Origin: Acidobacteriota bacterium
GTDB lineage: Bacteria > Acidobacteriota > UBA6911
Direction of reading: 5' to 3'
NCBI GenBank assembly: GCA_016933615.1
Contig: JAFGAO010000068.1
Location: 840 to 64,839 of the forward strand
Length of the DNA: 64,000 nucleotides
The position numbers and the translations under genes were made by a program. Positions 1 to 64,000 of this stretch are shown in pieces (position 1 is the stretch's first letter; each line of letters opens with the position of its first letter). The notes beneath the pieces are model-generated. The model did no database searches, was not told the DNA's origin, and saw nothing but the letters and a program-made list of their open reading frames with translations.

Positions 1-791
1 ACTGGCGCTTGATTTTCTATTTTGGCGCCGCACTGACCGTTCTATTCATTCCTCTATTTCATTTCGTGATACCGGAATCCGTCCATTGGCTGGTGCGCAA
101 ACAACCGGACGGCGCGCTGGACAAAGTCAACACTATACTGAAACGTATCGGACATAATCCTGTTGCGGCGCTGCCGGAGATAAGCCCCGAAGCACGAAAA
201 AAATCCATTGGGGATCTTTTTGCACCGGGTCTGCTCCGGATAACAATCATAATAGCGGTTGCCTATTTTCTGCAGATTTTTACCTATTATTTCATACTGA
301 AATGGGTACCTAAGGTGGTCGTCAATATGGGCTTTACCTCCCCCGAAGGAGCAAGCATGTTGATGTACGCAAATATCGGGGGAGCCCTGGGCGGCATGTG
401 CCTGGGTCTTTTAAGCCGGCGACTTGAAGTAAAGAAGCTGACGATTGCGGTCCTGGTGCTTTCAGGTGTTTTCATTACTATACTGGGCCTGACACCGGCC
501 GACCTGACTTACTTTGCATTTCTAGTCGCGCTTTGCGGGTTTTTCGGGAATGCGGGCATACTGGGACTTTACGCCCTGTTTCCGGCTGCTTTCCCGACGC
601 ATGTGAGGGCATCCGGCACCGGTTTCGTGCTCAGCGTAGGCCGCTTGGGCGCAGGCTTGTCGCCGCCTTTTGTAGGTTATTTGTTCGACCGCGGATTAAT
701 CTTGCCCCGCGTGACTCTGCTTATAAGCATTGGTACATTCGTCGGAGCCGGAGTTCTATCCTTCCTTAAACTCAGGAAAACGGTGGAATGA
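1..791 (+). CDS. MFS transporter, C-terminal ~260 aa (5' end outside window)
   Basis: The frame of track ORF 9..791 stays open back to nt 3. TM-rich sequence with loop 'ESVHWLVRKQPDGALDKV', typical of aromatic-acid/H+ symporter-type MFS proteins. Confidence 0.75.
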   Translation, partial: WRLIFYFGAALTVLFIPLFHFVIPESVHWLVRKQPDGALDKVNTILKRIGHNPVAALPEISPEARKKSIGDLFAPGLLRITIIIAVAYFLQIFTYYFILKWVPKVVVNMGFTSPEGASMLMYANIGGALGGMCLGLLSRRLEVKKLTIAVLVLSGVFITILGLTPADLTYFAFLVALCGFFGNAGILGLYALFPAAFPTHVRASGTGFVLSVGRLGAGLSPPFVGYLFDRGLILPRVTLLISIGTFVGAGVLSFLKLRKTVE

Positions 792-869
792 TTCTTTAAA
801 AGCGCCCAATTTCCGAATCAAGTTCGAAGCATAGGAATGGGTGGTTCATGCAGTTTAGCGCAATGTCCA

Positions 870-1850
870 CTATATTGGATGCCGGACGGGTTGAAAACGC
901 ATTCTGTGAACGGCTTGTGTGTACTCATTCATCATTTTTTGTATGACTGCTGCCGCAGGTATTATTTCCCGTATCAATCCGGCGGAGGATCCGGCATAGG
1001 CATCCCCGTTTTCCATGTCTCCCAAAAGCTGTCCCTTACGGGTCCTGCCGCGGCCGATAAATCCCTCAATTCGTTCCTTGCCGGCACCGGAACGTTCCAT
1101 TTCGGCGAGATCCTCTAAAAACCGGGACTTGAGACTTCGAACCGGGATGCTGCCCCGTCTCGTTATCAGGGTTGCATTATCTCCGGAATCCATAATGGCC
1201 TTCTTATAGGCAGAATGGGCCATGCATTCTTCGGAGGCGACAAAGCGTGTGCCCAACTGCACGCCCGAGGCTCCGAGGGCGAAAGCGGCAGCCATTCCCC
1301 GCCCGTCGGCGATGCCTCCGGCGGCTATAACCGGGATTTTAACCGCATCGGCCACCAGTGGAAGCAGCGACAATAGGGGGATTTCTTCGCGCGCGATGCG
1401 CCCCGCCGCCTCGCAACCTTCTGCAACGACAATATCGACACCGCAGGATTCCGCCAGCCGGGCCTGAGACACTGAACCGATCACATGCAGGACCTGCATG
1501 CCGGCGCAATGAAACAACTCTGTATATGTGCCCGGATCTCCTGCGGCGGTAATGACGATAGCCGCTTCTTCCCGGAGCAGCACATCCACAAGCCGCCCGC
1601 TTTCCGGAAGATCCAGAAGGATATTTACCGCAAACGGCTTATCCGTCCGTCGCCGAATCCGCTGAATCTGGAAGCGAAGGTTTCGGGCGGGATCGCCGTT
1701 TCGAGTCATCCCGGCATGAGGGCTGAGAGTGCCGAGTGCGCCCGCTTCGGAGACGGCGGCGGCAAGTCCCGCCTCCGCAAGCCGGAACATCCCTCCCTGA
1801 ATGACGGGGTACTCGATCCCTAAAAGCCTGCAGACGCGGTTCTTTTCCAT
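870..1850 (-). CDS. NPD-type FMN oxidoreductase (nitronate monooxygenase / FabK-like)
   Basis: 326 aa. N-terminal 'LLGIEYPVIQGGM' and 'VIAAGGIADGRG' TIM-barrel FMN-binding signatures of the 2-nitropropane dioxygenase family. Confidence 0.8.
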   Translation of the reverse strand: MEKNRVCRLLGIEYPVIQGGMFRLAEAGLAAAVSEAGALGTLSPHAGMTRNGDPARNLRFQIQRIRRRTDKPFAVNILLDLPESGRLVDVLLREEAAIVITAAGDPGTYTELFHCAGMQVLHVIGSVSQARLAESCGVDIVVAEGCEAAGRIAREEIPLLSLLPLVADAVKIPVIAAGGIADGRGMAAAFALGASGVQLGTRFVASEECMAHSAYKKAIMDSGDNATLITRRGSIPVRSLKSRFLEDLAEMERSGAGKERIEGFIGRGRTRKGQLLGDMENGDAYAGSSAGLIREIIPAAAVIQKMMNEYTQAVHRMRFQPVRHPI

Positions 1851-1977
1851 GTAGGGCCGCCAATCGTTTCCCGTTTCCGGCTCCCGGGCATGTCCCGTTA
1901 CAGGGAACCTTCATCGATAAGCCATGAAACAAAAGCTTCCCCGGCAACGTGGTCTCCAGGTCAGAAAATGAATCTGA

Positions 1978-2118
1978 CTAGTCCGACGAGGGAAGCGGCT
2001 TCGGTTCCTGAAGTTTCATTTCTTGGCCGCAGCAGGTAAAGGTGCCCTCGCCGGCCTTGGTGCAGAGAACTTCGGTGCCGCATTTTTCGCATTTATAGCG
2101 CTTGCCTAGCTGACTCAT
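1978..2118 (-). CDS. desulforedoxin-like small metal-binding protein (46 aa), not in ORF track
   Basis: Hand translation gives MSQLGKRYKCEKCGTEVLCTKAGEGTFTCCGQEMKLQEPKPLPSSD. The pattern YKCxxCG...GTxxCCGxxM matches desulforedoxin (CxxC + CC). AAAGG lies about 12 nt upstream of the ATG. Confidence 0.65.
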   Translation of the reverse strand: MSQLGKRYKCEKCGTEVLCTKAGEGTFTCCGQEMKLQEPKPLPSSD

Positions 2119-2156
2119 AGTGCGTTTTACCTTTCAAGCAATTTCATGCCGGGAAA

Positions 2157-2276
2157 TTACTTTTTTATTTCCATCGGCCGGCCGCAGCAGGTCACCGTTC
2201 CGTCTCCGCCTCGGGTGACGATGACCTCCGCACCGCATTTGGAACATTTGTATCGCTTGCCCACCTGATTTGCCAT
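2157..2276 (-). CDS. desulforedoxin-like small metal-binding protein (39 aa), not in ORF track
   Basis: Hand translation gives MANQVGKRYKCSKCGAEVIVTRGGDGTVTCCGRPMEIKK, with the same CxxC...CC pattern. A GGAAGGGGGAA Shine-Dalgarno-like run lies just upstream. It is a tandem paralog of 1978..2118. Confidence 0.7.
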   Translation of the reverse strand: MANQVGKRYKCSKCGAEVIVTRGGDGTVTCCGRPMEIKK

Positions 2277-2431
2277 GGTTCCCCCTTCCATTCAGTTGAA
2301 TCCAAAACGCCTTTTACCCGGGCCGCGGTCCCACCTTACGGGACCGGCAGATCCCTCGTTCTCCGTCTCTCGTTCAGGATTCTTTACGGAGGTTAAAAAC
2401 AGACAATCTATCCATGCAATCCAATTATTAT

Positions 2432-3106
2432 TTATAGCTCTATCTCTTTCAGGTCGGGAGCAACCAGAAGCTTCGGCTCCGTCACCGACTGAATATCCTC
2501 TATCCTCAGGCCGGGGTATAATTCCCGCAAAAGAATCCCTTCGGGCACAACCTCCAGCACCGCCAGGTCGGTAAATATCTTATGCACCTTTTTACGGGCA
2601 GTCGCGGGGTAGGTCAGCTCCCGCACCAGCTTGGGAGTGCCCTCGCGGGTCGTATGCTCCATCGCTATAAAAAGCTTCCTGGCGCCGGATGCAAGATCCA
2701 TGGAACCGCCGATATTACCAACTCCGTTCAATCCCCTGGACGGATTCATCCAGGAAGCGAAATCCCCGGCCTCATTGACCTGAAACGCCCCCATAACGGT
2801 AACGTCTATATGACCGCCCCGTATCATGGCGAAGGACTCGCAAATATCGAAATATACCGACCCTTCCACTTCCGTAACGGGCTGGCAGCTTGCATTGATG
2901 AGGTCCTGGTCCGCGGCGTCACCCTCGGCCAGGCTGCCTGTCTTCAGCATTCCGATCTCCGACTGGAGGATTACGTCCCGGCCCTCCAGCCAGTTGCTCA
3001 CCAGAGTGGGGATCCCTATTCCAAGATTGACATAAGAATTGTCTTCGATTTCTTTGCTCACCCGCAAAGCGATGATTTCACGGGGTAGGCCTTCGTATTT
3101 TCTCAA
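2432..3106 (-). CDS. family-I (3-oxoacid type) CoA-transferase, subunit B
   Basis: 224 aa. 'NLGIGIPTL' and 'LQSEIGML' (SENG-type catalytic Glu region) are typical of ScoB/AtoA. Confidence 0.9.
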   Translation of the reverse strand: MRKYEGLPREIIALRVSKEIEDNSYVNLGIGIPTLVSNWLEGRDVILQSEIGMLKTGSLAEGDAADQDLINASCQPVTEVEGSVYFDICESFAMIRGGHIDVTVMGAFQVNEAGDFASWMNPSRGLNGVGNIGGSMDLASGARKLFIAMEHTTREGTPKLVRELTYPATARKKVHKIFTDLAVLEVVPEGILLRELYPGLRIEDIQSVTEPKLLVAPDLKEIEL

Positions 3107-3172
3107 ATTCCGCCTCCTGTACTTTAGCGGGAAAAATTTATCACCACTGCGGATTCAACGGTGCGCCGCGGA

Positions 3173-3922
3173 TCATACATTCGTAATTTCAAAGGCGATC
3201 CGGGGCACCGGGATCACTCTGTGCACGAATATTCCGGGAGTGTGTACGGAATCCGGCTCGAGATCTCCGGAAGCCGCCAGGTTTTCCACTTCGGCCACGG
3301 TAACGCGTGCGGCCATCGCCATAACATGATTGAAATTCCGGGCCGTCTTTCGGTAGCGCAGGTTGCCTTCGGAATCCCCTGAATAGGCATGAACAAGTGC
3401 GAAATCCGGTTTGAGCGCATATTCCAGGACGCATGTCCGCCCGTCAATGGTGCGGATCTCGCGCTCCTTCCGCTTGCCCTCGATGTTGGTGATTACCGAC
3501 TGCTCCACCATCGATCCGATGCCGACCGGGATGTAGCTGGCCGGAATGCCCGCCCCAGCCATCCGGTATTTTTCGCTCAAAGTTCCCATCGGGTAAACCT
3601 CGAATTCGATTTCCCCGGACCTTACTTTCTGCTCCAGAGGATGCCGGGCGCCCCTGGAGGCGGACCGAAAAAGCCCGTAGGAATCGATGATTTTCCGGAT
3701 CTGGCCGTTTTCCACCAGCGCATCCAGTTCGTCTTTCGCTCCCAGAAGCGGCCCCGAACCACAGGCCAGCGTAAGGCCTTTCACCTCCTTTTCGATAAGA
3801 GCCCTCAAAAGCAGCCTGGGCACTCCTGCAGCGAAAAATCCTCCCACGGCAACCGTCGCGCCGTAGTCGAGGCCCGACAGAGCTTCCCGCATATCCTTTA
3901 CAACTTTATTCATAAACTCCAT
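3173..3922 (-). CDS. family-I (3-oxoacid type) CoA-transferase, subunit A
   Basis: 249 aa. 'GATVAVGGF', 'EFEVYPMGTL' and 'GDSEGNLRY' are typical of ScoA/AtoD. It sits directly upstream of the B subunit. Confidence 0.9.
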   Translation of the reverse strand: MEFMNKVVKDMREALSGLDYGATVAVGGFFAAGVPRLLLRALIEKEVKGLTLACGSGPLLGAKDELDALVENGQIRKIIDSYGLFRSASRGARHPLEQKVRSGEIEFEVYPMGTLSEKYRMAGAGIPASYIPVGIGSMVEQSVITNIEGKRKEREIRTIDGRTCVLEYALKPDFALVHAYSGDSEGNLRYRKTARNFNHVMAMAARVTVAEVENLAASGDLEPDSVHTPGIFVHRVIPVPRIAFEITNV

Positions 3923-4041
3923 CCCGTATGATTTTACCCTCGCCGACTCAGTCGGCGCTTCTGCTTAAACCGCATCGGGGAGCGGGCCGGTTCTTCTATC
4001 CCCGTCGGCATTTTGAACAAGCAATAGAATTAGACGAATCT

Positions 4042-4830
4042 TCACTTCGACGCACTTCGGCATTGAAGGGCCAGCCGCCGCTCCAGGTCGAGGCCCTGAT
4101 CGAGCGTCATATCCATACCCCTGACAACGGCCTGCTTGGCGCTTCTGACAACCCGGGGATCCAGGGAAGCGATCTCAAGCGCCACTTCCTCCGCAGACTG
4201 CAACAGCCGTTCTCCGGAAACGAGATGACTGACCAAACCCGATTCAAATGCTTCCCTTCCCTTGCACCGTCGTCCGGTCAGGAGCATGTCCAGCGACCGC
4301 CCCAGACCAAGAAGCCTCGGCAGCGTCTGCGTGCCGCCGGCTGCCGGCAGGATTCCCAGTTCGACTTCGGGGAGCCCGAACACGACATCCTCCGACGCGA
4401 TGCGCAGGTCGCAGTACAGGGCGATCTCAATCCCGGATCCCAGGACGTACCCGTGCAGGGCCGCAATCAGGGGCTGAGGCACGCTCAGAAAAAGCCTCCA
4501 GAGGTCGCGTAGCGCGCGGATTCGCCTTGCCTTGATCGCTGAAGGAGCGGTCAGGAACTCCTTCAGGTCGGCCCCGGCGCAGAAGGCCTTTTCGCCGGCG
4601 CCCCTGAAAATCACCGCACGGATCTCGTCATCGATCTTTATGGCGCTCAACACTTCGTACAGATCGTCCCGCATCCGGACGCTGAACGCGTTCAAGGCCT
4701 GCGGCCGGTTCAGCGTCACACGGGCGATGCCCCGGTCGTCTTTTTCAAAAATTACGGTCTCGAATGCGCCCATCGGTAACCTTCCCGGCAGCCGTGTAAA
4801 GCCGGCATGAAAAAGAGGAATCCGCTTCAT
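4042..4830 (-). CDS. enoyl-CoA hydratase/isomerase (canonical crotonase)
   Basis: 'ARVTLNRPQALNA', 'GAGEKAFCAGADL', 'GLPEVELGILPAAGGTQ'. The ATG at 4830 overlaps the stop of the upstream gene (ATGA), which suggests translational coupling. An alternative start is M20 at 4773. Confidence 0.85.
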   Translation of the reverse strand: MKRIPLFHAGFTRLPGRLPMGAFETVIFEKDDRGIARVTLNRPQALNAFSVRMRDDLYEVLSAIKIDDEIRAVIFRGAGEKAFCAGADLKEFLTAPSAIKARRIRALRDLWRLFLSVPQPLIAALHGYVLGSGIEIALYCDLRIASEDVVFGLPEVELGILPAAGGTQTLPRLLGLGRSLDMLLTGRRCKGREAFESGLVSHLVSGERLLQSAEEVALEIASLDPRVVRSAKQAVVRGMDMTLDQGLDLERRLALQCRSASK

Positions 4831-5582
4831 TCTCCCTTGAATTCCGGCTTTCTTTTTTCTTTGAAAGCGTTGATCCCCTCAGTACGGTCGGACGCGCCGA
4901 ACAAGAGCAGATAGAGATCCATTTCCTTGCCGATTCCCTGATCGAGAGTCAGATCCATGCCGCTGTAGAGGGCTTCTTTCGCGAAATGGAGCGATAAAGG
5001 AGATTTCAGCGCCATTTGCCGGGCCAATTCCATGGCCGAAGCCTCCAGTGCATCCGGTGCAACCACACGGTGCACGAGTCCGATCTTGAGGGCTTGGGCG
5101 GCATCGATCGATTCGCCGGTCAGTATCATTTTTATCGCCCGGCTCTGTCCGATCAGCCTCGGAAGCCTCTGTGTTCCCCCATTCGAAGGGATTCTCCCAC
5201 GGCAAGTTTGACGCATTGCGAAAACGGACGCGTCGGTGGCGATCCTGAGATCGCACGCGAGCGCCAGTTCCAGTACCAAGTCGGTGGCGTCTCCCCTTAC
5301 CGCGGCTATAACGGGCCGTTTGATGCCGGAAACCGCTTCAACCGGAGATAATACCCCCGCTTCTCCGGAAGAGATCCGATCCGGCAAATCGTGCATTCGC
5401 CCGCCAAAGAACAGCACGACGATTCTGGTCTCTTCATCCCAGGCGATCTGTTCGCACAGCCCGGAAAAATCCGTCCAACGCTGCGACAAAGCTTCTTCAT
5501 CAGCCGGCAGATCGTTCAGATCCACGACGATGCAAAATCCGTCCTTACGCCAGCCCAGAGTTTTATATTTCCGTGCGTCCAC
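4827..5582 (-). CDS. crotonase-fold protein with degenerate active-site motifs
   Basis: Crotonase C-terminal half ('GGTQRLPRLIG', 'ELALACD', 'EGINAFKEKRKPEF'). 'FFGGRMHDL' replaces the AGADL oxyanion motif and 'AMRQTCRG' replaces PE(V/L)xLG. Start chosen at GTG 5582, 9 nt after AAGGAG. The track ORF extends to 5807, probably spuriously. Confidence 0.7.
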   Translation of the reverse strand: MDARKYKTLGWRKDGFCIVVDLNDLPADEEALSQRWTDFSGLCEQIAWDEETRIVVLFFGGRMHDLPDRISSGEAGVLSPVEAVSGIKRPVIAAVRGDATDLVLELALACDLRIATDASVFAMRQTCRGRIPSNGGTQRLPRLIGQSRAIKMILTGESIDAAQALKIGLVHRVVAPDALEASAMELARQMALKSPLSLHFAKEALYSGMDLTLDQGIGKEMDLYLLLFGASDRTEGINAFKEKRKPEFKGE

Positions 5583-5810
5583 CGTTATAGTCTCCTTGAA
5601 CCGGGTGCGCGGCTCCGGGATTTGGAGTCTCCGCATTCCTGAGGGCAAGTCGCAAAATTTCGGAATACACATCATATGGCAGGAGGAACGTGATAACCAG
5701 TAGAGATTGGCCGGTATTCCGTTATAGGAATACGGGCCTGTCTTTAAAAACAGGCGTATACCGGGCGGCCACTCTTGGATGTGTCTGTGCCGGGCTGCTG
5801 CAGTCACGCA

Positions 5811-5839
5811 TTCATAAGGCCGGTAAAAAATGTTAGAAT
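5811..5839 (+). promoter_or_regulatory. candidate sigma70-type promoter for the AOR/TRAP block
   Basis: TTCATA (5811-5816), 17-nt spacer, then TGT-TAGAAT (extended -10, 5834-5839), about 100 nt upstream of the AOR ATG. Motif match only. Confidence 0.3.
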
Positions 5840-5938
5840 CGCCTCTCGGGATTCAGGCCCGGTGGTGTTTGGAGCCGGGAACAACCTTCTGCGCGATTTC
5901 GAAAATGACGTACCAGGAAGCAACAGGAGCAAATAATA

Positions 5939-7786
5939 ATGGCAGAAAAACCAGGCGGGTATCTGGGGCGCGTTCTGCGCGTAAATCTCGGCAGTGAGAA
6001 AATAACGATAGAACCGCTGGACCACTCCATTCTCCGCAAGTTTGTCGGCGGCGCGGGTCTGGGAGCCAGGTATCTTTACGAAGAAGTGCCCCCCTCCGTC
6101 GAGTGGTCCGACCCGGATAACAGGCTGGCGTTCTTTTCCGGACCTTTCGGCGGCACCCGGTATGCGGGATCGGGGATGATATCCGTCGTCAGCAAGGGAC
6201 CGATGACCCATATGGCCGGTTCCTCGCAGGCCAACGGCTTTTTCGGCACTTTCCTGAAATTTTCCGGTTTTGACGGCGTGATCATTCAGGGGGCGGCCAG
6301 CGACTGGAAATACCTGCGGATTCATGACGGAACGGCCGAACTGCGCGATGCGCGGGACCTTCTCGGCCGGGACACCCTGGAAACCGAAAACATCATCCGC
6401 AGTAGACTCGACCGTCAGTGCAGCGTTTACGGCATCGGGCCGGCGGGGGAAAATCTTGTGCGCTATGCGGCCATATTCGGCGATCACGGGCACGTAGCGG
6501 CCCACAACGGACTTGGCGCCGTGATGGGATCTAAAAAATTGAAGGCGGTCGCGGCCGAGCGGGGGCACGAGAAAATCGAGGTCGCCGATCCGGAGCGGTA
6601 TGCCGCGGCGGTAAAGGAATTTGCCCGGAAATTCCACAAAATGCAGCATCCACTGTTCCAGTACGGAACCGCCGATCTCGTCGGACTGGCAAAAAAACTC
6701 GGCTGGCTTCCGGTGAAGAATTACACCACGAGCGAATTTCCCGAATTCGAAAAATTCACCGGGGAATCCATCCGCAGGAATTTCAAGACCAAATCCACAC
6801 CCTGCTGGGCATGCCGCAAGGGGCACACCTGCTCGATTCAGATAGAAGAAGGCCCTTTCGCCGGATTCGAGGGGGAGGAACCGGACTACGAGGGCGTGGC
6901 CGCCATGGGTTCGCTGATCGGCCAGACCGATCCGGCAACGACCATTTACCTGTGCAACATGGTGGACCGCCTTGGCATGGACATCAACGAAAGCGGGTAC
7001 GTCATCGCCTGGCTCATGGAATGCTACGAAAAGGGATATCTCAAGAAATCCGACCTGGACGGCGTCGAAATGACATGGGGAAACGGCGGCGCGGTTATGG
7101 AGATGCTGAAAAAGATCGCCTACCGCGATGGATGCGGCGACCTGCTGGCCGAAGGCGTCAAGCGTGCATCGGAAAAGATCGGGGGAGAGGCCGCCGACTG
7201 CGCGGTCTATACGCTGAAGGGGGCTTCCCCGCGTACGCACGATCACCGCGCCAACTGGCCGGAACTCATCGATACCTGCCTGTCCAACACCGGGACCATC
7301 GAAGTGACCGGCGGCGCGCCCAAACCGGAGGAACTGGGCCTGGAGCCGGTGAAAAATCCGGCCGATCCCGTTGAAGTGTCCGGCATGAACGCCAAACTCA
7401 ACGGCAAGGGGCAGTTTCTGGACAGCCTGCCGCTTTGCCGCTTCTGCATGCAGGATTTTAAATCCCCGATCGAGGCGCTGAACATCATCACGGGATGGGA
7501 TATGGATATTGCGGAAGCGATCGATGCCGGGCGCCGCGTGGTCAACCAGTTCCGGGTCTTCAATTTCCGGCATGGCCTGACCAAGGAAATGGAGGCCCCC
7601 TCCGTCCGTTACGGCTCTACTCCGTCGGACGGTCCGGCCGAAGGCAGAGCCATCATGCCCCAGTGGAACGCCTTGCGCCGGAACTATTACGAGCAGATGG
7701 GCTGGGATCCCGAAACCGGAAAGCCGCTTCCCGAAACGCTGAAAAAACTCGGCCTGCCGGACCTGATCCCGGGGCTATCCTCATGA
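5939..7786 (+). CDS. aor: aldehyde:ferredoxin oxidoreductase family (tungstopterin/[4Fe-4S])
   Basis: 615 aa. N-terminal 'GYLGRVLRVNLGSEKI', 'GGAGLGARYLY', a Cys cluster 'CWACRKGHTC' and C-terminal 'DSLPLCRFC' are typical of the AOR family. Confidence 0.9.
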   Translation: MAEKPGGYLGRVLRVNLGSEKITIEPLDHSILRKFVGGAGLGARYLYEEVPPSVEWSDPDNRLAFFSGPFGGTRYAGSGMISVVSKGPMTHMAGSSQANGFFGTFLKFSGFDGVIIQGAASDWKYLRIHDGTAELRDARDLLGRDTLETENIIRSRLDRQCSVYGIGPAGENLVRYAAIFGDHGHVAAHNGLGAVMGSKKLKAVAAERGHEKIEVADPERYAAAVKEFARKFHKMQHPLFQYGTADLVGLAKKLGWLPVKNYTTSEFPEFEKFTGESIRRNFKTKSTPCWACRKGHTCSIQIEEGPFAGFEGEEPDYEGVAAMGSLIGQTDPATTIYLCNMVDRLGMDINESGYVIAWLMECYEKGYLKKSDLDGVEMTWGNGGAVMEMLKKIAYRDGCGDLLAEGVKRASEKIGGEAADCAVYTLKGASPRTHDHRANWPELIDTCLSNTGTIEVTGGAPKPEELGLEPVKNPADPVEVSGMNAKLNGKGQFLDSLPLCRFCMQDFKSPIEALNIITGWDMDIAEAIDAGRRVVNQFRVFNFRHGLTKEMEAPSVRYGSTPSDGPAEGRAIMPQWNALRRNYYEQMGWDPETGKPLPETLKKLGLPDLIPGLSS

Positions 7787-7951
7787 CACGCTCCGCCGCT
7801 GTCTCCCGGACACGGAAAATTGAATGCGCCATCCGGAGTTAGGTTCCTATAGTGTGCGGAATCCGATGAATTTCAGGAAACACTACGGAGGATTTTCTGG
7901 CGCAATGCCGTTTGACGACAACGATCTCAACGGAATTGAAGACGGACTGAA

Positions 7952-8965
7952 ATGAAACACGGCCTGCCGGGCCTCCTGCTCCTGCTGATTCTGACAGGTT
8001 CGGGCTGCCCGCAAAAAAAACAGGAGATTCAACTCGCTTTCACAGGAGCCCTGCCCTCCCACGACCGACTCAGCCAGGTGCTGGAGGAATGGGGCCGGGA
8101 CCTGGAAGCGAAAAGCGGCGGAGAACTGAAAACAGTCTTTTATCCCGGAGGCATTCTCACTCCGGCGTCCCAGCTTTTTGACTCCGTAACCACCGGCATA
8201 GCCGATATCGGATTCGGCCCGACGGGAGTCACTCCCGGCCGGTTTCCCCTGACGGAGGTTCTGGAATACCCGCTGGGCATTAAAAGCGCGTTTGCCATGA
8301 CGCAATTGTCCAACGACTTTTTCCGGAAGTTCAAGCCGCGGGAATTCGACCGCGTCAAGGTTCTCTTTTTCATGAGCGCCAGTCCCGGACAGCTGCACAC
8401 CAAAAGGCCCGTCCGCAGACTCGAGGATTTAAATGGAATGAGAATACGGTGCCTCGGGGGGAACGCGTCCAAAGTGCTCAAAGCCCTGGGTGCGGTTCCC
8501 ATCGTCCTATCTACGGGGGACACCTATGATGCACTGAGGAAAGGCATCGTGGACGGAGTGGTGGCGGCATGGGATTCACTGGAAACCCTCAAATGGGGAG
8601 AAGTTTTGCCATACACTACCGTGAGCCATCATGCGGCCGTCGGCGCCCCCGGTTTCGTCGTCATGAACCGGAATGCCTGGGAAAGCCTTTCCCTGGAATT
8701 ACAGGGAATCATCGATGCCATGTCCGAGGAATATGCCGAGAAGTTGAGCAGGATCTGGGATGAAAAGGACCGCAATACCATCCAAAAGTGGAAGGCCCGG
8801 AATCATGTCTCCATCTGCTTGAGCGAGGAGGAGGAGAAAAGATGGGGCGATGCCGTATCTCCGCTATACGAAATGTTCATCAGGGAAAAATCCGCCCGGG
8901 GGCTGGATGCCGCGGCTGCATGGAAGTACTGCAAGGACTGGGTGCGCAGCAACGCCCTGCAATGA
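7952..8965 (+). CDS. dctP: TRAP transporter solute-binding protein (DctP family)
   Basis: 337 aa. Signal/lipoprotein-like N-terminus 'LLLLLILTGSGC'. It is followed by DctQ- and DctM-type genes. Confidence 0.8.
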   Translation: MKHGLPGLLLLLILTGSGCPQKKQEIQLAFTGALPSHDRLSQVLEEWGRDLEAKSGGELKTVFYPGGILTPASQLFDSVTTGIADIGFGPTGVTPGRFPLTEVLEYPLGIKSAFAMTQLSNDFFRKFKPREFDRVKVLFFMSASPGQLHTKRPVRRLEDLNGMRIRCLGGNASKVLKALGAVPIVLSTGDTYDALRKGIVDGVVAAWDSLETLKWGEVLPYTTVSHHAAVGAPGFVVMNRNAWESLSLELQGIIDAMSEEYAEKLSRIWDEKDRNTIQKWKARNHVSICLSEEEEKRWGDAVSPLYEMFIREKSARGLDAAAAWKYCKDWVRSNALQ

Positions 8966-8976
8966 CGCCGCGGGCA

Positions 8977-9091
8977 GTAGGGGCGAACCTTGTGTTCGCC
9001 CGTCTTGGGAAGAGTCACACGGTAGGGGCAAACCTTGTGTTCGCCCGTCTTGGGAAGAGTCACACGGTAGGGGCAAACCTCGTGTCCGCCC
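8977..9091 (+). repeat. REP-like palindromic element, 45-nt unit x2 plus a partial third copy
   Basis: GTAGGGGCGAACCTTGTGTTCGCCCGTCTTGGGAAGAGTCACACG at 8977-9021, repeated at 9022-9066, with a degenerate partial copy at 9067-9091. The core hairpin is GGGCGAAC/GTTCGCCC. Confidence 0.9.
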
Positions 9092-9167
9092 TCAATCCGA
9101 CACCGCCAGGACGGCAGTGCCGAATCCTGCGAACGCCCGGATGGGCAATGCCCGGGAGACTCCGATA

Positions 9168-9650
9168 ATGGGAAACCCGCTGATTCATTTTTCCGATCGC
9201 CTGAGCGCCTGGATGGAGTTTGCCGCGGGCGCCGCTCTCGTTGGAGTCATGCTGCTGATAGGTTCCGACATCGTCGGCAGGCTGGCCGGGCACCCGGTAC
9301 CGGGGACCTTTGAAATCGTTTCCCTCGCGGGCGGTTTGATTATCGGGCTCGCGCTGCCGGCAACGTCGAGATCGAAAGGGCATGTCGGTGCCGACATCCT
9401 GCTGGCGAAGCTTCCCGCGAAATCCGCTCTTCTCCTTAAAGCGGCGACGCGCCTGATCGGCATAGCCCTGTTCCTCATCGCGGCTTACGGCATGGTCATG
9501 ATGGGCGCGCGCCTGAAGGAGGCGGGAGAGGTTACGGCGGAGCTGTCCATTCCCTTCTATTGCATCCCGTATGCCATAGGGGGAGCTTTCCTGGTGCAGG
9601 CCCTGATCCTGCTGTCGGAAATTTTAATTGGTGATGCCGGATATGAGTGA
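9168..9650 (+). CDS. dctQ: TRAP transporter small permease (DctQ family)
   Basis: 160 aa from ATG 9168 ('MGNPLIHFSDRLSAWMEFAAGAAL...'), four hydrophobic segments. The 5' part of track ORF 8850..9650 only reads through the REP array. Confidence 0.8.
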   Translation: MGNPLIHFSDRLSAWMEFAAGAALVGVMLLIGSDIVGRLAGHPVPGTFEIVSLAGGLIIGLALPATSRSKGHVGADILLAKLPAKSALLLKAATRLIGIALFLIAAYGMVMMGARLKEAGEVTAELSIPFYCIPYAIGGAFLVQALILLSEILIGDAGYE

Positions 9651-10938
9651 GGTGCTGATCGGCTGTATCGGCCTATGCCTGCTGCTTGTTCTTTTCCTTA
9701 CGGGAATCGAGCTCGCCTTTGCCATGACCTGCATAGGCTTCATCGGATTTGCAATCCTCAGGTCCTGGCCAGCAGCCGTGGACCTGGTGGCCAAAGATTT
9801 TTTCGACGCTTTCGCCTCCTACGCATTTGTCGTCATACCGCTTTTTGTACTGATGGGCCAGATCGCCTACAACTCGGGCATCGCTGAAAAAATGTACGGG
9901 ACGTCCCGAAAATTCGTCGGTCACGTCCCCGGAGGCCTGGCGCTGGCCACGGTCGTCGGAGCCACAATTTTCAAAGCGATTTCGGGATCCTCGCTGGCGA
10001 CCGCCGCCACCTTTTCAAGCATCGCCGTGCCGGAAATGGACAAATGCGGATACGACAGGAAGCTGTCGACGGGAGTTGTCGCGAGCGTGGGAACGCTCGG
10101 CATTCTGCTGCCCCCAAGCGGCACGATGATCATCCTGGCCATGATCACGAATCAATCCATCGGAAAACTGTTTCTTGCCGGCATCGCTCCGGGGCTTTTG
10201 ATCGCTCTTCTGTTTCTTGCGACCATTGTCGTATGGTGCCGCATAAATCCGTCGCTTGCACCCAGGGGGGAATCTTGGGGCTGGAAAGAGCGGATCGGTT
10301 CGATACCCCGGATTCTCGGGCCCCTGCTGATCTTCGTCGTCACCATAGGGGGCCTTCTTGCGGGATTCTTCACCCCCACAGAAGCGGGCAGCGTCGGTTC
10401 CATCGCGGTTCTCCTGCTCACTGTGCTGAATCGGGACCTGGATTTCAGGGGCTTCGTGAAATCAATCCGGGAATCGCTGCGCATGGGATGCATGGTCCTG
10501 ATGCTGATCGGGGGATCGGCCGTGCTCGGCCACTTCGTGGTCGTATCGACAATTCCGGGCGCCGTCGCGGCCTGGACCCTGGAGCTGCCGCTTCCGCCTG
10601 ATCTGATCGTCGCGGTCATCCTACTTATTTATCTCATCGGCGGTTCCTTCGTCGACGACGTTGCTTTCATGATTCTGGCCACTCCCATCTTTTTCCCGGT
10701 AGCGATGAAGCTCGGGTACGATCCCGTCTGGTTCGCCGTCGCCATCGGCGTAACTCTCATGATCGGCGTGATCACGCCGCCGGTTGCCGTCGCCGCCTTT
10801 ATCGTCAAAAACATCACCCGGGAGCCGATCGGCCGGGTCTATAAGGGTGTTCTGCCGTTTTTAATTACCCTGGTTCTTTGCCTGGTCCTGCTCTTTGTTT
10901 TTCCGCAGCTGGCAACCTGCCTTCCCGGCAAATATTAG
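9628..10938 (+). CDS. dctM: TRAP transporter large permease (DctM family)
   Basis: 436 aa polytopic membrane protein overlapping the dctQ stop. The start is ambiguous: TTG 9628, ATG 9634 or ATG 9643. Confidence 0.9.
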   Translation: MVMPDMSEVLIGCIGLCLLLVLFLTGIELAFAMTCIGFIGFAILRSWPAAVDLVAKDFFDAFASYAFVVIPLFVLMGQIAYNSGIAEKMYGTSRKFVGHVPGGLALATVVGATIFKAISGSSLATAATFSSIAVPEMDKCGYDRKLSTGVVASVGTLGILLPPSGTMIILAMITNQSIGKLFLAGIAPGLLIALLFLATIVVWCRINPSLAPRGESWGWKERIGSIPRILGPLLIFVVTIGGLLAGFFTPTEAGSVGSIAVLLLTVLNRDLDFRGFVKSIRESLRMGCMVLMLIGGSAVLGHFVVVSTIPGAVAAWTLELPLPPDLIVAVILLIYLIGGSFVDDVAFMILATPIFFPVAMKLGYDPVWFAVAIGVTLMIGVITPPVAVAAFIVKNITREPIGRVYKGVLPFLITLVLCLVLLFVFPQLATCLPGKY

Positions 10939-10982
10939 ATACGCCCGCGATAAAGAGCGCTGGTTTCGGGCCGGGTCGGCAC

Positions 10983-12266
10983 CTATGGACATCGATCCGG
11001 GACGACGGTGGCGGGTTGGAGCCGCTTTGCCTGGTTGCGCCGTATTCTGTAGAGGACGACGACCATGACCGCGACAACGGAGGTCAATCCCATCAACATT
11101 TCCAGAACCGGAAGATAACTTCCATAGATTCTTTCCATCTCCGCAATGACCGATATCCCCAGCCCTCCACAGGCCACATCCACGGCGGTCAGGACCCCCA
11201 GGATTTTCCCATAGGAATGACCGGCAAAAAACTCGGCAATAACCAGCTGGATCAGCGTAAACGTTCCGCCGAAGCCGAGGCCGAAAACGGCGGCATAGGC
11301 GTACAGATACATCAGATTGCCGGTGCTTGAAAGCCTGAGGAAAAAGAGTCCGGTCAGCAGCAGGATCACAACGAGAATCATGATGGATATTTTGTCCAAA
11401 CGGTCGCTCATGTGACCGAACAGCAGCTTCCCGGCTATGGCGAACCAGAAAATGGCGCTGAAGATTAAAGAGTAGGTACTCCTGGGAAGCCCCAGCTCCT
11501 CGCTCATGAAAAAGGATTGATTGTTGTAGATGCCGTTCATGGTGAACCACAGCGCACCGGTGGCCAGCGCCAGGATATAAAACGCCGGATTGCGCAGGGC
11601 TTCTTTCATCGTGGGGCCCTCAATCTTATTTTTCTGCGAGGACCGCTTTGCCTCCGCCGCTTCGTCCCCGTCCGGCGGCAGCCCCTTGTCTTCCGGGCGG
11701 CTTCGAACAAGGAATATATAGGGGAGCAGCATCATGACCGCGCACAGGATGAGAAAAACGGTTATCGCGTCCCGCCATCCGCCGTTTTCCATAACGTAAT
11801 TGAAGACAAGAGGGAAAACGGCCCCGCCTATGCTGGTGCCCGTTAAGGTAATGCCGACGGCAATGCCCCGGTAGCGCCGGAACCAGCGCGTCACGACCAG
11901 AATGGTCGGCACCTGGCCGGCGCAGACCTGGGAGAAAGCCAGCACGATGTAAATGACGGTCAGATGCGTCAGAGTTTCCATCGAGCGGTAGGCTAAAAGG
12001 CCCAGCACGGTTATGCAGCCCCCGGCAATCATGAAGATTCTGGCGGAGTAGCGGTCGAACAGCGAACTGACGAAGGGAGTGATGGACGCGCCCGTGAGGA
12101 AAAAAATGGTCGCGGCGTACGAGATGCTCTGTTTGGACCAGCCGAACTCGGCTGTCAGCTCGGGATAAAAAAGCGGCAGCGTGTAGACCTGGACGCCGAC
12201 GAGGGCGGTATAGCTGGCAAAGATGCCTGCCAGCACCCACCAGCCGTAAAAGATTCTGTCGCGCAA
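10983..12266 (-). CDS. MFS transporter (oxalate/formate- or monocarboxylate-like)
   Basis: 12-TM-like pattern. Start reassigned to TTG 12266, 7 nt after AAGAGGAG. The track ORF's extension to 12527 is non-membrane, Arg/Pro-rich sequence. Confidence 0.8.
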   Translation of the reverse strand: MRDRIFYGWWVLAGIFASYTALVGVQVYTLPLFYPELTAEFGWSKQSISYAATIFFLTGASITPFVSSLFDRYSARIFMIAGGCITVLGLLAYRSMETLTHLTVIYIVLAFSQVCAGQVPTILVVTRWFRRYRGIAVGITLTGTSIGGAVFPLVFNYVMENGGWRDAITVFLILCAVMMLLPYIFLVRSRPEDKGLPPDGDEAAEAKRSSQKNKIEGPTMKEALRNPAFYILALATGALWFTMNGIYNNQSFFMSEELGLPRSTYSLIFSAIFWFAIAGKLLFGHMSDRLDKISIMILVVILLLTGLFFLRLSSTGNLMYLYAYAAVFGLGFGGTFTLIQLVIAEFFAGHSYGKILGVLTAVDVACGGLGISVIAEMERIYGSYLPVLEMLMGLTSVVAVMVVVLYRIRRNQAKRLQPATVVPDRCP

Positions 12267-12853
12267 GGTAAGGCTCCTCTTAGGAAATTGAATTCGTAAA
12301 TTTGGGCGTTTCCAGCATACACCAGGGCAGTCAAAATTCAGTCCCAAATAAACGGCCACGGCAGGTGCCGGGAAATTGGCCTGTGCCCGGAGGCAGGGCG
12401 GTTTCCGCACCCGCAACGGGAAATAGCCTTTAAAGATTCCAATAAACGGGCGCATGAATCCCTCCAACGCCGGGATCCCCATGCTTTGGCACAATCCTGT
12501 AATCCGGCCCAATAGTGCAGGACGCATGCCTTACATACAATATCTATCTCATTCCTTTTCAATAATTTAAACCATACATGCCCCGGAATAAAATTCTATG
12601 AAGAACCAACCCCTTAATGATAGAATCACACCCGCAGAATTCCCTGGATCTGACTGTGATTCTCCGTTCGACCGGAACCTGCCGGTGAATTCTCAGCGAT
12701 AATTAGGAGCGGGTATCCATTGAAGAATCCGCTACAGGGCGGGCGATCAAGCTATCGCGGGCTTCCCTTTTTTCTTATGTGCAGGAACAGGATGCCCTTC
12801 AGGATCGGGTTATTCCGGTATCATGATCGGATAACGGCAAACGGAGCGAAACG

Positions 12854-14299
12854 ATGAGTGTACGTGCGTCGGTAGCAGATGTCGTGGTAATCGGCTCGGG
12901 GGCCTCAGGCTTGACAGCCGCCCTGACTGCGGCTGAAGGCGGAGCGACTGTAAGCGTTTTCGAAAAGCAGCGCGCGCCTGGCGGGACGTCGATCAATTTT
13001 GAAGGCATCTTTGCAGTTGAAAGCGACATGCAGCGGGCACAATTTATTGACTACAGCCGGGACGACGCCTTCAAAAGCATCATGGAATACAACCACTGGA
13101 AGGCAAACCCCCGCCTGGTTCGCAATATCGTCAATGAATCCGCCGAAACCATATCGTGGCTCGAGCGACAGGGTGTCGAATTTGCCGGCGTCTCCATCAA
13201 CATGCCGAAGTCGCCCCGTACCTACCACGTCGTAGCCGGCACCGGGCAGGCCGTTGTACAAGCGCTTGTTTCCAATGCAAAAGGGAAAGGCGTCGATCTG
13301 CGGATGGGAACCCCGGTCACGAAAATCCTCAAGGAAGGCGGCCGCATCACGGGCGTCATGGCTGAAGGCGGCACGGACAACATCCGGGTGAACGCCAAAG
13401 CCGTTGTGATCGCCAGCGGCGGATTCGCGAACAACCGGAAGTGGATCAAGAAGTATACGGGGTTCGAACTCGAGAAAAACCTGTTTCCCGTCGGCAACAC
13501 GGGCAAATTCGGCGACGGCATTCGCATGGCCTGGGAAGTGGGAGCCGCCCAAGAGGGCATTGGTGTCGTGGAACTGTACCGAGCCGGTCCGCTTACGACC
13601 GAAATCGGCGGCCAGGTGGAATGGCCCACGGTCCAGCCGGATCTCTGGGTCGATCCGCGCGGCGAAAGATTCTGCGATGAATCAATCGCGTTCTACGACA
13701 CCTCCGTCGGAAACATGAATGCGAAGTTCAAGGAAGGATACACCTACAGCCTTTTCGATTCATCGATCCTCGAGCGCCTGAAACAGGAAGGACTCGATAA
13801 AAACGTCAATGTGAGGACGCCTCCCGGTTCCAGGCTTACCAATTTCGACAAGGAACTCGAGATCCTTTTCAAAAAGGGGAACACGGATGTCTTTGTCGCC
13901 GATTCCGTCGAGGAACTGGCCGTCAAAATCAAGGTGGATCCGGGGGTACTGAAATCCACTGTAGATGAATACAACGGGTTCTGCGAGAGAAAGCATGATG
14001 ATCTTTTTGCCAAGGATCCCAGGTATCTGAGGCCTTTGAAGGGCCCCAAGTTTTACGCCGTGAAAGCCCATACCGTCTTCCTCGGCACCATGGGCGGAAT
14101 CAGGATCAATCAAAAAACCGAGGTCATCGACAAAAAGGATAAGGTCATCCCGGGCCTCTACGCCGCCGGATTCGATGCAGGCGGCATGTACGGCGACAGC
14201 TATCACATTTCAGTTGCTTCCGGCTCCTCGTCCGGATTCGCAGTCAATTCGGGACGCATCGCGGGCAAGAGCTTATTGAACTATATTAAAACCGTTTAA
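12854..14299 (+). CDS. FAD-dependent oxidoreductase (fumarate reductase / 3-ketosteroid dehydrogenase-like flavoprotein)
   Basis: 481 aa. Dinucleotide fold 'DVVVIGSGASGLTAALTAAEGG...EKQRAPGGTS' and C-terminal 'GLYAAGFDAGGMYG'. Confidence 0.85.
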   Translation: MSVRASVADVVVIGSGASGLTAALTAAEGGATVSVFEKQRAPGGTSINFEGIFAVESDMQRAQFIDYSRDDAFKSIMEYNHWKANPRLVRNIVNESAETISWLERQGVEFAGVSINMPKSPRTYHVVAGTGQAVVQALVSNAKGKGVDLRMGTPVTKILKEGGRITGVMAEGGTDNIRVNAKAVVIASGGFANNRKWIKKYTGFELEKNLFPVGNTGKFGDGIRMAWEVGAAQEGIGVVELYRAGPLTTEIGGQVEWPTVQPDLWVDPRGERFCDESIAFYDTSVGNMNAKFKEGYTYSLFDSSILERLKQEGLDKNVNVRTPPGSRLTNFDKELEILFKKGNTDVFVADSVEELAVKIKVDPGVLKSTVDEYNGFCERKHDDLFAKDPRYLRPLKGPKFYAVKAHTVFLGTMGGIRINQKTEVIDKKDKVIPGLYAAGFDAGGMYGDSYHISVASGSSSGFAVNSGRIAGKSLLNYIKTV

Positions 14300-14350
14300 G
14301 GTTCAGGATTAATGACAAATCGTTGAATCCTGAACGCTGAACGGGCAACG
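14300..14350 (+). repeat. heptad-type inverted repeat element (a)
   Basis: Starts 1 nt after the stop. GTTCAGGATT (14301-14310) pairs with AATCCTGAAC (14326-14335). The right arm is the heptads TGAATCC TGAACGC TGAACGG (14324-14344). Confidence 0.8.
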
Positions 14351-14360
14351 GAGTGTGTTT

Positions 14361-14528
14361 ATGGCAGATGAATTTCAGGGCAAGGTGGTTCTGATGACGG
14401 GAGGCTCCTACGGCATCGGCCGGTCGGCAGCCATCGGTTTTGCCCGAAGGGGTGCTCGTGTCGTAGTTGCGGATATCGACCAGAAGGATGGGAGACGGAT
14501 TCCGATAGCGACGTTCAACGGTTTATAA
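14361..14528 (+). pseudogene. SDR N-terminal remnant (55 codons)
   Basis: MADEFQGKVVLMTGGSYGIGRSAAIGFARRGARVVVADIDQKDG.. then a stop. Only the Rossmann beta1-alphaA-beta2 (TGxxxGIG) is present, where a full SDR is ~250 aa. It has its own ACGGAG SD. Confidence 0.55.
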
Positions 14529-14531
14529 CCA

Positions 14532-14557
14532 TGAACACTGAACGATGAACCTTGAAC
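14532..14557 (+). repeat. solo TGAAC heptad array (x4)
   Basis: TGAACAC TGAACGA TGAACCT TGAAC at 14532, 14539, 14546 and 14553, with a strict 7-nt period. It abuts the truncated SDR remnant. Confidence 0.85.
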
Positions 14558-14579
14558 AGCATTACAGGAGAAAACACAA

Positions 14580-16061
14580 ATGAGTTCAGAGTATCGGGCA
14601 CTTATCAACGGAGAGCTTTGTGAAGCATCCACAAAAGAAACCATGGAAGTCATCAATCCCGCAAACGGCAAAGTCGTCGGGCATGCGCCTAAATGCGGCC
14701 CTGTCGAAGTGAACCGGGCGGCTGAAGCGGCCTACAAAGCGGCACCGGCCTGGGCGGAAAAATCGCCGACCGAAAAGGCGGCGATATTCTTCAAAATGGC
14801 GGGGCTCCTCCGAAGGCATCGCGACGAATGGGCGAAACTGGAAACCATGCAGTACGGGGGGCCTATTTTTAAAACCTTTAATTTCGACATGGTTTTCGAT
14901 GCGGAGCATTTTGAATTCATGGCCGGCGTGGGACGGGCCGTTACGGGCAAATCCCTCCCGGTCGGGCCGCAGGCCATTTCCGTGACTCTGCGCCAGCCCC
15001 TGGGCGTTGTCGGTCTGATCACGCCCTGGAATTTTCCTCTGGTCACGGCTATTTCCAAAATAACCCCGGCGCTGATGATGGGAAACACGGCCGTAGTTAA
15101 GCCCGCCTCCTGCGCTCCGCTGACCGTGCTGAAACTGGGGGAGCTTGCCGTTGAAGCCGGGTTTCCTCCGGGCGTTCTGAATATCCTATCGGGTCCCGGC
15201 TCTTCGGTCGGGGAAGCCATCGTGAACCATCCTTACGTGGCCAAGATCAACTTTACGGGAGATTCGGAAACCGGCAAGCGCATCCTGGGTCTGGCAAGCG
15301 CCGCCGTTAAGCCGGTCGCGTGCGAACTGGGCGGCAAAAATGCCTTCATCGTCATGCCAGATGCGAACATGAAAGCCGCGGTCGAGGGCGCCGTATGGGG
15401 AGGATTTTTCAATTCGGGCCAGAACTGCGGCGCTTCGAGCCGCTATCTCATCCACGAGTCGGTCTATGACGAATTCGCAGAAAAGTTCGTGGAAGCCGCG
15501 AAACAGCTGCGCGTTGGGGATCCATTGAATCCCGACACCATGATCGGACCGGTCGCCTACAAGGGACACAGGGACAACATTGAAAAATTCGTCGAGCGGG
15601 CCAAAAAATCCGGTGCCGGGCTGCTTCTCGGCGGGGAGCGCCCGAACACGCCGGAGACGAAGGACGGGTATTTCGTCGCACCCACCATCTTCGGGGACTG
15701 CGACCCGAAATCGGAGATCATGCAGGAGGAAGTGTTCGGTCCTGTCGTCGCCCTGGCAAAATTCAGCACGCCCGAGGAAGCCGTGGCCCTGGCCAACGAT
15801 TCGCGGTTCGGCCTGTGCGCCTCCATCTGGACCAGGGACATACGGCAGGGGCTCGTCATGGCCAAACAGCTCAAAGTAGGCACCGTGTGGCTGAACCAGC
15901 ACCTGTCGATCGTGTTCGAATGTCCGTGGGGAGGCTGCAAGGAATCCGGCCACAGCAAGGAAAACTCCATCATGGTGCTTGACGAATACAGCATGATGAA
16001 AAACGTTTGGATCGATCTTGTAGGAACTCCGGCGACGCCCTGGGAAGGCAAGTTCGACTAA
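14580..16061 (+). CDS. NAD(P)+-dependent aldehyde dehydrogenase
   Basis: 493 aa. 'ELGGKNAFIV' and the catalytic-Cys region 'FNSGQNCGASSR' are ALDH superfamily hallmarks. Confidence 0.9.
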   Translation: MSSEYRALINGELCEASTKETMEVINPANGKVVGHAPKCGPVEVNRAAEAAYKAAPAWAEKSPTEKAAIFFKMAGLLRRHRDEWAKLETMQYGGPIFKTFNFDMVFDAEHFEFMAGVGRAVTGKSLPVGPQAISVTLRQPLGVVGLITPWNFPLVTAISKITPALMMGNTAVVKPASCAPLTVLKLGELAVEAGFPPGVLNILSGPGSSVGEAIVNHPYVAKINFTGDSETGKRILGLASAAVKPVACELGGKNAFIVMPDANMKAAVEGAVWGGFFNSGQNCGASSRYLIHESVYDEFAEKFVEAAKQLRVGDPLNPDTMIGPVAYKGHRDNIEKFVERAKKSGAGLLLGGERPNTPETKDGYFVAPTIFGDCDPKSEIMQEEVFGPVVALAKFSTPEEAVALANDSRFGLCASIWTRDIRQGLVMAKQLKVGTVWLNQHLSIVFECPWGGCKESGHSKENSIMVLDEYSMMKNVWIDLVGTPATPWEGKFD

Positions 16062-16062
16062 A

Positions 16063-16108
16063 GGTTCCCCGTTTCGAGTTTCCCGCTATGCCTTCAACGG
16101 GAAACGAA
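16063..16108 (+). repeat. heptad-type inverted repeat element (c)
   Basis: Heptads GTTCCCC GTTTCGA GTTTCCC (16064-16084). GTTTCCCG (16078-16085) pairs with CGGGAAAC (16098-16105). It starts 2 nt after the ALDH stop. Confidence 0.8.
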
Positions 16109-16116
16109 TTAAAGGT

Positions 16117-17838
16117 TTGGATATGAATCCATCAACGCATCCGGGTAAAGTACTGGATCTTCAAGAAGCTGTAGGACGTTACGTAAAGCCCGGGATGACG
16201 CTGCACCTCGCCGCCGGCATCGGCGGCCCCAGCGCCGCGGTTTGCGAGATCATCCGGCAGTTCCGGGATAACGATCCCGGGTTCACCCTGATTCAAAGCA
16301 CCGTGACCGGACATAGTCTCAACCTCGTTCATGCCAGGCTGGTAAAAAAGCTTATCTGTTCCGTGTGTGCGAATATCTCCGCCTCCGGACGTCCGAGTCG
16401 GGTAATTCAGAATGCAATTGAAGAAAAACAGGTTGCAATGGAGAACTGGACGCTGAATTCCCTGCAGCAGCGCCTTATGGCCGGCGCGTTCGGGGTGCCC
16501 TTCATGCCCACCCGCTCCATCGTCGGGAGCAGCATAGCCGAAGAAAACGGTGAAACGTTTAAAAACATTGAAGATCCGTTCGGCTCGGGAGCCGCAGTCG
16601 GGCTGGCGGGCGCTCTCGTGCCCGATATTTCCATCATCCATGGATGCGTTGCGGACTCCGAAGGCAACACTATTGCAGCCGCTCCCTACGGGGAGGATCT
16701 CTGGGGCGCCCTGGCCAGCAGTGGAGGCGCCGTCGTCACCGTCGAGAAAATCGTTCCCACGGAGTTCATTCAGAGATACGCCGCCCTGGTCAAAATCCCC
16801 GCTTACGCGGTGAACGCCGTGGTGGCGGCCCCCCTGGGACTGCATCCGTTTTCCTTGGCCAACCCGGGCATCGTCGGTATGCAACCCTATGAAAAGGACG
16901 TGGATTTTCTCGACACCCTCTATGAAGCTTCCGCCGGCGATGATACGCTGGATGCATGGATTCATGAATGGGTTCTTCGGTGCGAAAACCACAGCCAGTA
17001 CCTCGACAAGCTCGGTGAAAAAAGGATTGCGGATCTTAAAAGAAAGTCCGGGAAGGTGAAAACCGCCCCGCCTCCGGCGCCGCCGGCCCTAATCAAAGCG
17101 GATCAGGAATTCAAACCAAAGGAAATGATGCTGATTGCCATGGCAAGGGAAATATTGACCAGCGTGACCCGGAAGGGACACAAGGCCGTGCTTGCGGGCG
17201 CGGGCCTGGCCGCTACAGCGGCATTCCTGGCCTATTTCCGGAGCGTGCAAAACGGCCGGGCCGGATTCGAACTGGCTACCGGCAACGGCCAGATCGGCTA
17301 CACGCCCGTCGCGGGCCAATCCATACTCGCCGGCGAAGCCAATGTGAGAACGTCGAAAATGCTGACCGACACAACCGTGATGCAGGGCGTCATTGTGGGG
17401 GGAGCGAATAACCGGTGCCTGAGCGTTCTCGGCGCCGGCGAAATGGACCGGTTCGGCAACATAAACTCCACGACGGCTTCCGACGGCAAGTTTCTCGTCG
17501 GTTCCGGGGGCGTCAACGATGCGCTCAACGCGCGCGAAGCCATCCTCTGCTTGAAGCAGTCCAAAGACCGGTTCGTGGACCGGCTTGCCTATGTGACGGG
17601 CCGGGGCGGAAACGTAACGACCGTGGTATCGAACATGGGCATTTTCAGGAAGGCGGATTCCAAGGGCGAACTGCATCTGGAGGCGTGCTTCCCCGAAACT
17701 CGCGGCCGGAGCATCGAAGAGAAGGTCCATGAAATTCGAAATCATTGCGGGTGGGAGCTTAAGACGGCGCCCGCAGTTGAGGAAATTCCCCGGCCGTCTC
17801 CGGAGGAACTCCAGCTTCTCCGCTGGCTGAGTCCCTGA
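16117..17838 (+). CDS. family-I CoA-transferase, fused alpha+beta domains (glutaconate/3-oxoacid type)
   Basis: 573 aa. The N-terminal half resembles GctA/ScoA ('GMTLHLAAGIGG', 'FMPTRS'). A Pro/Ala linker 'KTAPPPAPPALIK' joins it to a beta-like half ('GAGEMDRFGNINST', 'GSGGVNDA'). Confidence 0.75.
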   Translation: MDMNPSTHPGKVLDLQEAVGRYVKPGMTLHLAAGIGGPSAAVCEIIRQFRDNDPGFTLIQSTVTGHSLNLVHARLVKKLICSVCANISASGRPSRVIQNAIEEKQVAMENWTLNSLQQRLMAGAFGVPFMPTRSIVGSSIAEENGETFKNIEDPFGSGAAVGLAGALVPDISIIHGCVADSEGNTIAAAPYGEDLWGALASSGGAVVTVEKIVPTEFIQRYAALVKIPAYAVNAVVAAPLGLHPFSLANPGIVGMQPYEKDVDFLDTLYEASAGDDTLDAWIHEWVLRCENHSQYLDKLGEKRIADLKRKSGKVKTAPPPAPPALIKADQEFKPKEMMLIAMAREILTSVTRKGHKAVLAGAGLAATAAFLAYFRSVQNGRAGFELATGNGQIGYTPVAGQSILAGEANVRTSKMLTDTTVMQGVIVGGANNRCLSVLGAGEMDRFGNINSTTASDGKFLVGSGGVNDALNAREAILCLKQSKDRFVDRLAYVTGRGGNVTTVVSNMGIFRKADSKGELHLEACFPETRGRSIEEKVHEIRNHCGWELKTAPAVEEIPRPSPEELQLLRWLSP

Positions 17839-17859
17839 TTGACGACTCCGGATAATCGT

Positions 17860-17930
17860 TTTACGATTGAAATGCTGCATGACGATCGGCCAGGATCCTC
17901 AGGCTTATCCCGAAGAATTTCAATCGTAAA
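17860..17930 (+). repeat. 14-bp perfect inverted repeat in an intergenic gap
   Basis: TTTACGATTGAAAT (17860-17873) and ATTTCAATCGTAAA (17917-17930), separated by a 43-nt spacer, between two CoA-transferase genes. Confidence 0.7.
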
Positions 17931-17941
17931 TTGAAAATGAG

Positions 17942-19174
17942 GTGAACATGAGCGGCGGACCATTACAGGGCATAAGGGTTATCGAGTGCGCCGGCTATCT
18001 GAGCGCCCCTACGGCATGCTATATGCTGGGGGACCTGGGCGCCGAAGTAATCAAGATAGAGGATCGGGTGACGGGGGATCCCTCACGGGGGACTTCGGCC
18101 GTTTTCGGCTCCTCCATGACGCTGGCCAACGGCGAAAACATCCTGTTCGAAACGGCGAACCGGAATAAAAAAAGCCTGACGCTGGATCTGAAAAAGGAAA
18201 AAGGCCGGCAGCTGCTCTACGAGCTGGTTTCCAGAGCGGACGTTTTCTGCACCAACTTCACCCAAAAGGCCATAGAAAAACTCAAGATCGATTTCGAAAC
18301 CCTGAAGAAATACAACCCGAAACTGGTTTACGGCCTTGCCACCGGCTACGGCCTCAAGGGCCCCGAGAGCGCCCGGCGCGCCTTCGACAGCGTCGCGCAG
18401 GCCCGCTCCGGAATTATGTACGCTCTAGGCGGCGAACCGGACGCCCCCCCGGCCCAAATCGGAGGCCCTGTCTTCGACCAGATGACCGGAACCCTGCTGG
18501 TTTATGCAATCCTGGCAGCCCTGATCGCGCGCGACAGGCAGGGCAAGGGCCAGCAGGTTGAGGTGTCGCTCCTGGGATCGGGAATTCATCTGCAGGCGTA
18601 TAACCTGAACACGGCCCTTCTGCGGGGGCGCCAGATCCCCAGACCTTCCAGAAGGTCTCTGAAAAATCCGATGGCGAACCATTTCGAATGCGCCGACGGC
18701 GAATGGATTCTTCTTTCGGAGCCCCAGGCCGACCGTTTCTGGCCCGCTTTCTGCAATGCGCTGGGCATCCAGCAGCTGGAAAAGGATGAAAAATATGCCG
18801 ATGCAGCCGTCCGCAGGGAGAATTTCCGGGAATTGCTGGATATTATTGAACGGGTCTTCATAACCAAAACCAGAGACGAATGGATGAAAATCCTGGACGA
18901 AAAGGGCGAAGGCATCGCCTACTCTCCCGTCCTGAGACCGACGGACCTCGCCAACGACGCCCAGGCGCTCGAAAACGGCTACATCGCCACCATCGAGCAT
19001 CCGTCCCTGGGAGCCATCAAGATGGTGGGCAATCCGGTCTACTTCAGCGATACGCCGGTAACGGTAGACGGATATGCACCCTGCTTCGGCCAGAACACGG
19101 AGGAAGTCCTTCTGGAGGTCTGCGGCTGCGACTGGGACAAAATACAGGAGCTAAAGGACGAGGAAGTCATATAA
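17942..19174 (+). CDS. family-III (CaiB/BaiF) CoA-transferase
   Basis: 410 aa. 'GIRVIECAGYLSAPTACYMLGDLGAEVIKIE' and C-terminal 'GQNTEEVL' are typical of the family. The start is GTG 17942 or ATG 17948. Confidence 0.9.
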   Translation: MNMSGGPLQGIRVIECAGYLSAPTACYMLGDLGAEVIKIEDRVTGDPSRGTSAVFGSSMTLANGENILFETANRNKKSLTLDLKKEKGRQLLYELVSRADVFCTNFTQKAIEKLKIDFETLKKYNPKLVYGLATGYGLKGPESARRAFDSVAQARSGIMYALGGEPDAPPAQIGGPVFDQMTGTLLVYAILAALIARDRQGKGQQVEVSLLGSGIHLQAYNLNTALLRGRQIPRPSRRSLKNPMANHFECADGEWILLSEPQADRFWPAFCNALGIQQLEKDEKYADAAVRRENFRELLDIIERVFITKTRDEWMKILDEKGEGIAYSPVLRPTDLANDAQALENGYIATIEHPSLGAIKMVGNPVYFSDTPVTVDGYAPCFGQNTEEVLLEVCGCDWDKIQELKDEEVI

Positions 19175-19178
19175 GAAG

Positions 19179-19242
19179 GTTCCCCGTTCAGGGTTCAGCA
19201 TTGAAAGTCAACCTTGAACGATGAATCCTGAACCTTGAACGG
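19179..19242 (+). repeat. heptad-type inverted repeat element (d)
   Basis: GTTCCCC GTTCAGG GTTCAGC (19179-19199) faces TGAACGA TGAATCC TGAACCT TGAACGG (19215-19242). The 15-nt arms 19184-19198 and 19228-19242 pair with one G.U position. Confidence 0.85.
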
Positions 19243-19259
19243 TAAGCGGGAGTCGATCG

Positions 19260-20726
19260 ATGATAACAACCTTAAGGAATAAGCGGCTGGATGAAAAAGA
19301 ATTTCTGAAAATGCGGGATCCGGTTCTCGACCTATGGCCGACGGGGCGCGAGGTGGATCTCGACGAAGCTGTCGAATATCAAAAGCAGCTGCCCGACTCC
19401 AAGAACTGGCACAAGCTGGCCCGGAAAATGAATGCGGAAGGCCGCACCGCCATATTCCCCAGGGCGGGAACCGGGCTGCTCGAGGCCCAGATCCGGCTCT
19501 CCCGGAAACTCGAGGAATCGTGCGTTCCCTTCATCCCGGTAACGTCCGACAGCTACACGCGCCAGCTGGAATTCGAAAAGGTCGACGGCATCCTGGATGA
19601 AATGCGAAAGACCGGCCGCAACCTGCTCAACGGCTTCCCCCTCATCAACTACGGGGTGAAACAGACGCGCAGACTTATTGAGAGCGTCACCGTGGGCGCC
19701 TTCAACCCCAGGCTTTCGCTCAAATCCTACAAGCTGGCGACCGAAATCTCCTTTGCCGCCGGCATGACGGCCGTCGCCGCATGCCCCTTCATCTCCTGGG
19801 CGGCCTATGAAAAGGACGCGACGCTGGAAGAATCCATGGCCGTCAACCAGTACGTGCACCGGCTGATCGGCTACTACGCCGACCGTGGAGTGGTCATTTC
19901 CACGGACAACCACGGATGGATTCTGACGGGGATGCAGCCGATGACCGTAAACCTGGCCACCACCATTGCCGACGCCATAATGGTCGCCGAGCAGGGGGGG
20001 AGGAGCATCACGTCGGTCGTTCATCTGATGGGCAACATGGCCCAGGATCTTGCCTGGATTCGCGTGACCCCAAGACTGCTGAGGGAATACCTGGACAAGC
20101 TGGGATACAGGGATGTGGAGATCGCGGGCGTTTTCGCGCAGCACACTCCCCTTTTCCCCATGCCCCAGAGCATGGGCGGCGCATTCGCTTTCCCGAACTA
20201 CACGGCCGTCGTCGCCGCACTCGGGAAAACGGAAGCCGTATCCATCCGCACCATCGACGAAGCTCTCGGTGTTCCTACGGAAGAATCGCACACCCTCAGT
20301 TACGAATCCGCAAACTGGCTGCTCCAAATAGTCCGTGGCCAGAAGTTCGAACTGCAAAGCGCCCAGGTCGACGAGGAAGCCGCCGTTGCCGAGGCTGAAA
20401 TACGCGCGTTCATGGACAGGATCCTGGAAGTCGGCGACGGCGACGTAATCGTCGGATGCCTGAAGTGCGTCGAAGAAGGGTTCCTCGATTCCAGTTTCAG
20501 TCCCAACAAACAGGTTCGCGACCAGGTGATAGGCATCAAGGACAGCCGCGGTGCGATCCGGTGGAGGGAATTCGGCAACCTTCCGCTGCCGGAAGAGATC
20601 AAGAAATTCCACCGTGAAAAAGTGGCGGAAAGAGAAAAAGCGGAAGGCCGCGAAATGGACTACGACGCCCTCGTTCAGGATTTCTGGGCTTTCAGCAAAG
20701 GCCGGCTAACCGGGAAACCGGAATAA
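19260..20726 (+). CDS. glutamate mutase epsilon (GlmE/MutE)-like B12-dependent mutase, large subunit
   Basis: 488 aa, collinear with clostridial methylaspartate mutase E as I remember it: 'LDLWPTGREVDLDEAVEY', 'FPRAG', 'SYTRQ', 'LLNGFPLINYGVK', C-terminal 'FSKGRLTGKPE'. Confidence 0.85.
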   Translation: MITTLRNKRLDEKEFLKMRDPVLDLWPTGREVDLDEAVEYQKQLPDSKNWHKLARKMNAEGRTAIFPRAGTGLLEAQIRLSRKLEESCVPFIPVTSDSYTRQLEFEKVDGILDEMRKTGRNLLNGFPLINYGVKQTRRLIESVTVGAFNPRLSLKSYKLATEISFAAGMTAVAACPFISWAAYEKDATLEESMAVNQYVHRLIGYYADRGVVISTDNHGWILTGMQPMTVNLATTIADAIMVAEQGGRSITSVVHLMGNMAQDLAWIRVTPRLLREYLDKLGYRDVEIAGVFAQHTPLFPMPQSMGGAFAFPNYTAVVAALGKTEAVSIRTIDEALGVPTEESHTLSYESANWLLQIVRGQKFELQSAQVDEEAAVAEAEIRAFMDRILEVGDGDVIVGCLKCVEEGFLDSSFSPNKQVRDQVIGIKDSRGAIRWREFGNLPLPEEIKKFHREKVAEREKAEGREMDYDALVQDFWAFSKGRLTGKPE

Positions 20727-20729
20727 TAA

Positions 20730-20817
20730 GGTTTCCCGTTCTGCGTTTCACGTTTCCCGTTAAAATTAATAATTACCAAACGAGAAACGGGGAGCCGGAA
20801 ACGGGGAACGGTTTTTT
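20730..20817 (+). repeat. heptad-type inverted repeat element (e) ending in a T-run
   Basis: GTTTCCC GTTCTGC GTTTCAC GTTTCCC (20731-20758), an AT-rich loop, then GAGAAAC GGGGAGC CGGAAAC GGGGAAC (20782-20809), followed by G and TTTTTT (20812-20817). Confidence 0.8.
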
Positions 20818-20834
20818 GAAGGAGAACCATCAAA

Positions 20835-21257
20835 GTGACCAATCCAACCGTGATAACGGGAACCGTGGGCAAAGATGCGCACGTCATAGGAACAAAAATA
20901 TTATCCCGCGCCCTGCGGGAAGCCGGTTTCAACGTCGTGGAACTGGGGATCCTGACTCCCCCCGAGGAATTCATTCAGGCCGCCCTCGACAACAAAGCCG
21001 ATGCCATTCTCATGAGCTCGCTTTATGGAATGGGAGAGAACGATGTGCAGGGATTCAAAGAGAAATGTATCCAGGCGGGGCTGAATGATGTGCTTCTTTA
21101 CATCGGCGGGAATCTGAGCGTGGGCAAACACGACTTCTCCGAAGCCGAAGCGACCTTCAAAAAACTCGGCTTCGACCGCGTGTACCCGCCGGCATCGGAC
21201 GTGAAAAAGGCCATCGCGGATCTCCGGGCCGATCTGAAAGCCAAAGGAAAAGCTTAG
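20835..21257 (+). CDS. glutamate mutase sigma (GlmS/MutS)-like B12-binding subunit
   Basis: 140 aa. DxHxxG cobalamin motif 'GKDAHVIGTK', plus 'AGFNVVELG', 'ADAILMSSLYG' and 'LLYIGGNL' as in MutS/GlmS. GTG start 11 nt after AAGGAG. Confidence 0.85.
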   Translation: MTNPTVITGTVGKDAHVIGTKILSRALREAGFNVVELGILTPPEEFIQAALDNKADAILMSSLYGMGENDVQGFKEKCIQAGLNDVLLYIGGNLSVGKHDFSEAEATFKKLGFDRVYPPASDVKKAIADLRADLKAKGKA

Positions 21258-21265
21258 GAAATACA

Positions 21266-22507
21266 ATGCGCCCAAGTATGCTGGGAGGCTATCGCGCCCT
21301 GGACCTGACCGATGAAAGGGGATTCCTGTGCGGCAAGATCCTGGCCGAACTCGGAGTGGACGTGATCAAGGTGGAGAAACCCGGGGGCGATCCCGCTCGG
21401 AAGATCGGACCATTCTGGCACGACCAGGCGGACCCTGAAAAAAGCCTGTACTGGTTTGCATACAACAGCAGCAAACGCGGAATCACCCTCGACCTGGAAT
21501 CCGTGGAAGGGAAAAGCCTCTTTCGCGGCCTGGTCCAAACGTCCGATTTCGTCGTTGAATCCTTCGATCCGGGCGTATTGGGCAAGCTTGGGTTCGGCTA
21601 CCGGGAATTGCGGCGCATCAAAAAGGACATCATCCTCACGTCGATCACTCCGTTCGGCCAGTCCGGGCCCTACAGCCGGTACAAGGCTGCGGACCTGACC
21701 CTCATGGGAATGGCCGGGGAACTTTTCATGACCGGTGATTCCGACAAACCCCCGGTCAACATCAGCATGCCGCAAGCCTGCATGCATGCGGGGGCGGATG
21801 CGGCCGTCGGTTCCATGCTGGCGCACCACCACAGAAGAATGACCGGCGAAGGCCAGCACGTGGACGTAGCCATGCAGCACAGCGCCGCCTGGTTCCTGGC
21901 CCAGACCATCCCGCACTGGGAAATGGAAAACCTGATCCTCGGTCGCGTGGGTACCTTCCGCACCAGCAGCCGCGGCACGCTGCAGCGACAGGTCTGGCCG
22001 TGCAGGGACGGATACATATTCTTTTTCATGATCGGGGGGCAACAGGGGGCCAAGACCGGCTACCAGCTGGTGCAATGGATGGAAGAAGAAGGAATGGCCG
22101 ACGAATTTCTTAAGGGCTATAAATGGGAAGAATTCGACATGGCCACGGCCACGCAGGAGCTGATCGATAAAATCTCCCGGCCGATCGCGGAATTTTTCCT
22201 GACTCGAACCAAGAAGGAAGCCCTGGATGCCGCGATGTCCAGAAACATTTCCATCTGCCCCCTTATGGGCAACCGGGACCTGCTCGAAGACCCGAACCTG
22301 GCCGCCAGGGGCTTCTGGAAGCCGATTGCGCATCCCCACTTGAGAACCACGATCCCCTATCCCAGGCAGTTCGCGCGATCCTCGGAAAACGATACGGAGA
22401 CCCGGTTCCGGGCTCCACGCATCGGTGAACACAATACGGAAGTCTACAGGGAACTCGGCCTGTCAGCCGACCGGGTGGAAGAATTGAAAAAACAGGGAGT
22501 TATATAG
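21266..22507 (+). CDS. family-III (CaiB/BaiF) CoA-transferase
   Basis: 413 aa. 'YRALDLTDERGFLCGKILAELGVDVIKVEKPGGDP' and C-terminal 'GEHNTEVYRELGL'. Confidence 0.9.
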   Translation: MRPSMLGGYRALDLTDERGFLCGKILAELGVDVIKVEKPGGDPARKIGPFWHDQADPEKSLYWFAYNSSKRGITLDLESVEGKSLFRGLVQTSDFVVESFDPGVLGKLGFGYRELRRIKKDIILTSITPFGQSGPYSRYKAADLTLMGMAGELFMTGDSDKPPVNISMPQACMHAGADAAVGSMLAHHHRRMTGEGQHVDVAMQHSAAWFLAQTIPHWEMENLILGRVGTFRTSSRGTLQRQVWPCRDGYIFFFMIGGQQGAKTGYQLVQWMEEEGMADEFLKGYKWEEFDMATATQELIDKISRPIAEFFLTRTKKEALDAAMSRNISICPLMGNRDLLEDPNLAARGFWKPIAHPHLRTTIPYPRQFARSSENDTETRFRAPRIGEHNTEVYRELGLSADRVEELKKQGVI

Positions 22508-22511
22508 AAAA

Positions 22512-22575
22512 AACGGCTTCCGTTCAGGGTTTCCCGTTCCCCGTTGCGATTCCAGGACAGAAACGGGAAACCCCT
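22512..22575 (+). repeat. heptad-type inverted repeat element (f)
   Basis: GTTCAGG GTTTCCC GTTCCCC GTTGCGA (22522-22549). A perfect 12-bp stem joins GGGTTTCCCGTT (22527-22538) and AACGGGAAACCC (22562-22573). Confidence 0.85.
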
Positions 22576-22589
22576 TAAGGGCGAAACGT

Positions 22590-24689
22590 ATGGGAATCAA
22601 TAGTAAATATGAAAAGCTGCTGGAGCCCGGATATATAGGAAAGGTGAAAACCCGGAACCGAATGATCAAATCGGGCGCCGGCATGCTGATGTGGCACCAG
22701 GACGACCTGCGTATGCGCCCTGAGGTTCTGGCGTTTTACGAAGGGATCGCCAGGGGCGGCGTCGGCCTGCTGATCGTGGAATCGCCGACCGTCGATTACC
22801 CGAGAGGCGTCCGGTGGAAAGAACGGTACCGGATCGACGACGACAAATACATACCGGGCCTTGCGGAGCTTGTGGAAATCATTCACAGTCACGGCTGCCC
22901 CACATTCATGCAGATGAACCATGACGGCCCCTGGGAGGTCAAGCTGCCTTTTGTGCCGGAGCCGATGTACGACGGCCCGCCTATCGGGGCGTCCGCCGTC
23001 AGCTTCACGGAAGGAGCCGCCGACTTCCACAAGGAACCGCCCCATCCGCTCACGGTCGGGGAGATCCAGGAAATCGTGGAAAAGTTCGCGGCCGCGGCAG
23101 TCCGGGCCCGGAAGGCGGGGTTCGACGGAGTGGACATCAATGCCGCAAGCAGCCACCTCCTGCACAACTTCTTCTCCCCCTTCTTCAACCGGCGCGAGGA
23201 CGCCTACGGCGGGAGTGTCGAAAACAGGGCCCGTTTCGCGGTGGAAGTGGTTCAGGCAATAAAAAAGAGCGCCGGTTCCGATTTCCCTCTCTCCATTACC
23301 ATCAACAATTTCGAATCGGGCCGGGTTATCGGCGTCGACGACAGCCGGTGCCTCACCCACGAGGACGCCCGCATGATCGCCCGGCTTCTGGAGCATGCGG
23401 GGGCCGACGCCATCCAGGTCCGAAGCCATATCCTGGGGTATCACGTCGGCGCCTACCTTCCCGACACGCTTTTCTATCCGGAACCTCCCTTCGCGCCGGA
23501 ACTCTTCCCGGAACAGTACGATGCCAGCGACATGGGCGTCGGCGCCAACATACCCGGGGCGGCCGGGATCAAGAGCGCCGTTTCCATCCCGGTCATCACC
23601 GTCGGCAAACTCGACGCGGATCTTGGCGAGAAAGCCATCCGGGAGGGCAAGATTGATTTCATCGCGATGACCCGGCGCCTTCTGGCCGACCCGGATTATC
23701 CCAGAAAAATCGCGGAAGGAAGGCTGGAGGATATTCAGCCCTGCACCGGATGCGACAACTGCCTGGGCAGCCGCCGCTGCCGCATCAACGGACTTCTGGG
23801 CACGCCGTACAACACCATAGAAAAAGCGGAGCAAAAGAAAAAGGTGCTCGTCATCGGCGGCGGCCCGGCCGGCATGTCGGCCGCCCGCGTATCCGCGCTC
23901 CGGGGCCATGACGTGACCCTTTACGAACAGGCGACCGCACTTGGCGGATTGCTGCCGGTTGCGTCGATTGTAAAGGGCCCCCGCCCCGAAGACCTCTCTC
24001 TAATTGTGAACTATTTCTCCCGACAGCTGTCAAAGCTCGGCGTCAAGGTGAGACTCGGCAAGACGGCGGATTTGGCCGCCGTCGAAGCGCTCAAACCGGA
24101 CGTGGTGTTCCTGGCCGCGGGCGGCACTTCAACCGTGCCCGGGATTCCGGGCATCGACGGCCCGAATGTCGTCAACGGAGCGGCGCTGCATCAAAAACTT
24201 AAATTCGCTCTGAAGTTTTTCAAGCCTGAGACCATCCGGAAGCTGACTAAACTATACATGCCTCTGGGTAAAAGGGTGGTTGTCATCGGCGGCGCCATCC
24301 AGGGGTGCGAACTGGCAGAATTTCTCACCAAGCGGGGCCGCGAAGTCACCATTGTCGAGACCGGCGAGATGCTGGGCGACGGCATGGTGGATGCCATGAT
24401 GGACTACCTGTTCAACTGGTTCAGGAAAAAAGGGGTCAAAATGATCAGCGGCGTCAGGGAATACGTCGAAATCATCGATAAAGGCCTGACCATTATAGAC
24501 CGAGACGGCAACAGACGGCTCCTCGAAGCGGACAGCATCGCGACGGCCCTGCCGCTGACGCCCAACAACGAGCTTCTGGAAAAACTGAAAGCCACCGTGC
24601 CGGAAGTCTATGCAATCGGGGACTGCAATGAGCCGCTGCTTATAGCGGACGCCATCGGGACCGGTCTCCGTACCGCCCGGGAAATTTAA
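22590..24689 (+). CDS. OYE-family NADH:flavin oxidoreductase with [4Fe-4S] and FAD/NAD(P) domains (2,4-dienoyl-CoA reductase / enoate reductase / BaiCD-like)
   Basis: 699 aa. N-terminal TIM barrel ('RNRMIKSGAG', 'MQMNHDG'), Cys cluster 'CTGCDNCLGSRRC', then 'KKVLVIGGGPAGMSAA' and a second Rossmann fold 'RVVVIGGAIQGCELAEFL'. Confidence 0.9.
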   Translation: MGINSKYEKLLEPGYIGKVKTRNRMIKSGAGMLMWHQDDLRMRPEVLAFYEGIARGGVGLLIVESPTVDYPRGVRWKERYRIDDDKYIPGLAELVEIIHSHGCPTFMQMNHDGPWEVKLPFVPEPMYDGPPIGASAVSFTEGAADFHKEPPHPLTVGEIQEIVEKFAAAAVRARKAGFDGVDINAASSHLLHNFFSPFFNRREDAYGGSVENRARFAVEVVQAIKKSAGSDFPLSITINNFESGRVIGVDDSRCLTHEDARMIARLLEHAGADAIQVRSHILGYHVGAYLPDTLFYPEPPFAPELFPEQYDASDMGVGANIPGAAGIKSAVSIPVITVGKLDADLGEKAIREGKIDFIAMTRRLLADPDYPRKIAEGRLEDIQPCTGCDNCLGSRRCRINGLLGTPYNTIEKAEQKKKVLVIGGGPAGMSAARVSALRGHDVTLYEQATALGGLLPVASIVKGPRPEDLSLIVNYFSRQLSKLGVKVRLGKTADLAAVEALKPDVVFLAAGGTSTVPGIPGIDGPNVVNGAALHQKLKFALKFFKPETIRKLTKLYMPLGKRVVVIGGAIQGCELAEFLTKRGREVTIVETGEMLGDGMVDAMMDYLFNWFRKKGVKMISGVREYVEIIDKGLTIIDRDGNRRLLEADSIATALPLTPNNELLEKLKATVPEVYAIGDCNEPLLIADAIGTGLRTAREI

Positions 24690-24755
24690 AGCAGTAAGCA
24701 GTTGGCAGTAATCTGATTCGGATTCGGGCTCAGATGAAATAGGGTATAAGTGACG

Positions 24756-24780
24756 GTAGGGGCGAACCTTGTGTTCGCCC
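24756..24780 (+). repeat. REP-like palindromic element, single copy
   Basis: GTAGGGGCGAACCTTGTGTTCGCCC, in the same orientation as the 8977 array. Confidence 0.9.
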
Positions 24781-24830
24781 TGGTAACGAAAAGTTGGCAG
24801 GAGGCGGGAGAAAGAAGCCAGGAGTCAGAA

Positions 24831-26057
24831 GTGACAGACACTGGGAAAAAGGTATTTGATGATCTGAAGATTGCGGCTTTCAGCTGGGCCATGGTCGGCC
24901 CGCTGACCCTGAAATTCTTCGCCGATTACGGGGCGGCGGTTATCCGCGTGGAAACGAGCTTGCGCCCCTGCGTCACACGGACCTCGGCGCCCTACAAAGA
25001 CAACATCCCCGGCATCAATCGCAGCGGCTACTTCAACCATTTCAGCGCCAACATGATGAGCCTGTCGCTGAACATGAAAAGCCCGCAGGGTCTGGATGTG
25101 GCCAAAGAGCTGATTGCCTGGTCGGATGTCGTCATGGAGAACTTCACCCCGGGAGTCATGGACAAATGGGGCCTCGGCTTCCAAGAGCTGAAGAAGATCA
25201 AGCCGGACATCATCATGGTGCGGCAGAACGGCTTCGGCGTCGAAGGCCCCTACAAAAACCTGGCCGCCTTCGGGATGATCCTTTCCGCCATCGCCGGAAT
25301 CCCCAACTACATCGGTTGGCCGGACGGAGGGCCCCTTCCCGTCGGCGTGGGCGCCTATACCGACAGCATCAGCCCGCGTTTCGCCTCGGCCGCCCTGATC
25401 GCGGCCCTGGAATACCGGGACAGGACCGGGAAAGGCCAGCTCATCGACCTGGCGCAATTTGAAACCGCTCTCTATTTTCTGATGCCGGGGCTACTCGATA
25501 CCTGTGTCAACGATCGCGAGCCTGTCCGAAACGGCAATGCCGTCGAATGGGCCGCGCCGCACAATGTCTACCCCTGCAAGGGAAAGGAGCGGTGGTGCAC
25601 CATCGCCGTGACCGAAGAAGTCCAGTGGCCGGCGCTTTGCAGCGCCGTGGGCAAACCCTGGCTGGCGCAGGATCCGCGGTTCGACACCCTGAAGCGCAGG
25701 AAAGAAAATGAAAAGGAGCTGGACGAGGAAATAGCATCCTGGACGAAAGAGCGGACGCCGGAAGAAGTGATGAACGTGCTTCAGGCGGCGGGTGTTGCGG
25801 CCGGAGTCGTCGAAAATGCATCCGACGTGTTCGAGGATCCCCAGTTGCGCCGGCGGGGGCTTTTCTGGCCCATGGAGCACGGCGAGATGGGCGCATTCAC
25901 GCACCTGGGAACCAGCATGGTCCTTTCGGAAACACCGGCGCAGGCGGAAGCGCCGAGCCCGTGCATCGGGGAGCATAACGAATATATACTCACAAAAATC
26001 CTGGGCAAGACGGATGATGAATTTGTCGAGCTGCTAGCCGCAGGCGCGCTTACATAA
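24831..26057 (+). CDS. family-III (CaiB/BaiF) CoA-transferase
   Basis: 'LKIAAFSWAMVGPLTLKFFADYGAAVIRVE' and C-terminal 'GEHNEYILTKILG'. Start moved to GTG 24831, 6 nt after GGAG, because the track start at 24750 lies inside the REP element. Confidence 0.85.
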   Translation: MTDTGKKVFDDLKIAAFSWAMVGPLTLKFFADYGAAVIRVETSLRPCVTRTSAPYKDNIPGINRSGYFNHFSANMMSLSLNMKSPQGLDVAKELIAWSDVVMENFTPGVMDKWGLGFQELKKIKPDIIMVRQNGFGVEGPYKNLAAFGMILSAIAGIPNYIGWPDGGPLPVGVGAYTDSISPRFASAALIAALEYRDRTGKGQLIDLAQFETALYFLMPGLLDTCVNDREPVRNGNAVEWAAPHNVYPCKGKERWCTIAVTEEVQWPALCSAVGKPWLAQDPRFDTLKRRKENEKELDEEIASWTKERTPEEVMNVLQAAGVAAGVVENASDVFEDPQLRRRGLFWPMEHGEMGAFTHLGTSMVLSETPAQAEAPSPCIGEHNEYILTKILGKTDDEFVELLAAGALT

Positions 26058-26075
26058 TACTACGGAGGTTTCATC

Positions 26076-26954
26076 ATGGATTTGGAGTTTATTCGGTACG
26101 AAAAAGAGGAACAGGTTGCATTTATGACATTGAACCGGCCGGACCGTCTCAACGCCATCGGACCCGAAATTTACCGCGACTGGACGGCGGCCCTGGATGA
26201 AGCGGAGCAGGATGACGACGTAAAGGTTATCGTCTTCAAGGGTGCGGGGAAGGCCTTCAGCGCCGGGGCCGACCTGACGGGCGTCGGGTACGTTTACGGC
26301 ATGAAGGATCCCAAGCCGGGGGAAAGAGGCAGGCAGCGCATCCCCCTGAGGGTAAAATTCGAATTCGACCGGCGCGTTTTTCTGGATTTTCACAGAAGGA
26401 TTCTTTTCTGCAAAAAGCTGACGATCGCACAACTCCATAAGTACTGCCTCGGCATCGCTTTCAATATCGTGTCGCACTGCGACATGATCATCGCCAGCGA
26501 GGATTGCCGGATGGGGCATGTCGAGGAGCGTCTCGGCCAGGGCGGCATGACGCTCACCCCCATCATGATACTCCGCTGCGGATTCACTCGGGCGATGGAG
26601 CTTTGCCTGACCGGCCGGACCTTCAACGGCAAAAAAGCCGCGGAATATCAGCTGATCAACAAGGCCGTGCCGGCGGACAAGCTCGACGAAGAGGTCCGGA
26701 ACCTGGCCTACGGCCTGTGCCTCCATCCCAAAGACGGCATCGCCGTCGGCAAGGCGATGCGGGAGATGATATACACGACTATGGGAATCGATCGCGGATT
26801 GGTGGACCACTACATAATGCACACGATGCAGACCAACCGGGTCCTGGATGAGGGCGAAGTCAATTTCTTCAAGATGAGAAGAGACAAGGGTGTTCGGGAA
26901 GCCGCCCACGAGAAGCACGATCGCTTCAAAGTCCTCGACGACTTCGACAATTAA
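26076..26954 (+). CDS. enoyl-CoA hydratase/isomerase family protein
   Basis: 292 aa. 'VAFMTLNRPDRLNA' and 'GAGKAFSAGADL'. Confidence 0.85.
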   Translation: MDLEFIRYEKEEQVAFMTLNRPDRLNAIGPEIYRDWTAALDEAEQDDDVKVIVFKGAGKAFSAGADLTGVGYVYGMKDPKPGERGRQRIPLRVKFEFDRRVFLDFHRRILFCKKLTIAQLHKYCLGIAFNIVSHCDMIIASEDCRMGHVEERLGQGGMTLTPIMILRCGFTRAMELCLTGRTFNGKKAAEYQLINKAVPADKLDEEVRNLAYGLCLHPKDGIAVGKAMREMIYTTMGIDRGLVDHYIMHTMQTNRVLDEGEVNFFKMRRDKGVREAAHEKHDRFKVLDDFDN

Positions 26955-26972
26955 AGCTTGGTGGATGCGAAG

Positions 26973-27052
26973 CCTTGGAGTGCGGCAGCTTGCTGCCGCC
27001 TTCGTTATATAGATTCCAAATCAAAGCGGCAGCTTGCTGCCGCACTCCAAGG
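26973..27052. repeat. composite inverted repeat (27-nt arms)
   Basis: CCTTGGAGTGCGGCAGCTTGCTGCCGC (26973-26999) and GCGGCAGCTTGCTGCCGCACTCCAAGG (27026-27052). Each arm also carries its own GCGGCAGC/GCTGCCGC mini-palindrome. The spacer is 26 nt. Confidence 0.85.
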
Positions 27053-27088
27053 ACTCTTCTTCGCATTACTATTTCAGGAGATGAAGGC

Positions 27089-28462
27089 ATGGATGCTGCA
27101 GTGGAATTTGCCCGGAATTTCGCGAATACGAAATACGAGGATCTTTCTTCCGAAGTCGTCGACGCGACGAAGAAGGAGATCCTGGATCTCATGGGTGTCG
27201 CCCTGGGCGGCATTTCCCAGCCGGGGGCTACGCACGTGCGCAGGCTCATGGAGGCATGGGGAGGCAAGGAAGAAAGCAGCATCATCGGCGGCAGCCTGAA
27301 GGTTCCGGCGCCGAACGCGGCCCAGGCGAACGCCACCATGGCGCACGCCCTGGATTTCGACGACGTGCACGAAGCGGCAGTCATGCACCCCGGGATAGCG
27401 GCCATCCCCGTTGCATTGGCCGTAGCGGAAGCAGAAGGAAATTTCAGCGGCAGGGAACTGATCACGGCTACGGCCCTGGGCGTCGACATGATGTGCCGTC
27501 TGGCCTTGGCGACCACCCCCGGTAAAAATCCGATCGACCTTGGATGGCACCTTACTTCCCTGTTCGGCTTTGTCGGATCTGCCGCTACGGCGGCCAGGAT
27601 TATGGGACTGCCCGAAGAAAAAATAGTCGATGCCATCGGTATCGGCTACCACCAGTGTGCGGGAAACGGCCAGTGCGTCAAAGACGGGGCGTTGACCAAG
27701 AGGCTCGGACCGGGATTCGCCATAAAAGGCGGCATCACCGCGGCTCTATTGGCGAAAATGGGCGTGACGGGATCGACGAACAGCTTTGAAGGCGAGTGGG
27801 GCCTCTACCAACAGTATATGGACGGGGATTACAGCCGGGAAATTCTCCTCGAGGACCTGGGCAAACGCTTCGAAGGTGTCCATGTCGCCATCAAGCCCTA
27901 TCCCTGCTGCCGGGGCATTCATCCCGCAATCGATGCCGGACTCGCACTGGCTATCGAAGACGGTGTCCGCAGCGAACACATCAAGGAAATTGTATTGACC
28001 GTGACGGAGGCGCACCTTTCCCTGCTCTGTACGCCTGAAGACGCTAAAAAATCACCCAGGAGCCCCGTAGACGCCCAGTTCAGCATTCCCTGGGGCGTCG
28101 CTTCGGCCATTGTGGGGAAACGGGTCGGTCTGGACAATTTCACGGAAAAAGCCATTACGAACAGCGATGTCCTGGAGGTCACACAAAAGATGCGGCTGGA
28201 GGTGGACGACGCGCTGAGCAAGCCCGGACCGGACCCGACGCGGATTAAGATTATTACGCATGACGGGAATGTGTTTGAGAAAGTGGTGCACACTCCCCTC
28301 GGCAGTCTTGATCGCCCCATGTCGTACGATGACTGCGCAAACAAATTCAGGGATTGCGCAAAAAGCCTCGATCCCGATCGTGTGGAACAACTCATAGAAC
28401 TGGTCGGAACACTGGAGCAGGTTGACGATATACGGGCAATAATTCAACTTCTAACAACATGA
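27089..28462 (+). CDS. MmgE/PrpD family protein (2-methylcitrate dehydratase-like)
   Basis: 457 aa from ATG 27089, 8 nt after GGAG. 'AVEFARNFANTKYEDLSSEVVDATKKEILD', 'HALDFDD', 'HPG' and 'KPYPCCRGIH' are typical PrpD-family blocks. Confidence 0.85.
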   Translation: MDAAVEFARNFANTKYEDLSSEVVDATKKEILDLMGVALGGISQPGATHVRRLMEAWGGKEESSIIGGSLKVPAPNAAQANATMAHALDFDDVHEAAVMHPGIAAIPVALAVAEAEGNFSGRELITATALGVDMMCRLALATTPGKNPIDLGWHLTSLFGFVGSAATAARIMGLPEEKIVDAIGIGYHQCAGNGQCVKDGALTKRLGPGFAIKGGITAALLAKMGVTGSTNSFEGEWGLYQQYMDGDYSREILLEDLGKRFEGVHVAIKPYPCCRGIHPAIDAGLALAIEDGVRSEHIKEIVLTVTEAHLSLLCTPEDAKKSPRSPVDAQFSIPWGVASAIVGKRVGLDNFTEKAITNSDVLEVTQKMRLEVDDALSKPGPDPTRIKIITHDGNVFEKVVHTPLGSLDRPMSYDDCANKFRDCAKSLDPDRVEQLIELVGTLEQVDDIRAIIQLLTT

Positions 28463-28469
28463 ATGATTC

Positions 28470-28490
28470 ATTCGGCGACAGGCGCCGAAT
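28470..28490 (+). terminator. short GC hairpin after the PrpD-like gene (no U-tract)
   Basis: ATTCGGCG (28470-28477), loop ACAGG, CGCCGAAT (28483-28490). Confidence 0.25.
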
Positions 28491-28564
28491 TACCGGGAAG
28501 CCAGGAGCCGGGATAGAAACGAGCTTTTAATTTTCAATCTTCAATCAAGTGAGGAGGCAGGCCA

Positions 28565-29410
28565 ATGGGGGACGTTTTAAAAGGAAAAGTGGCATTCGTT
28601 ACCGGTGCGGCGGCGAAGCGGGGTATGGGAAGGGCCGTTGCCGTGCGGCTGGCCAAGGAAGGCGCCGACGTGATGGTGACCGATGTATTTGCATCGCCCA
28701 AAAGCGCCTGGGCCGGGGATGAAGGCTGGAAAGGGCTGGAAGATGTCGTAAAGGAAATTGAAGCGGTCGGTCGTAAAGCCGCTTCGGCCGTGGCAAACGT
28801 GGTCAACCTGGCCGAATGCGAAGCGGCCGTCAAGGACACGATCGACAAACTGGGCCGGATCGACATCCTGGTCAACTGCGCCGGAACACGCGGCCCCGTC
28901 GGCGTGAACATTGTCGACGGCGACGTAAAGGACTGGGAAGCGCTGTTTGACGTAAACGCAATCGGTACCATGGTCATATCCAAAGCCGTCGGCAAGGAAC
29001 TGATCCGCCAGAACCGGGGCGGCAAGATCGTGCACATCGCTTCGGCCGCGGGCAAGCTTCCCTGCCCCGGAAGCGCCGCCTATGCAGCCTCCAAATGGGC
29101 CGTTATCGGGATCACCCAGGCCCTGGCCATGGAACTGGCCCCCTACAAGATCAACGTCAACTCGATCAATCCCGGCTTCTTTGCCACCAACCTGCGCGAC
29201 GACGACGCGACCATGCACAGCAAGAAAAAAGGGATTACGGTGGAAGAGTTCCGGAAGGACGAATACAAGATGCTTTCTGACATGGTTCCCCTGAAGCGTA
29301 TGGGAACGGTTGACGACATCGCCAACCTTATCTTCTTCCTGGTCACAGACCAGTCGGAATACCTGACGGGTGTGGATATTAATATTACGGGCGGCACATT
29401 GATGCATTAA
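28565..29410 (+). CDS. short-chain dehydrogenase/reductase (SDR)
   Basis: 281 aa. 'VAFVTGAAAKRGMGRA' and the YxxxK site 'YAASKWA'. Confidence 0.9.
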   Translation: MGDVLKGKVAFVTGAAAKRGMGRAVAVRLAKEGADVMVTDVFASPKSAWAGDEGWKGLEDVVKEIEAVGRKAASAVANVVNLAECEAAVKDTIDKLGRIDILVNCAGTRGPVGVNIVDGDVKDWEALFDVNAIGTMVISKAVGKELIRQNRGGKIVHIASAAGKLPCPGSAAYAASKWAVIGITQALAMELAPYKINVNSINPGFFATNLRDDDATMHSKKKGITVEEFRKDEYKMLSDMVPLKRMGTVDDIANLIFFLVTDQSEYLTGVDINITGGTLMH

Positions 29411-29413
29411 AGA

Positions 29414-29466
29414 CGTTTCCCGTTCCCGGTTTCCCGTTTAAAAAAACGGCGCGATACGGGAAACTG
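29414..29466 (+). repeat. heptad-type inverted repeat element (g)
   Basis: GTTTCCC GTTCCCG GTTTCCC GTTTAAA (29415-29442). GTTTCCCGT (29429-29437) pairs with ACGGGAAAC (29456-29464). Confidence 0.85.
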
Positions 29467-29491
29467 CAACAGACCAACGGAGGATAGCAAA

Positions 29492-30313
29492 TTGTTACTG
29501 GAAAACAGGGTGGCGGTTATTACCGGCAGCGCCAACGGTATGGGCAAAGCCATGGCGCTGAAGTTTGCAAGTGAAGGCTGCAATATCGTCGTCAACGACA
29601 TCCAGATTGAGAAAGCTCAGGAAGTTGCCGAGACAATCAGGGCAGGCGGGCGGGATGCCATCGCGGTCAGAGCTGATGTCTCCAACAGTGAGGATATAAA
29701 ATCCCTGATACACCAGGCGGTTGAAAAATTCGGCCGTATCGAAATCCTGGTCACCAATGCCGGTGCCGCCGGCGGGGCCGATCTGGAGCATTCGGACGAG
29801 GAAGAGTGGGACAGGGTCCTGGCGCTGAACCTGAAAGGCGCCTTCATGCTGTGCAAGGCTGTCGTCCCTCACATGAAAAAACAGCGCTACGGCAAAATCA
29901 TCATGCTTTCCTCCATGGGAGCCGTCCGGCCCTCGATATCCGTGCTTGCCTACCATGCCGCCAAGTCCGGAATTATCGGACTGATGAAAAATCTCGCATT
30001 TGAACTGGCTCCCTTCGGCATTTATGTGAACTGCATCGTGCCGGGCCCGATTGAAACGCCGTTCTGGGATCCGCTTTCGGCGGGCATGTCGGAAGAAAAA
30101 AAACAGGCGTTTTTCGCCGCACTCGGCAGGAAGGAAGTGCCGCTGGGCCGGATGGGGCAACCGGAAGAGATTGCCGGACCGGCGCTGTTCTTTGCATCGG
30201 AACTGTCTTCCTACGTCACCGGCCAGGTGCTTTGCGTCGCGGGCGGCCAGCCGGGCATCACGCAGAGCATGACCTTTATCTCCTCCCCGGAGAGCGAGGG
30301 ATTCGGGAAATGA
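29492..30313 (+). CDS. short-chain dehydrogenase/reductase (FabG-like SDR)
   Basis: 273 aa. 'VAVITGSANGMGKA' and 'YHAAKSG'. TTG start 6 nt after GGAGGA. It is adjacent to a paralogous SDR. Confidence 0.9.
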   Translation: MLLENRVAVITGSANGMGKAMALKFASEGCNIVVNDIQIEKAQEVAETIRAGGRDAIAVRADVSNSEDIKSLIHQAVEKFGRIEILVTNAGAAGGADLEHSDEEEWDRVLALNLKGAFMLCKAVVPHMKKQRYGKIIMLSSMGAVRPSISVLAYHAAKSGIIGLMKNLAFELAPFGIYVNCIVPGPIETPFWDPLSAGMSEEKKQAFFAALGRKEVPLGRMGQPEEIAGPALFFASELSSYVTGQVLCVAGGQPGITQSMTFISSPESEGFGK

Positions 30314-30610
30314 TACGGGATGCCCTGATTGTGGCGGCGGCAAAGGCGGCGAGGGCGAAAGAGCTTTGGAGTGAAAAATTGAATCCCGGCCAAAACTACG
30401 AGGGGGTTGTTGTCGTCAATCCTTTACAGAAATGATAAAGCCTCCATTTGCCTTCATGATCAACAACAAATGCAGAAGCTTTCAGCATTTTTGCGGGTAA
30501 GGGCGGGCACCAACTTGTCCGCCGAAGCCTGCGGGGCGAAGGCGGAAGGTTCGCTTCTTCATTGCATCGGCGTTCGTTTGTTTGCCCATATTCAATAATT
30601 CAGGGGGAAA

Positions 30611-30697
30611 GGGCGAACACAAGGTTCAGGGCGAACACAGGGCGAACACAGGGCGAACACAGGGCGAACACAGGGCGAACACAAGGTTCGCCCCTAC
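30611..30697 (-). repeat. REP-like element with an internal 11-mer expansion
   Basis: GGGCGAACACAAGGTTCA, then GGGCGAACACA x4, then GGGCGAACACAAGGTTCGCCCCTAC. Orientation is opposite to the 8977 and 24756 copies. Confidence 0.9.
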
Positions 30698-30710
30698 TTA
30701 AAATCCGGAC

Positions 30711-31194
30711 CTACAGAATATCCTGTAGCCCCAGCTCCTCCAGCCTTTCCTTTCGGAATTTGCCGGTCTCGAAGTCGAAGCCCATGGCCTCGAGGTATTG
30801 GCGCTTGAGCCCCTCGAATTCGAGGGTCACGCTCCTGGTCGGCCCCGCCGTGAGCGGCGGGTTCCCGCGGGCCCTTTCCGGCAGAGTGAAATCGGAAAGC
30901 CGGAATCCTTCCCTGAAATTGAAAAGATGCAGCATGGTGCCGATGCGCTGCCCCGTCAGTTTTAAATTCTCTATGTCCAGGTCCCAGCCCTTGATCGCGC
31001 GCATCAGCTCGATCCAGCGGAAATTCAGGCCGTCGGCCGCGAATATGCACACGCCGGAGCAGTTCATGAGTTGCTGCCAGCCCGACATGACGGCCTGGTA
31101 CTTTCCCTTCCCTTCGGGATTGTACCTGGCGGACCGTCCCCTCGGTCAAATTCACAAACAGAATTCTGCCGATATATCCGAATCCAGCTTTCAT
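30711..31194 (-). pseudogene. aldehyde:ferredoxin oxidoreductase remnant (large internal deletion plus frameshift)
   Basis: ATG 31194 (AAGGAG 6 nt upstream) encodes the AOR N-terminus 'MKAGFGYIGRILFVNLTEGTV'. After ~25 codons the homology continues in another frame with the AOR C-terminus ('YNPEGKGKYQAVMSGWQQLMNCSGVCIF...GWDLDIENL...YLEAMGFDFETGKF'). About 450 codons are missing relative to the intact AOR at 5939. Confidence 0.75.
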
Positions 31195-31407
31195 TGGACG
31201 CTCCTTAATAGGAATTCCTCTCGAGGCGACCGGCTATAAAGGGCTGTTCCGGACCGTATTGTGTTATGAATCCGACATCATTATCGAAGGCGTGCTGCAT
31301 ACTGCGATGTGGAAACATTTTCATGCTCACGATCCGGCCATATTCCATGTAAGTTGCGTGCGGCATTGTAACATCGAACAGCTGGGACTTCCTGTTTATT
31401 CGACCGT

Positions 31408-31435
31408 TTGAAACCCGGGAAAAGTCCGCTAATAT
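31408..31435 (+). promoter_or_regulatory. candidate sigma70-type promoter for the 31462->41304 block
   Basis: TTGAAA (31408-31413), 16-nt spacer, TAATAT (31430-31435), 27 nt upstream of the ATG. Motif match only. Confidence 0.35.
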
Positions 31436-31461
31436 ACCCTGACTGAATAGGAGACGCGATC

Positions 31462-33546
31462 ATGAGCGGGAAGGCGCAGTTTGAAATGCTGCTTTCACCT
31501 TTTAATATAGGAAAAATGCGGCTTAAGAACCGAATAATAAAGACCGCGGCAGAAATGAATACCCATGATCCCCATGATGCCCGGATGAACCAGAGAACCA
31601 TCGACTACGTGGAAGCAGTGGCCAGGGGCGGTGCAGGCATGGTTATTCTCTGGGATGCCTACCTTGATTATCCTTTGGGCGCAAGGATGCCCGATGGGTT
31701 GCGTATTGACGCTGACGAATACATTGCAGGCTTCAGCCAATTGGCCGATGCCGTCCACAAGCATGATTGCAGTTTATCGGTGCAGATGATGCATGCCGGA
31801 CCCTGGTGCCCGGCGTCGTTTTCCGGGCGCCCGCCAATCGCCGCTTCCGTGATGAGAGTCGAGGTGTATGAAAAACACTGGGGTGACGAAACCGTTGAGG
31901 CAGCCGTTGCCGATATTGAAGAAATTCAGGAAAAGTTCGTTCGTGCGGCGGAGCGCTACAAGAAGGCCGGGGTTGACCATCTGGAGATACATTGCGCTAC
32001 ACAGCACCTGGGCAATACCTTTATGTCCCGTCACTGGAACAAACGCAAGGACCGGTACGGTCCTCAAAGCCTGGAAAACCGGTCCCGGTTTATGGTTGAA
32101 ATCATCGAGGAAATTAAGAGACGTCTGGGGAAAGACTTCCCGATAGGGGTCCATTATAATGCCGCCGAATATGGGATAGATGACGGCATAACTCCCGCGG
32201 AGGGTCAGGAATTCGGGCGAATCTTCGAAGCTGCCGGCGCCGATAATCTTCATCCCAAAGCCGATGGTTTGGGTCCAATCTATAAATTAATGAACTGGCC
32301 CGATACGGTCTGCTATCCGGAGCCTCCGGACCCCTTGCCGGAAGGGCTTGATGGAAGCCGAAGCGGGGCCGGATTCTGGGTGCCGCTGGCCGCATCGGTC
32401 AAGAAGGCGGTTTCCATACCGGTTATTGCCACCGGCGGCATCCATGCCGAACTTGCAGAGAAAATCCTGCGGCAGGGTAAAGCGGATTTTATCGGCATGA
32501 CCCGACGCCTGTTGGCCGATCCGGCACTCCCCAACAAGATTGCCGCGGGAAGACTAAAGGACATTGCCCCATGCACACGCTGTCTTTCCTGCCTCGACAG
32601 AATACATTCGCACCCTATTCCGGGGAGATCATGCTGCCGCGTCAATGCTTCCCTGACAAGAGAGCGGGAATACGAAATCAAACCGGCAGTCAGGAAGAAA
32701 AAAGTGATGGTGGTCGGTGGCGGGCCGGCGGGAATGGAGGCGGCAAGGGTCGCGGCTTTAAGGGGGCATGAAGTGGCGCTGTATGAGAAAGAACCTCAAC
32801 TGGGAGGATCCGTACCCGTGGCGGCCACGATCAAGGGGCTTGAGATTGAAGATCTTCCTGCCCTGGTTCGCTATCTCAATACACAAATTACCAAGCTGGG
32901 CGTCAAGATCCATCTTGGCCAAGAGGTCAATAAGGCGATTGTCGAGCAGGTCAAGCCGGATGTGCTCATACTGGCGACGGGAGGATTGTATTCCGTTCCG
33001 GAAATACCCGGAATCGATTCGGGCAACGTGGTCAGGGCTGCCGACCTGAACCGCCGGCTGAAGGCTTGTTTGAGGTTCACAGGTCCCAGGCTGCTGACGT
33101 GGGCCGCGAAATTCTGGATGCCCATCGGTAAAAATGTTGTCATTATCGGCGGCGCCATACAGGCCCTCCAGCTGGCGGCATTTCTGGTTAAGCGCGGCAG
33201 AAAGGTCACAGTTGTCGACACAGCCGAGAAAATGGGGGATGGACTGGTTGAGTTCTATAAGATGCGACTGTTTTGGTGGTTGGAGCAAAAGGGAGTGCCC
33301 TTATTGTCCGGCGTAAAGTATGAGGAGATAACAGATAAGGGGCTGACGATCACTACCCGCGAAGGAGTGAAAACGCTCCTGGCGGCAGATGCCGTAATAC
33401 CTGCTTTGCCTATGGCGCCGGACACTGAGTTCTTCAAAAACCTGAAGGGGACAGCCCCTGAAATCTATCAGATCGGCGACTGTGGAAACTCTGCCCTGAT
33501 AATAGATGCTATCGGGGACGGTTCCCGAATTGGCCGCGCCATATAA
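31462..33546 (+). CDS. OYE-family NADH:flavin oxidoreductase with [4Fe-4S] and FAD/NAD(P) domains (paralog of 22590..24689)
   Basis: 694 aa with the same architecture: 'KNRIIKTAAE', 'VQMMHAG', 'CTRCLSCLDR...CC', 'KKVMVVGGGPAGMEAA', 'NVVIIGGAIQALQLAAFL'. Confidence 0.9.
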   Translation: MSGKAQFEMLLSPFNIGKMRLKNRIIKTAAEMNTHDPHDARMNQRTIDYVEAVARGGAGMVILWDAYLDYPLGARMPDGLRIDADEYIAGFSQLADAVHKHDCSLSVQMMHAGPWCPASFSGRPPIAASVMRVEVYEKHWGDETVEAAVADIEEIQEKFVRAAERYKKAGVDHLEIHCATQHLGNTFMSRHWNKRKDRYGPQSLENRSRFMVEIIEEIKRRLGKDFPIGVHYNAAEYGIDDGITPAEGQEFGRIFEAAGADNLHPKADGLGPIYKLMNWPDTVCYPEPPDPLPEGLDGSRSGAGFWVPLAASVKKAVSIPVIATGGIHAELAEKILRQGKADFIGMTRRLLADPALPNKIAAGRLKDIAPCTRCLSCLDRIHSHPIPGRSCCRVNASLTREREYEIKPAVRKKKVMVVGGGPAGMEAARVAALRGHEVALYEKEPQLGGSVPVAATIKGLEIEDLPALVRYLNTQITKLGVKIHLGQEVNKAIVEQVKPDVLILATGGLYSVPEIPGIDSGNVVRAADLNRRLKACLRFTGPRLLTWAAKFWMPIGKNVVIIGGAIQALQLAAFLVKRGRKVTVVDTAEKMGDGLVEFYKMRLFWWLEQKGVPLLSGVKYEEITDKGLTITTREGVKTLLAADAVIPALPMAPDTEFFKNLKGTAPEIYQIGDCGNSALIIDAIGDGSRIGRAI

Positions 33547-33599
33547 GTAATGGAACAGATTATATCCGGACAGGAACATTTTGGAACAGAGAGGCAACT

Positions 33600-33992
33600 A
33601 TGACCCGTGAAGAATTTGATGTTTACCTGGAAAAATTCAACGGCAGGGATTACGAGGGATTTCTTGATTACTTCGCCGACGAATTCGAAATGATCCATGT
33701 CGGCGGTTCGTTTAAAACCCGGGAATCGGTAATGAAGTTCTATAATTTCCTTCATGCCTATATTAAGGAAAGCGTGATTGTGGATCGTTTTGTTTCCGAT
33801 GAACATACGGTCGCGCTTGAAGCCAGGGTGCAGATTCAGGGAGTGAAGGAATTGTCCCCCGAGACAGTGGCCGCCTCGGACTACCCGAAGCTCAAGCCGC
33901 TTGCGGTCGGACAGACAGCCGTGATTCCGCAGTTCATTCATTATCATCTGGAGAAGGGGAAATTCGTAAAAGTCGTTTGTGCGGAACTTTAA
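33600..33992 (+). CDS. SnoaL/NTF2-like fold protein
   Basis: 130 aa. 'FDVYLEKFNGRDYEGFLDYFADEFEMIH' matches the pattern of SnoaL-like polyketide cyclase / ketosteroid-isomerase-like proteins. Confidence 0.7.
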   Translation: MTREEFDVYLEKFNGRDYEGFLDYFADEFEMIHVGGSFKTRESVMKFYNFLHAYIKESVIVDRFVSDEHTVALEARVQIQGVKELSPETVAASDYPKLKPLAVGQTAVIPQFIHYHLEKGKFVKVVCAEL

Positions 33993-34152
33993 AAGGGCGG
34001 CTTGAAAAGAGTCGCCCATAGAGTCATCTTCAAACAGGTGGCGGGGCAAAAAATAATTCCGGCCGGCTTCATACGCCCGCGGAAAAACTCCGCGGGAATT
34101 GCGGCTCCCTATGCGGTATGCTTATGTCGTGACATTATAAAAGGAGTTTCCA

Positions 34153-34614
34153 ATGCCGGATTCAACAGACAAACCCAAAGCCGTGTTCTGTACCAACACT
34201 CAATTGCCGCTCGGCGTCCACGATTTTGAAGCCGACGGCGACGGGCCCGCGAAGGCGCACGCACCGGATCCCCTTCACAGGGTCATCTACATGGACGACC
34301 GCGTCGTCCCGGGCTCCTTTTACGTCGAAGCCGTGTGGGTAAAAGGTTCCGTGCCCAAGGTTCACCCCGTGCACCGGCACGATCACGACGAGATCCTCGG
34401 CTTCGTGGGAAGCGATATGGAGAACCCGGACGATCTCGGGGCGGAAATCGATATCGTCATCGACGGCAAAAAGACGACGATCACCAAAACGTGCTTTATC
34501 CACGTGCCTGCCGGTGTGGAGCACGGCGGGCTCTGTTTCAGGAAAATCGACAGGCCGGTATTTCAGATCGCCATGTTGAGGCAGGATATATTTGAAAGCG
34601 TCCCCCCCACGTAG
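34153..34614 (+). CDS. cupin-fold protein, function unknown
   Basis: 153 aa. Cupin motif 1 'HRHDHDEILGFVG' (HxHxxxE) and motif 2 'HVPAGVEHG' (PxGxxH). AAGGAG lies 6 nt upstream of the ATG. Confidence 0.6.
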   Translation: MPDSTDKPKAVFCTNTQLPLGVHDFEADGDGPAKAHAPDPLHRVIYMDDRVVPGSFYVEAVWVKGSVPKVHPVHRHDHDEILGFVGSDMENPDDLGAEIDIVIDGKKTTITKTCFIHVPAGVEHGGLCFRKIDRPVFQIAMLRQDIFESVPPT

Positions 34615-34645
34615 GAATTTCCTGCCGCGGGCCGGAAAAATTATC

Positions 34646-35581
34646 ATGACAGGCGCCGGGAAAAAGGCTGCGCCGCCAAGGGCGGTTATTACAAACATCC
34701 AGGGCTTTTCCATCCATGACGGGCCGGGAATACGCACGGTGGTTTTTTTCAAGGGGTGCCCGCTCGCCTGCCGCTGGTGTGCCAACCCGGAATGCCTGTC
34801 CCCCGAGCCGCAGATCGGGTTCATTGAGACTCTCTGCACGGATTGCGGGGAGTGCTCCCAAATCTGCGCCGAGGGCGCCATCCGCGGCGGCAAAGGCGTT
34901 CACCGGATCGACTATTCTCGCTGCACCTCCTGCGGCGATTGCGTCGACGGCTGCGGCTACGGGGCGCTCGTGCGCTACGGCGAATCCATGACGGTTCCCG
35001 ACGTCTGGGATATCGTCCGGCGCGACAAGATGTTTTACGACAGTTCGGGCGGGGGCGTCACGGTCTCGGGGGGGGAGCCTTTGCTCCGGGCGGGATTCGT
35101 CCGGGAGCTGTTTGAGCTGTGCAGACAGGAGCGGATCGATACCTGCATCGAGACGTGCGGATTGGCCGCCCGGGATGCGCTTGTTGAGGTTATTCCCGTC
35201 ACGGATCACTTCCTGTTCGATCTGAAGCTCATCGATCCAAAGCTGCACAAAACATACACCGGACAATCCAGCGGCATCATTCTCGAAAATGCCGCATTTC
35301 TCATGGAGCGGGGCGTCGACATCGTATTCCGGCAGCCGCTGGTTCCCGCAATAACCGATACTGTTGAAAATATGGAAGCGACCGCGGCCTTTCTCAAAGG
35401 ATCCGGCAAAAAGGACGTAAGCCTGGAGTTGATGCCCTACCACCGGATGGGGCGGGGCAAATACCGGGCGCTCGATATGCGGTATCTCATGGACGGGACC
35501 GAAGCAGCGGGGAACGAAAGAGCGGAGGCCGTCAAAAAAGCCTACATCGATCTCGGCGTACGTTGTACGATTTCAAGGTAA
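34646..35581 (+). CDS. glycyl-radical enzyme activating enzyme (radical SAM, with two ferredoxin-like cluster motifs)
   Basis: 'GFSIHDGPGIRTVVFFKGCPLACRWCANPE' (CX3CX2C), 'CTDCGECSQIC' and 'CTSCGDCVDGC', plus the SAM motif 'SGGEPLL'. Start taken at ATG 34646. Confidence 0.9.
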   Translation: MTGAGKKAAPPRAVITNIQGFSIHDGPGIRTVVFFKGCPLACRWCANPECLSPEPQIGFIETLCTDCGECSQICAEGAIRGGKGVHRIDYSRCTSCGDCVDGCGYGALVRYGESMTVPDVWDIVRRDKMFYDSSGGGVTVSGGEPLLRAGFVRELFELCRQERIDTCIETCGLAARDALVEVIPVTDHFLFDLKLIDPKLHKTYTGQSSGIILENAAFLMERGVDIVFRQPLVPAITDTVENMEATAAFLKGSGKKDVSLELMPYHRMGRGKYRALDMRYLMDGTEAAGNERAEAVKKAYIDLGVRCTISR

Positions 35582-35601
35582 CAGCATCTTCGGAGTCTGA
35601 A

Positions 35602-38046
35602 ATGGTCGAAGTGAACATGCAGCTTCTTGACAGGATCGACGACCTGAAACTCGGCGAACGGGTCCTGCAGTGGAAAAAGGCCGTGAAAGAGGCCGGGTGG
35701 AAACTTTTCGCAGAGAGGGAGAAATGGACCGTCCAGTCCTGGCGCGAAACCGAAGGGCTCGACATCCAGCTGCGGCGCGCCCTCCTATTCAAGAAGGTGG
35801 TGGAGAATGTCGAAATCCGGATTCAGGACTACGACAGGATCGCGGGCCGCCTGACGCCCGCCGTTATCGGATGCATGACCTCGATCGACGTCTGCGGCGA
35901 CTACATCCCGGGCATCTGGCAGGACTCCGACAAGCTGAGGATCACGATGGACGCCGACGTCGGCATGGATCCCGAAAGCATTGAAATTCTTCGCGCCGGC
36001 GCGCGGCTGTTTCGCGGGAAAACGGCGCCCGAGATGACCTACAAGGCCTGGGAGGCGGCCGACGGCGGCTGGATCAGGGATGCCGAAGCGGCCAAGCTCA
36101 AGGATCCGACCCTGGACACCGGCATATTCGGACAGGTCACTTCCGTACTGATGTGGAAGAAGATTTTGGAGAAAGGCCTGAAAGGCTTCATCCGGGAGGC
36201 CCGGGAGCATATCGACGCGTTTGTCGCAAACCGGGAAAGCGACATCGACCGGCTTTACTTCTGGAAATCCTCGATCATCGCATGCGAAGCGGTCATCGAT
36301 CACGCCCGCCGATACGCCGCCGCGGCCAGGGAAATGGCTGAAAAGGAAACGTGGCCGGAACGCAGGGCCGAGCTGCTCGAAATGGCGGCCGCCTGCGGCC
36401 ATGTGCCCGAGAATCCGGCCCGGACCTTTCACGAGGCGCTGCAATCGATGGCCATCGTGGGCGTGTGCAAGAACTACGAGCACCCGATGCACAACAATCC
36501 CCAGTGGGGGCGAGGCGACCAGTACCTGTATCCCTACTTCATCCGGGACATCGACGAGGGAACAATCACGCTCGAAAAGGCTTCGGACCTGCTCGCGGAG
36601 CTCATCGGCCGCTGGGGAACCCAAACCTTCGTCTCCTCCGAGAGCTCCATGGAATCGCACCAGATCAATTTCGGAATCAACAACGCCATGATCGGCGGTG
36701 TGAATGCGGCGGGCGAGGACGGTTCCAACGAATTGAGCTACCTGTTCCTGCACGTCGTCGGGCTGCTGCAGCTGTCGTCCCCGACCCTGGGCCTGCGCTG
36801 GAACGGCAAAACGCCCTCCTGGATTATGAACAAGGCCATCCGCACGAACATGGCCACCAAGGGCGGCATTCCCCTTTTCGAAAACGACGAAGTCGTCATC
36901 GAGCATTTCCTCAAGGACGGAATCCCGATCGAGGAGGCCGCGGAGTGGTGCGGGCTGGGCTGCGTGTATCCCTGCCTTCCCTCAAGGGCGGAGCATTACG
37001 GCGCCGAGGGCATCGCCGCCTGCAATCTGGCCGCGATGCTTCATCTGGTGCTGCACAACGGCGCAGACGTAAACGACAAACAAACGGGGCTGCAGACGGG
37101 CGACCCGAGAGAGTTCAAGAGCTTCGAAGATCTCTACGGCGCCCTGATGCGGCAGCACAGGTTCATCACGCACCGTATTTTCTGGCTTGCGTCCATCGCC
37201 CGCAGGGAACAGCCCAAGCACATGAGGCTCCCGTTTTTGTCGACCGTGGGCGTTCCGAGCTGCATGGAACTGGGGCAGGATCTCCTGATTCCGGACCCGG
37301 AATCCTGCATGTTCGGCATTTCCGACAGGGCCATCATCGACGTCGCCGATTCTCTCATGGCCTTGAAGAAGCTGGTGTTTGATGAAAAGAAGCTGACCAT
37401 GGGGGAACTTCTCGAGGCGATCGACGGCAACTTCGAAGGCCGGGAGGGGGAACGGATCCGGCGCCTGTGCCTGGCGCAACCCAAGTTCGGCAACGATATC
37501 GACGAGGTGGACCTGCTGGCCAAAAGAATCGGCGAAGACTCCGAGCGCATCATCCGCAGCTACGACAACTCCCCGTTCCGCAATTACATGATCGCGCGGG
37601 AAGGGCTCGCCTGGCACTATTTCGGCGGGCTGGGCGTGGGTGCCCTGCCCAACGGGAGAAAGGCGTTCGAGCCGCTCAACGACGGCTCCATCTCCCCGAT
37701 GAGAGGCGTGGACAGGGCGGGGCCGACCGCCGTGCTGCGTTCGGCGCTCAAGGCCGGGTTCAGGGAATCCCACGCCTCGGTGCTGAACCAGAAGTTCTCC
37801 GCGTCCATCCTGGGGAGCCGAGAAAGCATCGACAAGCTCGCGGCCTACACCAACGCCTTCATGGCAAACGGCGGCTCCCACATCCAGTACAACATGGTGG
37901 ACACGAACGAACTGCGGGACGCGAAAATCCACCCCGAAAACCATCGCGACCTGATCGTCCGCATCGGGGGTTTCAGCGCCTATTTCACGCAGCTTTCCGC
38001 CGACATCCAGGACGACGTCATCAACCGGAGCGAGCACAACCTTTAG
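35602..38046 (+). CDS. glycyl-radical enzyme, PFL2/dehydratase-like clade, unknown reaction
   Basis: Glycyl radical motif 'DLIVRIGGFSAYF' (Gly codon 37969-37971). Cys loop 'WCGLGCVYPC' (Cys codon 36961-36963). 'GPTAVLRS' and 'KFGNDIDEVD' blocks. Start ATG 35602, 6 nt after GGAG; the track start at 35563 overlaps the activase. Confidence 0.9.
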   Translation: MVEVNMQLLDRIDDLKLGERVLQWKKAVKEAGWKLFAEREKWTVQSWRETEGLDIQLRRALLFKKVVENVEIRIQDYDRIAGRLTPAVIGCMTSIDVCGDYIPGIWQDSDKLRITMDADVGMDPESIEILRAGARLFRGKTAPEMTYKAWEAADGGWIRDAEAAKLKDPTLDTGIFGQVTSVLMWKKILEKGLKGFIREAREHIDAFVANRESDIDRLYFWKSSIIACEAVIDHARRYAAAAREMAEKETWPERRAELLEMAAACGHVPENPARTFHEALQSMAIVGVCKNYEHPMHNNPQWGRGDQYLYPYFIRDIDEGTITLEKASDLLAELIGRWGTQTFVSSESSMESHQINFGINNAMIGGVNAAGEDGSNELSYLFLHVVGLLQLSSPTLGLRWNGKTPSWIMNKAIRTNMATKGGIPLFENDEVVIEHFLKDGIPIEEAAEWCGLGCVYPCLPSRAEHYGAEGIAACNLAAMLHLVLHNGADVNDKQTGLQTGDPREFKSFEDLYGALMRQHRFITHRIFWLASIARREQPKHMRLPFLSTVGVPSCMELGQDLLIPDPESCMFGISDRAIIDVADSLMALKKLVFDEKKLTMGELLEAIDGNFEGREGERIRRLCLAQPKFGNDIDEVDLLAKRIGEDSERIIRSYDNSPFRNYMIAREGLAWHYFGGLGVGALPNGRKAFEPLNDGSISPMRGVDRAGPTAVLRSALKAGFRESHASVLNQKFSASILGSRESIDKLAAYTNAFMANGGSHIQYNMVDTNELRDAKIHPENHRDLIVRIGGFSAYFTQLSADIQDDVINRSEHNL

Positions 38047-38090
38047 TATGATTACTTGAAAATTATTCGAATAACGGGGGAGATGTTTAT

Positions 38091-38873
38091 ATGACGGGGG
38101 GATTTCAGGGGAAAACGGCGCTGGTTACGGGAGCCGCTTCCGGAATTGGAAGGGCGGCCGCGCGGCTTTTTGCCAAGGAAGGGGCAAACGTCATTGTTTC
38201 CACAGGCACCAACATCCGGGGCGGAGAAGAAACCGTCCGGATGATAAAAGAAAACGGAGGGGAGGCCGCATTCGTCAAGTGTGACGTCACCCGTGCGGAA
38301 GATATAGAAGCGATGGTCGCGCGTGCGCTCGAACTCTACGGAGGTCTCCACTACGCATTCAACAACGCCGGCATTGGCCCCGACGGAGATCGTATGCCCA
38401 TCGTAGCGGTCGCCGAATGCCCGGTGGAAATCTGGGACAAAACGCTGGACATCAACCTGAAAGGCATATTCCTGTGCATGAAATACGAAATCCGGCAAAT
38501 GCTGAAGCAGGGCTTCGGCGCCATCGTCAATAATTCATCCATCGGAGCCTACAAAGCGGTCCCGGGATTCGCGGCCTACGACGCGAGCAAAAGCGGCATG
38601 ATCGGCCTTACAAAAGCGGCCGCGCTGGAATATGCAACCTCCGGAATCCGGATCAACGTCCTGTGCCCGGGTCCGACCGACGGCACGCAGCTGATGGAAA
38701 AACTGACCCGGTTCCATCCGGAAGAGCGGGATCATATCAACAGCACGGTTCCCATGAAGCGTTTGGCGTCTCCGGAGGAAATGGCCCAGGTCGCCGTCTG
38801 GCTGTGTTCGGAATCCGCGTCGTTCGTCACCGGATGCCAGATCCCGGTCGACGGCGGGCTTACAGCGACCTAA
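38091..38873 (+). CDS. short-chain dehydrogenase/reductase (SDR)
   Basis: 260 aa. 'TALVTGAASGIGRA', 'NNAG' and 'YDASKSG'. Confidence 0.9.
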   Translation: MTGGFQGKTALVTGAASGIGRAAARLFAKEGANVIVSTGTNIRGGEETVRMIKENGGEAAFVKCDVTRAEDIEAMVARALELYGGLHYAFNNAGIGPDGDRMPIVAVAECPVEIWDKTLDINLKGIFLCMKYEIRQMLKQGFGAIVNNSSIGAYKAVPGFAAYDASKSGMIGLTKAAALEYATSGIRINVLCPGPTDGTQLMEKLTRFHPEERDHINSTVPMKRLASPEEMAQVAVWLCSESASFVTGCQIPVDGGLTAT

Positions 38874-38883
38874 CTCCATATTT

Positions 38884-41304
38884 ATGCGCAGCAGTCCTGA
38901 CAGTGACAGGGGAGGATACGGAAGCATCCTCAAAGGCACCCTGGTACTGGATCTCGCGGACGAAAAGGGCAGCTACTGTTCGAGACTCCTTGCGGACCTG
39001 GGAGCCGAGGTCATTAAAATTGAACCGCCCGGGGGAGACCCATCCAGAAATCTGGGGCCTTTCTATCGTAAAGAAGCGGGCGGCGAGCCTGTCAGTCTTT
39101 CTTTCTTCTACAACAACCTGAACAAGAAAAGCATCTGCCTGGACCTCCGGGCGGCGGAGGGAAGACGTTTCTTCAAAAGGCTGGCGCAAAGGGCCGACGT
39201 TCTGGTGGACACCTTCCCGCCGGGCTACTTAGACAGTCTGAAGCTTGGCTCCGAATCGCTCCGCGGCGAAAATCCCGGCTTAATTCACCTTTCGATCACG
39301 GCTTTCGGGCACAGCGGACCGAAATCGGCCTGCCGCGCATCCGACAGCGCCGTTTCCGCCTATGGGGGCCAGACATACGTTTGCAGCAACGGGTCGGGCA
39401 AACCCTCGAAGTTGTTCGGCATGCAATCCTGGTACGCGGCATCGCTCTTCGGCGCCGTCGCCGTCATGCTCCGGCTGCGGCAGCGGAAACGAACCGGGCG
39501 CGGGATTTTCATCGACCTCTCCGCCCAGGAAGCCGTCGTCTCCACACTGGACCATGTGCTGATCGATTATTTTTCAGACCGTCGAATCGCCCACAGGCGG
39601 GATGCATCGACTCGTGACAGCCGCTTCCAGGTTGTTCCCTGCAAAGACGGTTTCCTCCTCCTTACGATCCTGGAAACCTGGGATACGCTGATCGAACTTA
39701 TCGATTCGGAAAACGGAGCCAGGAATTTCCCGGATCCGAGGTGGAGAGATCCGGATTACCGCCTGAAACACTTCGGCGATATGCTCAAAGTTATAAAAGA
39801 GTGGGCCTCGCGCCACACAAAACGGGAGCTGTTCGAAATCGGCCAGGCAATGCGCTTCCCCTGGGCTCCCGTCGCTTCAGCCCGGGAAGTTCTTGAAAGC
39901 CCGCAGCTGCGCTCCCGCGGTTTCTTTGTCGAAAGCCGTGTTTCGGGGGAAAAAGCGATCCTTCCCGGCACCCCCTACAGGTTCAATTCCTGGAAACCCA
40001 CGACTCCAGTGCCCGCCCCACGCCCTGGGGAACACAGGACCGAGGTACTGAAAAAACTGGACACCCATATAAAAATAAATAATTTAAAACATGAAGTATT
40101 TGATTATAAATATTCATATTTAAATAATAATATTCTAAAAGGAATCAGGGTGCTGGATCTGTCCAGGATGCTTTCCGGGCCGTACGCCACCCGGATCCTG
40201 GCTGATTTCGGAGCGGAGGTGATCAAGGTCCAGACCGGGAAAACCGCCCGGGGTGCCGAGCGCGACGACAGCGCCTATTTCAGCGCGTGGAACCGGAACA
40301 AGCGCAGCATCCGGCTGGACCTGGATTCAGAGGAGGCAGGAGAGGTTTTTCTGAAGCTGGTTGCTGGAAGCGACATTCTCGTGGAAAACTATTCCCCCCG
40401 TGTCATGGCCAATTGGGGATTGCCCCCGGATCGAATGAAAGACGCGAACCCTTCCCTGATTATGCTGAGCATCTCGGCGATGGGGCAAACGGGCCCCTGG
40501 AAAGACTTCGTCGGATACGCCCCTACATTCCATGCCCTTTCGGGATTGATGTCCGCATCGTCGTCTGTACCCGGCTCTCCCGCAACCATCGGACATGCGT
40601 TCGGGGACGTAATGGCCGGACTCTATGGCGCCTTTTCTCTGATGGCGGCTCTGGAATTCCGGGATAACACAGGACAGGGCCTGCATATCGATCTTTCCGG
40701 ATACGAAGCCCTGTGTTCCCTGCTCGGCCCGGCCCTGATGCATAACTCGCTGGCCCGTGATGCGGGCGAACGGAGCCGATGGTGTGAAGAATACTGCGAT
40801 ACGGTACCGGACGGGTGCTATCCGTGCCGGGGAACCGATCGCTGGTGCACCCTGACGGTAAAAAACGATACCGAGTGGCGGACATTCTGCAGCGTTCTCG
40901 GCCGGCCGGAACTGGAATCGGACCGCTTCGCCACCCCGGAGGGAAGGAGAAAACACGAACAGGCGCTCGATGACATTATTAAGAACTGGACGGAGGCCCG
41001 TTCTGCGGAATCCGCGGTCGGGGCTATTCAGAAGGCAGGGCTTGCGGCCGGTATCGTTCAGGACGCAAGGGAGATTTCAAGGGATAGGCATTTAACCGCC
41101 CGCAAATTTTTCATTTCCCTGAAACACCCGCAACTCGGCGATACGGCCGCCGACAGATCCGCCCTGTGGCCGTGGGACTGCGCCACGGACGGATGGCGGG
41201 CCGCGCCGCTTCAGGGAGAGGCCGACCGCGATATATTCGTAAAGCTTCTCGGAATGCCGGAAGAAACCTTCAGGGATTTCCTGAGGCGGGGGGTCATCGG
41301 ATAA
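38884..41304 (+). CDS. tandem fusion of two family-III (CaiB/BaiF) CoA-transferase domains
   Basis: 806 aa. Domain 1: 'LVLDLADEKGSYCSRLLADLGAEVIKIEPPGGDP...GEHRTEVLKKL'. AT-rich linker at 40066-40143. Domain 2: 'IRVLDLSRMLSGPYATRILADFGAEVIKVQ...LRRGVIG'. Confidence 0.85.
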   Translation: MRSSPDSDRGGYGSILKGTLVLDLADEKGSYCSRLLADLGAEVIKIEPPGGDPSRNLGPFYRKEAGGEPVSLSFFYNNLNKKSICLDLRAAEGRRFFKRLAQRADVLVDTFPPGYLDSLKLGSESLRGENPGLIHLSITAFGHSGPKSACRASDSAVSAYGGQTYVCSNGSGKPSKLFGMQSWYAASLFGAVAVMLRLRQRKRTGRGIFIDLSAQEAVVSTLDHVLIDYFSDRRIAHRRDASTRDSRFQVVPCKDGFLLLTILETWDTLIELIDSENGARNFPDPRWRDPDYRLKHFGDMLKVIKEWASRHTKRELFEIGQAMRFPWAPVASAREVLESPQLRSRGFFVESRVSGEKAILPGTPYRFNSWKPTTPVPAPRPGEHRTEVLKKLDTHIKINNLKHEVFDYKYSYLNNNILKGIRVLDLSRMLSGPYATRILADFGAEVIKVQTGKTARGAERDDSAYFSAWNRNKRSIRLDLDSEEAGEVFLKLVAGSDILVENYSPRVMANWGLPPDRMKDANPSLIMLSISAMGQTGPWKDFVGYAPTFHALSGLMSASSSVPGSPATIGHAFGDVMAGLYGAFSLMAALEFRDNTGQGLHIDLSGYEALCSLLGPALMHNSLARDAGERSRWCEEYCDTVPDGCYPCRGTDRWCTLTVKNDTEWRTFCSVLGRPELESDRFATPEGRRKHEQALDDIIKNWTEARSAESAVGAIQKAGLAAGIVQDAREISRDRHLTARKFFISLKHPQLGDTAADRSALWPWDCATDGWRAAPLQGEADRDIFVKLLGMPEETFRDFLRRGVIG

Positions 41305-41316
41305 AGTATCACCAAA

Positions 41317-41742
41317 TTATTTTTTGAGGGCTGCGACGGCGTGGTAGCAGGATTTGCGCTTGTATTCCCGGTCGAACAGGAGCGGATAGTTCGTACGGCC
41401 CCTGACGGGGAAATAATTTTTCCATGACTCGCCGTCGCCCGTTCCCCAGAAAGTGACGCGCCGGATCGCGCTACGGTATTTGAGAAACAGCTTGAAGAAC
41501 TCGACATAACGATCGGCGAGCTGTTTTTCGACCCCAGGAGGCATACCGTTCACATAGGGATCGAGTTCCTCGGCATACTGAGCCCTGTCGGATACATCGG
41601 CTCCCGTTTGCTGTTGCGCCCGTGGCAGTACGTCGACATCCATCTCGGTTATATGAACCTGCATTCCGGTCTCTGCAAAGGTCGCGATGCTTTTCTCAAA
41701 CTCCCCGATGTCCGGATAATCCAATCCGACATGCCCCTGCAT
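41317..41742 (-). pseudogene. GH10 (endo-1,4-beta-xylanase family) C-terminal fragment
   Basis: 141 aa starting at the 'GMQGH' block, with the nucleophile motif 'ITEMDVDV' (cf. ITELD). The N-terminal half, which carries the acid/base Glu, is absent. Only ~50 nt separate it from the upstream purF-like stop. Confidence 0.6.
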
Positions 41743-41793
41743 GCCGATTCCGGTCCGGTTAACGTGCTGCCTCGGTTTCCGCGAACAAAAGCC

Positions 41794-43200
41794 TCAACCT
41801 ATGGACTTTCCGTCCCAGCAGTACGTACACAGTTTTTCTTTCGGCAGGCCGATTGCCTCCACCAGATCATCCAGCCTCTGGTACTTCAAGGTGGTCAGGT
41901 TCAGCTGCCGGCCTACGCATTCGACCATGGCGCGGTACGGCCCCGAATCTGGATCCGCGTAGGTTCCCAGATCGATCTTCCCATCGGGATCGATTTCCTG
42001 AATCGCCTTCCGTGCGGCCAGCTCCGTCTCGGATTTGGATTGCGAAAAATTGAGGAATTTACAGCCGTACACCAGAGGGGGGCAGGCCGGGCGCATGTGG
42101 ACCTCTTTTGCCCCAAGGGCATACAACCGGCTGATGATATCCTTGAGCTGGGTGCCCCGGACGATGGAATCCTCGCAGAACAGCAGGCGCTTGTCATGAA
42201 TCAGTTCCTGAACCGGGATCAGTTTCATGCGGGCAATCAAATCCCGAACGCGCTGATCCCGGGGCATGAACGAGCGGGGCCAGGTCGGAGTGTATTTGAC
42301 GAACGGCCTGCGATAGGGCAAGCCCGCCTCCGCCGCATACCCGATGCCGTGCCCGACGCCGGAATCCGGGATGCCCGCCACGTAGTCCACCTCCACATTG
42401 TCGGCTCGGTAGAGCGCGGCCCCGCAGCGGTTGCGCGCCGCTTCCACGTTGATGTTTTCGTAGGTGGACGCCGGATAGCCGTAGTACACCCATAAAAAAG
42501 CGCAGATCTGCAGCACATCGCCGGGAGGATTCAGCCGCTCCATACCGTCCGGCGTGAGACGCACGATTTCGCCCGGACCCAGGAAAGAATCGATTTCGTA
42601 GTCGAGATTCGGGAAAGCTGCCGTTTCCATGGTGACGGCCCAGGAGCCTTCTTTCCTGCCTACGCACAACGGGGTGCGCCCCAGGCGATCCCGGGCCGCG
42701 ATCACGCCGTCCTCGCACAAAAGCAGCATGGTACAGGATCCCTCTATGGCCGCCTGGGCCGCCTGAATCCCTTCAACGAGGCTTTCTTCCTTGTTGATCA
42801 GCGCCGCGACCAGTTCCGTGGGGTTGGTTTCATTCATGGAAAGCTCGGAAAAGTGGGCGATGCGCTTCTCGAGGACCGTTTGCGTGAGAGCATCGAGGTT
42901 GTGGATGCGCCCAACGGTTGCCAGTGCATATCTTCCTAGATGGGACCCTACAAGCAGGGGCTGATCTTCATTGTCGCTGATGACCCCGATTCCCATTTCC
43001 CCAGCGAGCTTGGGCAGATCGTCCTCGAATTTGGAACGGAACTGGGAATTGGAGATGTCGTGTATGTTTCTTTTGAAGCCTTTTTTGTTGTGAACCACCA
43101 TGCCGCCCCGCCTCGTGCCGAGGTGGGAGTGGTAATCGGTCCCGTAAAAAAGGTCGATACTGCAGTCCGCCTTGGATGTTGCGCCGAACAAACCGCCCAT
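41794..43200 (-). CDS. amidophosphoribosyltransferase-like protein (PurF family, lacks N-terminal Cys)
   Basis: 468 aa. PRTase motif 'LLFCEDSIVRGTQLKDII' and Ntn-type domain similarity, but the N-terminus is 'MGGLFG' where 'MCG' is expected. GGGAGG SD lies upstream of the ATG. Confidence 0.75.
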   Translation of the reverse strand: MGGLFGATSKADCSIDLFYGTDYHSHLGTRRGGMVVHNKKGFKRNIHDISNSQFRSKFEDDLPKLAGEMGIGVISDNEDQPLLVGSHLGRYALATVGRIHNLDALTQTVLEKRIAHFSELSMNETNPTELVAALINKEESLVEGIQAAQAAIEGSCTMLLLCEDGVIAARDRLGRTPLCVGRKEGSWAVTMETAAFPNLDYEIDSFLGPGEIVRLTPDGMERLNPPGDVLQICAFLWVYYGYPASTYENINVEAARNRCGAALYRADNVEVDYVAGIPDSGVGHGIGYAAEAGLPYRRPFVKYTPTWPRSFMPRDQRVRDLIARMKLIPVQELIHDKRLLFCEDSIVRGTQLKDIISRLYALGAKEVHMRPACPPLVYGCKFLNFSQSKSETELAARKAIQEIDPDGKIDLGTYADPDSGPYRAMVECVGRQLNLTTLKYQRLDDLVEAIGLPKEKLCTYCWDGKSIG

Positions 43201-43313
43201 TGTGCCTCCCGACCGCCGTTACGGATCTCTTATCACAAAAAATGTTAAACGCGCGCATTACTTTAAAGGAAAATCATCCCGGCGTCTTCAATAAATCGAC
43301 CTCTCAGGTGAAA

Positions 43314-44867
43314 TCACTTGTCCGGCCATACAATCTTCCCTCCGAGCACGGTCATAACCGCCCGGATATCCTTGATTTCGCAAGGGGGGACGGAGAACGG
43401 ATCCCGGTTCAGAAGAACGAGATCGGCCTTTTTCCCCGAACGCACCGATCCCCTCACGCGCTCTTCGAAATTTGCCGCGGCACCTCCGTAAATGTGCATT
43501 GCAAGAGCCTGCTTTAGATCAATACAAGGCCCCGGCATGCGGCGCCCGGTTTCGGTCCGGCGCGTAACGGCGGCCGAGATGCCGACCCACGGATTGGGGT
43601 CCGCGACCGGAAAATCGGAACCGAATCCTGTCCCGACCCCGTTCTCAAGCATCGCCCCGACCGGATACAGATTCTCCAGGTCCCCGGCCCGGACCGTCTC
43701 GAGATAACGATCCCCTTCGTAATTAAGAAACGCCGGCTGCGTCACGGCCATAATCCCGAGATCCGCCATTTTCCGCAGCAGCCCGGGACGGCAAACCGAA
43801 CAGTGTTCGATGCGATGGCGCGCGTCCGCTTCCGGCCCGAGACGCAAAGCCCGGGCAAGCCCCGCGACGCAAGCCGCAATAACCGGTTCTTCGACGGCGT
43901 GAATTGCAGCCTGAAATCCCTTTGTGTGAATGGACGCGATGATTTTGCCTAGTTCCTCCGACCCGGGATCGAGGCTGCCCGTCACCCGGTTGACGACAAT
44001 CTTTACGGCGCCCAATTTGAGTTCCCCGTCGGGAACGCGGGTAACATAATCCTTTTCATTAAAATCCGCAAAAGCCCGCAAACCCAGCATCATCGAGAGT
44101 CCGGGTGCGAAAAGCCCCCTCTGTTTCCACGATTCGTATTTTTGCCATTGTTTCAAACCGTTGCAGGACGAGGCGTCCTGAACCGACGTGATTCCGCAGG
44201 AAAGCAGCTTTTCATTCGCCCGCTTGAGACCGTTCTCGATCCCGGCCTCGTCAAGTCCGGGGATCCTTCCGGACAGATACCCTCCCATGCCGAACAGGAG
44301 CCCCGTCGGCAGGCCGGTATCGGGATCGCGGTCTATCATGCCTCCGGGCGGGTCCCCGGTTTCATCGCCGATCCCGGCTTTCTCGAGAGCGAGGCTGTTC
44401 AGCACATGGGCGTGTCCCGAGCGGTGCGTCAGTTTCACCGGGTTCGAAGGAGCGACCCTATCCAGATCCCGGCGGTTCGGGTGCCGTTTTTCGGAAAGAT
44501 AGAATTCATTATAGCTTTTCCCTCGCACCCACTCTCCGGGGGAGGCCCTTGCACAGGCATCCCGGATCTTTTCCCGGATATCCGAAACGGACCGAATCCC
44601 GTTCCTGGGCGACAGGCTCAAAGAAATCAGGTTTTCAGCATATGCGACAAGGTGACAGTGCGCGTCGACGAATCCGGGGATCAGCGTCCTTCCGGCGCAA
44701 TCCACGATCCGGCCCGCCTTTCCTTTCAGGCCCTCCTGCATCTCGAGCCGGGACACAAGAGCAACGCGGCCGTCCCTGACGGCAACCAGCGATGCGTCCG
44801 GCATGCCGGGATCCAGCGTGACCACCTTTGCATTGCAGAAAACCGTATCGTACCCGCCTTCAGACAC
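43314..44867 (-). CDS. metal-dependent amidohydrolase (amidohydrolase-3 / YtcJ-like)
   Basis: 517 aa. 'LIPGFVDAHCHL' and C-terminal 'GSDFPV...ADLVLL' blocks. Confidence 0.8.
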   Translation of the reverse strand: MSEGGYDTVFCNAKVVTLDPGMPDASLVAVRDGRVALVSRLEMQEGLKGKAGRIVDCAGRTLIPGFVDAHCHLVAYAENLISLSLSPRNGIRSVSDIREKIRDACARASPGEWVRGKSYNEFYLSEKRHPNRRDLDRVAPSNPVKLTHRSGHAHVLNSLALEKAGIGDETGDPPGGMIDRDPDTGLPTGLLFGMGGYLSGRIPGLDEAGIENGLKRANEKLLSCGITSVQDASSCNGLKQWQKYESWKQRGLFAPGLSMMLGLRAFADFNEKDYVTRVPDGELKLGAVKIVVNRVTGSLDPGSEELGKIIASIHTKGFQAAIHAVEEPVIAACVAGLARALRLGPEADARHRIEHCSVCRPGLLRKMADLGIMAVTQPAFLNYEGDRYLETVRAGDLENLYPVGAMLENGVGTGFGSDFPVADPNPWVGISAAVTRRTETGRRMPGPCIDLKQALAMHIYGGAAANFEERVRGSVRSGKKADLVLLNRDPFSVPPCEIKDIRAVMTVLGGKIVWPDK

Positions 44868-45050
44868 CCGGATATCCCCCGTTCCCGTATGATAAGAAAT
44901 ATCGTTTCATTCCGGGGCCTGTGACGAAGGGAAGCCGCCCCGCCGCACGGGCACCGGAATCTGAATTGTTGATTCTGAACCGACTGCAATATATCATGGG
45001 CCGCCTGAACGCGATCTTCGTTCATTATTTTACACTAAGGGGAATCTCCA

Positions 45051-46406
45051 TTGACGGAAGGCATGCCATCCGGGAAGTCCGCGGCAACGGATACCGCCGA
45101 TTCCAGCAGAGAAAGTTCCAGGCCGTTGCTGAAATTCATTGGCTGGAGTTTCCTGGGTTCTTTCATATTCTTTGTCCCCATCTCCATCAACCAAACGACA
45201 ACCATACCCCTGGATCATATCCTGACCGTAATACAAAACACCGTCCCGTGGTTTGGTCCGCTCTTTGCGCTTGCCGTCATTGCGATCGGGGGCATCCTTC
45301 CCTTCCGGGATAAAAGCTGGAACCGGGACGGGGTTACCGCCGTTCTTTCAATCCTCAAGCTGCTCGGCATCGGAGCCGGGATCATGGCCTACGGCAGGAT
45401 CGGTCCCGACTGGCTGCTCAAAGAGGACCTGCTTCCCTTTTTGTGGACTAAAGTGGCCGTTCCCGTCGCCATTATCGTGCCGCTCGGATCCATATTCTTA
45501 ACTTTCATCATCTGCTACGGGCTGCTGGAATTCATCGGCGTCCTCATGCGGCCCATCATGCGCCCCATCTGGAAACTGCCCGGAAGATCCGCCGTGGATG
45601 CCGTGACCTCTTTTGTAGGCAGTTTCGCCATCGCCATGTTTCTCACAAACCGTATTTACAAGGAGGGGAAATACACCGAAAGAGAAGCGGCGATCATCCT
45701 GACCGGGTTTTCGAGCGTTTCCGCCAGCTTCATGGTCATCGTCGCAAGAACCCTGGGACTGATGGAAATCTGGAATACGTTTTTCTGGACCACGCTGCTG
45801 GTGACCTACCTGGTTTCGGCCATTACCCCGAGGCTGTATCCGCTGAAATCCATAAGAAATGAATATTATCTCGCAAGCGGAACCCCCGAGCCCTCGCTGA
45901 AAGGGAATCTGCTATGCAATGCCCTGCGGGCCGGACTGGAGGCGGCCGGCAAATCAGGCTCCCTGTACCACAATATCCGGGCTAATTTGAAGGACGGAAT
46001 GTTTATGACCTTCAGGCTGATATCCACCATAATCTCCGTCGGCCTCATTTCGCTGGTCCTGGTGGAAACAACTCCGGTGTTTGATTACATCGGTTACATT
46101 TTCTACCCGTTCGCCTATCTGACCCGACTGCCGGACCCCGCCATTGTGGCCAAGGCCGCCGCCGTGGCGGGCGCCGAGATGTTTATCCCGTCCGTCCTTG
46201 TGGCCGGGACGCCGGGAGTTGCCGTGATGTCTAAATTTGTAGTCGGAGTGGTATCGATCGCATTAATCCTGTTTTTCTCCGGATCCATTCCCTGCCTCCT
46301 TTCGACCGATGTGCGTTTAAGCGTCAGGGATCTGATGATCATAATGGTGGAACGCGCGGTTCTGGCTTTGCTGATTGCGGCGCCGATCGCCCATTTTCTC
46401 TTCTAA
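45051..46406 (+). CDS. polytopic membrane protein, YjiH/nucleoside-recognition-domain-like
   Basis: 451 aa, many TM segments. TTG start 7 nt after AAGGGGA. The family assignment is tentative. Confidence 0.55.
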   Translation: MTEGMPSGKSAATDTADSSRESSRPLLKFIGWSFLGSFIFFVPISINQTTTIPLDHILTVIQNTVPWFGPLFALAVIAIGGILPFRDKSWNRDGVTAVLSILKLLGIGAGIMAYGRIGPDWLLKEDLLPFLWTKVAVPVAIIVPLGSIFLTFIICYGLLEFIGVLMRPIMRPIWKLPGRSAVDAVTSFVGSFAIAMFLTNRIYKEGKYTEREAAIILTGFSSVSASFMVIVARTLGLMEIWNTFFWTTLLVTYLVSAITPRLYPLKSIRNEYYLASGTPEPSLKGNLLCNALRAGLEAAGKSGSLYHNIRANLKDGMFMTFRLISTIISVGLISLVLVETTPVFDYIGYIFYPFAYLTRLPDPAIVAKAAAVAGAEMFIPSVLVAGTPGVAVMSKFVVGVVSIALILFFSGSIPCLLSTDVRLSVRDLMIIMVERAVLALLIAAPIAHFLF

Positions 46407-46420
46407 ACTAGGGAATTTCG

Positions 46421-47797
46421 ATGACTCATTCCGCAAGAGACAGCTGGGGATCCCGCGCGGGATTCGTGCTGGCGGCGGCGGGATCCGCCGTAGGGCTCGG
46501 GAATCTGTGGAAGTTTCCATACATCACATGGAACAACGACGGCGGCGCTTTTGTCGTCGTCTACCTGCTTGCAGTCGTTTTCATCGGCCTTCCCCTTATG
46601 ATGAGCGAGATCCTCGTCGGCCGCTCCACGCAGCTCAGCCCCGTACCGGCATTCGCAAAGCTTGGCGGCAGATTGTGGTCCGGCGTAGGCTGGCTCGGCG
46701 TAGCCTCAGGAGCCGTGATTCAGTCCTACTACATGGTCATCGCCGGATGGTCCCTGAGTTCCTTCGTGCAGTGCCTGGGCTGGACTTTTAAGGGATACTC
46801 CCTTCCCCCTGACGGCGCATTTGATGCGTTTCTGTCCAACGGCCCCCTTCAGATCGGGCTTACGCTGATATTCACCCTGCTCACTGCGTTCATCGTCTAC
46901 CGCGGGATCGGCGGCGGCATTGAAAACGCGACGAAGGTGCTGATGCCGGCGCTTCTGATAATTCTCCTGTATCTTGTTTTTACGACGCTGACCATGGAGG
47001 GGCGCAATCAAGCACTCGCGGAAATCTTCATTCCCGATTTTTCCGAACTTGGCAAGGAAGGGTTCCTGGAGGCCATGGGCCAGGCATTCTTCTCGTTATC
47101 CCTGGGACTGGGAGCCATGGTCGCCTACGGATCCTACATGGGCAAAAAAGAGTCCATCTTCAAGTCTGCCCTCTGGGTGGTGGTGCTCGACACAGTCGTC
47201 GCCCTCCTCTGCTGCATCGCCATGTTCACGATCATCTTTTCGGTTCCCGGGCTGGAGAATCGCGTATCCGGATCCACGATCGGCATGCTGTTTATTACGC
47301 TGCCGGAACTTTTCTATACGGAAATGCCCGGGGGATTCCTGCTCGGCCCCCTTTTTTTCGTGCTTGTGGCATTCGCTGCCCTCACTTCAACCATCTCGCT
47401 GGGGGAAGTAACCACGTCCCTGCTGATCGACCGGAAAGGCTGGTCACGGGTGCGCGCCACGCTGGTCACAACGTCCGTCGTTTTTGTCGGCTCCATTCTG
47501 GCCGCGCTCTCTCTCGGCGCCAACGGGCTTTTGTCCTCATTCACTGTCTTCGAAGGGAAAGCGGGCGTTCTGTCCACCCTGGATCACCTGGCGGCCAACT
47601 GGATGCTCCCCACGGGCGGCTTCCTGATAACCCTCTTCGTGGGCTGGAAACTGGGGAGGAAATTCTGCTTGGAGGAACTGGGGCTGGAAAAACCCAACCC
47701 GGCTTTTACTGTCTGGCTCTGGATCGTACGTATCGTGGCTCCGGCCGCGGTGCTCATCCTTCTGATAAATGTGTTCATGGGAAAAGATTTTTCGTGA
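46421..47797 (+). CDS. neurotransmitter:sodium symporter (NSS/SNF) family transporter
   Basis: 458 aa. 'AAGSAVGLGNLWKFPY' is the NSS signature. Confidence 0.9.
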   Translation: MTHSARDSWGSRAGFVLAAAGSAVGLGNLWKFPYITWNNDGGAFVVVYLLAVVFIGLPLMMSEILVGRSTQLSPVPAFAKLGGRLWSGVGWLGVASGAVIQSYYMVIAGWSLSSFVQCLGWTFKGYSLPPDGAFDAFLSNGPLQIGLTLIFTLLTAFIVYRGIGGGIENATKVLMPALLIILLYLVFTTLTMEGRNQALAEIFIPDFSELGKEGFLEAMGQAFFSLSLGLGAMVAYGSYMGKKESIFKSALWVVVLDTVVALLCCIAMFTIIFSVPGLENRVSGSTIGMLFITLPELFYTEMPGGFLLGPLFFVLVAFAALTSTISLGEVTTSLLIDRKGWSRVRATLVTTSVVFVGSILAALSLGANGLLSSFTVFEGKAGVLSTLDHLAANWMLPTGGFLITLFVGWKLGRKFCLEELGLEKPNPAFTVWLWIVRIVAPAAVLILLINVFMGKDFS

Positions 47798-47967
47798 TTC
47801 CGAACTCATTATTGAACTATTCCTGAGCCTGCTGCATCCAAATCCAGGAAAGCTCCTTGTCAAAAAATCGATAATCCTGATAGCATGTAGGATATAGAAA
47901 AAAGCGGAGATATTACCTCAAAAGACGGACATGAAGTAAAGCATTCGATACGACCCTTGAAGGGGGA

Positions 47968-50900
47968 ATGCCTATGATCCGACATGTCTTTCCGGCAGTC
48001 CTGTTTCTGTGTGCCATTGCGGCGGCGCAAACCGAACAACCGGAGACGAAGCAGGATCCGGCCGACAGCAAGGTCTTCCGCATCGATGTGAACCTCGTAC
48101 AGGTGGATGCCGTCGTTACGGACAAAGACGGCCGTCCCGTCGACGATCTGACCGCCAACGACTTCACCATCCTGCAGGACGGCAAACGGCAGGAAATCAC
48201 CAACTTTTCACTGGTCCGGCTGAAGGATTCCGCCGTTACCCGACCCGTCGTTAAAAGACCGGCATCGGAAATACAGGAAACACCGTCACGTCCGCCGCTT
48301 CAGTCCGTAAAGCTGAAGAAAAATGAAATCCGGGGGGTCATTGCCCTTGTGGTGGACGACCTGGGATTATCCTTCTCCAACATGGTACGGTCCCGGGAAG
48401 CCATCAGGAAATGGGTTGATGAAGAAATGCAGCCGGGGGATCTGGTGGCCGTCGTCACAACCGGATTGGGGATGGGCGGCCTGCAGCAGTTTACGGGCGA
48501 CAGGCGGGTCCTCCATGAAGCGATCGACCGCATCCACTTCAATGTTCTCAGCCGTGTCGGATCCTCAAGCTTCCGGGCTGAGTCCGGGGCAAGCGTTCTT
48601 TCGCCCATCGGAGGGACAATAAGAAGTGTCCTGGGGACTCTGGAAGCCATACGATATGTACTGAAAGGCATAGGTAACTTTCCCGGCAGGAAAAGCCTCA
48701 TGCTTTTCAGCGAACATCTGCGGATCCATTTCGACGACGGCGGGATTATGGCGATGGACCTGAGCGATCTCGTCAAGGAAAAGCTGGATCAGTTGATCCA
48801 GGATGCCAACCGGGGGGCGGTCGTCCTGCACACCATCGATCCCCGAGGGGCCTTACGGACAGAAATTTCGGTGGAAGACACGCTGACGCTGGTAGGCGGT
48901 AACGCAATGTCGCTTGATGCAATGGGTGATAGAACGGCGGAAACAATGGCCAAAATGAATGAAGTCGCCTCAGCGCGTGAAATGGAGTGGATAAAATCCC
49001 GGGAAGGCCTTTTCATAATGCCCGGGGAGACCGGGGGGTTGTATATCCCGAATCACAATGAAGTCGGGATTGCCCTGCAGGAGGCCGCGCGGGACGGTGA
49101 AGTCTACTACCTGATCGGTTTCCGCCCCGACGCGGAAACCGTCGCTGAAATGCAACATAACAGGGGCAAGTTCCACGAGATCAAAGTTCGTGTGAAACGG
49201 CCCGGCCTTGAGGTACGGTCCCGCTCCGGTTTCTTCAGTTCCACCGATACGACATACGCGCCTGCCCCGCCGGCCGATACAATGGCGCAGGCGATGCTTT
49301 CCCCTCTTATGCATGACGACCTGGCGGTCCACCTGACATCCGGTTATGTCCAAAGTACCGGTGGAGAATACCTGCTGCGGGCATGGGTGCATCTGCCGGG
49401 CCGTCAATTGACGGTTCTGCGCGACAACAATGGAGAGAACTCCATCTCCCTGGAAACCCATGCGGCCACAACCGGCTTCGACGGCCTCATCCGCGACTCG
49501 GACAGGACAGTGCACAGGATTCCCCTTACCAACCAGGGCGTCCTGTCTGTCCGGGAACACGGCCTGCGGCTTTCCATCACGATTCCGGCCAAGGATCCCG
49601 GCGCTTACTTCGTCCGGCTGGCTGTAAAAGACCAGGGCTCGGGCAGGATCGGATCCGCCTATCAATACATAGAGATCCCCGATTTAAAAAAAGAAGGCCT
49701 GGCACTTTCGGATCTTTTTGTCGTCAACTCGAATGAAGACGTGCGGTGGATTCTGTCCCAAACAGGCCGGGAGTCAGAGGATCGGCTCTACTCCGCCGGT
49801 CAGAACCGCGAAAAGAGTCCCGCAATCCGGCAGTATCAGCCGGGGGAGAGCATTGAATACCTCACCCTGATCTACAACACGGATACCCGCCCCGATCTGC
49901 CGCTCGATCTGGAAACCCGGACCATTCTATACAGGGACGGAAGCGAAATTTTCACAAGCGAACCGGAAGCCGTGGACCTCACCGGTGTAACGGACCTGGA
50001 AAGGATCCCGGTCAAAAAAAGACTGCGTCTGGGCAAAACCATGCCGCCGGGGGATTACATACTGCAGCTTCAGGTCCGGGATAAGCGGGCAGAGGAACGG
50101 GACGGCTTTGCCGTCCGGTCCCTGGATTTCCATGTCATCCCGGAACAGGAGCCCACCAATCTTGAAAAGGCTGAAATGTCGATTCGCCTGGGCAATGAAG
50201 CAAATCACGCCGGTAAAAAAGAGGAGGCCGCCCAGGCCTTCGCGGAAGCGGCCCGGCTGTACCGGGAAGAACTCCGGTACAGTCCCGACGATATTGTTTT
50301 ATGGAAAGAGACGGGTACGGTGTCTTTCCTGGCCGGTCAAACCGATCAGGCCGTGGCCGCTTACCAGGAGGCCGTCCGGCTGCAGCCGGAAGACGCGGAA
50401 TCCCATTACATGCTCGGAATCATCCGTGCGACAAATGACGTAGAATCCGCGATCGGGGATTTCCGGGAAGCCGTCCGGCTGAATCCTGAAAATGCAAAGT
50501 ATCATTTCGATTTGGGCCGCGCATTGGCCCAAATAGAAGATTTTGAGTCTTCGATCGAAGCCTTCAGGGAGGCTTCCCGGCTGGATCCCCGGGACGGAGA
50601 AAGCCTTGCCTCCCTGGGAATTGTCCTCGAGCAGATGGGCGAAACGGAAGAAGCCGCGGAAGAGTACCGCAAGGCGCTGGCGCTGAATCTTACCGACCGC
50701 AGCGCCGAAAGCGTGCGCGGTCTATTGAAAAACGCATTAGAGGATTTCAAGAATCCGGATACGATCAAGCGCCAGGAATATTATACCCTTAGGGTGAAAC
50801 AATGGCGGGATGCCGTGAACAATCACATCCCCGGGGAATCCGATGAGGCGGCGGTAGAGGTCGGAAGCTGGCCGGTCGAGGATTTGAGGATCGTTCTTTA

Positions 50901-51954
50901 CCTGGTCGACCATATCAAACGAGGGAAACTGCAATCCTATATCGACGCCGGCGTCATATCCCTGTTCAAAGGCAGGCGGTATATTAACCAAAACATCCTT
51001 CCGTTTCTCCACATTCCGGATGATTCCAATCCTTTGCTGAAACGGGCGGCGCTGCTGCACACCGATATAGCCTTGCTTCAACTGGATACAGGCCAAATCC
51101 GTGAAAAGAGACCGGATTACCGGGGTGCCGTGTCCATAAAGGGCAACGATGCCATCGCATTGCAGGACGGTCATGCAACGGTACAGGGCAGAGGGTGGCA
51201 TTGGAAATTTGCCCGTCAACTGCTCGATAACGTTACCCCGCGACCTTCCGAAGACGGCATGGTTCGAAAGTGGTATGTTGCCGCCACCGCTTTCATGCTC
51301 GCGGGGCGGCTGGCGGCCGATGCCGAGGATAACCTGGCCCTTGCCATGGAGTACTTTCCGTCCGATCCTCATTTACTTTTCTACAGGGGTGTTTTACACG
51401 AGAAATACGCCGCGCCCGCATTTCAAAACGCACTCCCTCCGGACGGTATAACTTTTGCATTCGGCAACGCCGAAACAGAACTGAAGAAGGCCCGAAAATA
51501 TTTTCAGAAGGCGCTGAAAGCCGATCCGGAATTTTCCGAAGCGCGGCTGCATCTCGGGCGGGTCATGGGGCTTCTCGGCGACCACCAGGAAGCGGTGGAG
51601 GAATTGCAGAAAGCAGCCGCTTCCATCACGGATGATCGGCTCAGTTACTACGGCTTCCTCTATCTCGGGAATGAACTGGCGGCGCTGAACCGCACAGCGG
51701 AGGCGCGCATACAGTACGAAACGGCCGCCGCACTCTATCCGAATGCACGGGCTCCGCTACTGAGCTTAAGCCGGCTTGCACTCAGCGGCGGCGATTATAA
51801 GAACGCGCTCTTCTTTGGAAAACAGGTTTTGACATTGCCGTCTGAAGAGGCCGGTTCGGACGACCCCTGGTGGAGCTATGACGTCTCCCCGGGTTTCAAT
51901 GCATCCGCGCTCATTTCGGAAATGTACGAAGCGGTCGAAATCCCGGCTCCCTGA
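47968..51954 (+). CDS. secreted VWA-related + TPR giant protein, paralog 1
   Basis: 1328 aa. Signal peptide 'AVLFLCAIAAAQ'. The block 'VFRIDVNLVQVDAVVTDKDGRPV..DF.ILQDGK.QEI' resembles the VWFA-related domain common in Acidobacteria. TPR-like repeats occur mid-protein and at the C-terminus. ATG 47974 may be the true start. Confidence 0.8.
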   Translation: MPMIRHVFPAVLFLCAIAAAQTEQPETKQDPADSKVFRIDVNLVQVDAVVTDKDGRPVDDLTANDFTILQDGKRQEITNFSLVRLKDSAVTRPVVKRPASEIQETPSRPPLQSVKLKKNEIRGVIALVVDDLGLSFSNMVRSREAIRKWVDEEMQPGDLVAVVTTGLGMGGLQQFTGDRRVLHEAIDRIHFNVLSRVGSSSFRAESGASVLSPIGGTIRSVLGTLEAIRYVLKGIGNFPGRKSLMLFSEHLRIHFDDGGIMAMDLSDLVKEKLDQLIQDANRGAVVLHTIDPRGALRTEISVEDTLTLVGGNAMSLDAMGDRTAETMAKMNEVASAREMEWIKSREGLFIMPGETGGLYIPNHNEVGIALQEAARDGEVYYLIGFRPDAETVAEMQHNRGKFHEIKVRVKRPGLEVRSRSGFFSSTDTTYAPAPPADTMAQAMLSPLMHDDLAVHLTSGYVQSTGGEYLLRAWVHLPGRQLTVLRDNNGENSISLETHAATTGFDGLIRDSDRTVHRIPLTNQGVLSVREHGLRLSITIPAKDPGAYFVRLAVKDQGSGRIGSAYQYIEIPDLKKEGLALSDLFVVNSNEDVRWILSQTGRESEDRLYSAGQNREKSPAIRQYQPGESIEYLTLIYNTDTRPDLPLDLETRTILYRDGSEIFTSEPEAVDLTGVTDLERIPVKKRLRLGKTMPPGDYILQLQVRDKRAEERDGFAVRSLDFHVIPEQEPTNLEKAEMSIRLGNEANHAGKKEEAAQAFAEAARLYREELRYSPDDIVLWKETGTVSFLAGQTDQAVAAYQEAVRLQPEDAESHYMLGIIRATNDVESAIGDFREAVRLNPENAKYHFDLGRALAQIEDFESSIEAFREASRLDPRDGESLASLGIVLEQMGETEEAAEEYRKALALNLTDRSAESVRGLLKNALEDFKNPDTIKRQEYYTLRVKQWRDAVNNHIPGESDEAAVEVGSWPVEDLRIVLYLVDHIKRGKLQSYIDAGVISLFKGRRYINQNILPFLHIPDDSNPLLKRAALLHTDIALLQLDTGQIREKRPDYRGAVSIKGNDAIALQDGHATVQGRGWHWKFARQLLDNVTPRPSEDGMVRKWYVAATAFMLAGRLAADAEDNLALAMEYFPSDPHLLFYRGVLHEKYAAPAFQNALPPDGITFAFGNAETELKKARKYFQKALKADPEFSEARLHLGRVMGLLGDHQEAVEELQKAAASITDDRLSYYGFLYLGNELAALNRTAEARIQYETAAALYPNARAPLLSLSRLALSGGDYKNALFFGKQVLTLPSEEAGSDDPWWSYDVSPGFNASALISEMYEAVEIPAP

Positions 51955-51971
51955 TCCTGAGGGCCCCGAGC

Positions 51972-52001
51972 CGTCCCGGAAGGCGCCTTTCTTTCGGGAC
52001 G
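51972..52001 (+). terminator. hairpin between the two giant paralogs (no clear U-tract)
   Basis: CGTCCCG (51972-51978) pairs with CGGGACG (51995-52001), with a 16-nt loop. Confidence 0.25.
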
Positions 52002-52166
52002 TGCCATATTCCTGAACCATTTGGCCGCCTGTCTCATCTGAATCGAAGACAGTTCCCTGTAAAAAATCCGGCAATCCTGCTAGTATGCGGGATATTCAAA
52101 ACAACTCAGGAAAACAATGCCGGGACGGGATTATAAATGCATTGAACCCGACAATGGGAAAACCCT

Positions 52167-55100
52167 ATGAACCGATATCTGCTGCTCCCGTTATTGCTCT
52201 TGTGTGCGTATGCGCCCGCACAAATCCCGCAATCCGCCGCCAAGGAGGGGGACGGCGCGGCCGGGGTATTCCGGGTCGACGTAAACCTGGTCCAGGTGGA
52301 CGCCGTCGTTACGGACAAGAACGGCCGACCCGTGACCGACCTCACGGCCGGCGATTTCATCATTCTCCAGGATGGCAAGCCACAGGAAATCACGAACTTT
52401 TCCCTGGTTCGTCTGCCGGCGCCCTTGCTTTCAGGCCCTGCCGTGAAAAAGCCGCCTTCGAAATTCCGGGACGCCTCCCCTCAGGCGCCCACGCCACAGG
52501 TCCGTATGACGCCCGAAGAGGTGCGGCGGGTCGTGGCCCTGGTCGTGGACGACCTGGGGCTCTCCTTTTCCAATACGGTGCAGGTACGGGATGCCGTCAG
52601 GAAATGGGTCGACGAGGAAATGCAGCCGGGCGATCTTGTAGCCGTCGTCACGACAGGATTCGGTATGGGCGGCCTGCAGCAGTTCACGGGCGACAAAAAG
52701 CTGCTGTATGAAGCGATCGACCGCATCCGTTTCAACATTCTCAGCCGTGTCGGAGCTTCGAGCTACGAACAGGAGGAGACGGCTCTTTCGACCCAGCAGG
52801 AGGAGGAACGCAGCCGGGGAATGACGATGGGAACCCTGGGAAGCCTGCGCTACATTCTCAACGGCATGGAAATTCTTCCCGGAAGAAAAAGCCTGATCCT
52901 TTTCAGCGAAAACTTGGTGATGAATTTCGACGATTCCGAAGAGGGGGACGAAGGGGCGGTATTTAAAATGAACCTGAGCGACTCGAGCAAGGACAGGATG
53001 CAGCTTCTGGTTCAGGACGCCAACCGGGCCTCCGTCGTCATCCACACCATCGATCCAAGGGGAACCACCTGGGGCGCCCACCCGGATGTCGAAACCAGCG
53101 AAATGACGAAATCGCGCGAGGGCCTCACGGTCATGGCGCAGCAGACCGGAGGGCTGTTTATCGGGGACCACAATTTCGTCGAACCTTCGCTGCAGGAAGC
53201 CGCCCGGGACGGCGAAACCTACTACCTGATCGGATTCCTGCCCGGTGCGGATACCGTCGCGGAAATAAAGGAAGGCCGATCCAAATACCACAACCTGACG
53301 GTCCGCGTGAAGCGGCCAGGCCTCCAGGTGCGGTCCCGCTCCGGCTTCTTCAGTACAACCGAAGAAGCCCCCTACGCGCCAGCGCCGGACAGCGACACCT
53401 TGGCTCGGGCGATGCTGTCCCCGCTTCTGCAGGACGATCTGCCCGTGCGCCTGGCGTCCGGCTACGTTTTAGGCCCGGAAGGAGACTACCTGCTGCGGGT
53501 CTGGGTTCATCTGCCCGGCCGGCAGCTGGCTGTTATCCGCGAGGGGAACGGAGAGCATTACGTCTCCCTGGAGACCTATGCCGCCACAACCGGTTTCGAC
53601 GGCCTGATCCACGACTCGGGGAGGACCACGCACAAAATTCCCCTGAACACCCAGGAGATTCTGTCGATCCGGGAACACGGCCTCCGGTTTTCCGTCGCCA
53701 TTCCGGCCAAGAATCCGGGCACATATTTTGTACGGCTGGCGGTAAAGGATCTGGGCTCGGGCAGAATCGGATCCGCCTATCAGTATGTCGAGATCCCCGA
53801 TCTGAGAAAGGAAGGCCTGGCTCTTTCCGATCTTTTTGTCATCAACAGCAATGAGGACGTGCGGCTGATCCTGCCGGATGCAGGCGGCAAGTCTTCGGAA
53901 CAGGCGTATTCCACTGGACAGAATCGGGAAAAAAGCCCGGCCATCCGGCAATATCAGCCCGGCGAGACTCTCGAATTCCTGGCCGTGGTTTACAATGCAG
54001 TCGCCCTGCAGGGATCGCCGCCGGATCTTGAGACCCGAACCGTTCTTTACAGGGACGGTGGTGAAATTTTCAGAAGCGATCCCGAACCCGTGGACCCGGG
54101 AAAAGCTTTCGATTCTGCGAGGATTCCGGTTAAAAAGAGAATGCGCCTGGGCAAAACGATGCCGCCCGGCGATTATATCCTGCAGCTTCAGGTGATCGAC
54201 AAAAGGGCGAAGAAACAGAAAAACCTCGCCTCGGCGTCCCTGGATTTTCAGGTAATCCCCGAAAAGGAACCCGGCAATCTGGAAAAGGCTGAAGCGTTGA
54301 TCCGCCGGGGCAACGAAGCAAACAGGGCCGGCCGGAAAGAAGTAGCGGCGCAGGCCTTCGCGGAAGCCGCCCGGCTGTACCGGCAGGAGATAGGGAACCA
54401 TCCGGACGACACCGTTTTATGGAAGCAGGCGGGGACGGTGCATTTTCTGGCGGGCCAAACGGAGGAGGCCGCGGCCGCTTACGAAGAGGCCGTGCGGCTG
54501 CAGCCCGAGGACGCGGAATCGCATTACATGCTGGGGATCATCCGTGCGGCGACCGACGTGGATTCGGGGATCGGCAGCCTGCGGGAAGCCATACGGCTCG
54601 ATTCAGACAACGCGAAGTATCGTTTTGATTTAGGCCGCGCGCTGGCTCAAAACCAGGACTTTCAGTCTTCGATTGAGGCGTTAAGGGAGGCCTCCCGCCT
54701 GGATCCCCGGGACGGAGAAAGCCACGCTTCCATGGGAATCGTCCTGGAGCAGATGGGAGAAATGGAAGAAGCCGTAGGCGAGTACCGCCAGGCGCTGGCA
54801 CTGGATCTTTCCGACAACAGCGCCGACAGCGTGCGGGAGCTTCTGAAAAAAGCGCTGGCGGATTTTGGGGACGGGGATGCGGAAAAGCGCCGGGAATCCA
54901 TCACCCTGAGAGCAAAAGACTGGCGCTCGGCCGTTGAGCGGCACGTTCCGGGGAAATCGGACACGGCGGCCGTAGAGGTGGGAAGCTGGCCGGTCAACGA
55001 TTTGGATATCATTATTTCCCTGCTCGACAATATCCGCGAAGGGGAACTGGATCCCATTGTTGAAAGCAGCCTCGTGCGCCCTTTCAAGGGCAGGCAGTAC

Positions 55101-56075
55101 ATAGAGGAAAGTATTCTTCCTCTTCTGAATCTTACCGACAGCAACAACCGGCTTTTGAAAAGAGCCGCGCTGCTTCACACCGACATCGCCATGTTCCAGC
55201 TCGATACCGGTCCGCTCGACTCGAAGACCGTGATCTATCGGGGCATCGTTTATAAAAAGGGCCGCCAGGCTGCCGTTTCCATCCAGGACGGCAGGGGTAC
55301 CGGCCTGAAAAAAGTCTGGCACTGGGAATTTGCGCGCCATCTTCTCGGCAGGATTGCCCCCCGCCCCTCCGATGACGACATGGTCCGGAAGTGGTATGTC
55401 GCCGCGACGGCTTTCATGCTCTCGCGCCGGCAATTCGATGAGGCGGAGGACAACCTGGCGGCCGCCCTGGAGCACTTTCCGTCGCATCCCGGGCTGCTGT
55501 TTTACAGGGGCGTCCTGCACGAAAAGTACGCGACGACCCCATTCCAGGACGCCCTTCCGCCGGAAGGGGGGACTTTTGTATTCGGCTCCGAAAAATCAGA
55601 GCTGCAGCGAGCCGAGGGGTACTTTCAGAAAGCCCTGGAAATCGATCCTGCCTTTTGCGAAGCGCGCCTGCACCTGGGACGGGTGCAGGGACTGCTCGGC
55701 GACCATGAGACGGCAGTCGACGAGCTTCAGCAAGCCGCTGCCTCCATCAAAGACAGGCAGCTTCGTTATTACTGCGCTCTCTACCTCGGAAACGAGCTGG
55801 CGGCCCTCAACCGGACGGCGGAAGCCCGCAAACAGTATGAAACAGCCGCAAAACTTTATCCGGGGGTCCAGTCTCCCCTGCTGGGTCTGAGTCAGCTTGC
55901 CCTTAAAAGCGGCGATTATGAAAACGCCATGGCTTTTGGAAAACAGGTTTTGACATTGCCGGCTGGAGAGGACGCATCCGACGACCCGTGGTGGAGTTAT
56001 GATGTCTCCGCGGTTCTCAATGCACCCGCTCTCATTTCGGAAATGTATGAAGCGGCGGCAATTCCGTCTCCCTGA
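52167..56075 (+). CDS. secreted VWA-related + TPR giant protein, paralog 2
   Basis: 1302 aa, collinear with paralog 1 over its whole length, with long identical runs (e.g. 'DVNLVQVDAVVTDK', 'YLGNELAALNRTAEAR', 'DDPWWSYDVS'). Signal peptide 'LLLLCAYAPAQ'. Confidence 0.8.
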   Translation: MNRYLLLPLLLLCAYAPAQIPQSAAKEGDGAAGVFRVDVNLVQVDAVVTDKNGRPVTDLTAGDFIILQDGKPQEITNFSLVRLPAPLLSGPAVKKPPSKFRDASPQAPTPQVRMTPEEVRRVVALVVDDLGLSFSNTVQVRDAVRKWVDEEMQPGDLVAVVTTGFGMGGLQQFTGDKKLLYEAIDRIRFNILSRVGASSYEQEETALSTQQEEERSRGMTMGTLGSLRYILNGMEILPGRKSLILFSENLVMNFDDSEEGDEGAVFKMNLSDSSKDRMQLLVQDANRASVVIHTIDPRGTTWGAHPDVETSEMTKSREGLTVMAQQTGGLFIGDHNFVEPSLQEAARDGETYYLIGFLPGADTVAEIKEGRSKYHNLTVRVKRPGLQVRSRSGFFSTTEEAPYAPAPDSDTLARAMLSPLLQDDLPVRLASGYVLGPEGDYLLRVWVHLPGRQLAVIREGNGEHYVSLETYAATTGFDGLIHDSGRTTHKIPLNTQEILSIREHGLRFSVAIPAKNPGTYFVRLAVKDLGSGRIGSAYQYVEIPDLRKEGLALSDLFVINSNEDVRLILPDAGGKSSEQAYSTGQNREKSPAIRQYQPGETLEFLAVVYNAVALQGSPPDLETRTVLYRDGGEIFRSDPEPVDPGKAFDSARIPVKKRMRLGKTMPPGDYILQLQVIDKRAKKQKNLASASLDFQVIPEKEPGNLEKAEALIRRGNEANRAGRKEVAAQAFAEAARLYRQEIGNHPDDTVLWKQAGTVHFLAGQTEEAAAAYEEAVRLQPEDAESHYMLGIIRAATDVDSGIGSLREAIRLDSDNAKYRFDLGRALAQNQDFQSSIEALREASRLDPRDGESHASMGIVLEQMGEMEEAVGEYRQALALDLSDNSADSVRELLKKALADFGDGDAEKRRESITLRAKDWRSAVERHVPGKSDTAAVEVGSWPVNDLDIIISLLDNIREGELDPIVESSLVRPFKGRQYIEESILPLLNLTDSNNRLLKRAALLHTDIAMFQLDTGPLDSKTVIYRGIVYKKGRQAAVSIQDGRGTGLKKVWHWEFARHLLGRIAPRPSDDDMVRKWYVAATAFMLSRRQFDEAEDNLAAALEHFPSHPGLLFYRGVLHEKYATTPFQDALPPEGGTFVFGSEKSELQRAEGYFQKALEIDPAFCEARLHLGRVQGLLGDHETAVDELQQAAASIKDRQLRYYCALYLGNELAALNRTAEARKQYETAAKLYPGVQSPLLGLSQLALKSGDYENAMAFGKQVLTLPAGEDASDDPWWSYDVSAVLNAPALISEMYEAAAIPSP

Positions 56076-56307
56076 ACCTCAATTCCGATATTGCCTTTGC
56101 TGGGAAAGTCTATTCCATTTGTTCTCAGGCCTTTAACACGAGCAAATCCAACTTCGCCGAAGTCGGATTTATGATAGACAAACTGTTGAGCCAAAAAGAG
56201 AACAGCATCTTTTCGATAGTCAACTTCGGAATTGAGGCTGAAACCAAAGGGCGGAGCTGCTCTGAAAATCCAAAGGGTAAAGTCTACGGAAACAATGATG
56301 TATTGGT

Positions 56308-56341
56308 GTTATTGCCGCCATCGCAGCCGTACGGCAATAAC
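56308..56341 (-). terminator. 10-bp hairpin just downstream of the DAACS gene
   Basis: GTTATTGCCG (56308-56317) pairs with CGGCAATAAC (56332-56341), with a 14-nt loop. There is no U-tract. Confidence 0.3.
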
Positions 56342-56347
56342 CGCCGC

Positions 56348-57568
56348 TCATTTTTCTTCAAAACGGTTGACGACGGCCGTGCCGACGAGGTCGCTCCAGA
56401 CATTGGTTGCCGTACGCATCATATCCAGCACGCGGTCGACCGCAATAATAGTGCCTATGCCTTCAAGCGGCAGGCCGACCGCCTGCAGGATCACCACCAG
56501 CATCACAAGGCCGGCCATGGGAATCGCGGCCGCCCCGACGGATGCCAGAAGCGCCGTCAGCAGCACCAGCGCCTGCTCCCCCACGCCGAGGCCGGTGCCG
56601 TACATCTGCGCTATGGTCAGCGCGGCTACGGCTTCATAGAGCGCGGTGCCGTCCATATTGACGGTCGCACCCATAGGGAGGACGAAGCTCGTCACGCCCC
56701 GGCGGTTCCCCGCCAGTTCCGAACACTCCATTGTCAGAGGGAGAGTCGCTCCGGAAGAGGCCGTGGAGAATGCCGTGGCCAGAGCCGGCGAACAGACACG
56801 AAAATACGAATACGGTTGACGTTTCCCCAATATTCTCAAGACGAGGGGCAAAGCGATCAGGGCATGGATGAACAGGCCGAATCCCACGGTAATGAAATAG
56901 AACCGCAGATCCCAGATAATGCCGGGACCGCTCCGGGACACTTCCCGGGCCAGAAGAGCGAAGATCCCTATCGGGGCCAGCTTCACGATCGCCAGGGTTA
57001 AGGCCTGGATGACTTCGAGAACTCCGTCGATAACTTTCTTCACCGATTCTACGCCGGAGCCTGTCAGCCGTGTCAGGAAGAGGCCGAAAAGCAACGCGAA
57101 GAAAATGACGGGAAGCACGTCTCCGGAAGCCATCGAGGAAAAAATATTGTCGGGCACTATCCCGAGAAGGAACTGGGGCAGAGTCTGCGTGGTGGTGGAA
57201 AAACCTTCAGGAAGAACGCCCGCCGGTGCCAGGTCCAGATAATCGCCCGGCCGGATGAGATTGACCAGCACAAGGCCGATGGCAATGGCGAGGGTAGTGG
57301 ATACGGTGTAATAGATCATGGTCCGGATACCTACCCGCCCGACGGACCGGGCGCTGCCCAGGCTCGCGATCCCGCTTACCAGCGAGGTAAAGACAAGCGG
57401 AATGATAATCATCTTCAATAGACGTAGAAACAGATCTCCCAGGAATCCGATGGATTGGGCCGCGGCGGGAAGGATCCATCCCATCCCAATGCCGGCGATC
57501 AGCGCGAGGAGTACCTGCCAGTGCAGTTTCAAATACCAGGACTTTTCATTGGGTTTGATTTCTTTCAT
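56348..57568 (-). CDS. dicarboxylate/amino acid:cation symporter (DAACS family)
   Basis: 406 aa. 'LKMIIIPLVFTSLVSGI' and 'SSGATLP...MGATVNMDGTALY' are typical of the GltP/DctA family. Confidence 0.9.
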   Translation of the reverse strand: MKEIKPNEKSWYLKLHWQVLLALIAGIGMGWILPAAAQSIGFLGDLFLRLLKMIIIPLVFTSLVSGIASLGSARSVGRVGIRTMIYYTVSTTLAIAIGLVLVNLIRPGDYLDLAPAGVLPEGFSTTTQTLPQFLLGIVPDNIFSSMASGDVLPVIFFALLFGLFLTRLTGSGVESVKKVIDGVLEVIQALTLAIVKLAPIGIFALLAREVSRSGPGIIWDLRFYFITVGFGLFIHALIALPLVLRILGKRQPYSYFRVCSPALATAFSTASSGATLPLTMECSELAGNRRGVTSFVLPMGATVNMDGTALYEAVAALTIAQMYGTGLGVGEQALVLLTALLASVGAAAIPMAGLVMLVVILQAVGLPLEGIGTIIAVDRVLDMMRTATNVWSDLVGTAVVNRFEEK

Positions 57569-57612
57569 TGACCGAGAAGATTCACCGCCTGCTGCACGCT
57601 GAAATGTTCAGA

Positions 57613-57669
57613 GGGCGAACACAAGATTGGGCGAACACAAGATTGGGCGAACACAAGGTTCGCCCCTAC
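57613..57669 (-). repeat. REP-like element with a 16-mer expansion
   Basis: GGGCGAACACAAGATT x2, then GGGCGAACACAAGGTTCGCCCCTAC. Confidence 0.9.
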
Positions 57670-57684
57670 AGAATGCCGACTGTT

Positions 57685-58563
57685 TTATTCCTTTTTATCC
57701 ATCCGATAAAAGGAACGCAGGTGACCGTCGTGCGTCGTTACGAAGAAGTCGGTCGCCGCATAGCCTTTCCTGAAATAGTGCCGGAACATCTGGCGCATTT
57801 TCGACTGCCACTGCATGGCGATCCCCAAATCGCGGCCCTTGATTTCCTGAAGATTGTAGGGCACTTCAAAAAGGAATTTATCCTCGGCGAAGTTCAGTTT
57901 TATTCCGGAAGGCTTCATCAATCCCGGCGCCGCTTCCTCCATTTCGTTGATGGCCCTCAGCCGTTTCATCTCTTTTTTGAGATCGTGGCGCGGCGGGCCC
58001 GTTTCCAGCCGGCGCGCCACTTCGCCGGATCCCAGATCCCATTTCGTCAGGAGCCGGTCCGTGGGCAGACCGCGGTCCGGAAACCGCGTCGTCTCTCCAA
58101 AATAGTTCTCCTCGTACTGATCCGCGGAGGCTCCGAGCTTCCCCAGAGCGAAATAGGCATGCATCGGCTGCATGGGATCAAAGGATGCGGTGATCCGCTT
58201 TATCTTTTGTTTCAATGCTTCCCTGCGCTGCGCAGATTTGAGTTTGAATCCGATATCGAAATTCCGGTAGGCAACGCGCACGGCCAGAAGGCAGGAATGC
58301 TGGACCGGGCCTTTTGAATCCCTCCCCTGAAGGCTGAATACGAATCCCACCAGGTCGCCGATATTGCTGTAGGCGCCGAGAAGGATGCCACCCGAACGGT
58401 GCGCTTCCAGCAGCAGCGAAACCGGAACCACGTCCACATCCTCCGAATTCCAGACTTCTTTCTGGATATCTTCGCAAGTCTTGTAGTCCGCCAGGTTGCG
58501 AAACGGGGCGATGGTGACTTTGATTTCGTCTTTCCTCTTTTTTCGTCTTGCAGCCGGAGTCAT
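57685..58563 (-). CDS. GNAT-fold-like protein of unknown function (COG3375-like)
   Basis: 292 aa. 'HSCLLAVRVAYRNFDIGFKLKSAQRREAL' and 'ASFDPMQPMHAYFALGKLGA..YEENYFG' resemble a conserved uncharacterised acyltransferase-fold family. The assignment is from memory. Confidence 0.5.
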   Translation of the reverse strand: MTPAARRKKRKDEIKVTIAPFRNLADYKTCEDIQKEVWNSEDVDVVPVSLLLEAHRSGGILLGAYSNIGDLVGFVFSLQGRDSKGPVQHSCLLAVRVAYRNFDIGFKLKSAQRREALKQKIKRITASFDPMQPMHAYFALGKLGASADQYEENYFGETTRFPDRGLPTDRLLTKWDLGSGEVARRLETGPPRHDLKKEMKRLRAINEMEEAAPGLMKPSGIKLNFAEDKFLFEVPYNLQEIKGRDLGIAMQWQSKMRQMFRHYFRKGYAATDFFVTTHDGHLRSFYRMDKKE

Positions 58564-58616
58564 GTTGCCTCACTTCCCGTATCAGGGTTTGTCCTTGATA
58601 AACCTTCTGCGCTATC

Positions 58617-59867
58617 TCATTCTGCCGGACCGTAGAGCAGCGCCTCCCTGCGCACGGCCAGAAATTCCGTCATCTCATGCCTGCCCGTTTCCAGCACCTC
58701 GGCTGCAGAAGCGCCCGCCCGCAGCATCCGCATCGCCTTCGCATTGCCCAGCAATTGCATCACGGCGTCCAGTTCGAAAACATCCGGGTACAGGCGGGAC
58801 AGCACCGATACCAGGGTGAGCCCGAGGAGCACCGAGTGGACTTTCTCCCGATTGGCTATATGGACGCTGACGCCGCCGCATTTTTCCCCGGAATACCTGC
58901 CTGTTTTAGGCGTGAAATAGACCGGGACGAAACATACGCCCGGCGGTTGCGCCTCACGCAGCGCAGCCGCGAGCCGGCGCGGTTCGATCCACGGCGCGCC
59001 GACTGATTCAAAAGGCCTTTCGGTGCCCCGCCCCACCGAAACGTTGGTTCTTTCCAGCAGGCAGATTCCGGGATAGAGAATCGCCGCCGCCAGGCTCCGC
59101 ATGTTCGGAGAGGGATCGACCCAGAGCTGTCCGGTATCGTTGTAGTAAAAAGACCGCTGCCAGCCCTGCATGGCCACAACATGCAAAGTCGCACCTATGG
59201 CCTTTTGCCGGTTGAAATAGCGCGCGAGCTCTCCAACGGTCATTCCATGGCGGATCGGAAGAGGCATGTACCCGGTAAACGAAACCCGGTCCGCATCCAG
59301 CATCGGTCCCTCGACCTGCATCCCGCCGACAGGATTGGGACGATCCAAAACATAAAAAGGTATCTTTGCTTCCGCCGCGGCCTCCATGCAGTATGCCATG
59401 GTCGATATATAGGTGTAAAACCGCGCTCCGATATCCTGGACATCAAAAATCAATGCTTCGACCCGACGGAGCATCTCGGGCGTCGGTTTCCTTGTGTCCC
59501 CGTACAGGCTGTAAACGGGAAGGCCCGTAACGGCATCCGGGGAGGAATCGATTCTGCCGTCCAGTATTCCGCGGATTCCGTGTTCGGGGCTGAAGAGAGC
59601 GATCAGCTCGCAAACGCCCGACTGCAAAAGCAGATCGATGGTCGTCGTCCCGTCGGCGGCCAGCCCCGTATGATTCGTTATCAGGCCGACGCGTTTCCCG
59701 GCAAGGGGCCCGAAATTCTCCCGCCGCAAAACATCAATGCCGTTTAGGACCTCCGGTGAGGAATCTCCACCCGCGGCGGCAGCCGTCAATAGAAGGCACA
59801 TCGCCACCCGGAGAATGCGGGCCGCACGCAATTGACTATAATAAGCCTTGAAAGCTTTTTGTAGCAT
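58617..59867 (-). CDS. DUF1343 / NamZ-like exo-beta-N-acetylmuramidase family protein
   Basis: 416 aa. 'GLITNHTG', 'LFSPEHG', 'VYSLYG' and 'FDVQDIGARFYTYISTM' are DUF1343 blocks. The N-terminus looks like a signal peptide. Confidence 0.8.
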   Translation of the reverse strand: MLQKAFKAYYSQLRAARILRVAMCLLLTAAAAGGDSSPEVLNGIDVLRRENFGPLAGKRVGLITNHTGLAADGTTTIDLLLQSGVCELIALFSPEHGIRGILDGRIDSSPDAVTGLPVYSLYGDTRKPTPEMLRRVEALIFDVQDIGARFYTYISTMAYCMEAAAEAKIPFYVLDRPNPVGGMQVEGPMLDADRVSFTGYMPLPIRHGMTVGELARYFNRQKAIGATLHVVAMQGWQRSFYYNDTGQLWVDPSPNMRSLAAAILYPGICLLERTNVSVGRGTERPFESVGAPWIEPRRLAAALREAQPPGVCFVPVYFTPKTGRYSGEKCGGVSVHIANREKVHSVLLGLTLVSVLSRLYPDVFELDAVMQLLGNAKAMRMLRAGASAAEVLETGRHEMTEFLAVRREALLYGPAE

Positions 59868-59974
59868 TAAAATTCCCGTTTTTTACGAATCAGGAAAAAT
59901 TATACATCAAAAAGCAAATTGACGGCGAGGATTGAGGCGCAGCGCGGGATCCCGGGCTATGGATCGGATACCGA

Positions 59975-61759
59975 TCATTCGAAAACGGTTTTCCATCCCC
60001 TGCGGTTCAGGTCCCGGTGAATAACCAGGCCCGCGATCAGCGCAATTACGAGGAACACCAGCCCCGTCAGCAAGTCCCCGAAAATAATCTTGCCTGTCCC
60101 GAACAGGCTCAGATACACCAGGATGCACCCGCAAACCCAATCCAGCAGATTGCAGGCTGCGTCGGACCGGGCCGGTACGTCGGGAGCCTTTTCGGCAACA
60201 GGGCCCCAGAGGCATGCGCCGGGGCGGACTCTCCGGTAGAAAGAAACCAGGATCTCCTCTTTTTCCGGAGCCGTCAGAAATGTCGCGAGGAGCCAAGCGG
60301 CCGTGGAGCATGCAACCGTAATAAGCACGGTCCAGGCAAACTGGAGCTCATCGCTGTCCATTTTCAGGCAAACCTGCAGAAGCATCGATACAACGAACGA
60401 AGCCACCATGGCGGAAACCTCGCTCCAGGCATTGATGCGCCACCAGAACCACCTGAGAAGAAAAACGCTCCCCGTGCCGGCGCTGACGGCAATTAAAAAT
60501 TTCCAGGCGCCGGCAATGGAATCCTGGTAGTAGGTAACGAGGCAGGACACCAGCATAATTACAATGGTGGAGACCTGAGACGCCTTCACATAATGCCGTT
60601 CGGCGCGATTGCGGGCCAGGAACCGCCTGTACAAATCATTGACCAGATAGGAAGCACCCCAGTTCAGCTGCGTGGTGATGGTGGACATGTAGGCGGCGGC
60701 AAACGCAGCCAGGATCAGCCCCCGCAGCGCGGTCGGAAATACGCCGGGATCCATGACCACCATGACGAAACCCGACTCCTTGTCCGCAAGCGTTGGATAA
60801 AGGATAATCGAACACAGAGCCACCAGTATCCAGGGCCAGGGGCGAACGGCATAGTGCGCGATGTTGAACCAAAGGGTAGCCAGCAGGGAATGCCTTTCAT
60901 CCTTGGCGGAAAGCATCCTCTGGGCGATGTAGCCGCCGCCGCCCGGCTCCGCTCCGGGATACCAGGTCGCCCACCAGTTGACGGCCAGATAGACGACAAA
61001 GGTCAATACCGGCATCCAGGCGGAACCGATCTCCGGGACGAAGGAGAGTATGGATCCGCCGCCTGAACCCGATGCGGCTTTGGCTTCATCCAGGGACCGG
61101 AGCTTGAGTATCAGGGAATCCATCCCGCCCACGGCATCGACGGCGAAAACGGCCAGTACCACCATCATCGCCATTATCAGGGCAAATTGAAAAAGGTCCA
61201 TCACCAGGACTCCCCAGAGGCCGGAGAGAGTCGAAACGGCGGCTGTCACGAGCATGAGCACCAGTACCAGCAGGAGAGCCTGTATTTTTGTGATCCCGAA
61301 TACCGTCATCAGGATTTTAACCATGGCCAGGTTCACCCATCCTATCACGATGCAGTTTATCGGAAGCCCAAGATACAGGGCGCGGAATCCCCTGAGAAAC
61401 GCGGCCGGCCGGCCGCTGTAACGGATTTCGGCAAACTCGACATCCGTCAGAACTCCGGCGCGGCGCCACAGCCGGGCATAAAAAAAGACGGTCAGCATCC
61501 CGCTCATCAGCATATTCCACCAGAGCCAGTTTCCCGCTATCCCGTGGTCGGCTACCATGCCCGTCACAGCGAGAGGGGTATCCGCCGCGAATGTCGTGGC
61601 CACCATGGAAGTCCCGGCCAGCCACCAGGTCACCTTCCTGCCGCCGACAAAATAATCCTCGGTTGAAGCGGTCGCGCGTTTTCGGAAATACAAACCGATG
61701 CCCGCGCTGAGCGCAAAGTATGCAATTATAACCAGCCAATCGACGGTCGCTAGCGGCAT
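59975..61759 (-). CDS. sodium:solute symporter (SSS) family transporter
   Basis: 594 aa from ATG 61759 (GGAGGTG upstream). 'YFVGGRKVTWWLAGTSMVATTFAADTPLAVTG'. The 39-codon extension in the track is non-membrane sequence. Confidence 0.85.
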   Translation of the reverse strand: MPLATVDWLVIIAYFALSAGIGLYFRKRATASTEDYFVGGRKVTWWLAGTSMVATTFAADTPLAVTGMVADHGIAGNWLWWNMLMSGMLTVFFYARLWRRAGVLTDVEFAEIRYSGRPAAFLRGFRALYLGLPINCIVIGWVNLAMVKILMTVFGITKIQALLLVLVLMLVTAAVSTLSGLWGVLVMDLFQFALIMAMMVVLAVFAVDAVGGMDSLILKLRSLDEAKAASGSGGGSILSFVPEIGSAWMPVLTFVVYLAVNWWATWYPGAEPGGGGYIAQRMLSAKDERHSLLATLWFNIAHYAVRPWPWILVALCSIILYPTLADKESGFVMVVMDPGVFPTALRGLILAAFAAAYMSTITTQLNWGASYLVNDLYRRFLARNRAERHYVKASQVSTIVIMLVSCLVTYYQDSIAGAWKFLIAVSAGTGSVFLLRWFWWRINAWSEVSAMVASFVVSMLLQVCLKMDSDELQFAWTVLITVACSTAAWLLATFLTAPEKEEILVSFYRRVRPGACLWGPVAEKAPDVPARSDAACNLLDWVCGCILVYLSLFGTGKIIFGDLLTGLVFLVIALIAGLVIHRDLNRRGWKTVFE

Positions 61760-61956
61760 CGGCACCTCCCCTGAAGATGGATGGATGCATCCCCTTTTCC
61801 ACTGCAGTCGTCCATCTTTAACCGGGAATCGGGAATCGTCAACATGTGTTTGACGCGATGAGGTACGGGGCGCCAAGCAGCCGAAGAATTCAGAATTCAG
61901 TCTTTCTGGGATAGTCGTCTAAGGCATGTTAATATTTTCAGCGAGGAATTGATCCC

Positions 61957-62928
61957 ATGGAATCCAGCGAGATAAAAAGCCGATGCGTGGGTACCATCGT
62001 TGGATTTGCCGTCGGGGACGCCTTGGGGATGCCGGTCGAATTCCTGAGCCGGGAACAGATTCAACGATACTACGGGGAAGAAATTTCCAACTACATGCAG
62101 GCTCCCGCAGGGCATGCGAGCGATTTTCTCCCCAGGGGATCCTATACCGACAATACCCAGACCCTGCTCGCAACCGCGGAATGCCTGATAGAATGCAAAA
62201 AGATGGATCCAGTCAGGCAGGCGGAGGCGCTTCTTTCCTGGTATCTGAACAGCGTTCCGCACCGAACGCCTTCGAACGCCTGCATAAGAGCCTGCAAGCA
62301 CCTGTCCACAGGCAGGCCCTGGAATAAAAGCGGAGTGTTCAGCAGCGACTGCCAGGCAACCGGCAGGATGCCTCCCATAGGACTTATGTTCTACCGCCGG
62401 CCTCAGACCCTGGCCCGCGCGGCGCTGGATAACTGCATTATCACGCACAATGAGCCCCGCGCCCGTGCAGCCTGCGTCGCTGTCGCCTACCTTATCTCCA
62501 GACTGGTTCAATCCGGTGAACGCGCCTGGCCAGCCGACCAGGCTCTGGAAACGGCCGACTACATCAGCCACCTGAGCGAGGATCTGGCCGGACTGATTCG
62601 CTGGTCGACCCAGATCGTGCACCTGTCTCCAGAAGAAGCGCTGTTTGAGATAGGGACCAGTTCCGATGTTATGGAAACCATACCTGCCGCTCTCTACTGC
62701 TTCCTCAAGCATCCGAGAGATCTCCCCGGTGCCGTCCTCTCGGCGGTGAACGCCGGAGACGCGGCGGCATCCATCGGAGCTTTGGCAGGTTCTTTCGTCG
62801 GTGCCCTGGCGGGCCGTGAAGTCATTGACAGTGCATGGCTGCATGGCATCGAAAATTACGACGTACTCATCGGAATAGGAGAAAATCTGGCGAATCTTAC
62901 CAATCCCCAGGATATTGTAGGATACTAA
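61957..62928 (+). CDS. ADP-ribosylglycohydrolase family protein
   Basis: 323 aa. 'GFAVGDALGMPVEF' and 'SYTDNTQ' are typical DraG/ARH motifs. Confidence 0.85.
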   Translation: MESSEIKSRCVGTIVGFAVGDALGMPVEFLSREQIQRYYGEEISNYMQAPAGHASDFLPRGSYTDNTQTLLATAECLIECKKMDPVRQAEALLSWYLNSVPHRTPSNACIRACKHLSTGRPWNKSGVFSSDCQATGRMPPIGLMFYRRPQTLARAALDNCIITHNEPRARAACVAVAYLISRLVQSGERAWPADQALETADYISHLSEDLAGLIRWSTQIVHLSPEEALFEIGTSSDVMETIPAALYCFLKHPRDLPGAVLSAVNAGDAAASIGALAGSFVGALAGREVIDSAWLHGIENYDVLIGIGENLANLTNPQDIVGY

Positions 62929-63249
62929 CCAAACCTTATACGCTATCCCCCCCGTGACGACTGAAACCTGTCTTCGATTCTTGGGCCCACCAAGGGCTCG
63001 GGTTACAAGGTTGTTTGAAGGCTTCCGGAGTGGTTGATGGATTGCTCTATGAACAGAATGCCGGCAGGAAAACCGCGTAGAAAAATTATTCACAGATTTT
63101 GTGGAAAACCGGAGGAAAACGTGGGTTTTGAACAGGACTAAATGATTAGATTCAATAATCTTTCTACCTATTTGCTTAAAAGATGTGCAACGGTATTTTG
63201 ATAACTGACTAATATTTTCCAGGCTGCAGTCCTTCCAGCACGCATCCGG

Positions 63250-63447
63250 TCAGTGAACGGCAACCATACCGGATTCCAGACAGGCGCCGGCGGTTCCGGC
63301 TTTGGGATCTCGTCCATAAAACGGAGTTCCCGGCGCGCAACTTATCTCGGGGTTCCGCTTGGCGCTGACGGCCCGCGCCAACAGTTCTTTGATATTGCGG
63401 CTTTCCAAGGTGCGTCCATTTATTTTTACGGAATAAACTCTGTACAT
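63250..63447 (-). CDS. hypothetical small protein (65 aa)
   Basis: An ORF with GAGGGA 3 nt upstream of the ATG. I recognise no family, so it may not be coding. Confidence 0.25.
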   Translation of the reverse strand: MYRVYSVKINGRTLESRNIKELLARAVSAKRNPEISCAPGTPFYGRDPKAGTAGACLESGMVAVH

Positions 63448-63489
63448 GGTTCCCTCTGCAATAAATACAACCTGTGTTTCCCAATATCA

Positions 63490-63514
63490 GGGCGAACACA
63501 AGGTTCGCCCCTAC
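63490..63514 (-). repeat. REP-like palindromic element, single copy
   Basis: GGGCGAACACAAGGTTCGCCCCTAC, 6 nt downstream of the lexA stop. Confidence 0.9.
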
Positions 63515-63520
63515 TACGGG

Positions 63521-64000
63521 TTAATGATATTTTCGCATGACACTGACCACCACACCCTGGATCTTCACCCTTGCTTCATCCAGAATGATCGGGGCCAGCG
63601 ACTCATTGGCCGGCTGAAGCCTTACGCGCCCTCCCTCGGGGTAGTACTTTTTCAGCGTCACTTTTTCATTGTCAATCAACGCAACAACCGTTTCTCCGGG
63701 ATCGGCTGTTTCCCGGGATTCCACGACGACATAATCCCCGTTCCGGATCTGTTCCTCAATCATCGACTCTCCCTGAACCTGCAGGACATAATACCGGCCC
63801 CGGCCGGGAAGAAAAGCGTTCGGAACCTCGAGCGTTTCAGGGGCGGAAACCGCTTCAATAGGCCGGCCGGCGGCGACATATCCGAATAGAGGCAATGCAC
63901 GGATTCCCGGGGATTCTTCGTGCGACAGCTGAATGGACCTGGCGCGGTTGGTATCCCGATGAAGATAGCCGCGGATTTCCAGGGCTTCCAGGTGTTTAAA
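63521..64000 (-). CDS. lexA: LexA repressor (5' end outside window)
   Basis: The frame is open to the window edge. 'FKHLEALEIRGYLHRD' (end of the wHTH), the Ala-Gly cleavage site 'YVAAGRPIE', and the S24 peptidase blocks 'LQVQGESM' and 'VVALIDNEKVTLKKY'. Confidence 0.9.
   Translation of the reverse strand, partial: FKHLEALEIRGYLHRDTNRARSIQLSHEESPGIRALPLFGYVAAGRPIEAVSAPETLEVPNAFLPGRGRYYVLQVQGESMIEEQIRNGDYVVVESRETADPGETVVALIDNEKVTLKKYYPEGGRVRLQPANESLAPIILDEARVKIQGVVVSVMRKYH

Follow-up and report, generated by a model that had tools for sequence, protein, structure and literature searches.

The 814-aa glycyl-radical enzyme (GRE) encoded in the window, by which we mean the whole 64,000-nucleotide stretch of DNA analysed, falls outside every described GRE class, and the functional unit to which it belongs is a three-gene cassette comprising a cupin, a radical-SAM activase and the GRE itself. 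The complete explanation that we favor, in which this cassette represents a new GRE class, uses Glu667 in its mechanism and catalyzes a lyase, dehydratase or isomerase reaction on an oxygenated acid, has in our estimation an even chance of being right.

Three units within an apparent operon

The original prediction described six co-directional genes as one module, and the six genes, their spacing, the glycyl motif and the GLGCVYPC loop were all confirmed in position, with six ORFs on the + strand separated by gaps of 160, 31, 20, 44 and 10 nt in order (Table 1). DNA comparison revealed that these genes are three units rather than one module. The cassette appears in blastn as one block with 76-81% nucleotide identity to six Acidobacteriota loci (L004, L007-L010 and L027), and the edges of this block lie at 34110-34174 and at 38045-38048, the latter being the GRE stop codon. 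The OYE-SnoaL genes upstream are a separate unit that accompanies the cassette in Desulfatiglandales too: they are 77-86% identical at the nucleotide level to the Desulfatiglandales/Desulfobacteraceae loci L037 and L038, and they adjoin GRE and cupin genes in four deltaproteobacterial loci (L037, L038, L041 and L063; 72-87% amino acid identity).

Table 1. Positions of the three units, their genes and the key GRE residues in the window
Feature	Position	Strand	Basis
OYE-SnoaL unit, two genes	31446-33993	+	blastn, Pfam
OYE-type FMN/Fe-S/FAD oxidoreductase	31462-33546	+	Pfam
SnoaL_2 protein	33600-33992	+	Pfam, 4e-9
Cupin-activase-GRE cassette, three genes	34110-38046	+	blastn to six Acidobacteriota loci
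Single-domain metal cupin, 153 aa, cassette accessory protein	34153-34614	+	AF2 model, Foldseek
Radical-SAM GRE-activating enzyme	34646-35581	+	TIGR02494
GRE, 814 aa, uncharacterised 'GCVYP' family	35602-38046	+	PF02901 + PF01228
Cys454 (thiyl), Val455, Tyr456 codons, TGC GTG TAT (Cys454 36961-36963, Tyr456 36967-36969)	36961-36969	+	Alignment to CxE
Glu667 codon, invariant Glu with a predicted active-site orientation, candidate relocated base	37600-37602	+	Sequence alignment
Gly790 codon, glycyl radical site (RIG-G-FSAYF)	37969-37971	+	Gly_radical domain
SDR + BbsEF-type fused CoA-transferase unit	38046-41305	+	DNA comparison with sister MAG
SDR oxidoreductase, resident backbone	38091-38873	+	Pfam; homology to L071
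Fused BbsE/BbsF-type family-III CoA-transferase, resident backbone	38884-41304	+	9fn0 matches

The SDR-CoA-transferase pair downstream is resident chromosome and not part of the GRE cassette. The window SDR is 95% identical in amino acids to that of L071, where no GRE adjoins the SDR and homology begins at 38046, and the CoA-transferase genes of L071, L073 and L074 have the same downstream neighbors, again without a GRE. The sister MAG Zod_Metabat.95 carries SDR, CoA-transferase, GH10, GATase and amidohydrolase genes on one contig without a GRE and its GRE cassette on a different contig, and the homology of the former contig to the window begins at the GRE stop codon. The GRE seems to have taken the place of the region upstream of the SDR gene, so that the SDR would now lie within reach of read-through from the GRE; given this replacement and the gaps of 44 and 10 nt, the GRE, SDR and CoA-transferase genes are probably co-transcribed in this genome.

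Thus, the six-gene operon is only apparent, and results from the cassette being flanked in this MAG by the OYE-SnoaL unit and the resident pair. Comparison of 48 non-redundant loci carrying the GRE, window included, found the arrangement in this MAG alone: the full SnoaL-cupin-activase-GRE-SDR-CoA-transferase set does not recur, a CoA-transferase adjoins the GRE only in the window itself, and cupin-activase-GRE is the sole widely conserved part. The activase adjoins the GRE in 38 of the 48 loci. Other partner genes are variable: L002 carries the GRE alone, the cupin is not linked to the GRE in L068-L070, in L038 and L063 a VOC protein separates the GRE from the cupin, and in five or more other loci the activase is directly preceded by an SDR. 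The SDRs near the GRE outside the window are only 29-37% identical to that of the window. As predicted, families of microcompartment shell proteins are absent from the annotated ORFs.

A glycyl-radical enzyme outside the described classes

The GRE matches the PFL-like (1.6e-128) and Gly_radical (8e-24) domains of Pfam and has more than 120 homologues at 75-88% identity, almost all of 814 aa. In NCBIfam it reached neither any equivalog cut-off nor that of the PFL2/glycerol-dehydratase subfamily, and its best match among solved GREs reached 381 bits, compared with 811 for uncharacterised clusters, in keeping with the proposal of an orphan GRE with a non-CxE loop. The glycyl motif RIGGFSAYF is normal, with Gly790 as the radical residue. 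In phmmer alignments, Cys454 falls on the catalytic Cys of HypD, HpsG, MasD, 9rco and GDH, and Tyr456 falls on the CxE Glu of HypD, HpsG, GDH and 9rco, which upholds the placement of Tyr where eliminases have Glu; in alignments to solved GREs no Glu-bearing loop elsewhere competes for the thiyl position. The GCVYP loop is kept in 114 of 120 homologues and in every genome locus of this family that is full-length. Non-Glu loops are frequent among uncharacterised GREs, and none of the classes in a 2026 review has Tyr here.

The top-scoring matches, by sequence and by HMM, are eliminases and isomerases (CutC, IseG/IslA, glycerol dehydratase, HpsG, HypD and YbiW/PflD), with 381 bits for CutC, 358 for IseG, 350 for GDH and 443 for the HpsG model. 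These enzymes share with the window GRE a single-subunit PFL-like barrel, Gly and Cys loops in register and Pro at C+3, and their activases are of the same subfamily and likewise carry two additional Fe-S motifs. However, all of them are CxE enzymes whereas the GCVYP family has CxY, and the window GRE scores below every family cut-off and has an invariant Glu where this strand carries Tyr640 in GDH and Val680 in IslA. Since the GRE, as aligned, has neither the Cys-Cys pair of pyruvate formate-lyase nor the CxE of eliminases and isomerases, nor the fumarate-binding Arg and small subunits of X-succinate synthases, nor the PhdB residues, it belongs to no known class.

The chance that it is an ordinary pyruvate formate-lyase, as annotated in JGI records and in the UBA6911 Acidobacteria genomic study, is practically negligible. 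Homologues do carry automatic names such as 'formate C-acetyltransferase', and the UBA6911 paper lists EC 2.3.1.54 together with an activase, but Cys454 is followed by Val-Tyr instead of forming a vicinal Cys-Cys, and with 79.5 bits against TIGR01255 (cut-off 994) and only 68 bits against 1h16 this identity was rejected at the sequence level.

An uncharacterised sister 'GCVWP' family from rumen/gut Bacillota and Desulfatiglans (53-58% identity) shares the REGL[AS]WHY strand with its Glu and an Arg at C+8, and the operon in L052 includes a homologue of the cassette cupin. In this family Trp replaces Tyr, a second GRE is often close by, and the operon is fixed, with two PrpD-family genes, a MatC/CitMHS carrier, a 3-hydroxyacyl-CoA-dehydrogenase-family gene and a LysR regulator.

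A candidate relocated base

Glu667 is invariant in the GCVYP family and retained in CVW and CVQ relatives. It aligns with Tyr640 of GDH and with Val678 of IseG, the equivalent of IslA Val680 (IseG Arg676 aligns to Ala665), while Ser689, Tyr691 and Val693 of P0212, a probable PhdB-cluster representative, align to Ala665, Glu667 and Leu669. This match to active-site positions of GDH, IslA and PhdB suggests that Glu667 is a relocated base; the AlphaFold model of the GRE had a pLDDT of 47.6. In the mechanism that we propose, the activase would place the radical on Gly790, from which it would move to Cys454, and Glu667, on a barrel strand, would take the acid-base role instead of a Cys-loop Glu. 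Tyr456 (Trp or Gln in sister families) may serve as hydrogen-bond donor and pocket wall.

The activase and the cupin

The activase scored 320 bits (1e-95) against TIGR02494, for which the cut-off is 174. Its ORF opens with a TTG at 34592, and the ATG at 34646 suits the homologue lengths of 302-311 aa. CPLACRWC (CX3CX2C) at residue 38 is accompanied by two ferredoxin-like CX2CX2CX3C motifs.

The cupin had no significant match in Pfam or NCBIfam (Cupin_2 reached 18.5 bits, with the cut-off at 27.2). The call of a cupin is nevertheless right, because its AlphaFold model (core pLDDT 80-91) matches the small metal cupins KdgF and MarH with a Foldseek probability of 1.0, and the sequence has HxH...E and PxGxxH motifs. 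The best Foldseek matches were KdgF 5fq0 (E 7e-6), the epimerase MarH 6j4b and the non-heme Fe epimerase/lyase 7eqk; KdgF/MarH-type cupins share the single-domain fold and the His/Glu metal site, but the window protein is only 12-20% identical to them and has some 40 extra N-terminal residues modelled at low confidence, and none of these cupins is known as a GRE partner. The family is narrow (181 matches at 69-96% identity). Within 3 kb of the GRE it occurs in 18 of 48 loci, it is linked to the GRE in 14 of the 33 loci whose flanks extend 3 kb or more in each direction, and across 17 loci cupin identity correlates with GRE identity (r = 0.91). The cupin beside the activase, put forward as an unfamiliar neighborhood, is thus real, recurrent and undescribed.

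Candidate reactions

The recurrent partners, namely the cupin as a KdgF/MarH-like isomerase or epimerase, SDRs, the ene-reductase with its SnoaL isomerase and the VOC epimerase-like protein, are all enzymes of carbonyl/enolate chemistry. We therefore regard as most likely a radical reaction of the lyase, dehydratase or isomerase type that acts on an oxygenated carboxylic acid and makes or consumes a ketone or enone. The cupin would in that case interconvert the tautomer or epimer.

The original prediction likened the GRE and its CoA-transferase neighbor to fumarate addition, in which an X-succinate-synthase-like GRE would make or cleave a substituted succinate for processing by a BbsEF-type CoA-transferase and the SDR. 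The CoA-transferase part of this likeness holds: in this 806-aa protein with two CoA_transf_3 domains, the N half best matches subunit A (9fn0_A, 193 bits; next best 149) and the C half subunit B (9fn0_B, 189 bits; next best 168) of benzylsuccinate CoA-transferase, by which it really does look BbsEF-like, and the fused architecture is widespread (2500 matches). Its position directly downstream of the GRE and their probable co-transcription point the same way, as do the top PDB match of the OYE-type protein (2-naphthoyl-CoA reductase 6qkg, 264 bits), the surrounding island with a PrpD-family protein, four more CoA-transferases and a B12 mutase, and the PrpD genes and dicarboxylate carrier beside the sister GRE family, as the known substrates of the PrpD family are substituted succinates (PMC12290011). 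The GRE also resembles X-succinate synthases (BSS, MASS) in a Cys loop without Glu and with Pro at C+3; the benzylsuccinate synthase loop given in the original prediction, LCMAPG, contains a small error, since Ser is the residue of BssA at this site (PMC7079210) and the loop of the related MasD reads ACMSP.

However, the CoA-transferase adjacency is specific to this genome, so the resemblance to fumarate addition rests on that juxtaposition, and the sister MAG has the SDR-CoA-transferase pair without a GRE, the break falling at the GRE stop codon. The Arg at C+15 of MasD, which is Arg508 in benzylsuccinate synthase and binds fumarate in that structure, aligns to Ala468 of the GRE. The intergenic gaps hold no ORF fitting a small subunit, as had been predicted, and hence no beta or gamma subunit; MasD (300 bits) and TutD (252 bits) match more weakly than the eliminases; BbsG-type and BbsAB-type genes are absent among the annotated ORFs; and enoyl-CoA hydratase genes occur only some 30 kb upstream. 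Fumarate addition is, in our judgment, very unlikely.

A PhdB-type radical decarboxylase, whose polar C+2 residue (Tyr here, Gln in PhdB) would bind the carboxylate of an acid with an activated methylene, for example an arylacetate or a beta,gamma-unsaturated acid, seems rather unlikely. PhdB, a toluene-forming phenylacetate decarboxylase reportedly of Acidobacterial origin, is likewise a single-subunit enzyme of uncultured anaerobic Acidobacteria, and its CxQ loop has an essential non-Glu polar residue, Gln484, of which the variants Q484E, Q484A and Q484L are inactive. In addition, the closest partial relative of the window GRE, P0122 (61% identity), has GCVQP, O-demethylase-like genes and feruloyl/tannase esterases lie near the GRE in several loci, and an unsaturated product could be reduced by the ene-reductase. 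Against this, the window GRE and the probable PhdB-cluster representative are only about 33% identical, PhdB Trp495, Ser689 and Tyr691 are not kept (Gly467 and Glu667 occupy the places of Trp495 and Tyr691), and scores against the NCBIfam decarboxylase models are far under their cut-offs. PhdB has no known cupin partner, and what the known decarboxylases produce is a metabolic dead end, whereas the cassette is accompanied by isomerase and reductase partners.

Some of the gene context speaks against the preferred reaction: the partner genes vary, the tannase/feruloyl esterases, found near the GRE in eight loci, hint at phenolic acids, and the two PrpD genes with their MatC/CitMHS transporter next to the sister family hint at di- or tricarboxylates. 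Either of the last two contexts would fit a decarboxylase or C-C lyase as well.

The GRE family is strongly conserved and uncharacterised, and so far it has been found in uncultured anaerobes only, at 70-88% identity and with GCVYP in every case in about 48 loci of Acidobacteriota, Desulfobacterota and Spirochaetota. As every characterised eliminase and isomerase keeps CxE and altering that Glu abolishes activity, a relocated base in this GRE would be without precedent.

The glycyl radical enzyme and its family

The 814-aa glycyl radical enzyme (GRE) is a member of the GRE superfamily in its PFL-like division. It combines a PFL-like barrel (PF02901, 1.6e-128) with a C-terminal glycyl radical domain (PF01228, 8e-24), carries RIGGFSAYF as its version of the glycyl motif RVxG[FWY], in which Gly790 stores the radical, and has Cys454 at the position where HypD, HpsG, MasD, GDH, CutC and IseG have their catalytic Cys. 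A cognate activase gene ends 20 nt 5' of the GRE gene, and its product scores 320 bits against TIGR02494 (cut-off 174) and contains CPLACRWC (CX3CX2C) along with two ferredoxin-like motifs. An aminoacyl radical enzyme (AARE), in which Ala, Ser or Thr stores the radical, was rejected, as the radical site here is a Gly. The original prediction had placed a Tyr at the position of the CxE Glu, and phmmer alignments with HypD, HpsG, MasD, 9rco and glycerol dehydratase bore this out for Tyr456. The competing Glu-bearing thiyl loop, named beforehand as grounds for abandoning the prediction, did not appear, as phmmer set Cys454 on the catalytic Cys.

The database search retrieved, as a 100% match, a hypothetical protein from an Acidobacteria MAG, and more than 120 database clusters, nearly all of 814 aa, share 75-88% identity with the GRE. 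The loop GLGCVYPC is present in 114 of 120 homologous clusters, and RIGGFSAYF in 117 of the 120. When one genome per species was scanned, 60 GRE loci came up, all from MAGs or single-cell genomes and none from isolates in the genome collection scanned. About 48 non-redundant loci, at 70-88% identity, read GCVYP in all full-length copies (the GCVYP family), and their hosts are Acidobacteriota, Desulfatiglans and Desulfobacteraceae, and Spirochaetes and Leptospirales. Thirteen loci at 50-58% identity, from rumen/gut Bacillota and as Desulfatiglans paralogues, read GRGCVWPALPQ (the sister CVW family). Among 1.8 billion cluster representatives, the next-nearest clusters are 38-48% identical, together with one 61% fragment that reads GCVQP, and the loops of these nearest other clusters include GCAIV, GCERI, GCSQ and GCLPP; the contigs of two of them (P0121 and P0123) are short, and their gene context was uninformative. 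Glu occupies C+2, the second residue past the catalytic Cys, in only 48 of the 118 full-length representatives nearest the GRE, and Tyr is found there in four other clusters too. The CxY loop is less surprising because non-Glu loops are common in uncharacterised GRE sequence space.

Comparison with characterised classes

None of the NCBIfam equivalog or subfamily cut-offs was reached by the GRE. The best solved relatives are eliminases (CutC, 381 bits; IseG, 358; glycerol dehydratase, 350), with MasD (300), TutD (252) and PFL (68) below them. However, the GRE reads CVY where the 1,2-eliminases and isomerases have CxE, their Glu being aligned to Tyr456, and it falls under the cut-offs of the corresponding HMMs (TIGR01774, 453/678; HpsG, 443/1000; HypD, 378/1100; CutC, 359/1050). 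A June 2026 review that covers every characterised class contains none with CxY, shows CxE in each eliminase and isomerase, and points to whole GRE clades without any assigned function (PMC13450708). Similarly, the literature, that of 2025-2026 included, yielded no characterised CxY GRE and no GRE with a cupin or PrpD; a paper of 2026 about the anaerobic degradation of benzene proved unrelated.

PFL and 2-ketoacid formate-lyase were excluded because the GRE has no Cys-Cys pair and scores 79.5 bits against TIGR01255 (cut-off 994). Among the arylacetate decarboxylases (HPAD, IAD, AAD and PhdB), to none of which the GRE was assigned, HPAD and IAD were rejected on the loop (CxY, not CxE) and the profile scores (indole_decarb, 340 versus 1100; HPDL, 240 versus 1150), and HPAD also on the lack of a small subunit. 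PhdB has CxQ, with an essential Gln484 (PMC7079210). The cluster representative P0212 matches PhdB E132, C482, Q484, W495, S689, Y691, V693 and G815 at a fixed offset, but not H327, and is a probable representative of the PhdB cluster; the GRE is ~33% identical to it and has Gly467 and Glu667 at the positions of PhdB Trp495 and Tyr691, on which grounds PhdB membership was rejected. We consider it unlikely that the GRE is a decarboxylase.

The X-succinate synthases, which add fumarate to their substrates, differ from the GRE in several respects. In particular, MasD and TutD are less similar to it than the eliminases are, and the Arg at C+15 of MasD falls on Ala468, the nearest Arg of the GRE being Arg462 (C+8). 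In BSS structures, Arg508, 15 residues past the catalytic Cys, is the fumarate-binding residue. In addition, the beta/gamma Fe-S small subunits are absent beside the GRE. The statement in the original prediction that small subunits were lacking holds throughout the six-gene set, in which gaps are 10-160 nt and the only small ORFs rich in Cys overlap larger genes out of frame.

A strand glutamate as a possible relocated base

In phmmer alignments, Glu667 falls on glycerol dehydratase Tyr640, an active-site residue in that structure, and Ala665 and Glu667 are paired with IseG Arg676 and Val678 (IslA Arg678 and Val680; residue numbers in the IseG chain are 20 lower than those of the literature). 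A MAFFT alignment places PhdB-like Ser689, Tyr691 and Val693 on Ala665, Glu667 and Leu669. These glycerol dehydratase, IseG and PhdB residues line the active site in solved or modelled enzymes. A 135-sequence MAFFT alignment made to compare C+2 with position 667 was gapped at columns 665-667 and is unreliable there. Glu667 is invariant in the GCVYP family and is kept in the CVW and CVQ relatives within REGL[AS]WHY, from which we infer that, in this family, a strand Glu may go together with an aromatic or amide side chain at C+2. Glycerol dehydratase has the reverse arrangement, with Glu435 in the Cys loop and Tyr640 on the strand. An AlphaFold model of the GRE built from 14 sequences (75-88% identical) gave a meaningless all-helix fold (mean pLDDT 47.6) and was discarded.

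The cupin and other recurrent partners

The 153-aa product of the gene upstream of the activase had no significant profile match, Pfam Cupin_2 remaining under its cut-off. Its AlphaFold core (pLDDT 80-91) matches KdgF, MarH, TM1459 and other small metal cupins (Foldseek probability 1.0), and the metal motifs HPVHRHDHDE and PAGVEH (HxH..E and PxGxxH) are present. The modelled beta-helix fold and the His/Glu metal motif assign it to the cupin superfamily, in agreement with the earlier naming of the gene. A role as GRE small subunit found no support, since the protein has no Cys clusters, is enzyme-like with a metal site, and is unlinked to the GRE in some genomes. The cupin family is small (181 database matches), and cupin and GRE identities correlate (r = 0.91). 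Linkage is frequent, not obligatory: one locus (L002) has the GRE alone, and in L068-L070 the cupin sits with a PAS kinase, an esterase and GH3. Proteins of ~420 aa and ~154 aa with weak UGSC-family similarity are encoded directly 5' of the cupin in several loci (for example, L004 7219-8481, L007 6665-8443 and L047 14128-15369). No NCBIfam match passing its cut-off was obtained for the cupin, the UGSC-like protein (c8), the SnoaL, the PrpD-like proteins or the SDR.

Genes found near the GRE in 48 non-redundant GCVYP loci
Partner	Loci	Remarks
Activase	38/48	adjoining the GRE
Cupin	18/48	within 3 kb; 14/33 among loci flanked by 3 kb or more on each side
SDR	9/48	at least 5 lie directly 5' of the activase; no orthologues of the window SDR
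OYE-type reductase	8/48	orthologous to that of the window in 4
Tannase/feruloyl esterase	8/48	
SnoaL, window type	5/48	window included
SnoaL, second family	4/48	
Fused CoA-transferase	1/48	window only

Mosaic origin of the gene cluster

The original prediction described six co-directional genes as one module, and six same-strand ORFs are indeed found from 33600 to 41304, separated by 160, 31, 20, 44 and 10 nt. Besides the cupin, domain searches identified a SnoaL_2 protein, the GRE-activating radical-SAM enzyme, the GRE with its PFL-like and Gly_radical domains, an SDR protein, and a pair of family-III CoA-transferase domains within a product of 806 aa. An Rfam scan of the window gave no riboswitch match that would name a ligand. 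The module itself was drawn wrongly, since nucleotide comparison resolves three separate blocks.

Coordinates of features in the window
Feature	Position	Strand	Description
Left end	9-12527		MFS; nitronate-monooxygenase-like; family-I CoA-transferase alpha and beta; two enoyl-CoA hydratases; aldehyde:ferredoxin oxidoreductase; TRAP transporter DctP/DctM; another MFS
Island	12854-30313	+	large, co-directional; FAD_binding_2 flavoprotein, aldehyde dehydrogenase, one family-I and three family-III CoA-transferases, two SDRs, and the next four features
MutE	19260-20726	+	glutamate-mutase-like B12 pair
B12-binding	20835-21257	+	glutamate-mutase-like B12 pair
Second OYE/Fe-S/FAD reductase	22590-24689	+	
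PrpD-family protein	26975-28462	+	divergent
ORF	30562-31239	+	225 aa
Aldehyde:ferredoxin oxidoreductase remnant	~30714-31097	-	C-terminal part
OYE-SnoaL block	31446-33993		
Cassette block	34110-38046		cupin, activase, GRE
Cupin	34153-34614		
Activase	34646-35581		
GRE	35602-38046	+	
Cys454 codon	36961-36963		catalytic Cys
Tyr456 codon	36967-36969		C+2
Gly790 codon	37969-37971		radical site
Third block	38046-41305		SDR and CoA-transferase
Fused CoA-transferase	38884-41304		
Right edge	41304-41317		radical-SAM gene missing
GH10 xylanase fragment	41317-41742	-	141 aa, C-terminal
Large ORF	47968-51954		1328 aa, TPR-packed
Large ORF	52167-56075		1302 aa

The cassette forms a single homologous block among six Acidobacteriota loci, from ~40 nt before the cupin to the GRE stop codon. 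The OYE-SnoaL block to its left shares 77-86% nucleotide identity with two deltaproteobacterial loci (L037 and L038), and OYE-SnoaL lies beside GRE and cupin in these and in L041 and L063, usually with divergent transcription. Such blocks repeatedly contain an excisionase-family HTH gene and a nitroreductase, to which L041 adds transposases. Together, these observations suggest that OYE-SnoaL moved recently between phyla, the MAGs concerned being from Acidobacteria on one side and from Desulfatiglandales/Desulfobacteraceae on the other.

The third block matches contig JAFGTD010000215 (L071) of the sister MAG Zod_Metabat.95. This contig carries, in order, the 5' portion of an OYE gene, lying at its edge (94% amino acid identity to that of the window, on the opposite strand), a gene of 1135 aa, the SDR (95% amino acid identity) and CoA-transferase (69%), a radical-SAM gene, and GH10, GATase, amidohydrolase, Gate and SNF, the same genes as in the window from 41.3 kb on. 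The GRE of Zod_Metabat.95 (88% identity) is located on a separate contig (L007) with different flanks. In two loci from more distantly related genomes (L073 and L074), the genes of the left end of the window (MFS, NMO, two ECH, AOR) lie at most ~4 kb from the CoA-transferase, with two NuoF/NuoG-like genes between, which implies that the window would contain ~30 kb of extra DNA relative to these loci. The apparent six-gene operon is, on these comparisons, a mosaic assembled in this lineage, because the three blocks have separate homologies and the sister MAG splits the GRE from the SDR-CoA-transferase pair. A deletion or rearrangement has left its scar at the right edge of the cluster: a 302-aa radical-SAM gene 3' of the CoA-transferase in L071 and L073 is missing from the window, and the GH10 xylanase is a fragment. 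To the left of the OYE-SnoaL block, the aldehyde:ferredoxin oxidoreductase remnant was recognized by tblastn (33%/130 aa, E 2e-16) and by blastn to the L073 AOR; the 225-aa ORF there has no family match and is probably spurious.

The pairing of GRE and CoA-transferase had been read as a sign of fumarate-addition chemistry, and several observations do speak for that reading. At E < 1e-25, the N-terminal half of the CoA-transferase matches only 9fn0_A and the C-terminal half only 9fn0_B, which assigns it by sequence to the heteromeric BbsEF-type family-III enzymes. In addition, 2-naphthoyl-CoA reductase is the best match of the window OYE, many dicarboxylate and CoA-ester enzymes are encoded in the island, and the GRE, SDR and CoA-transferase are probably co-transcribed in the window MAG. 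However, while X-succinate synthases have a conserved link to genes that break down the succinate adduct by beta-oxidation, BbsEF-type CoA-transferase genes among them, a BbsEF-type gene adjoins the GRE in the window only, 1 of the 48 loci, and its linkage is a local acquisition rather than a property of the GRE family. The analogy is weak, and we regard fumarate-addition-type chemistry as very unlikely. BbsE-like/BbsF-like fusions of ~800 aa, named CaiB-like by JGI, are themselves widespread (2500 matches; for example, P0392-P0510) in Acidobacteria, Deltaproteobacteria, Spirochaetes and Syntrophorhabdaceae. The island, devoted to organic acids and CoA esters, looks like branched dicarboxylate catabolism.

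The sister CVW family and the proposed reaction

In rumen/gut Bacillota MAGs (L049-L053, L056, L060, L065 and L066), the CVW family has a fixed operon of LysR, GRE, a 3-hydroxyacyl-CoA-dehydrogenase-family gene, two very divergent PrpD-family genes and a MatC/CitMHS carrier, to which a cupin homologue is added in L052. The neighbourhood often includes another GRE, distinct from the first, with Asp or Gln-Glu in its loop (GCLDA, GCQEI) or with GCVDP. This operon appears to be a gut di-/tricarboxylate pathway that seemingly needs two radical enzymes.

For the GCVYP family, superfamily membership leads us to propose that the activase would install the radical on Gly790, from which it would pass to Cys454 for hydrogen abstraction. 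We tentatively favour the view that an oxygenated carboxylic acid then undergoes a step of the lyase, dehydratase or isomerase type, with Glu667 as the base, because the partners all perform carbonyl/enolate chemistry and the best matches are eliminases; this assignment is possible rather than probable, and a reaction outside the types considered here is about as likely. The cupin may then act as a tautomerase or epimerase, and the ene-reductase on an unsaturated product. DMSP-/betaine-type and phthalate-type substrates, considered from cupin and tannase-family contexts, were dropped, as nothing specific pointed to them.

A bolder reading is that the GCV[Y/W/Q]P clade with Glu667 represents a new reaction class, in which the catalytic acid/base would have left the Cys loop for a barrel strand, with chemistry new to single-subunit GREs and a dedicated cupin epimerase or tautomerase. 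For example, C-C bonds of substituted succinates or other di-/tricarboxylates could be formed, cleaved or rearranged. The sister PrpD/MatC operon, the BbsEF-type transferase in the window, and the VOC and cupin epimerase-like partners hint at it, and we nevertheless hold it to be improbable. If true, such a reaction would take place in abundant, uncultured anaerobes, both Acidobacteriota and sulfate reducers.

Implications

The GRE family is a new functional variant in a well-known superfamily with many uncharacterised clades. GREs perform some of the hardest anaerobic reactions, and this family stands out by its 70-88% identity across three phyla. The departure from CxE and the Glu on a neighbouring strand provide a concrete, testable structural hypothesis, and the compact cupin-activase-GRE cassette is a well-defined expression target. 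The striking link between GRE and CoA-transferase shows itself to be a recent genomic accident, a caution for pathway inference from gene neighbourhoods.

A genomic study of UBA6911 Acidobacteria took formate C-acetyltransferase and its activase, which it lists for these genomes, to indicate that pyruvate is converted to formate (bioRxiv 10.1101/2021.04.09.439258). That entry probably refers to this kind of GRE gene, and if this family is meant, it is probably wrong, as judged from the missing Cys-Cys pair. PFL labels on such GREs, in automatic annotation and probably in at least one study, would distort metabolic reconstructions of anaerobic Acidobacteriota. The value of the finding lies mainly in an experimental target and in a correction to PFL annotations.
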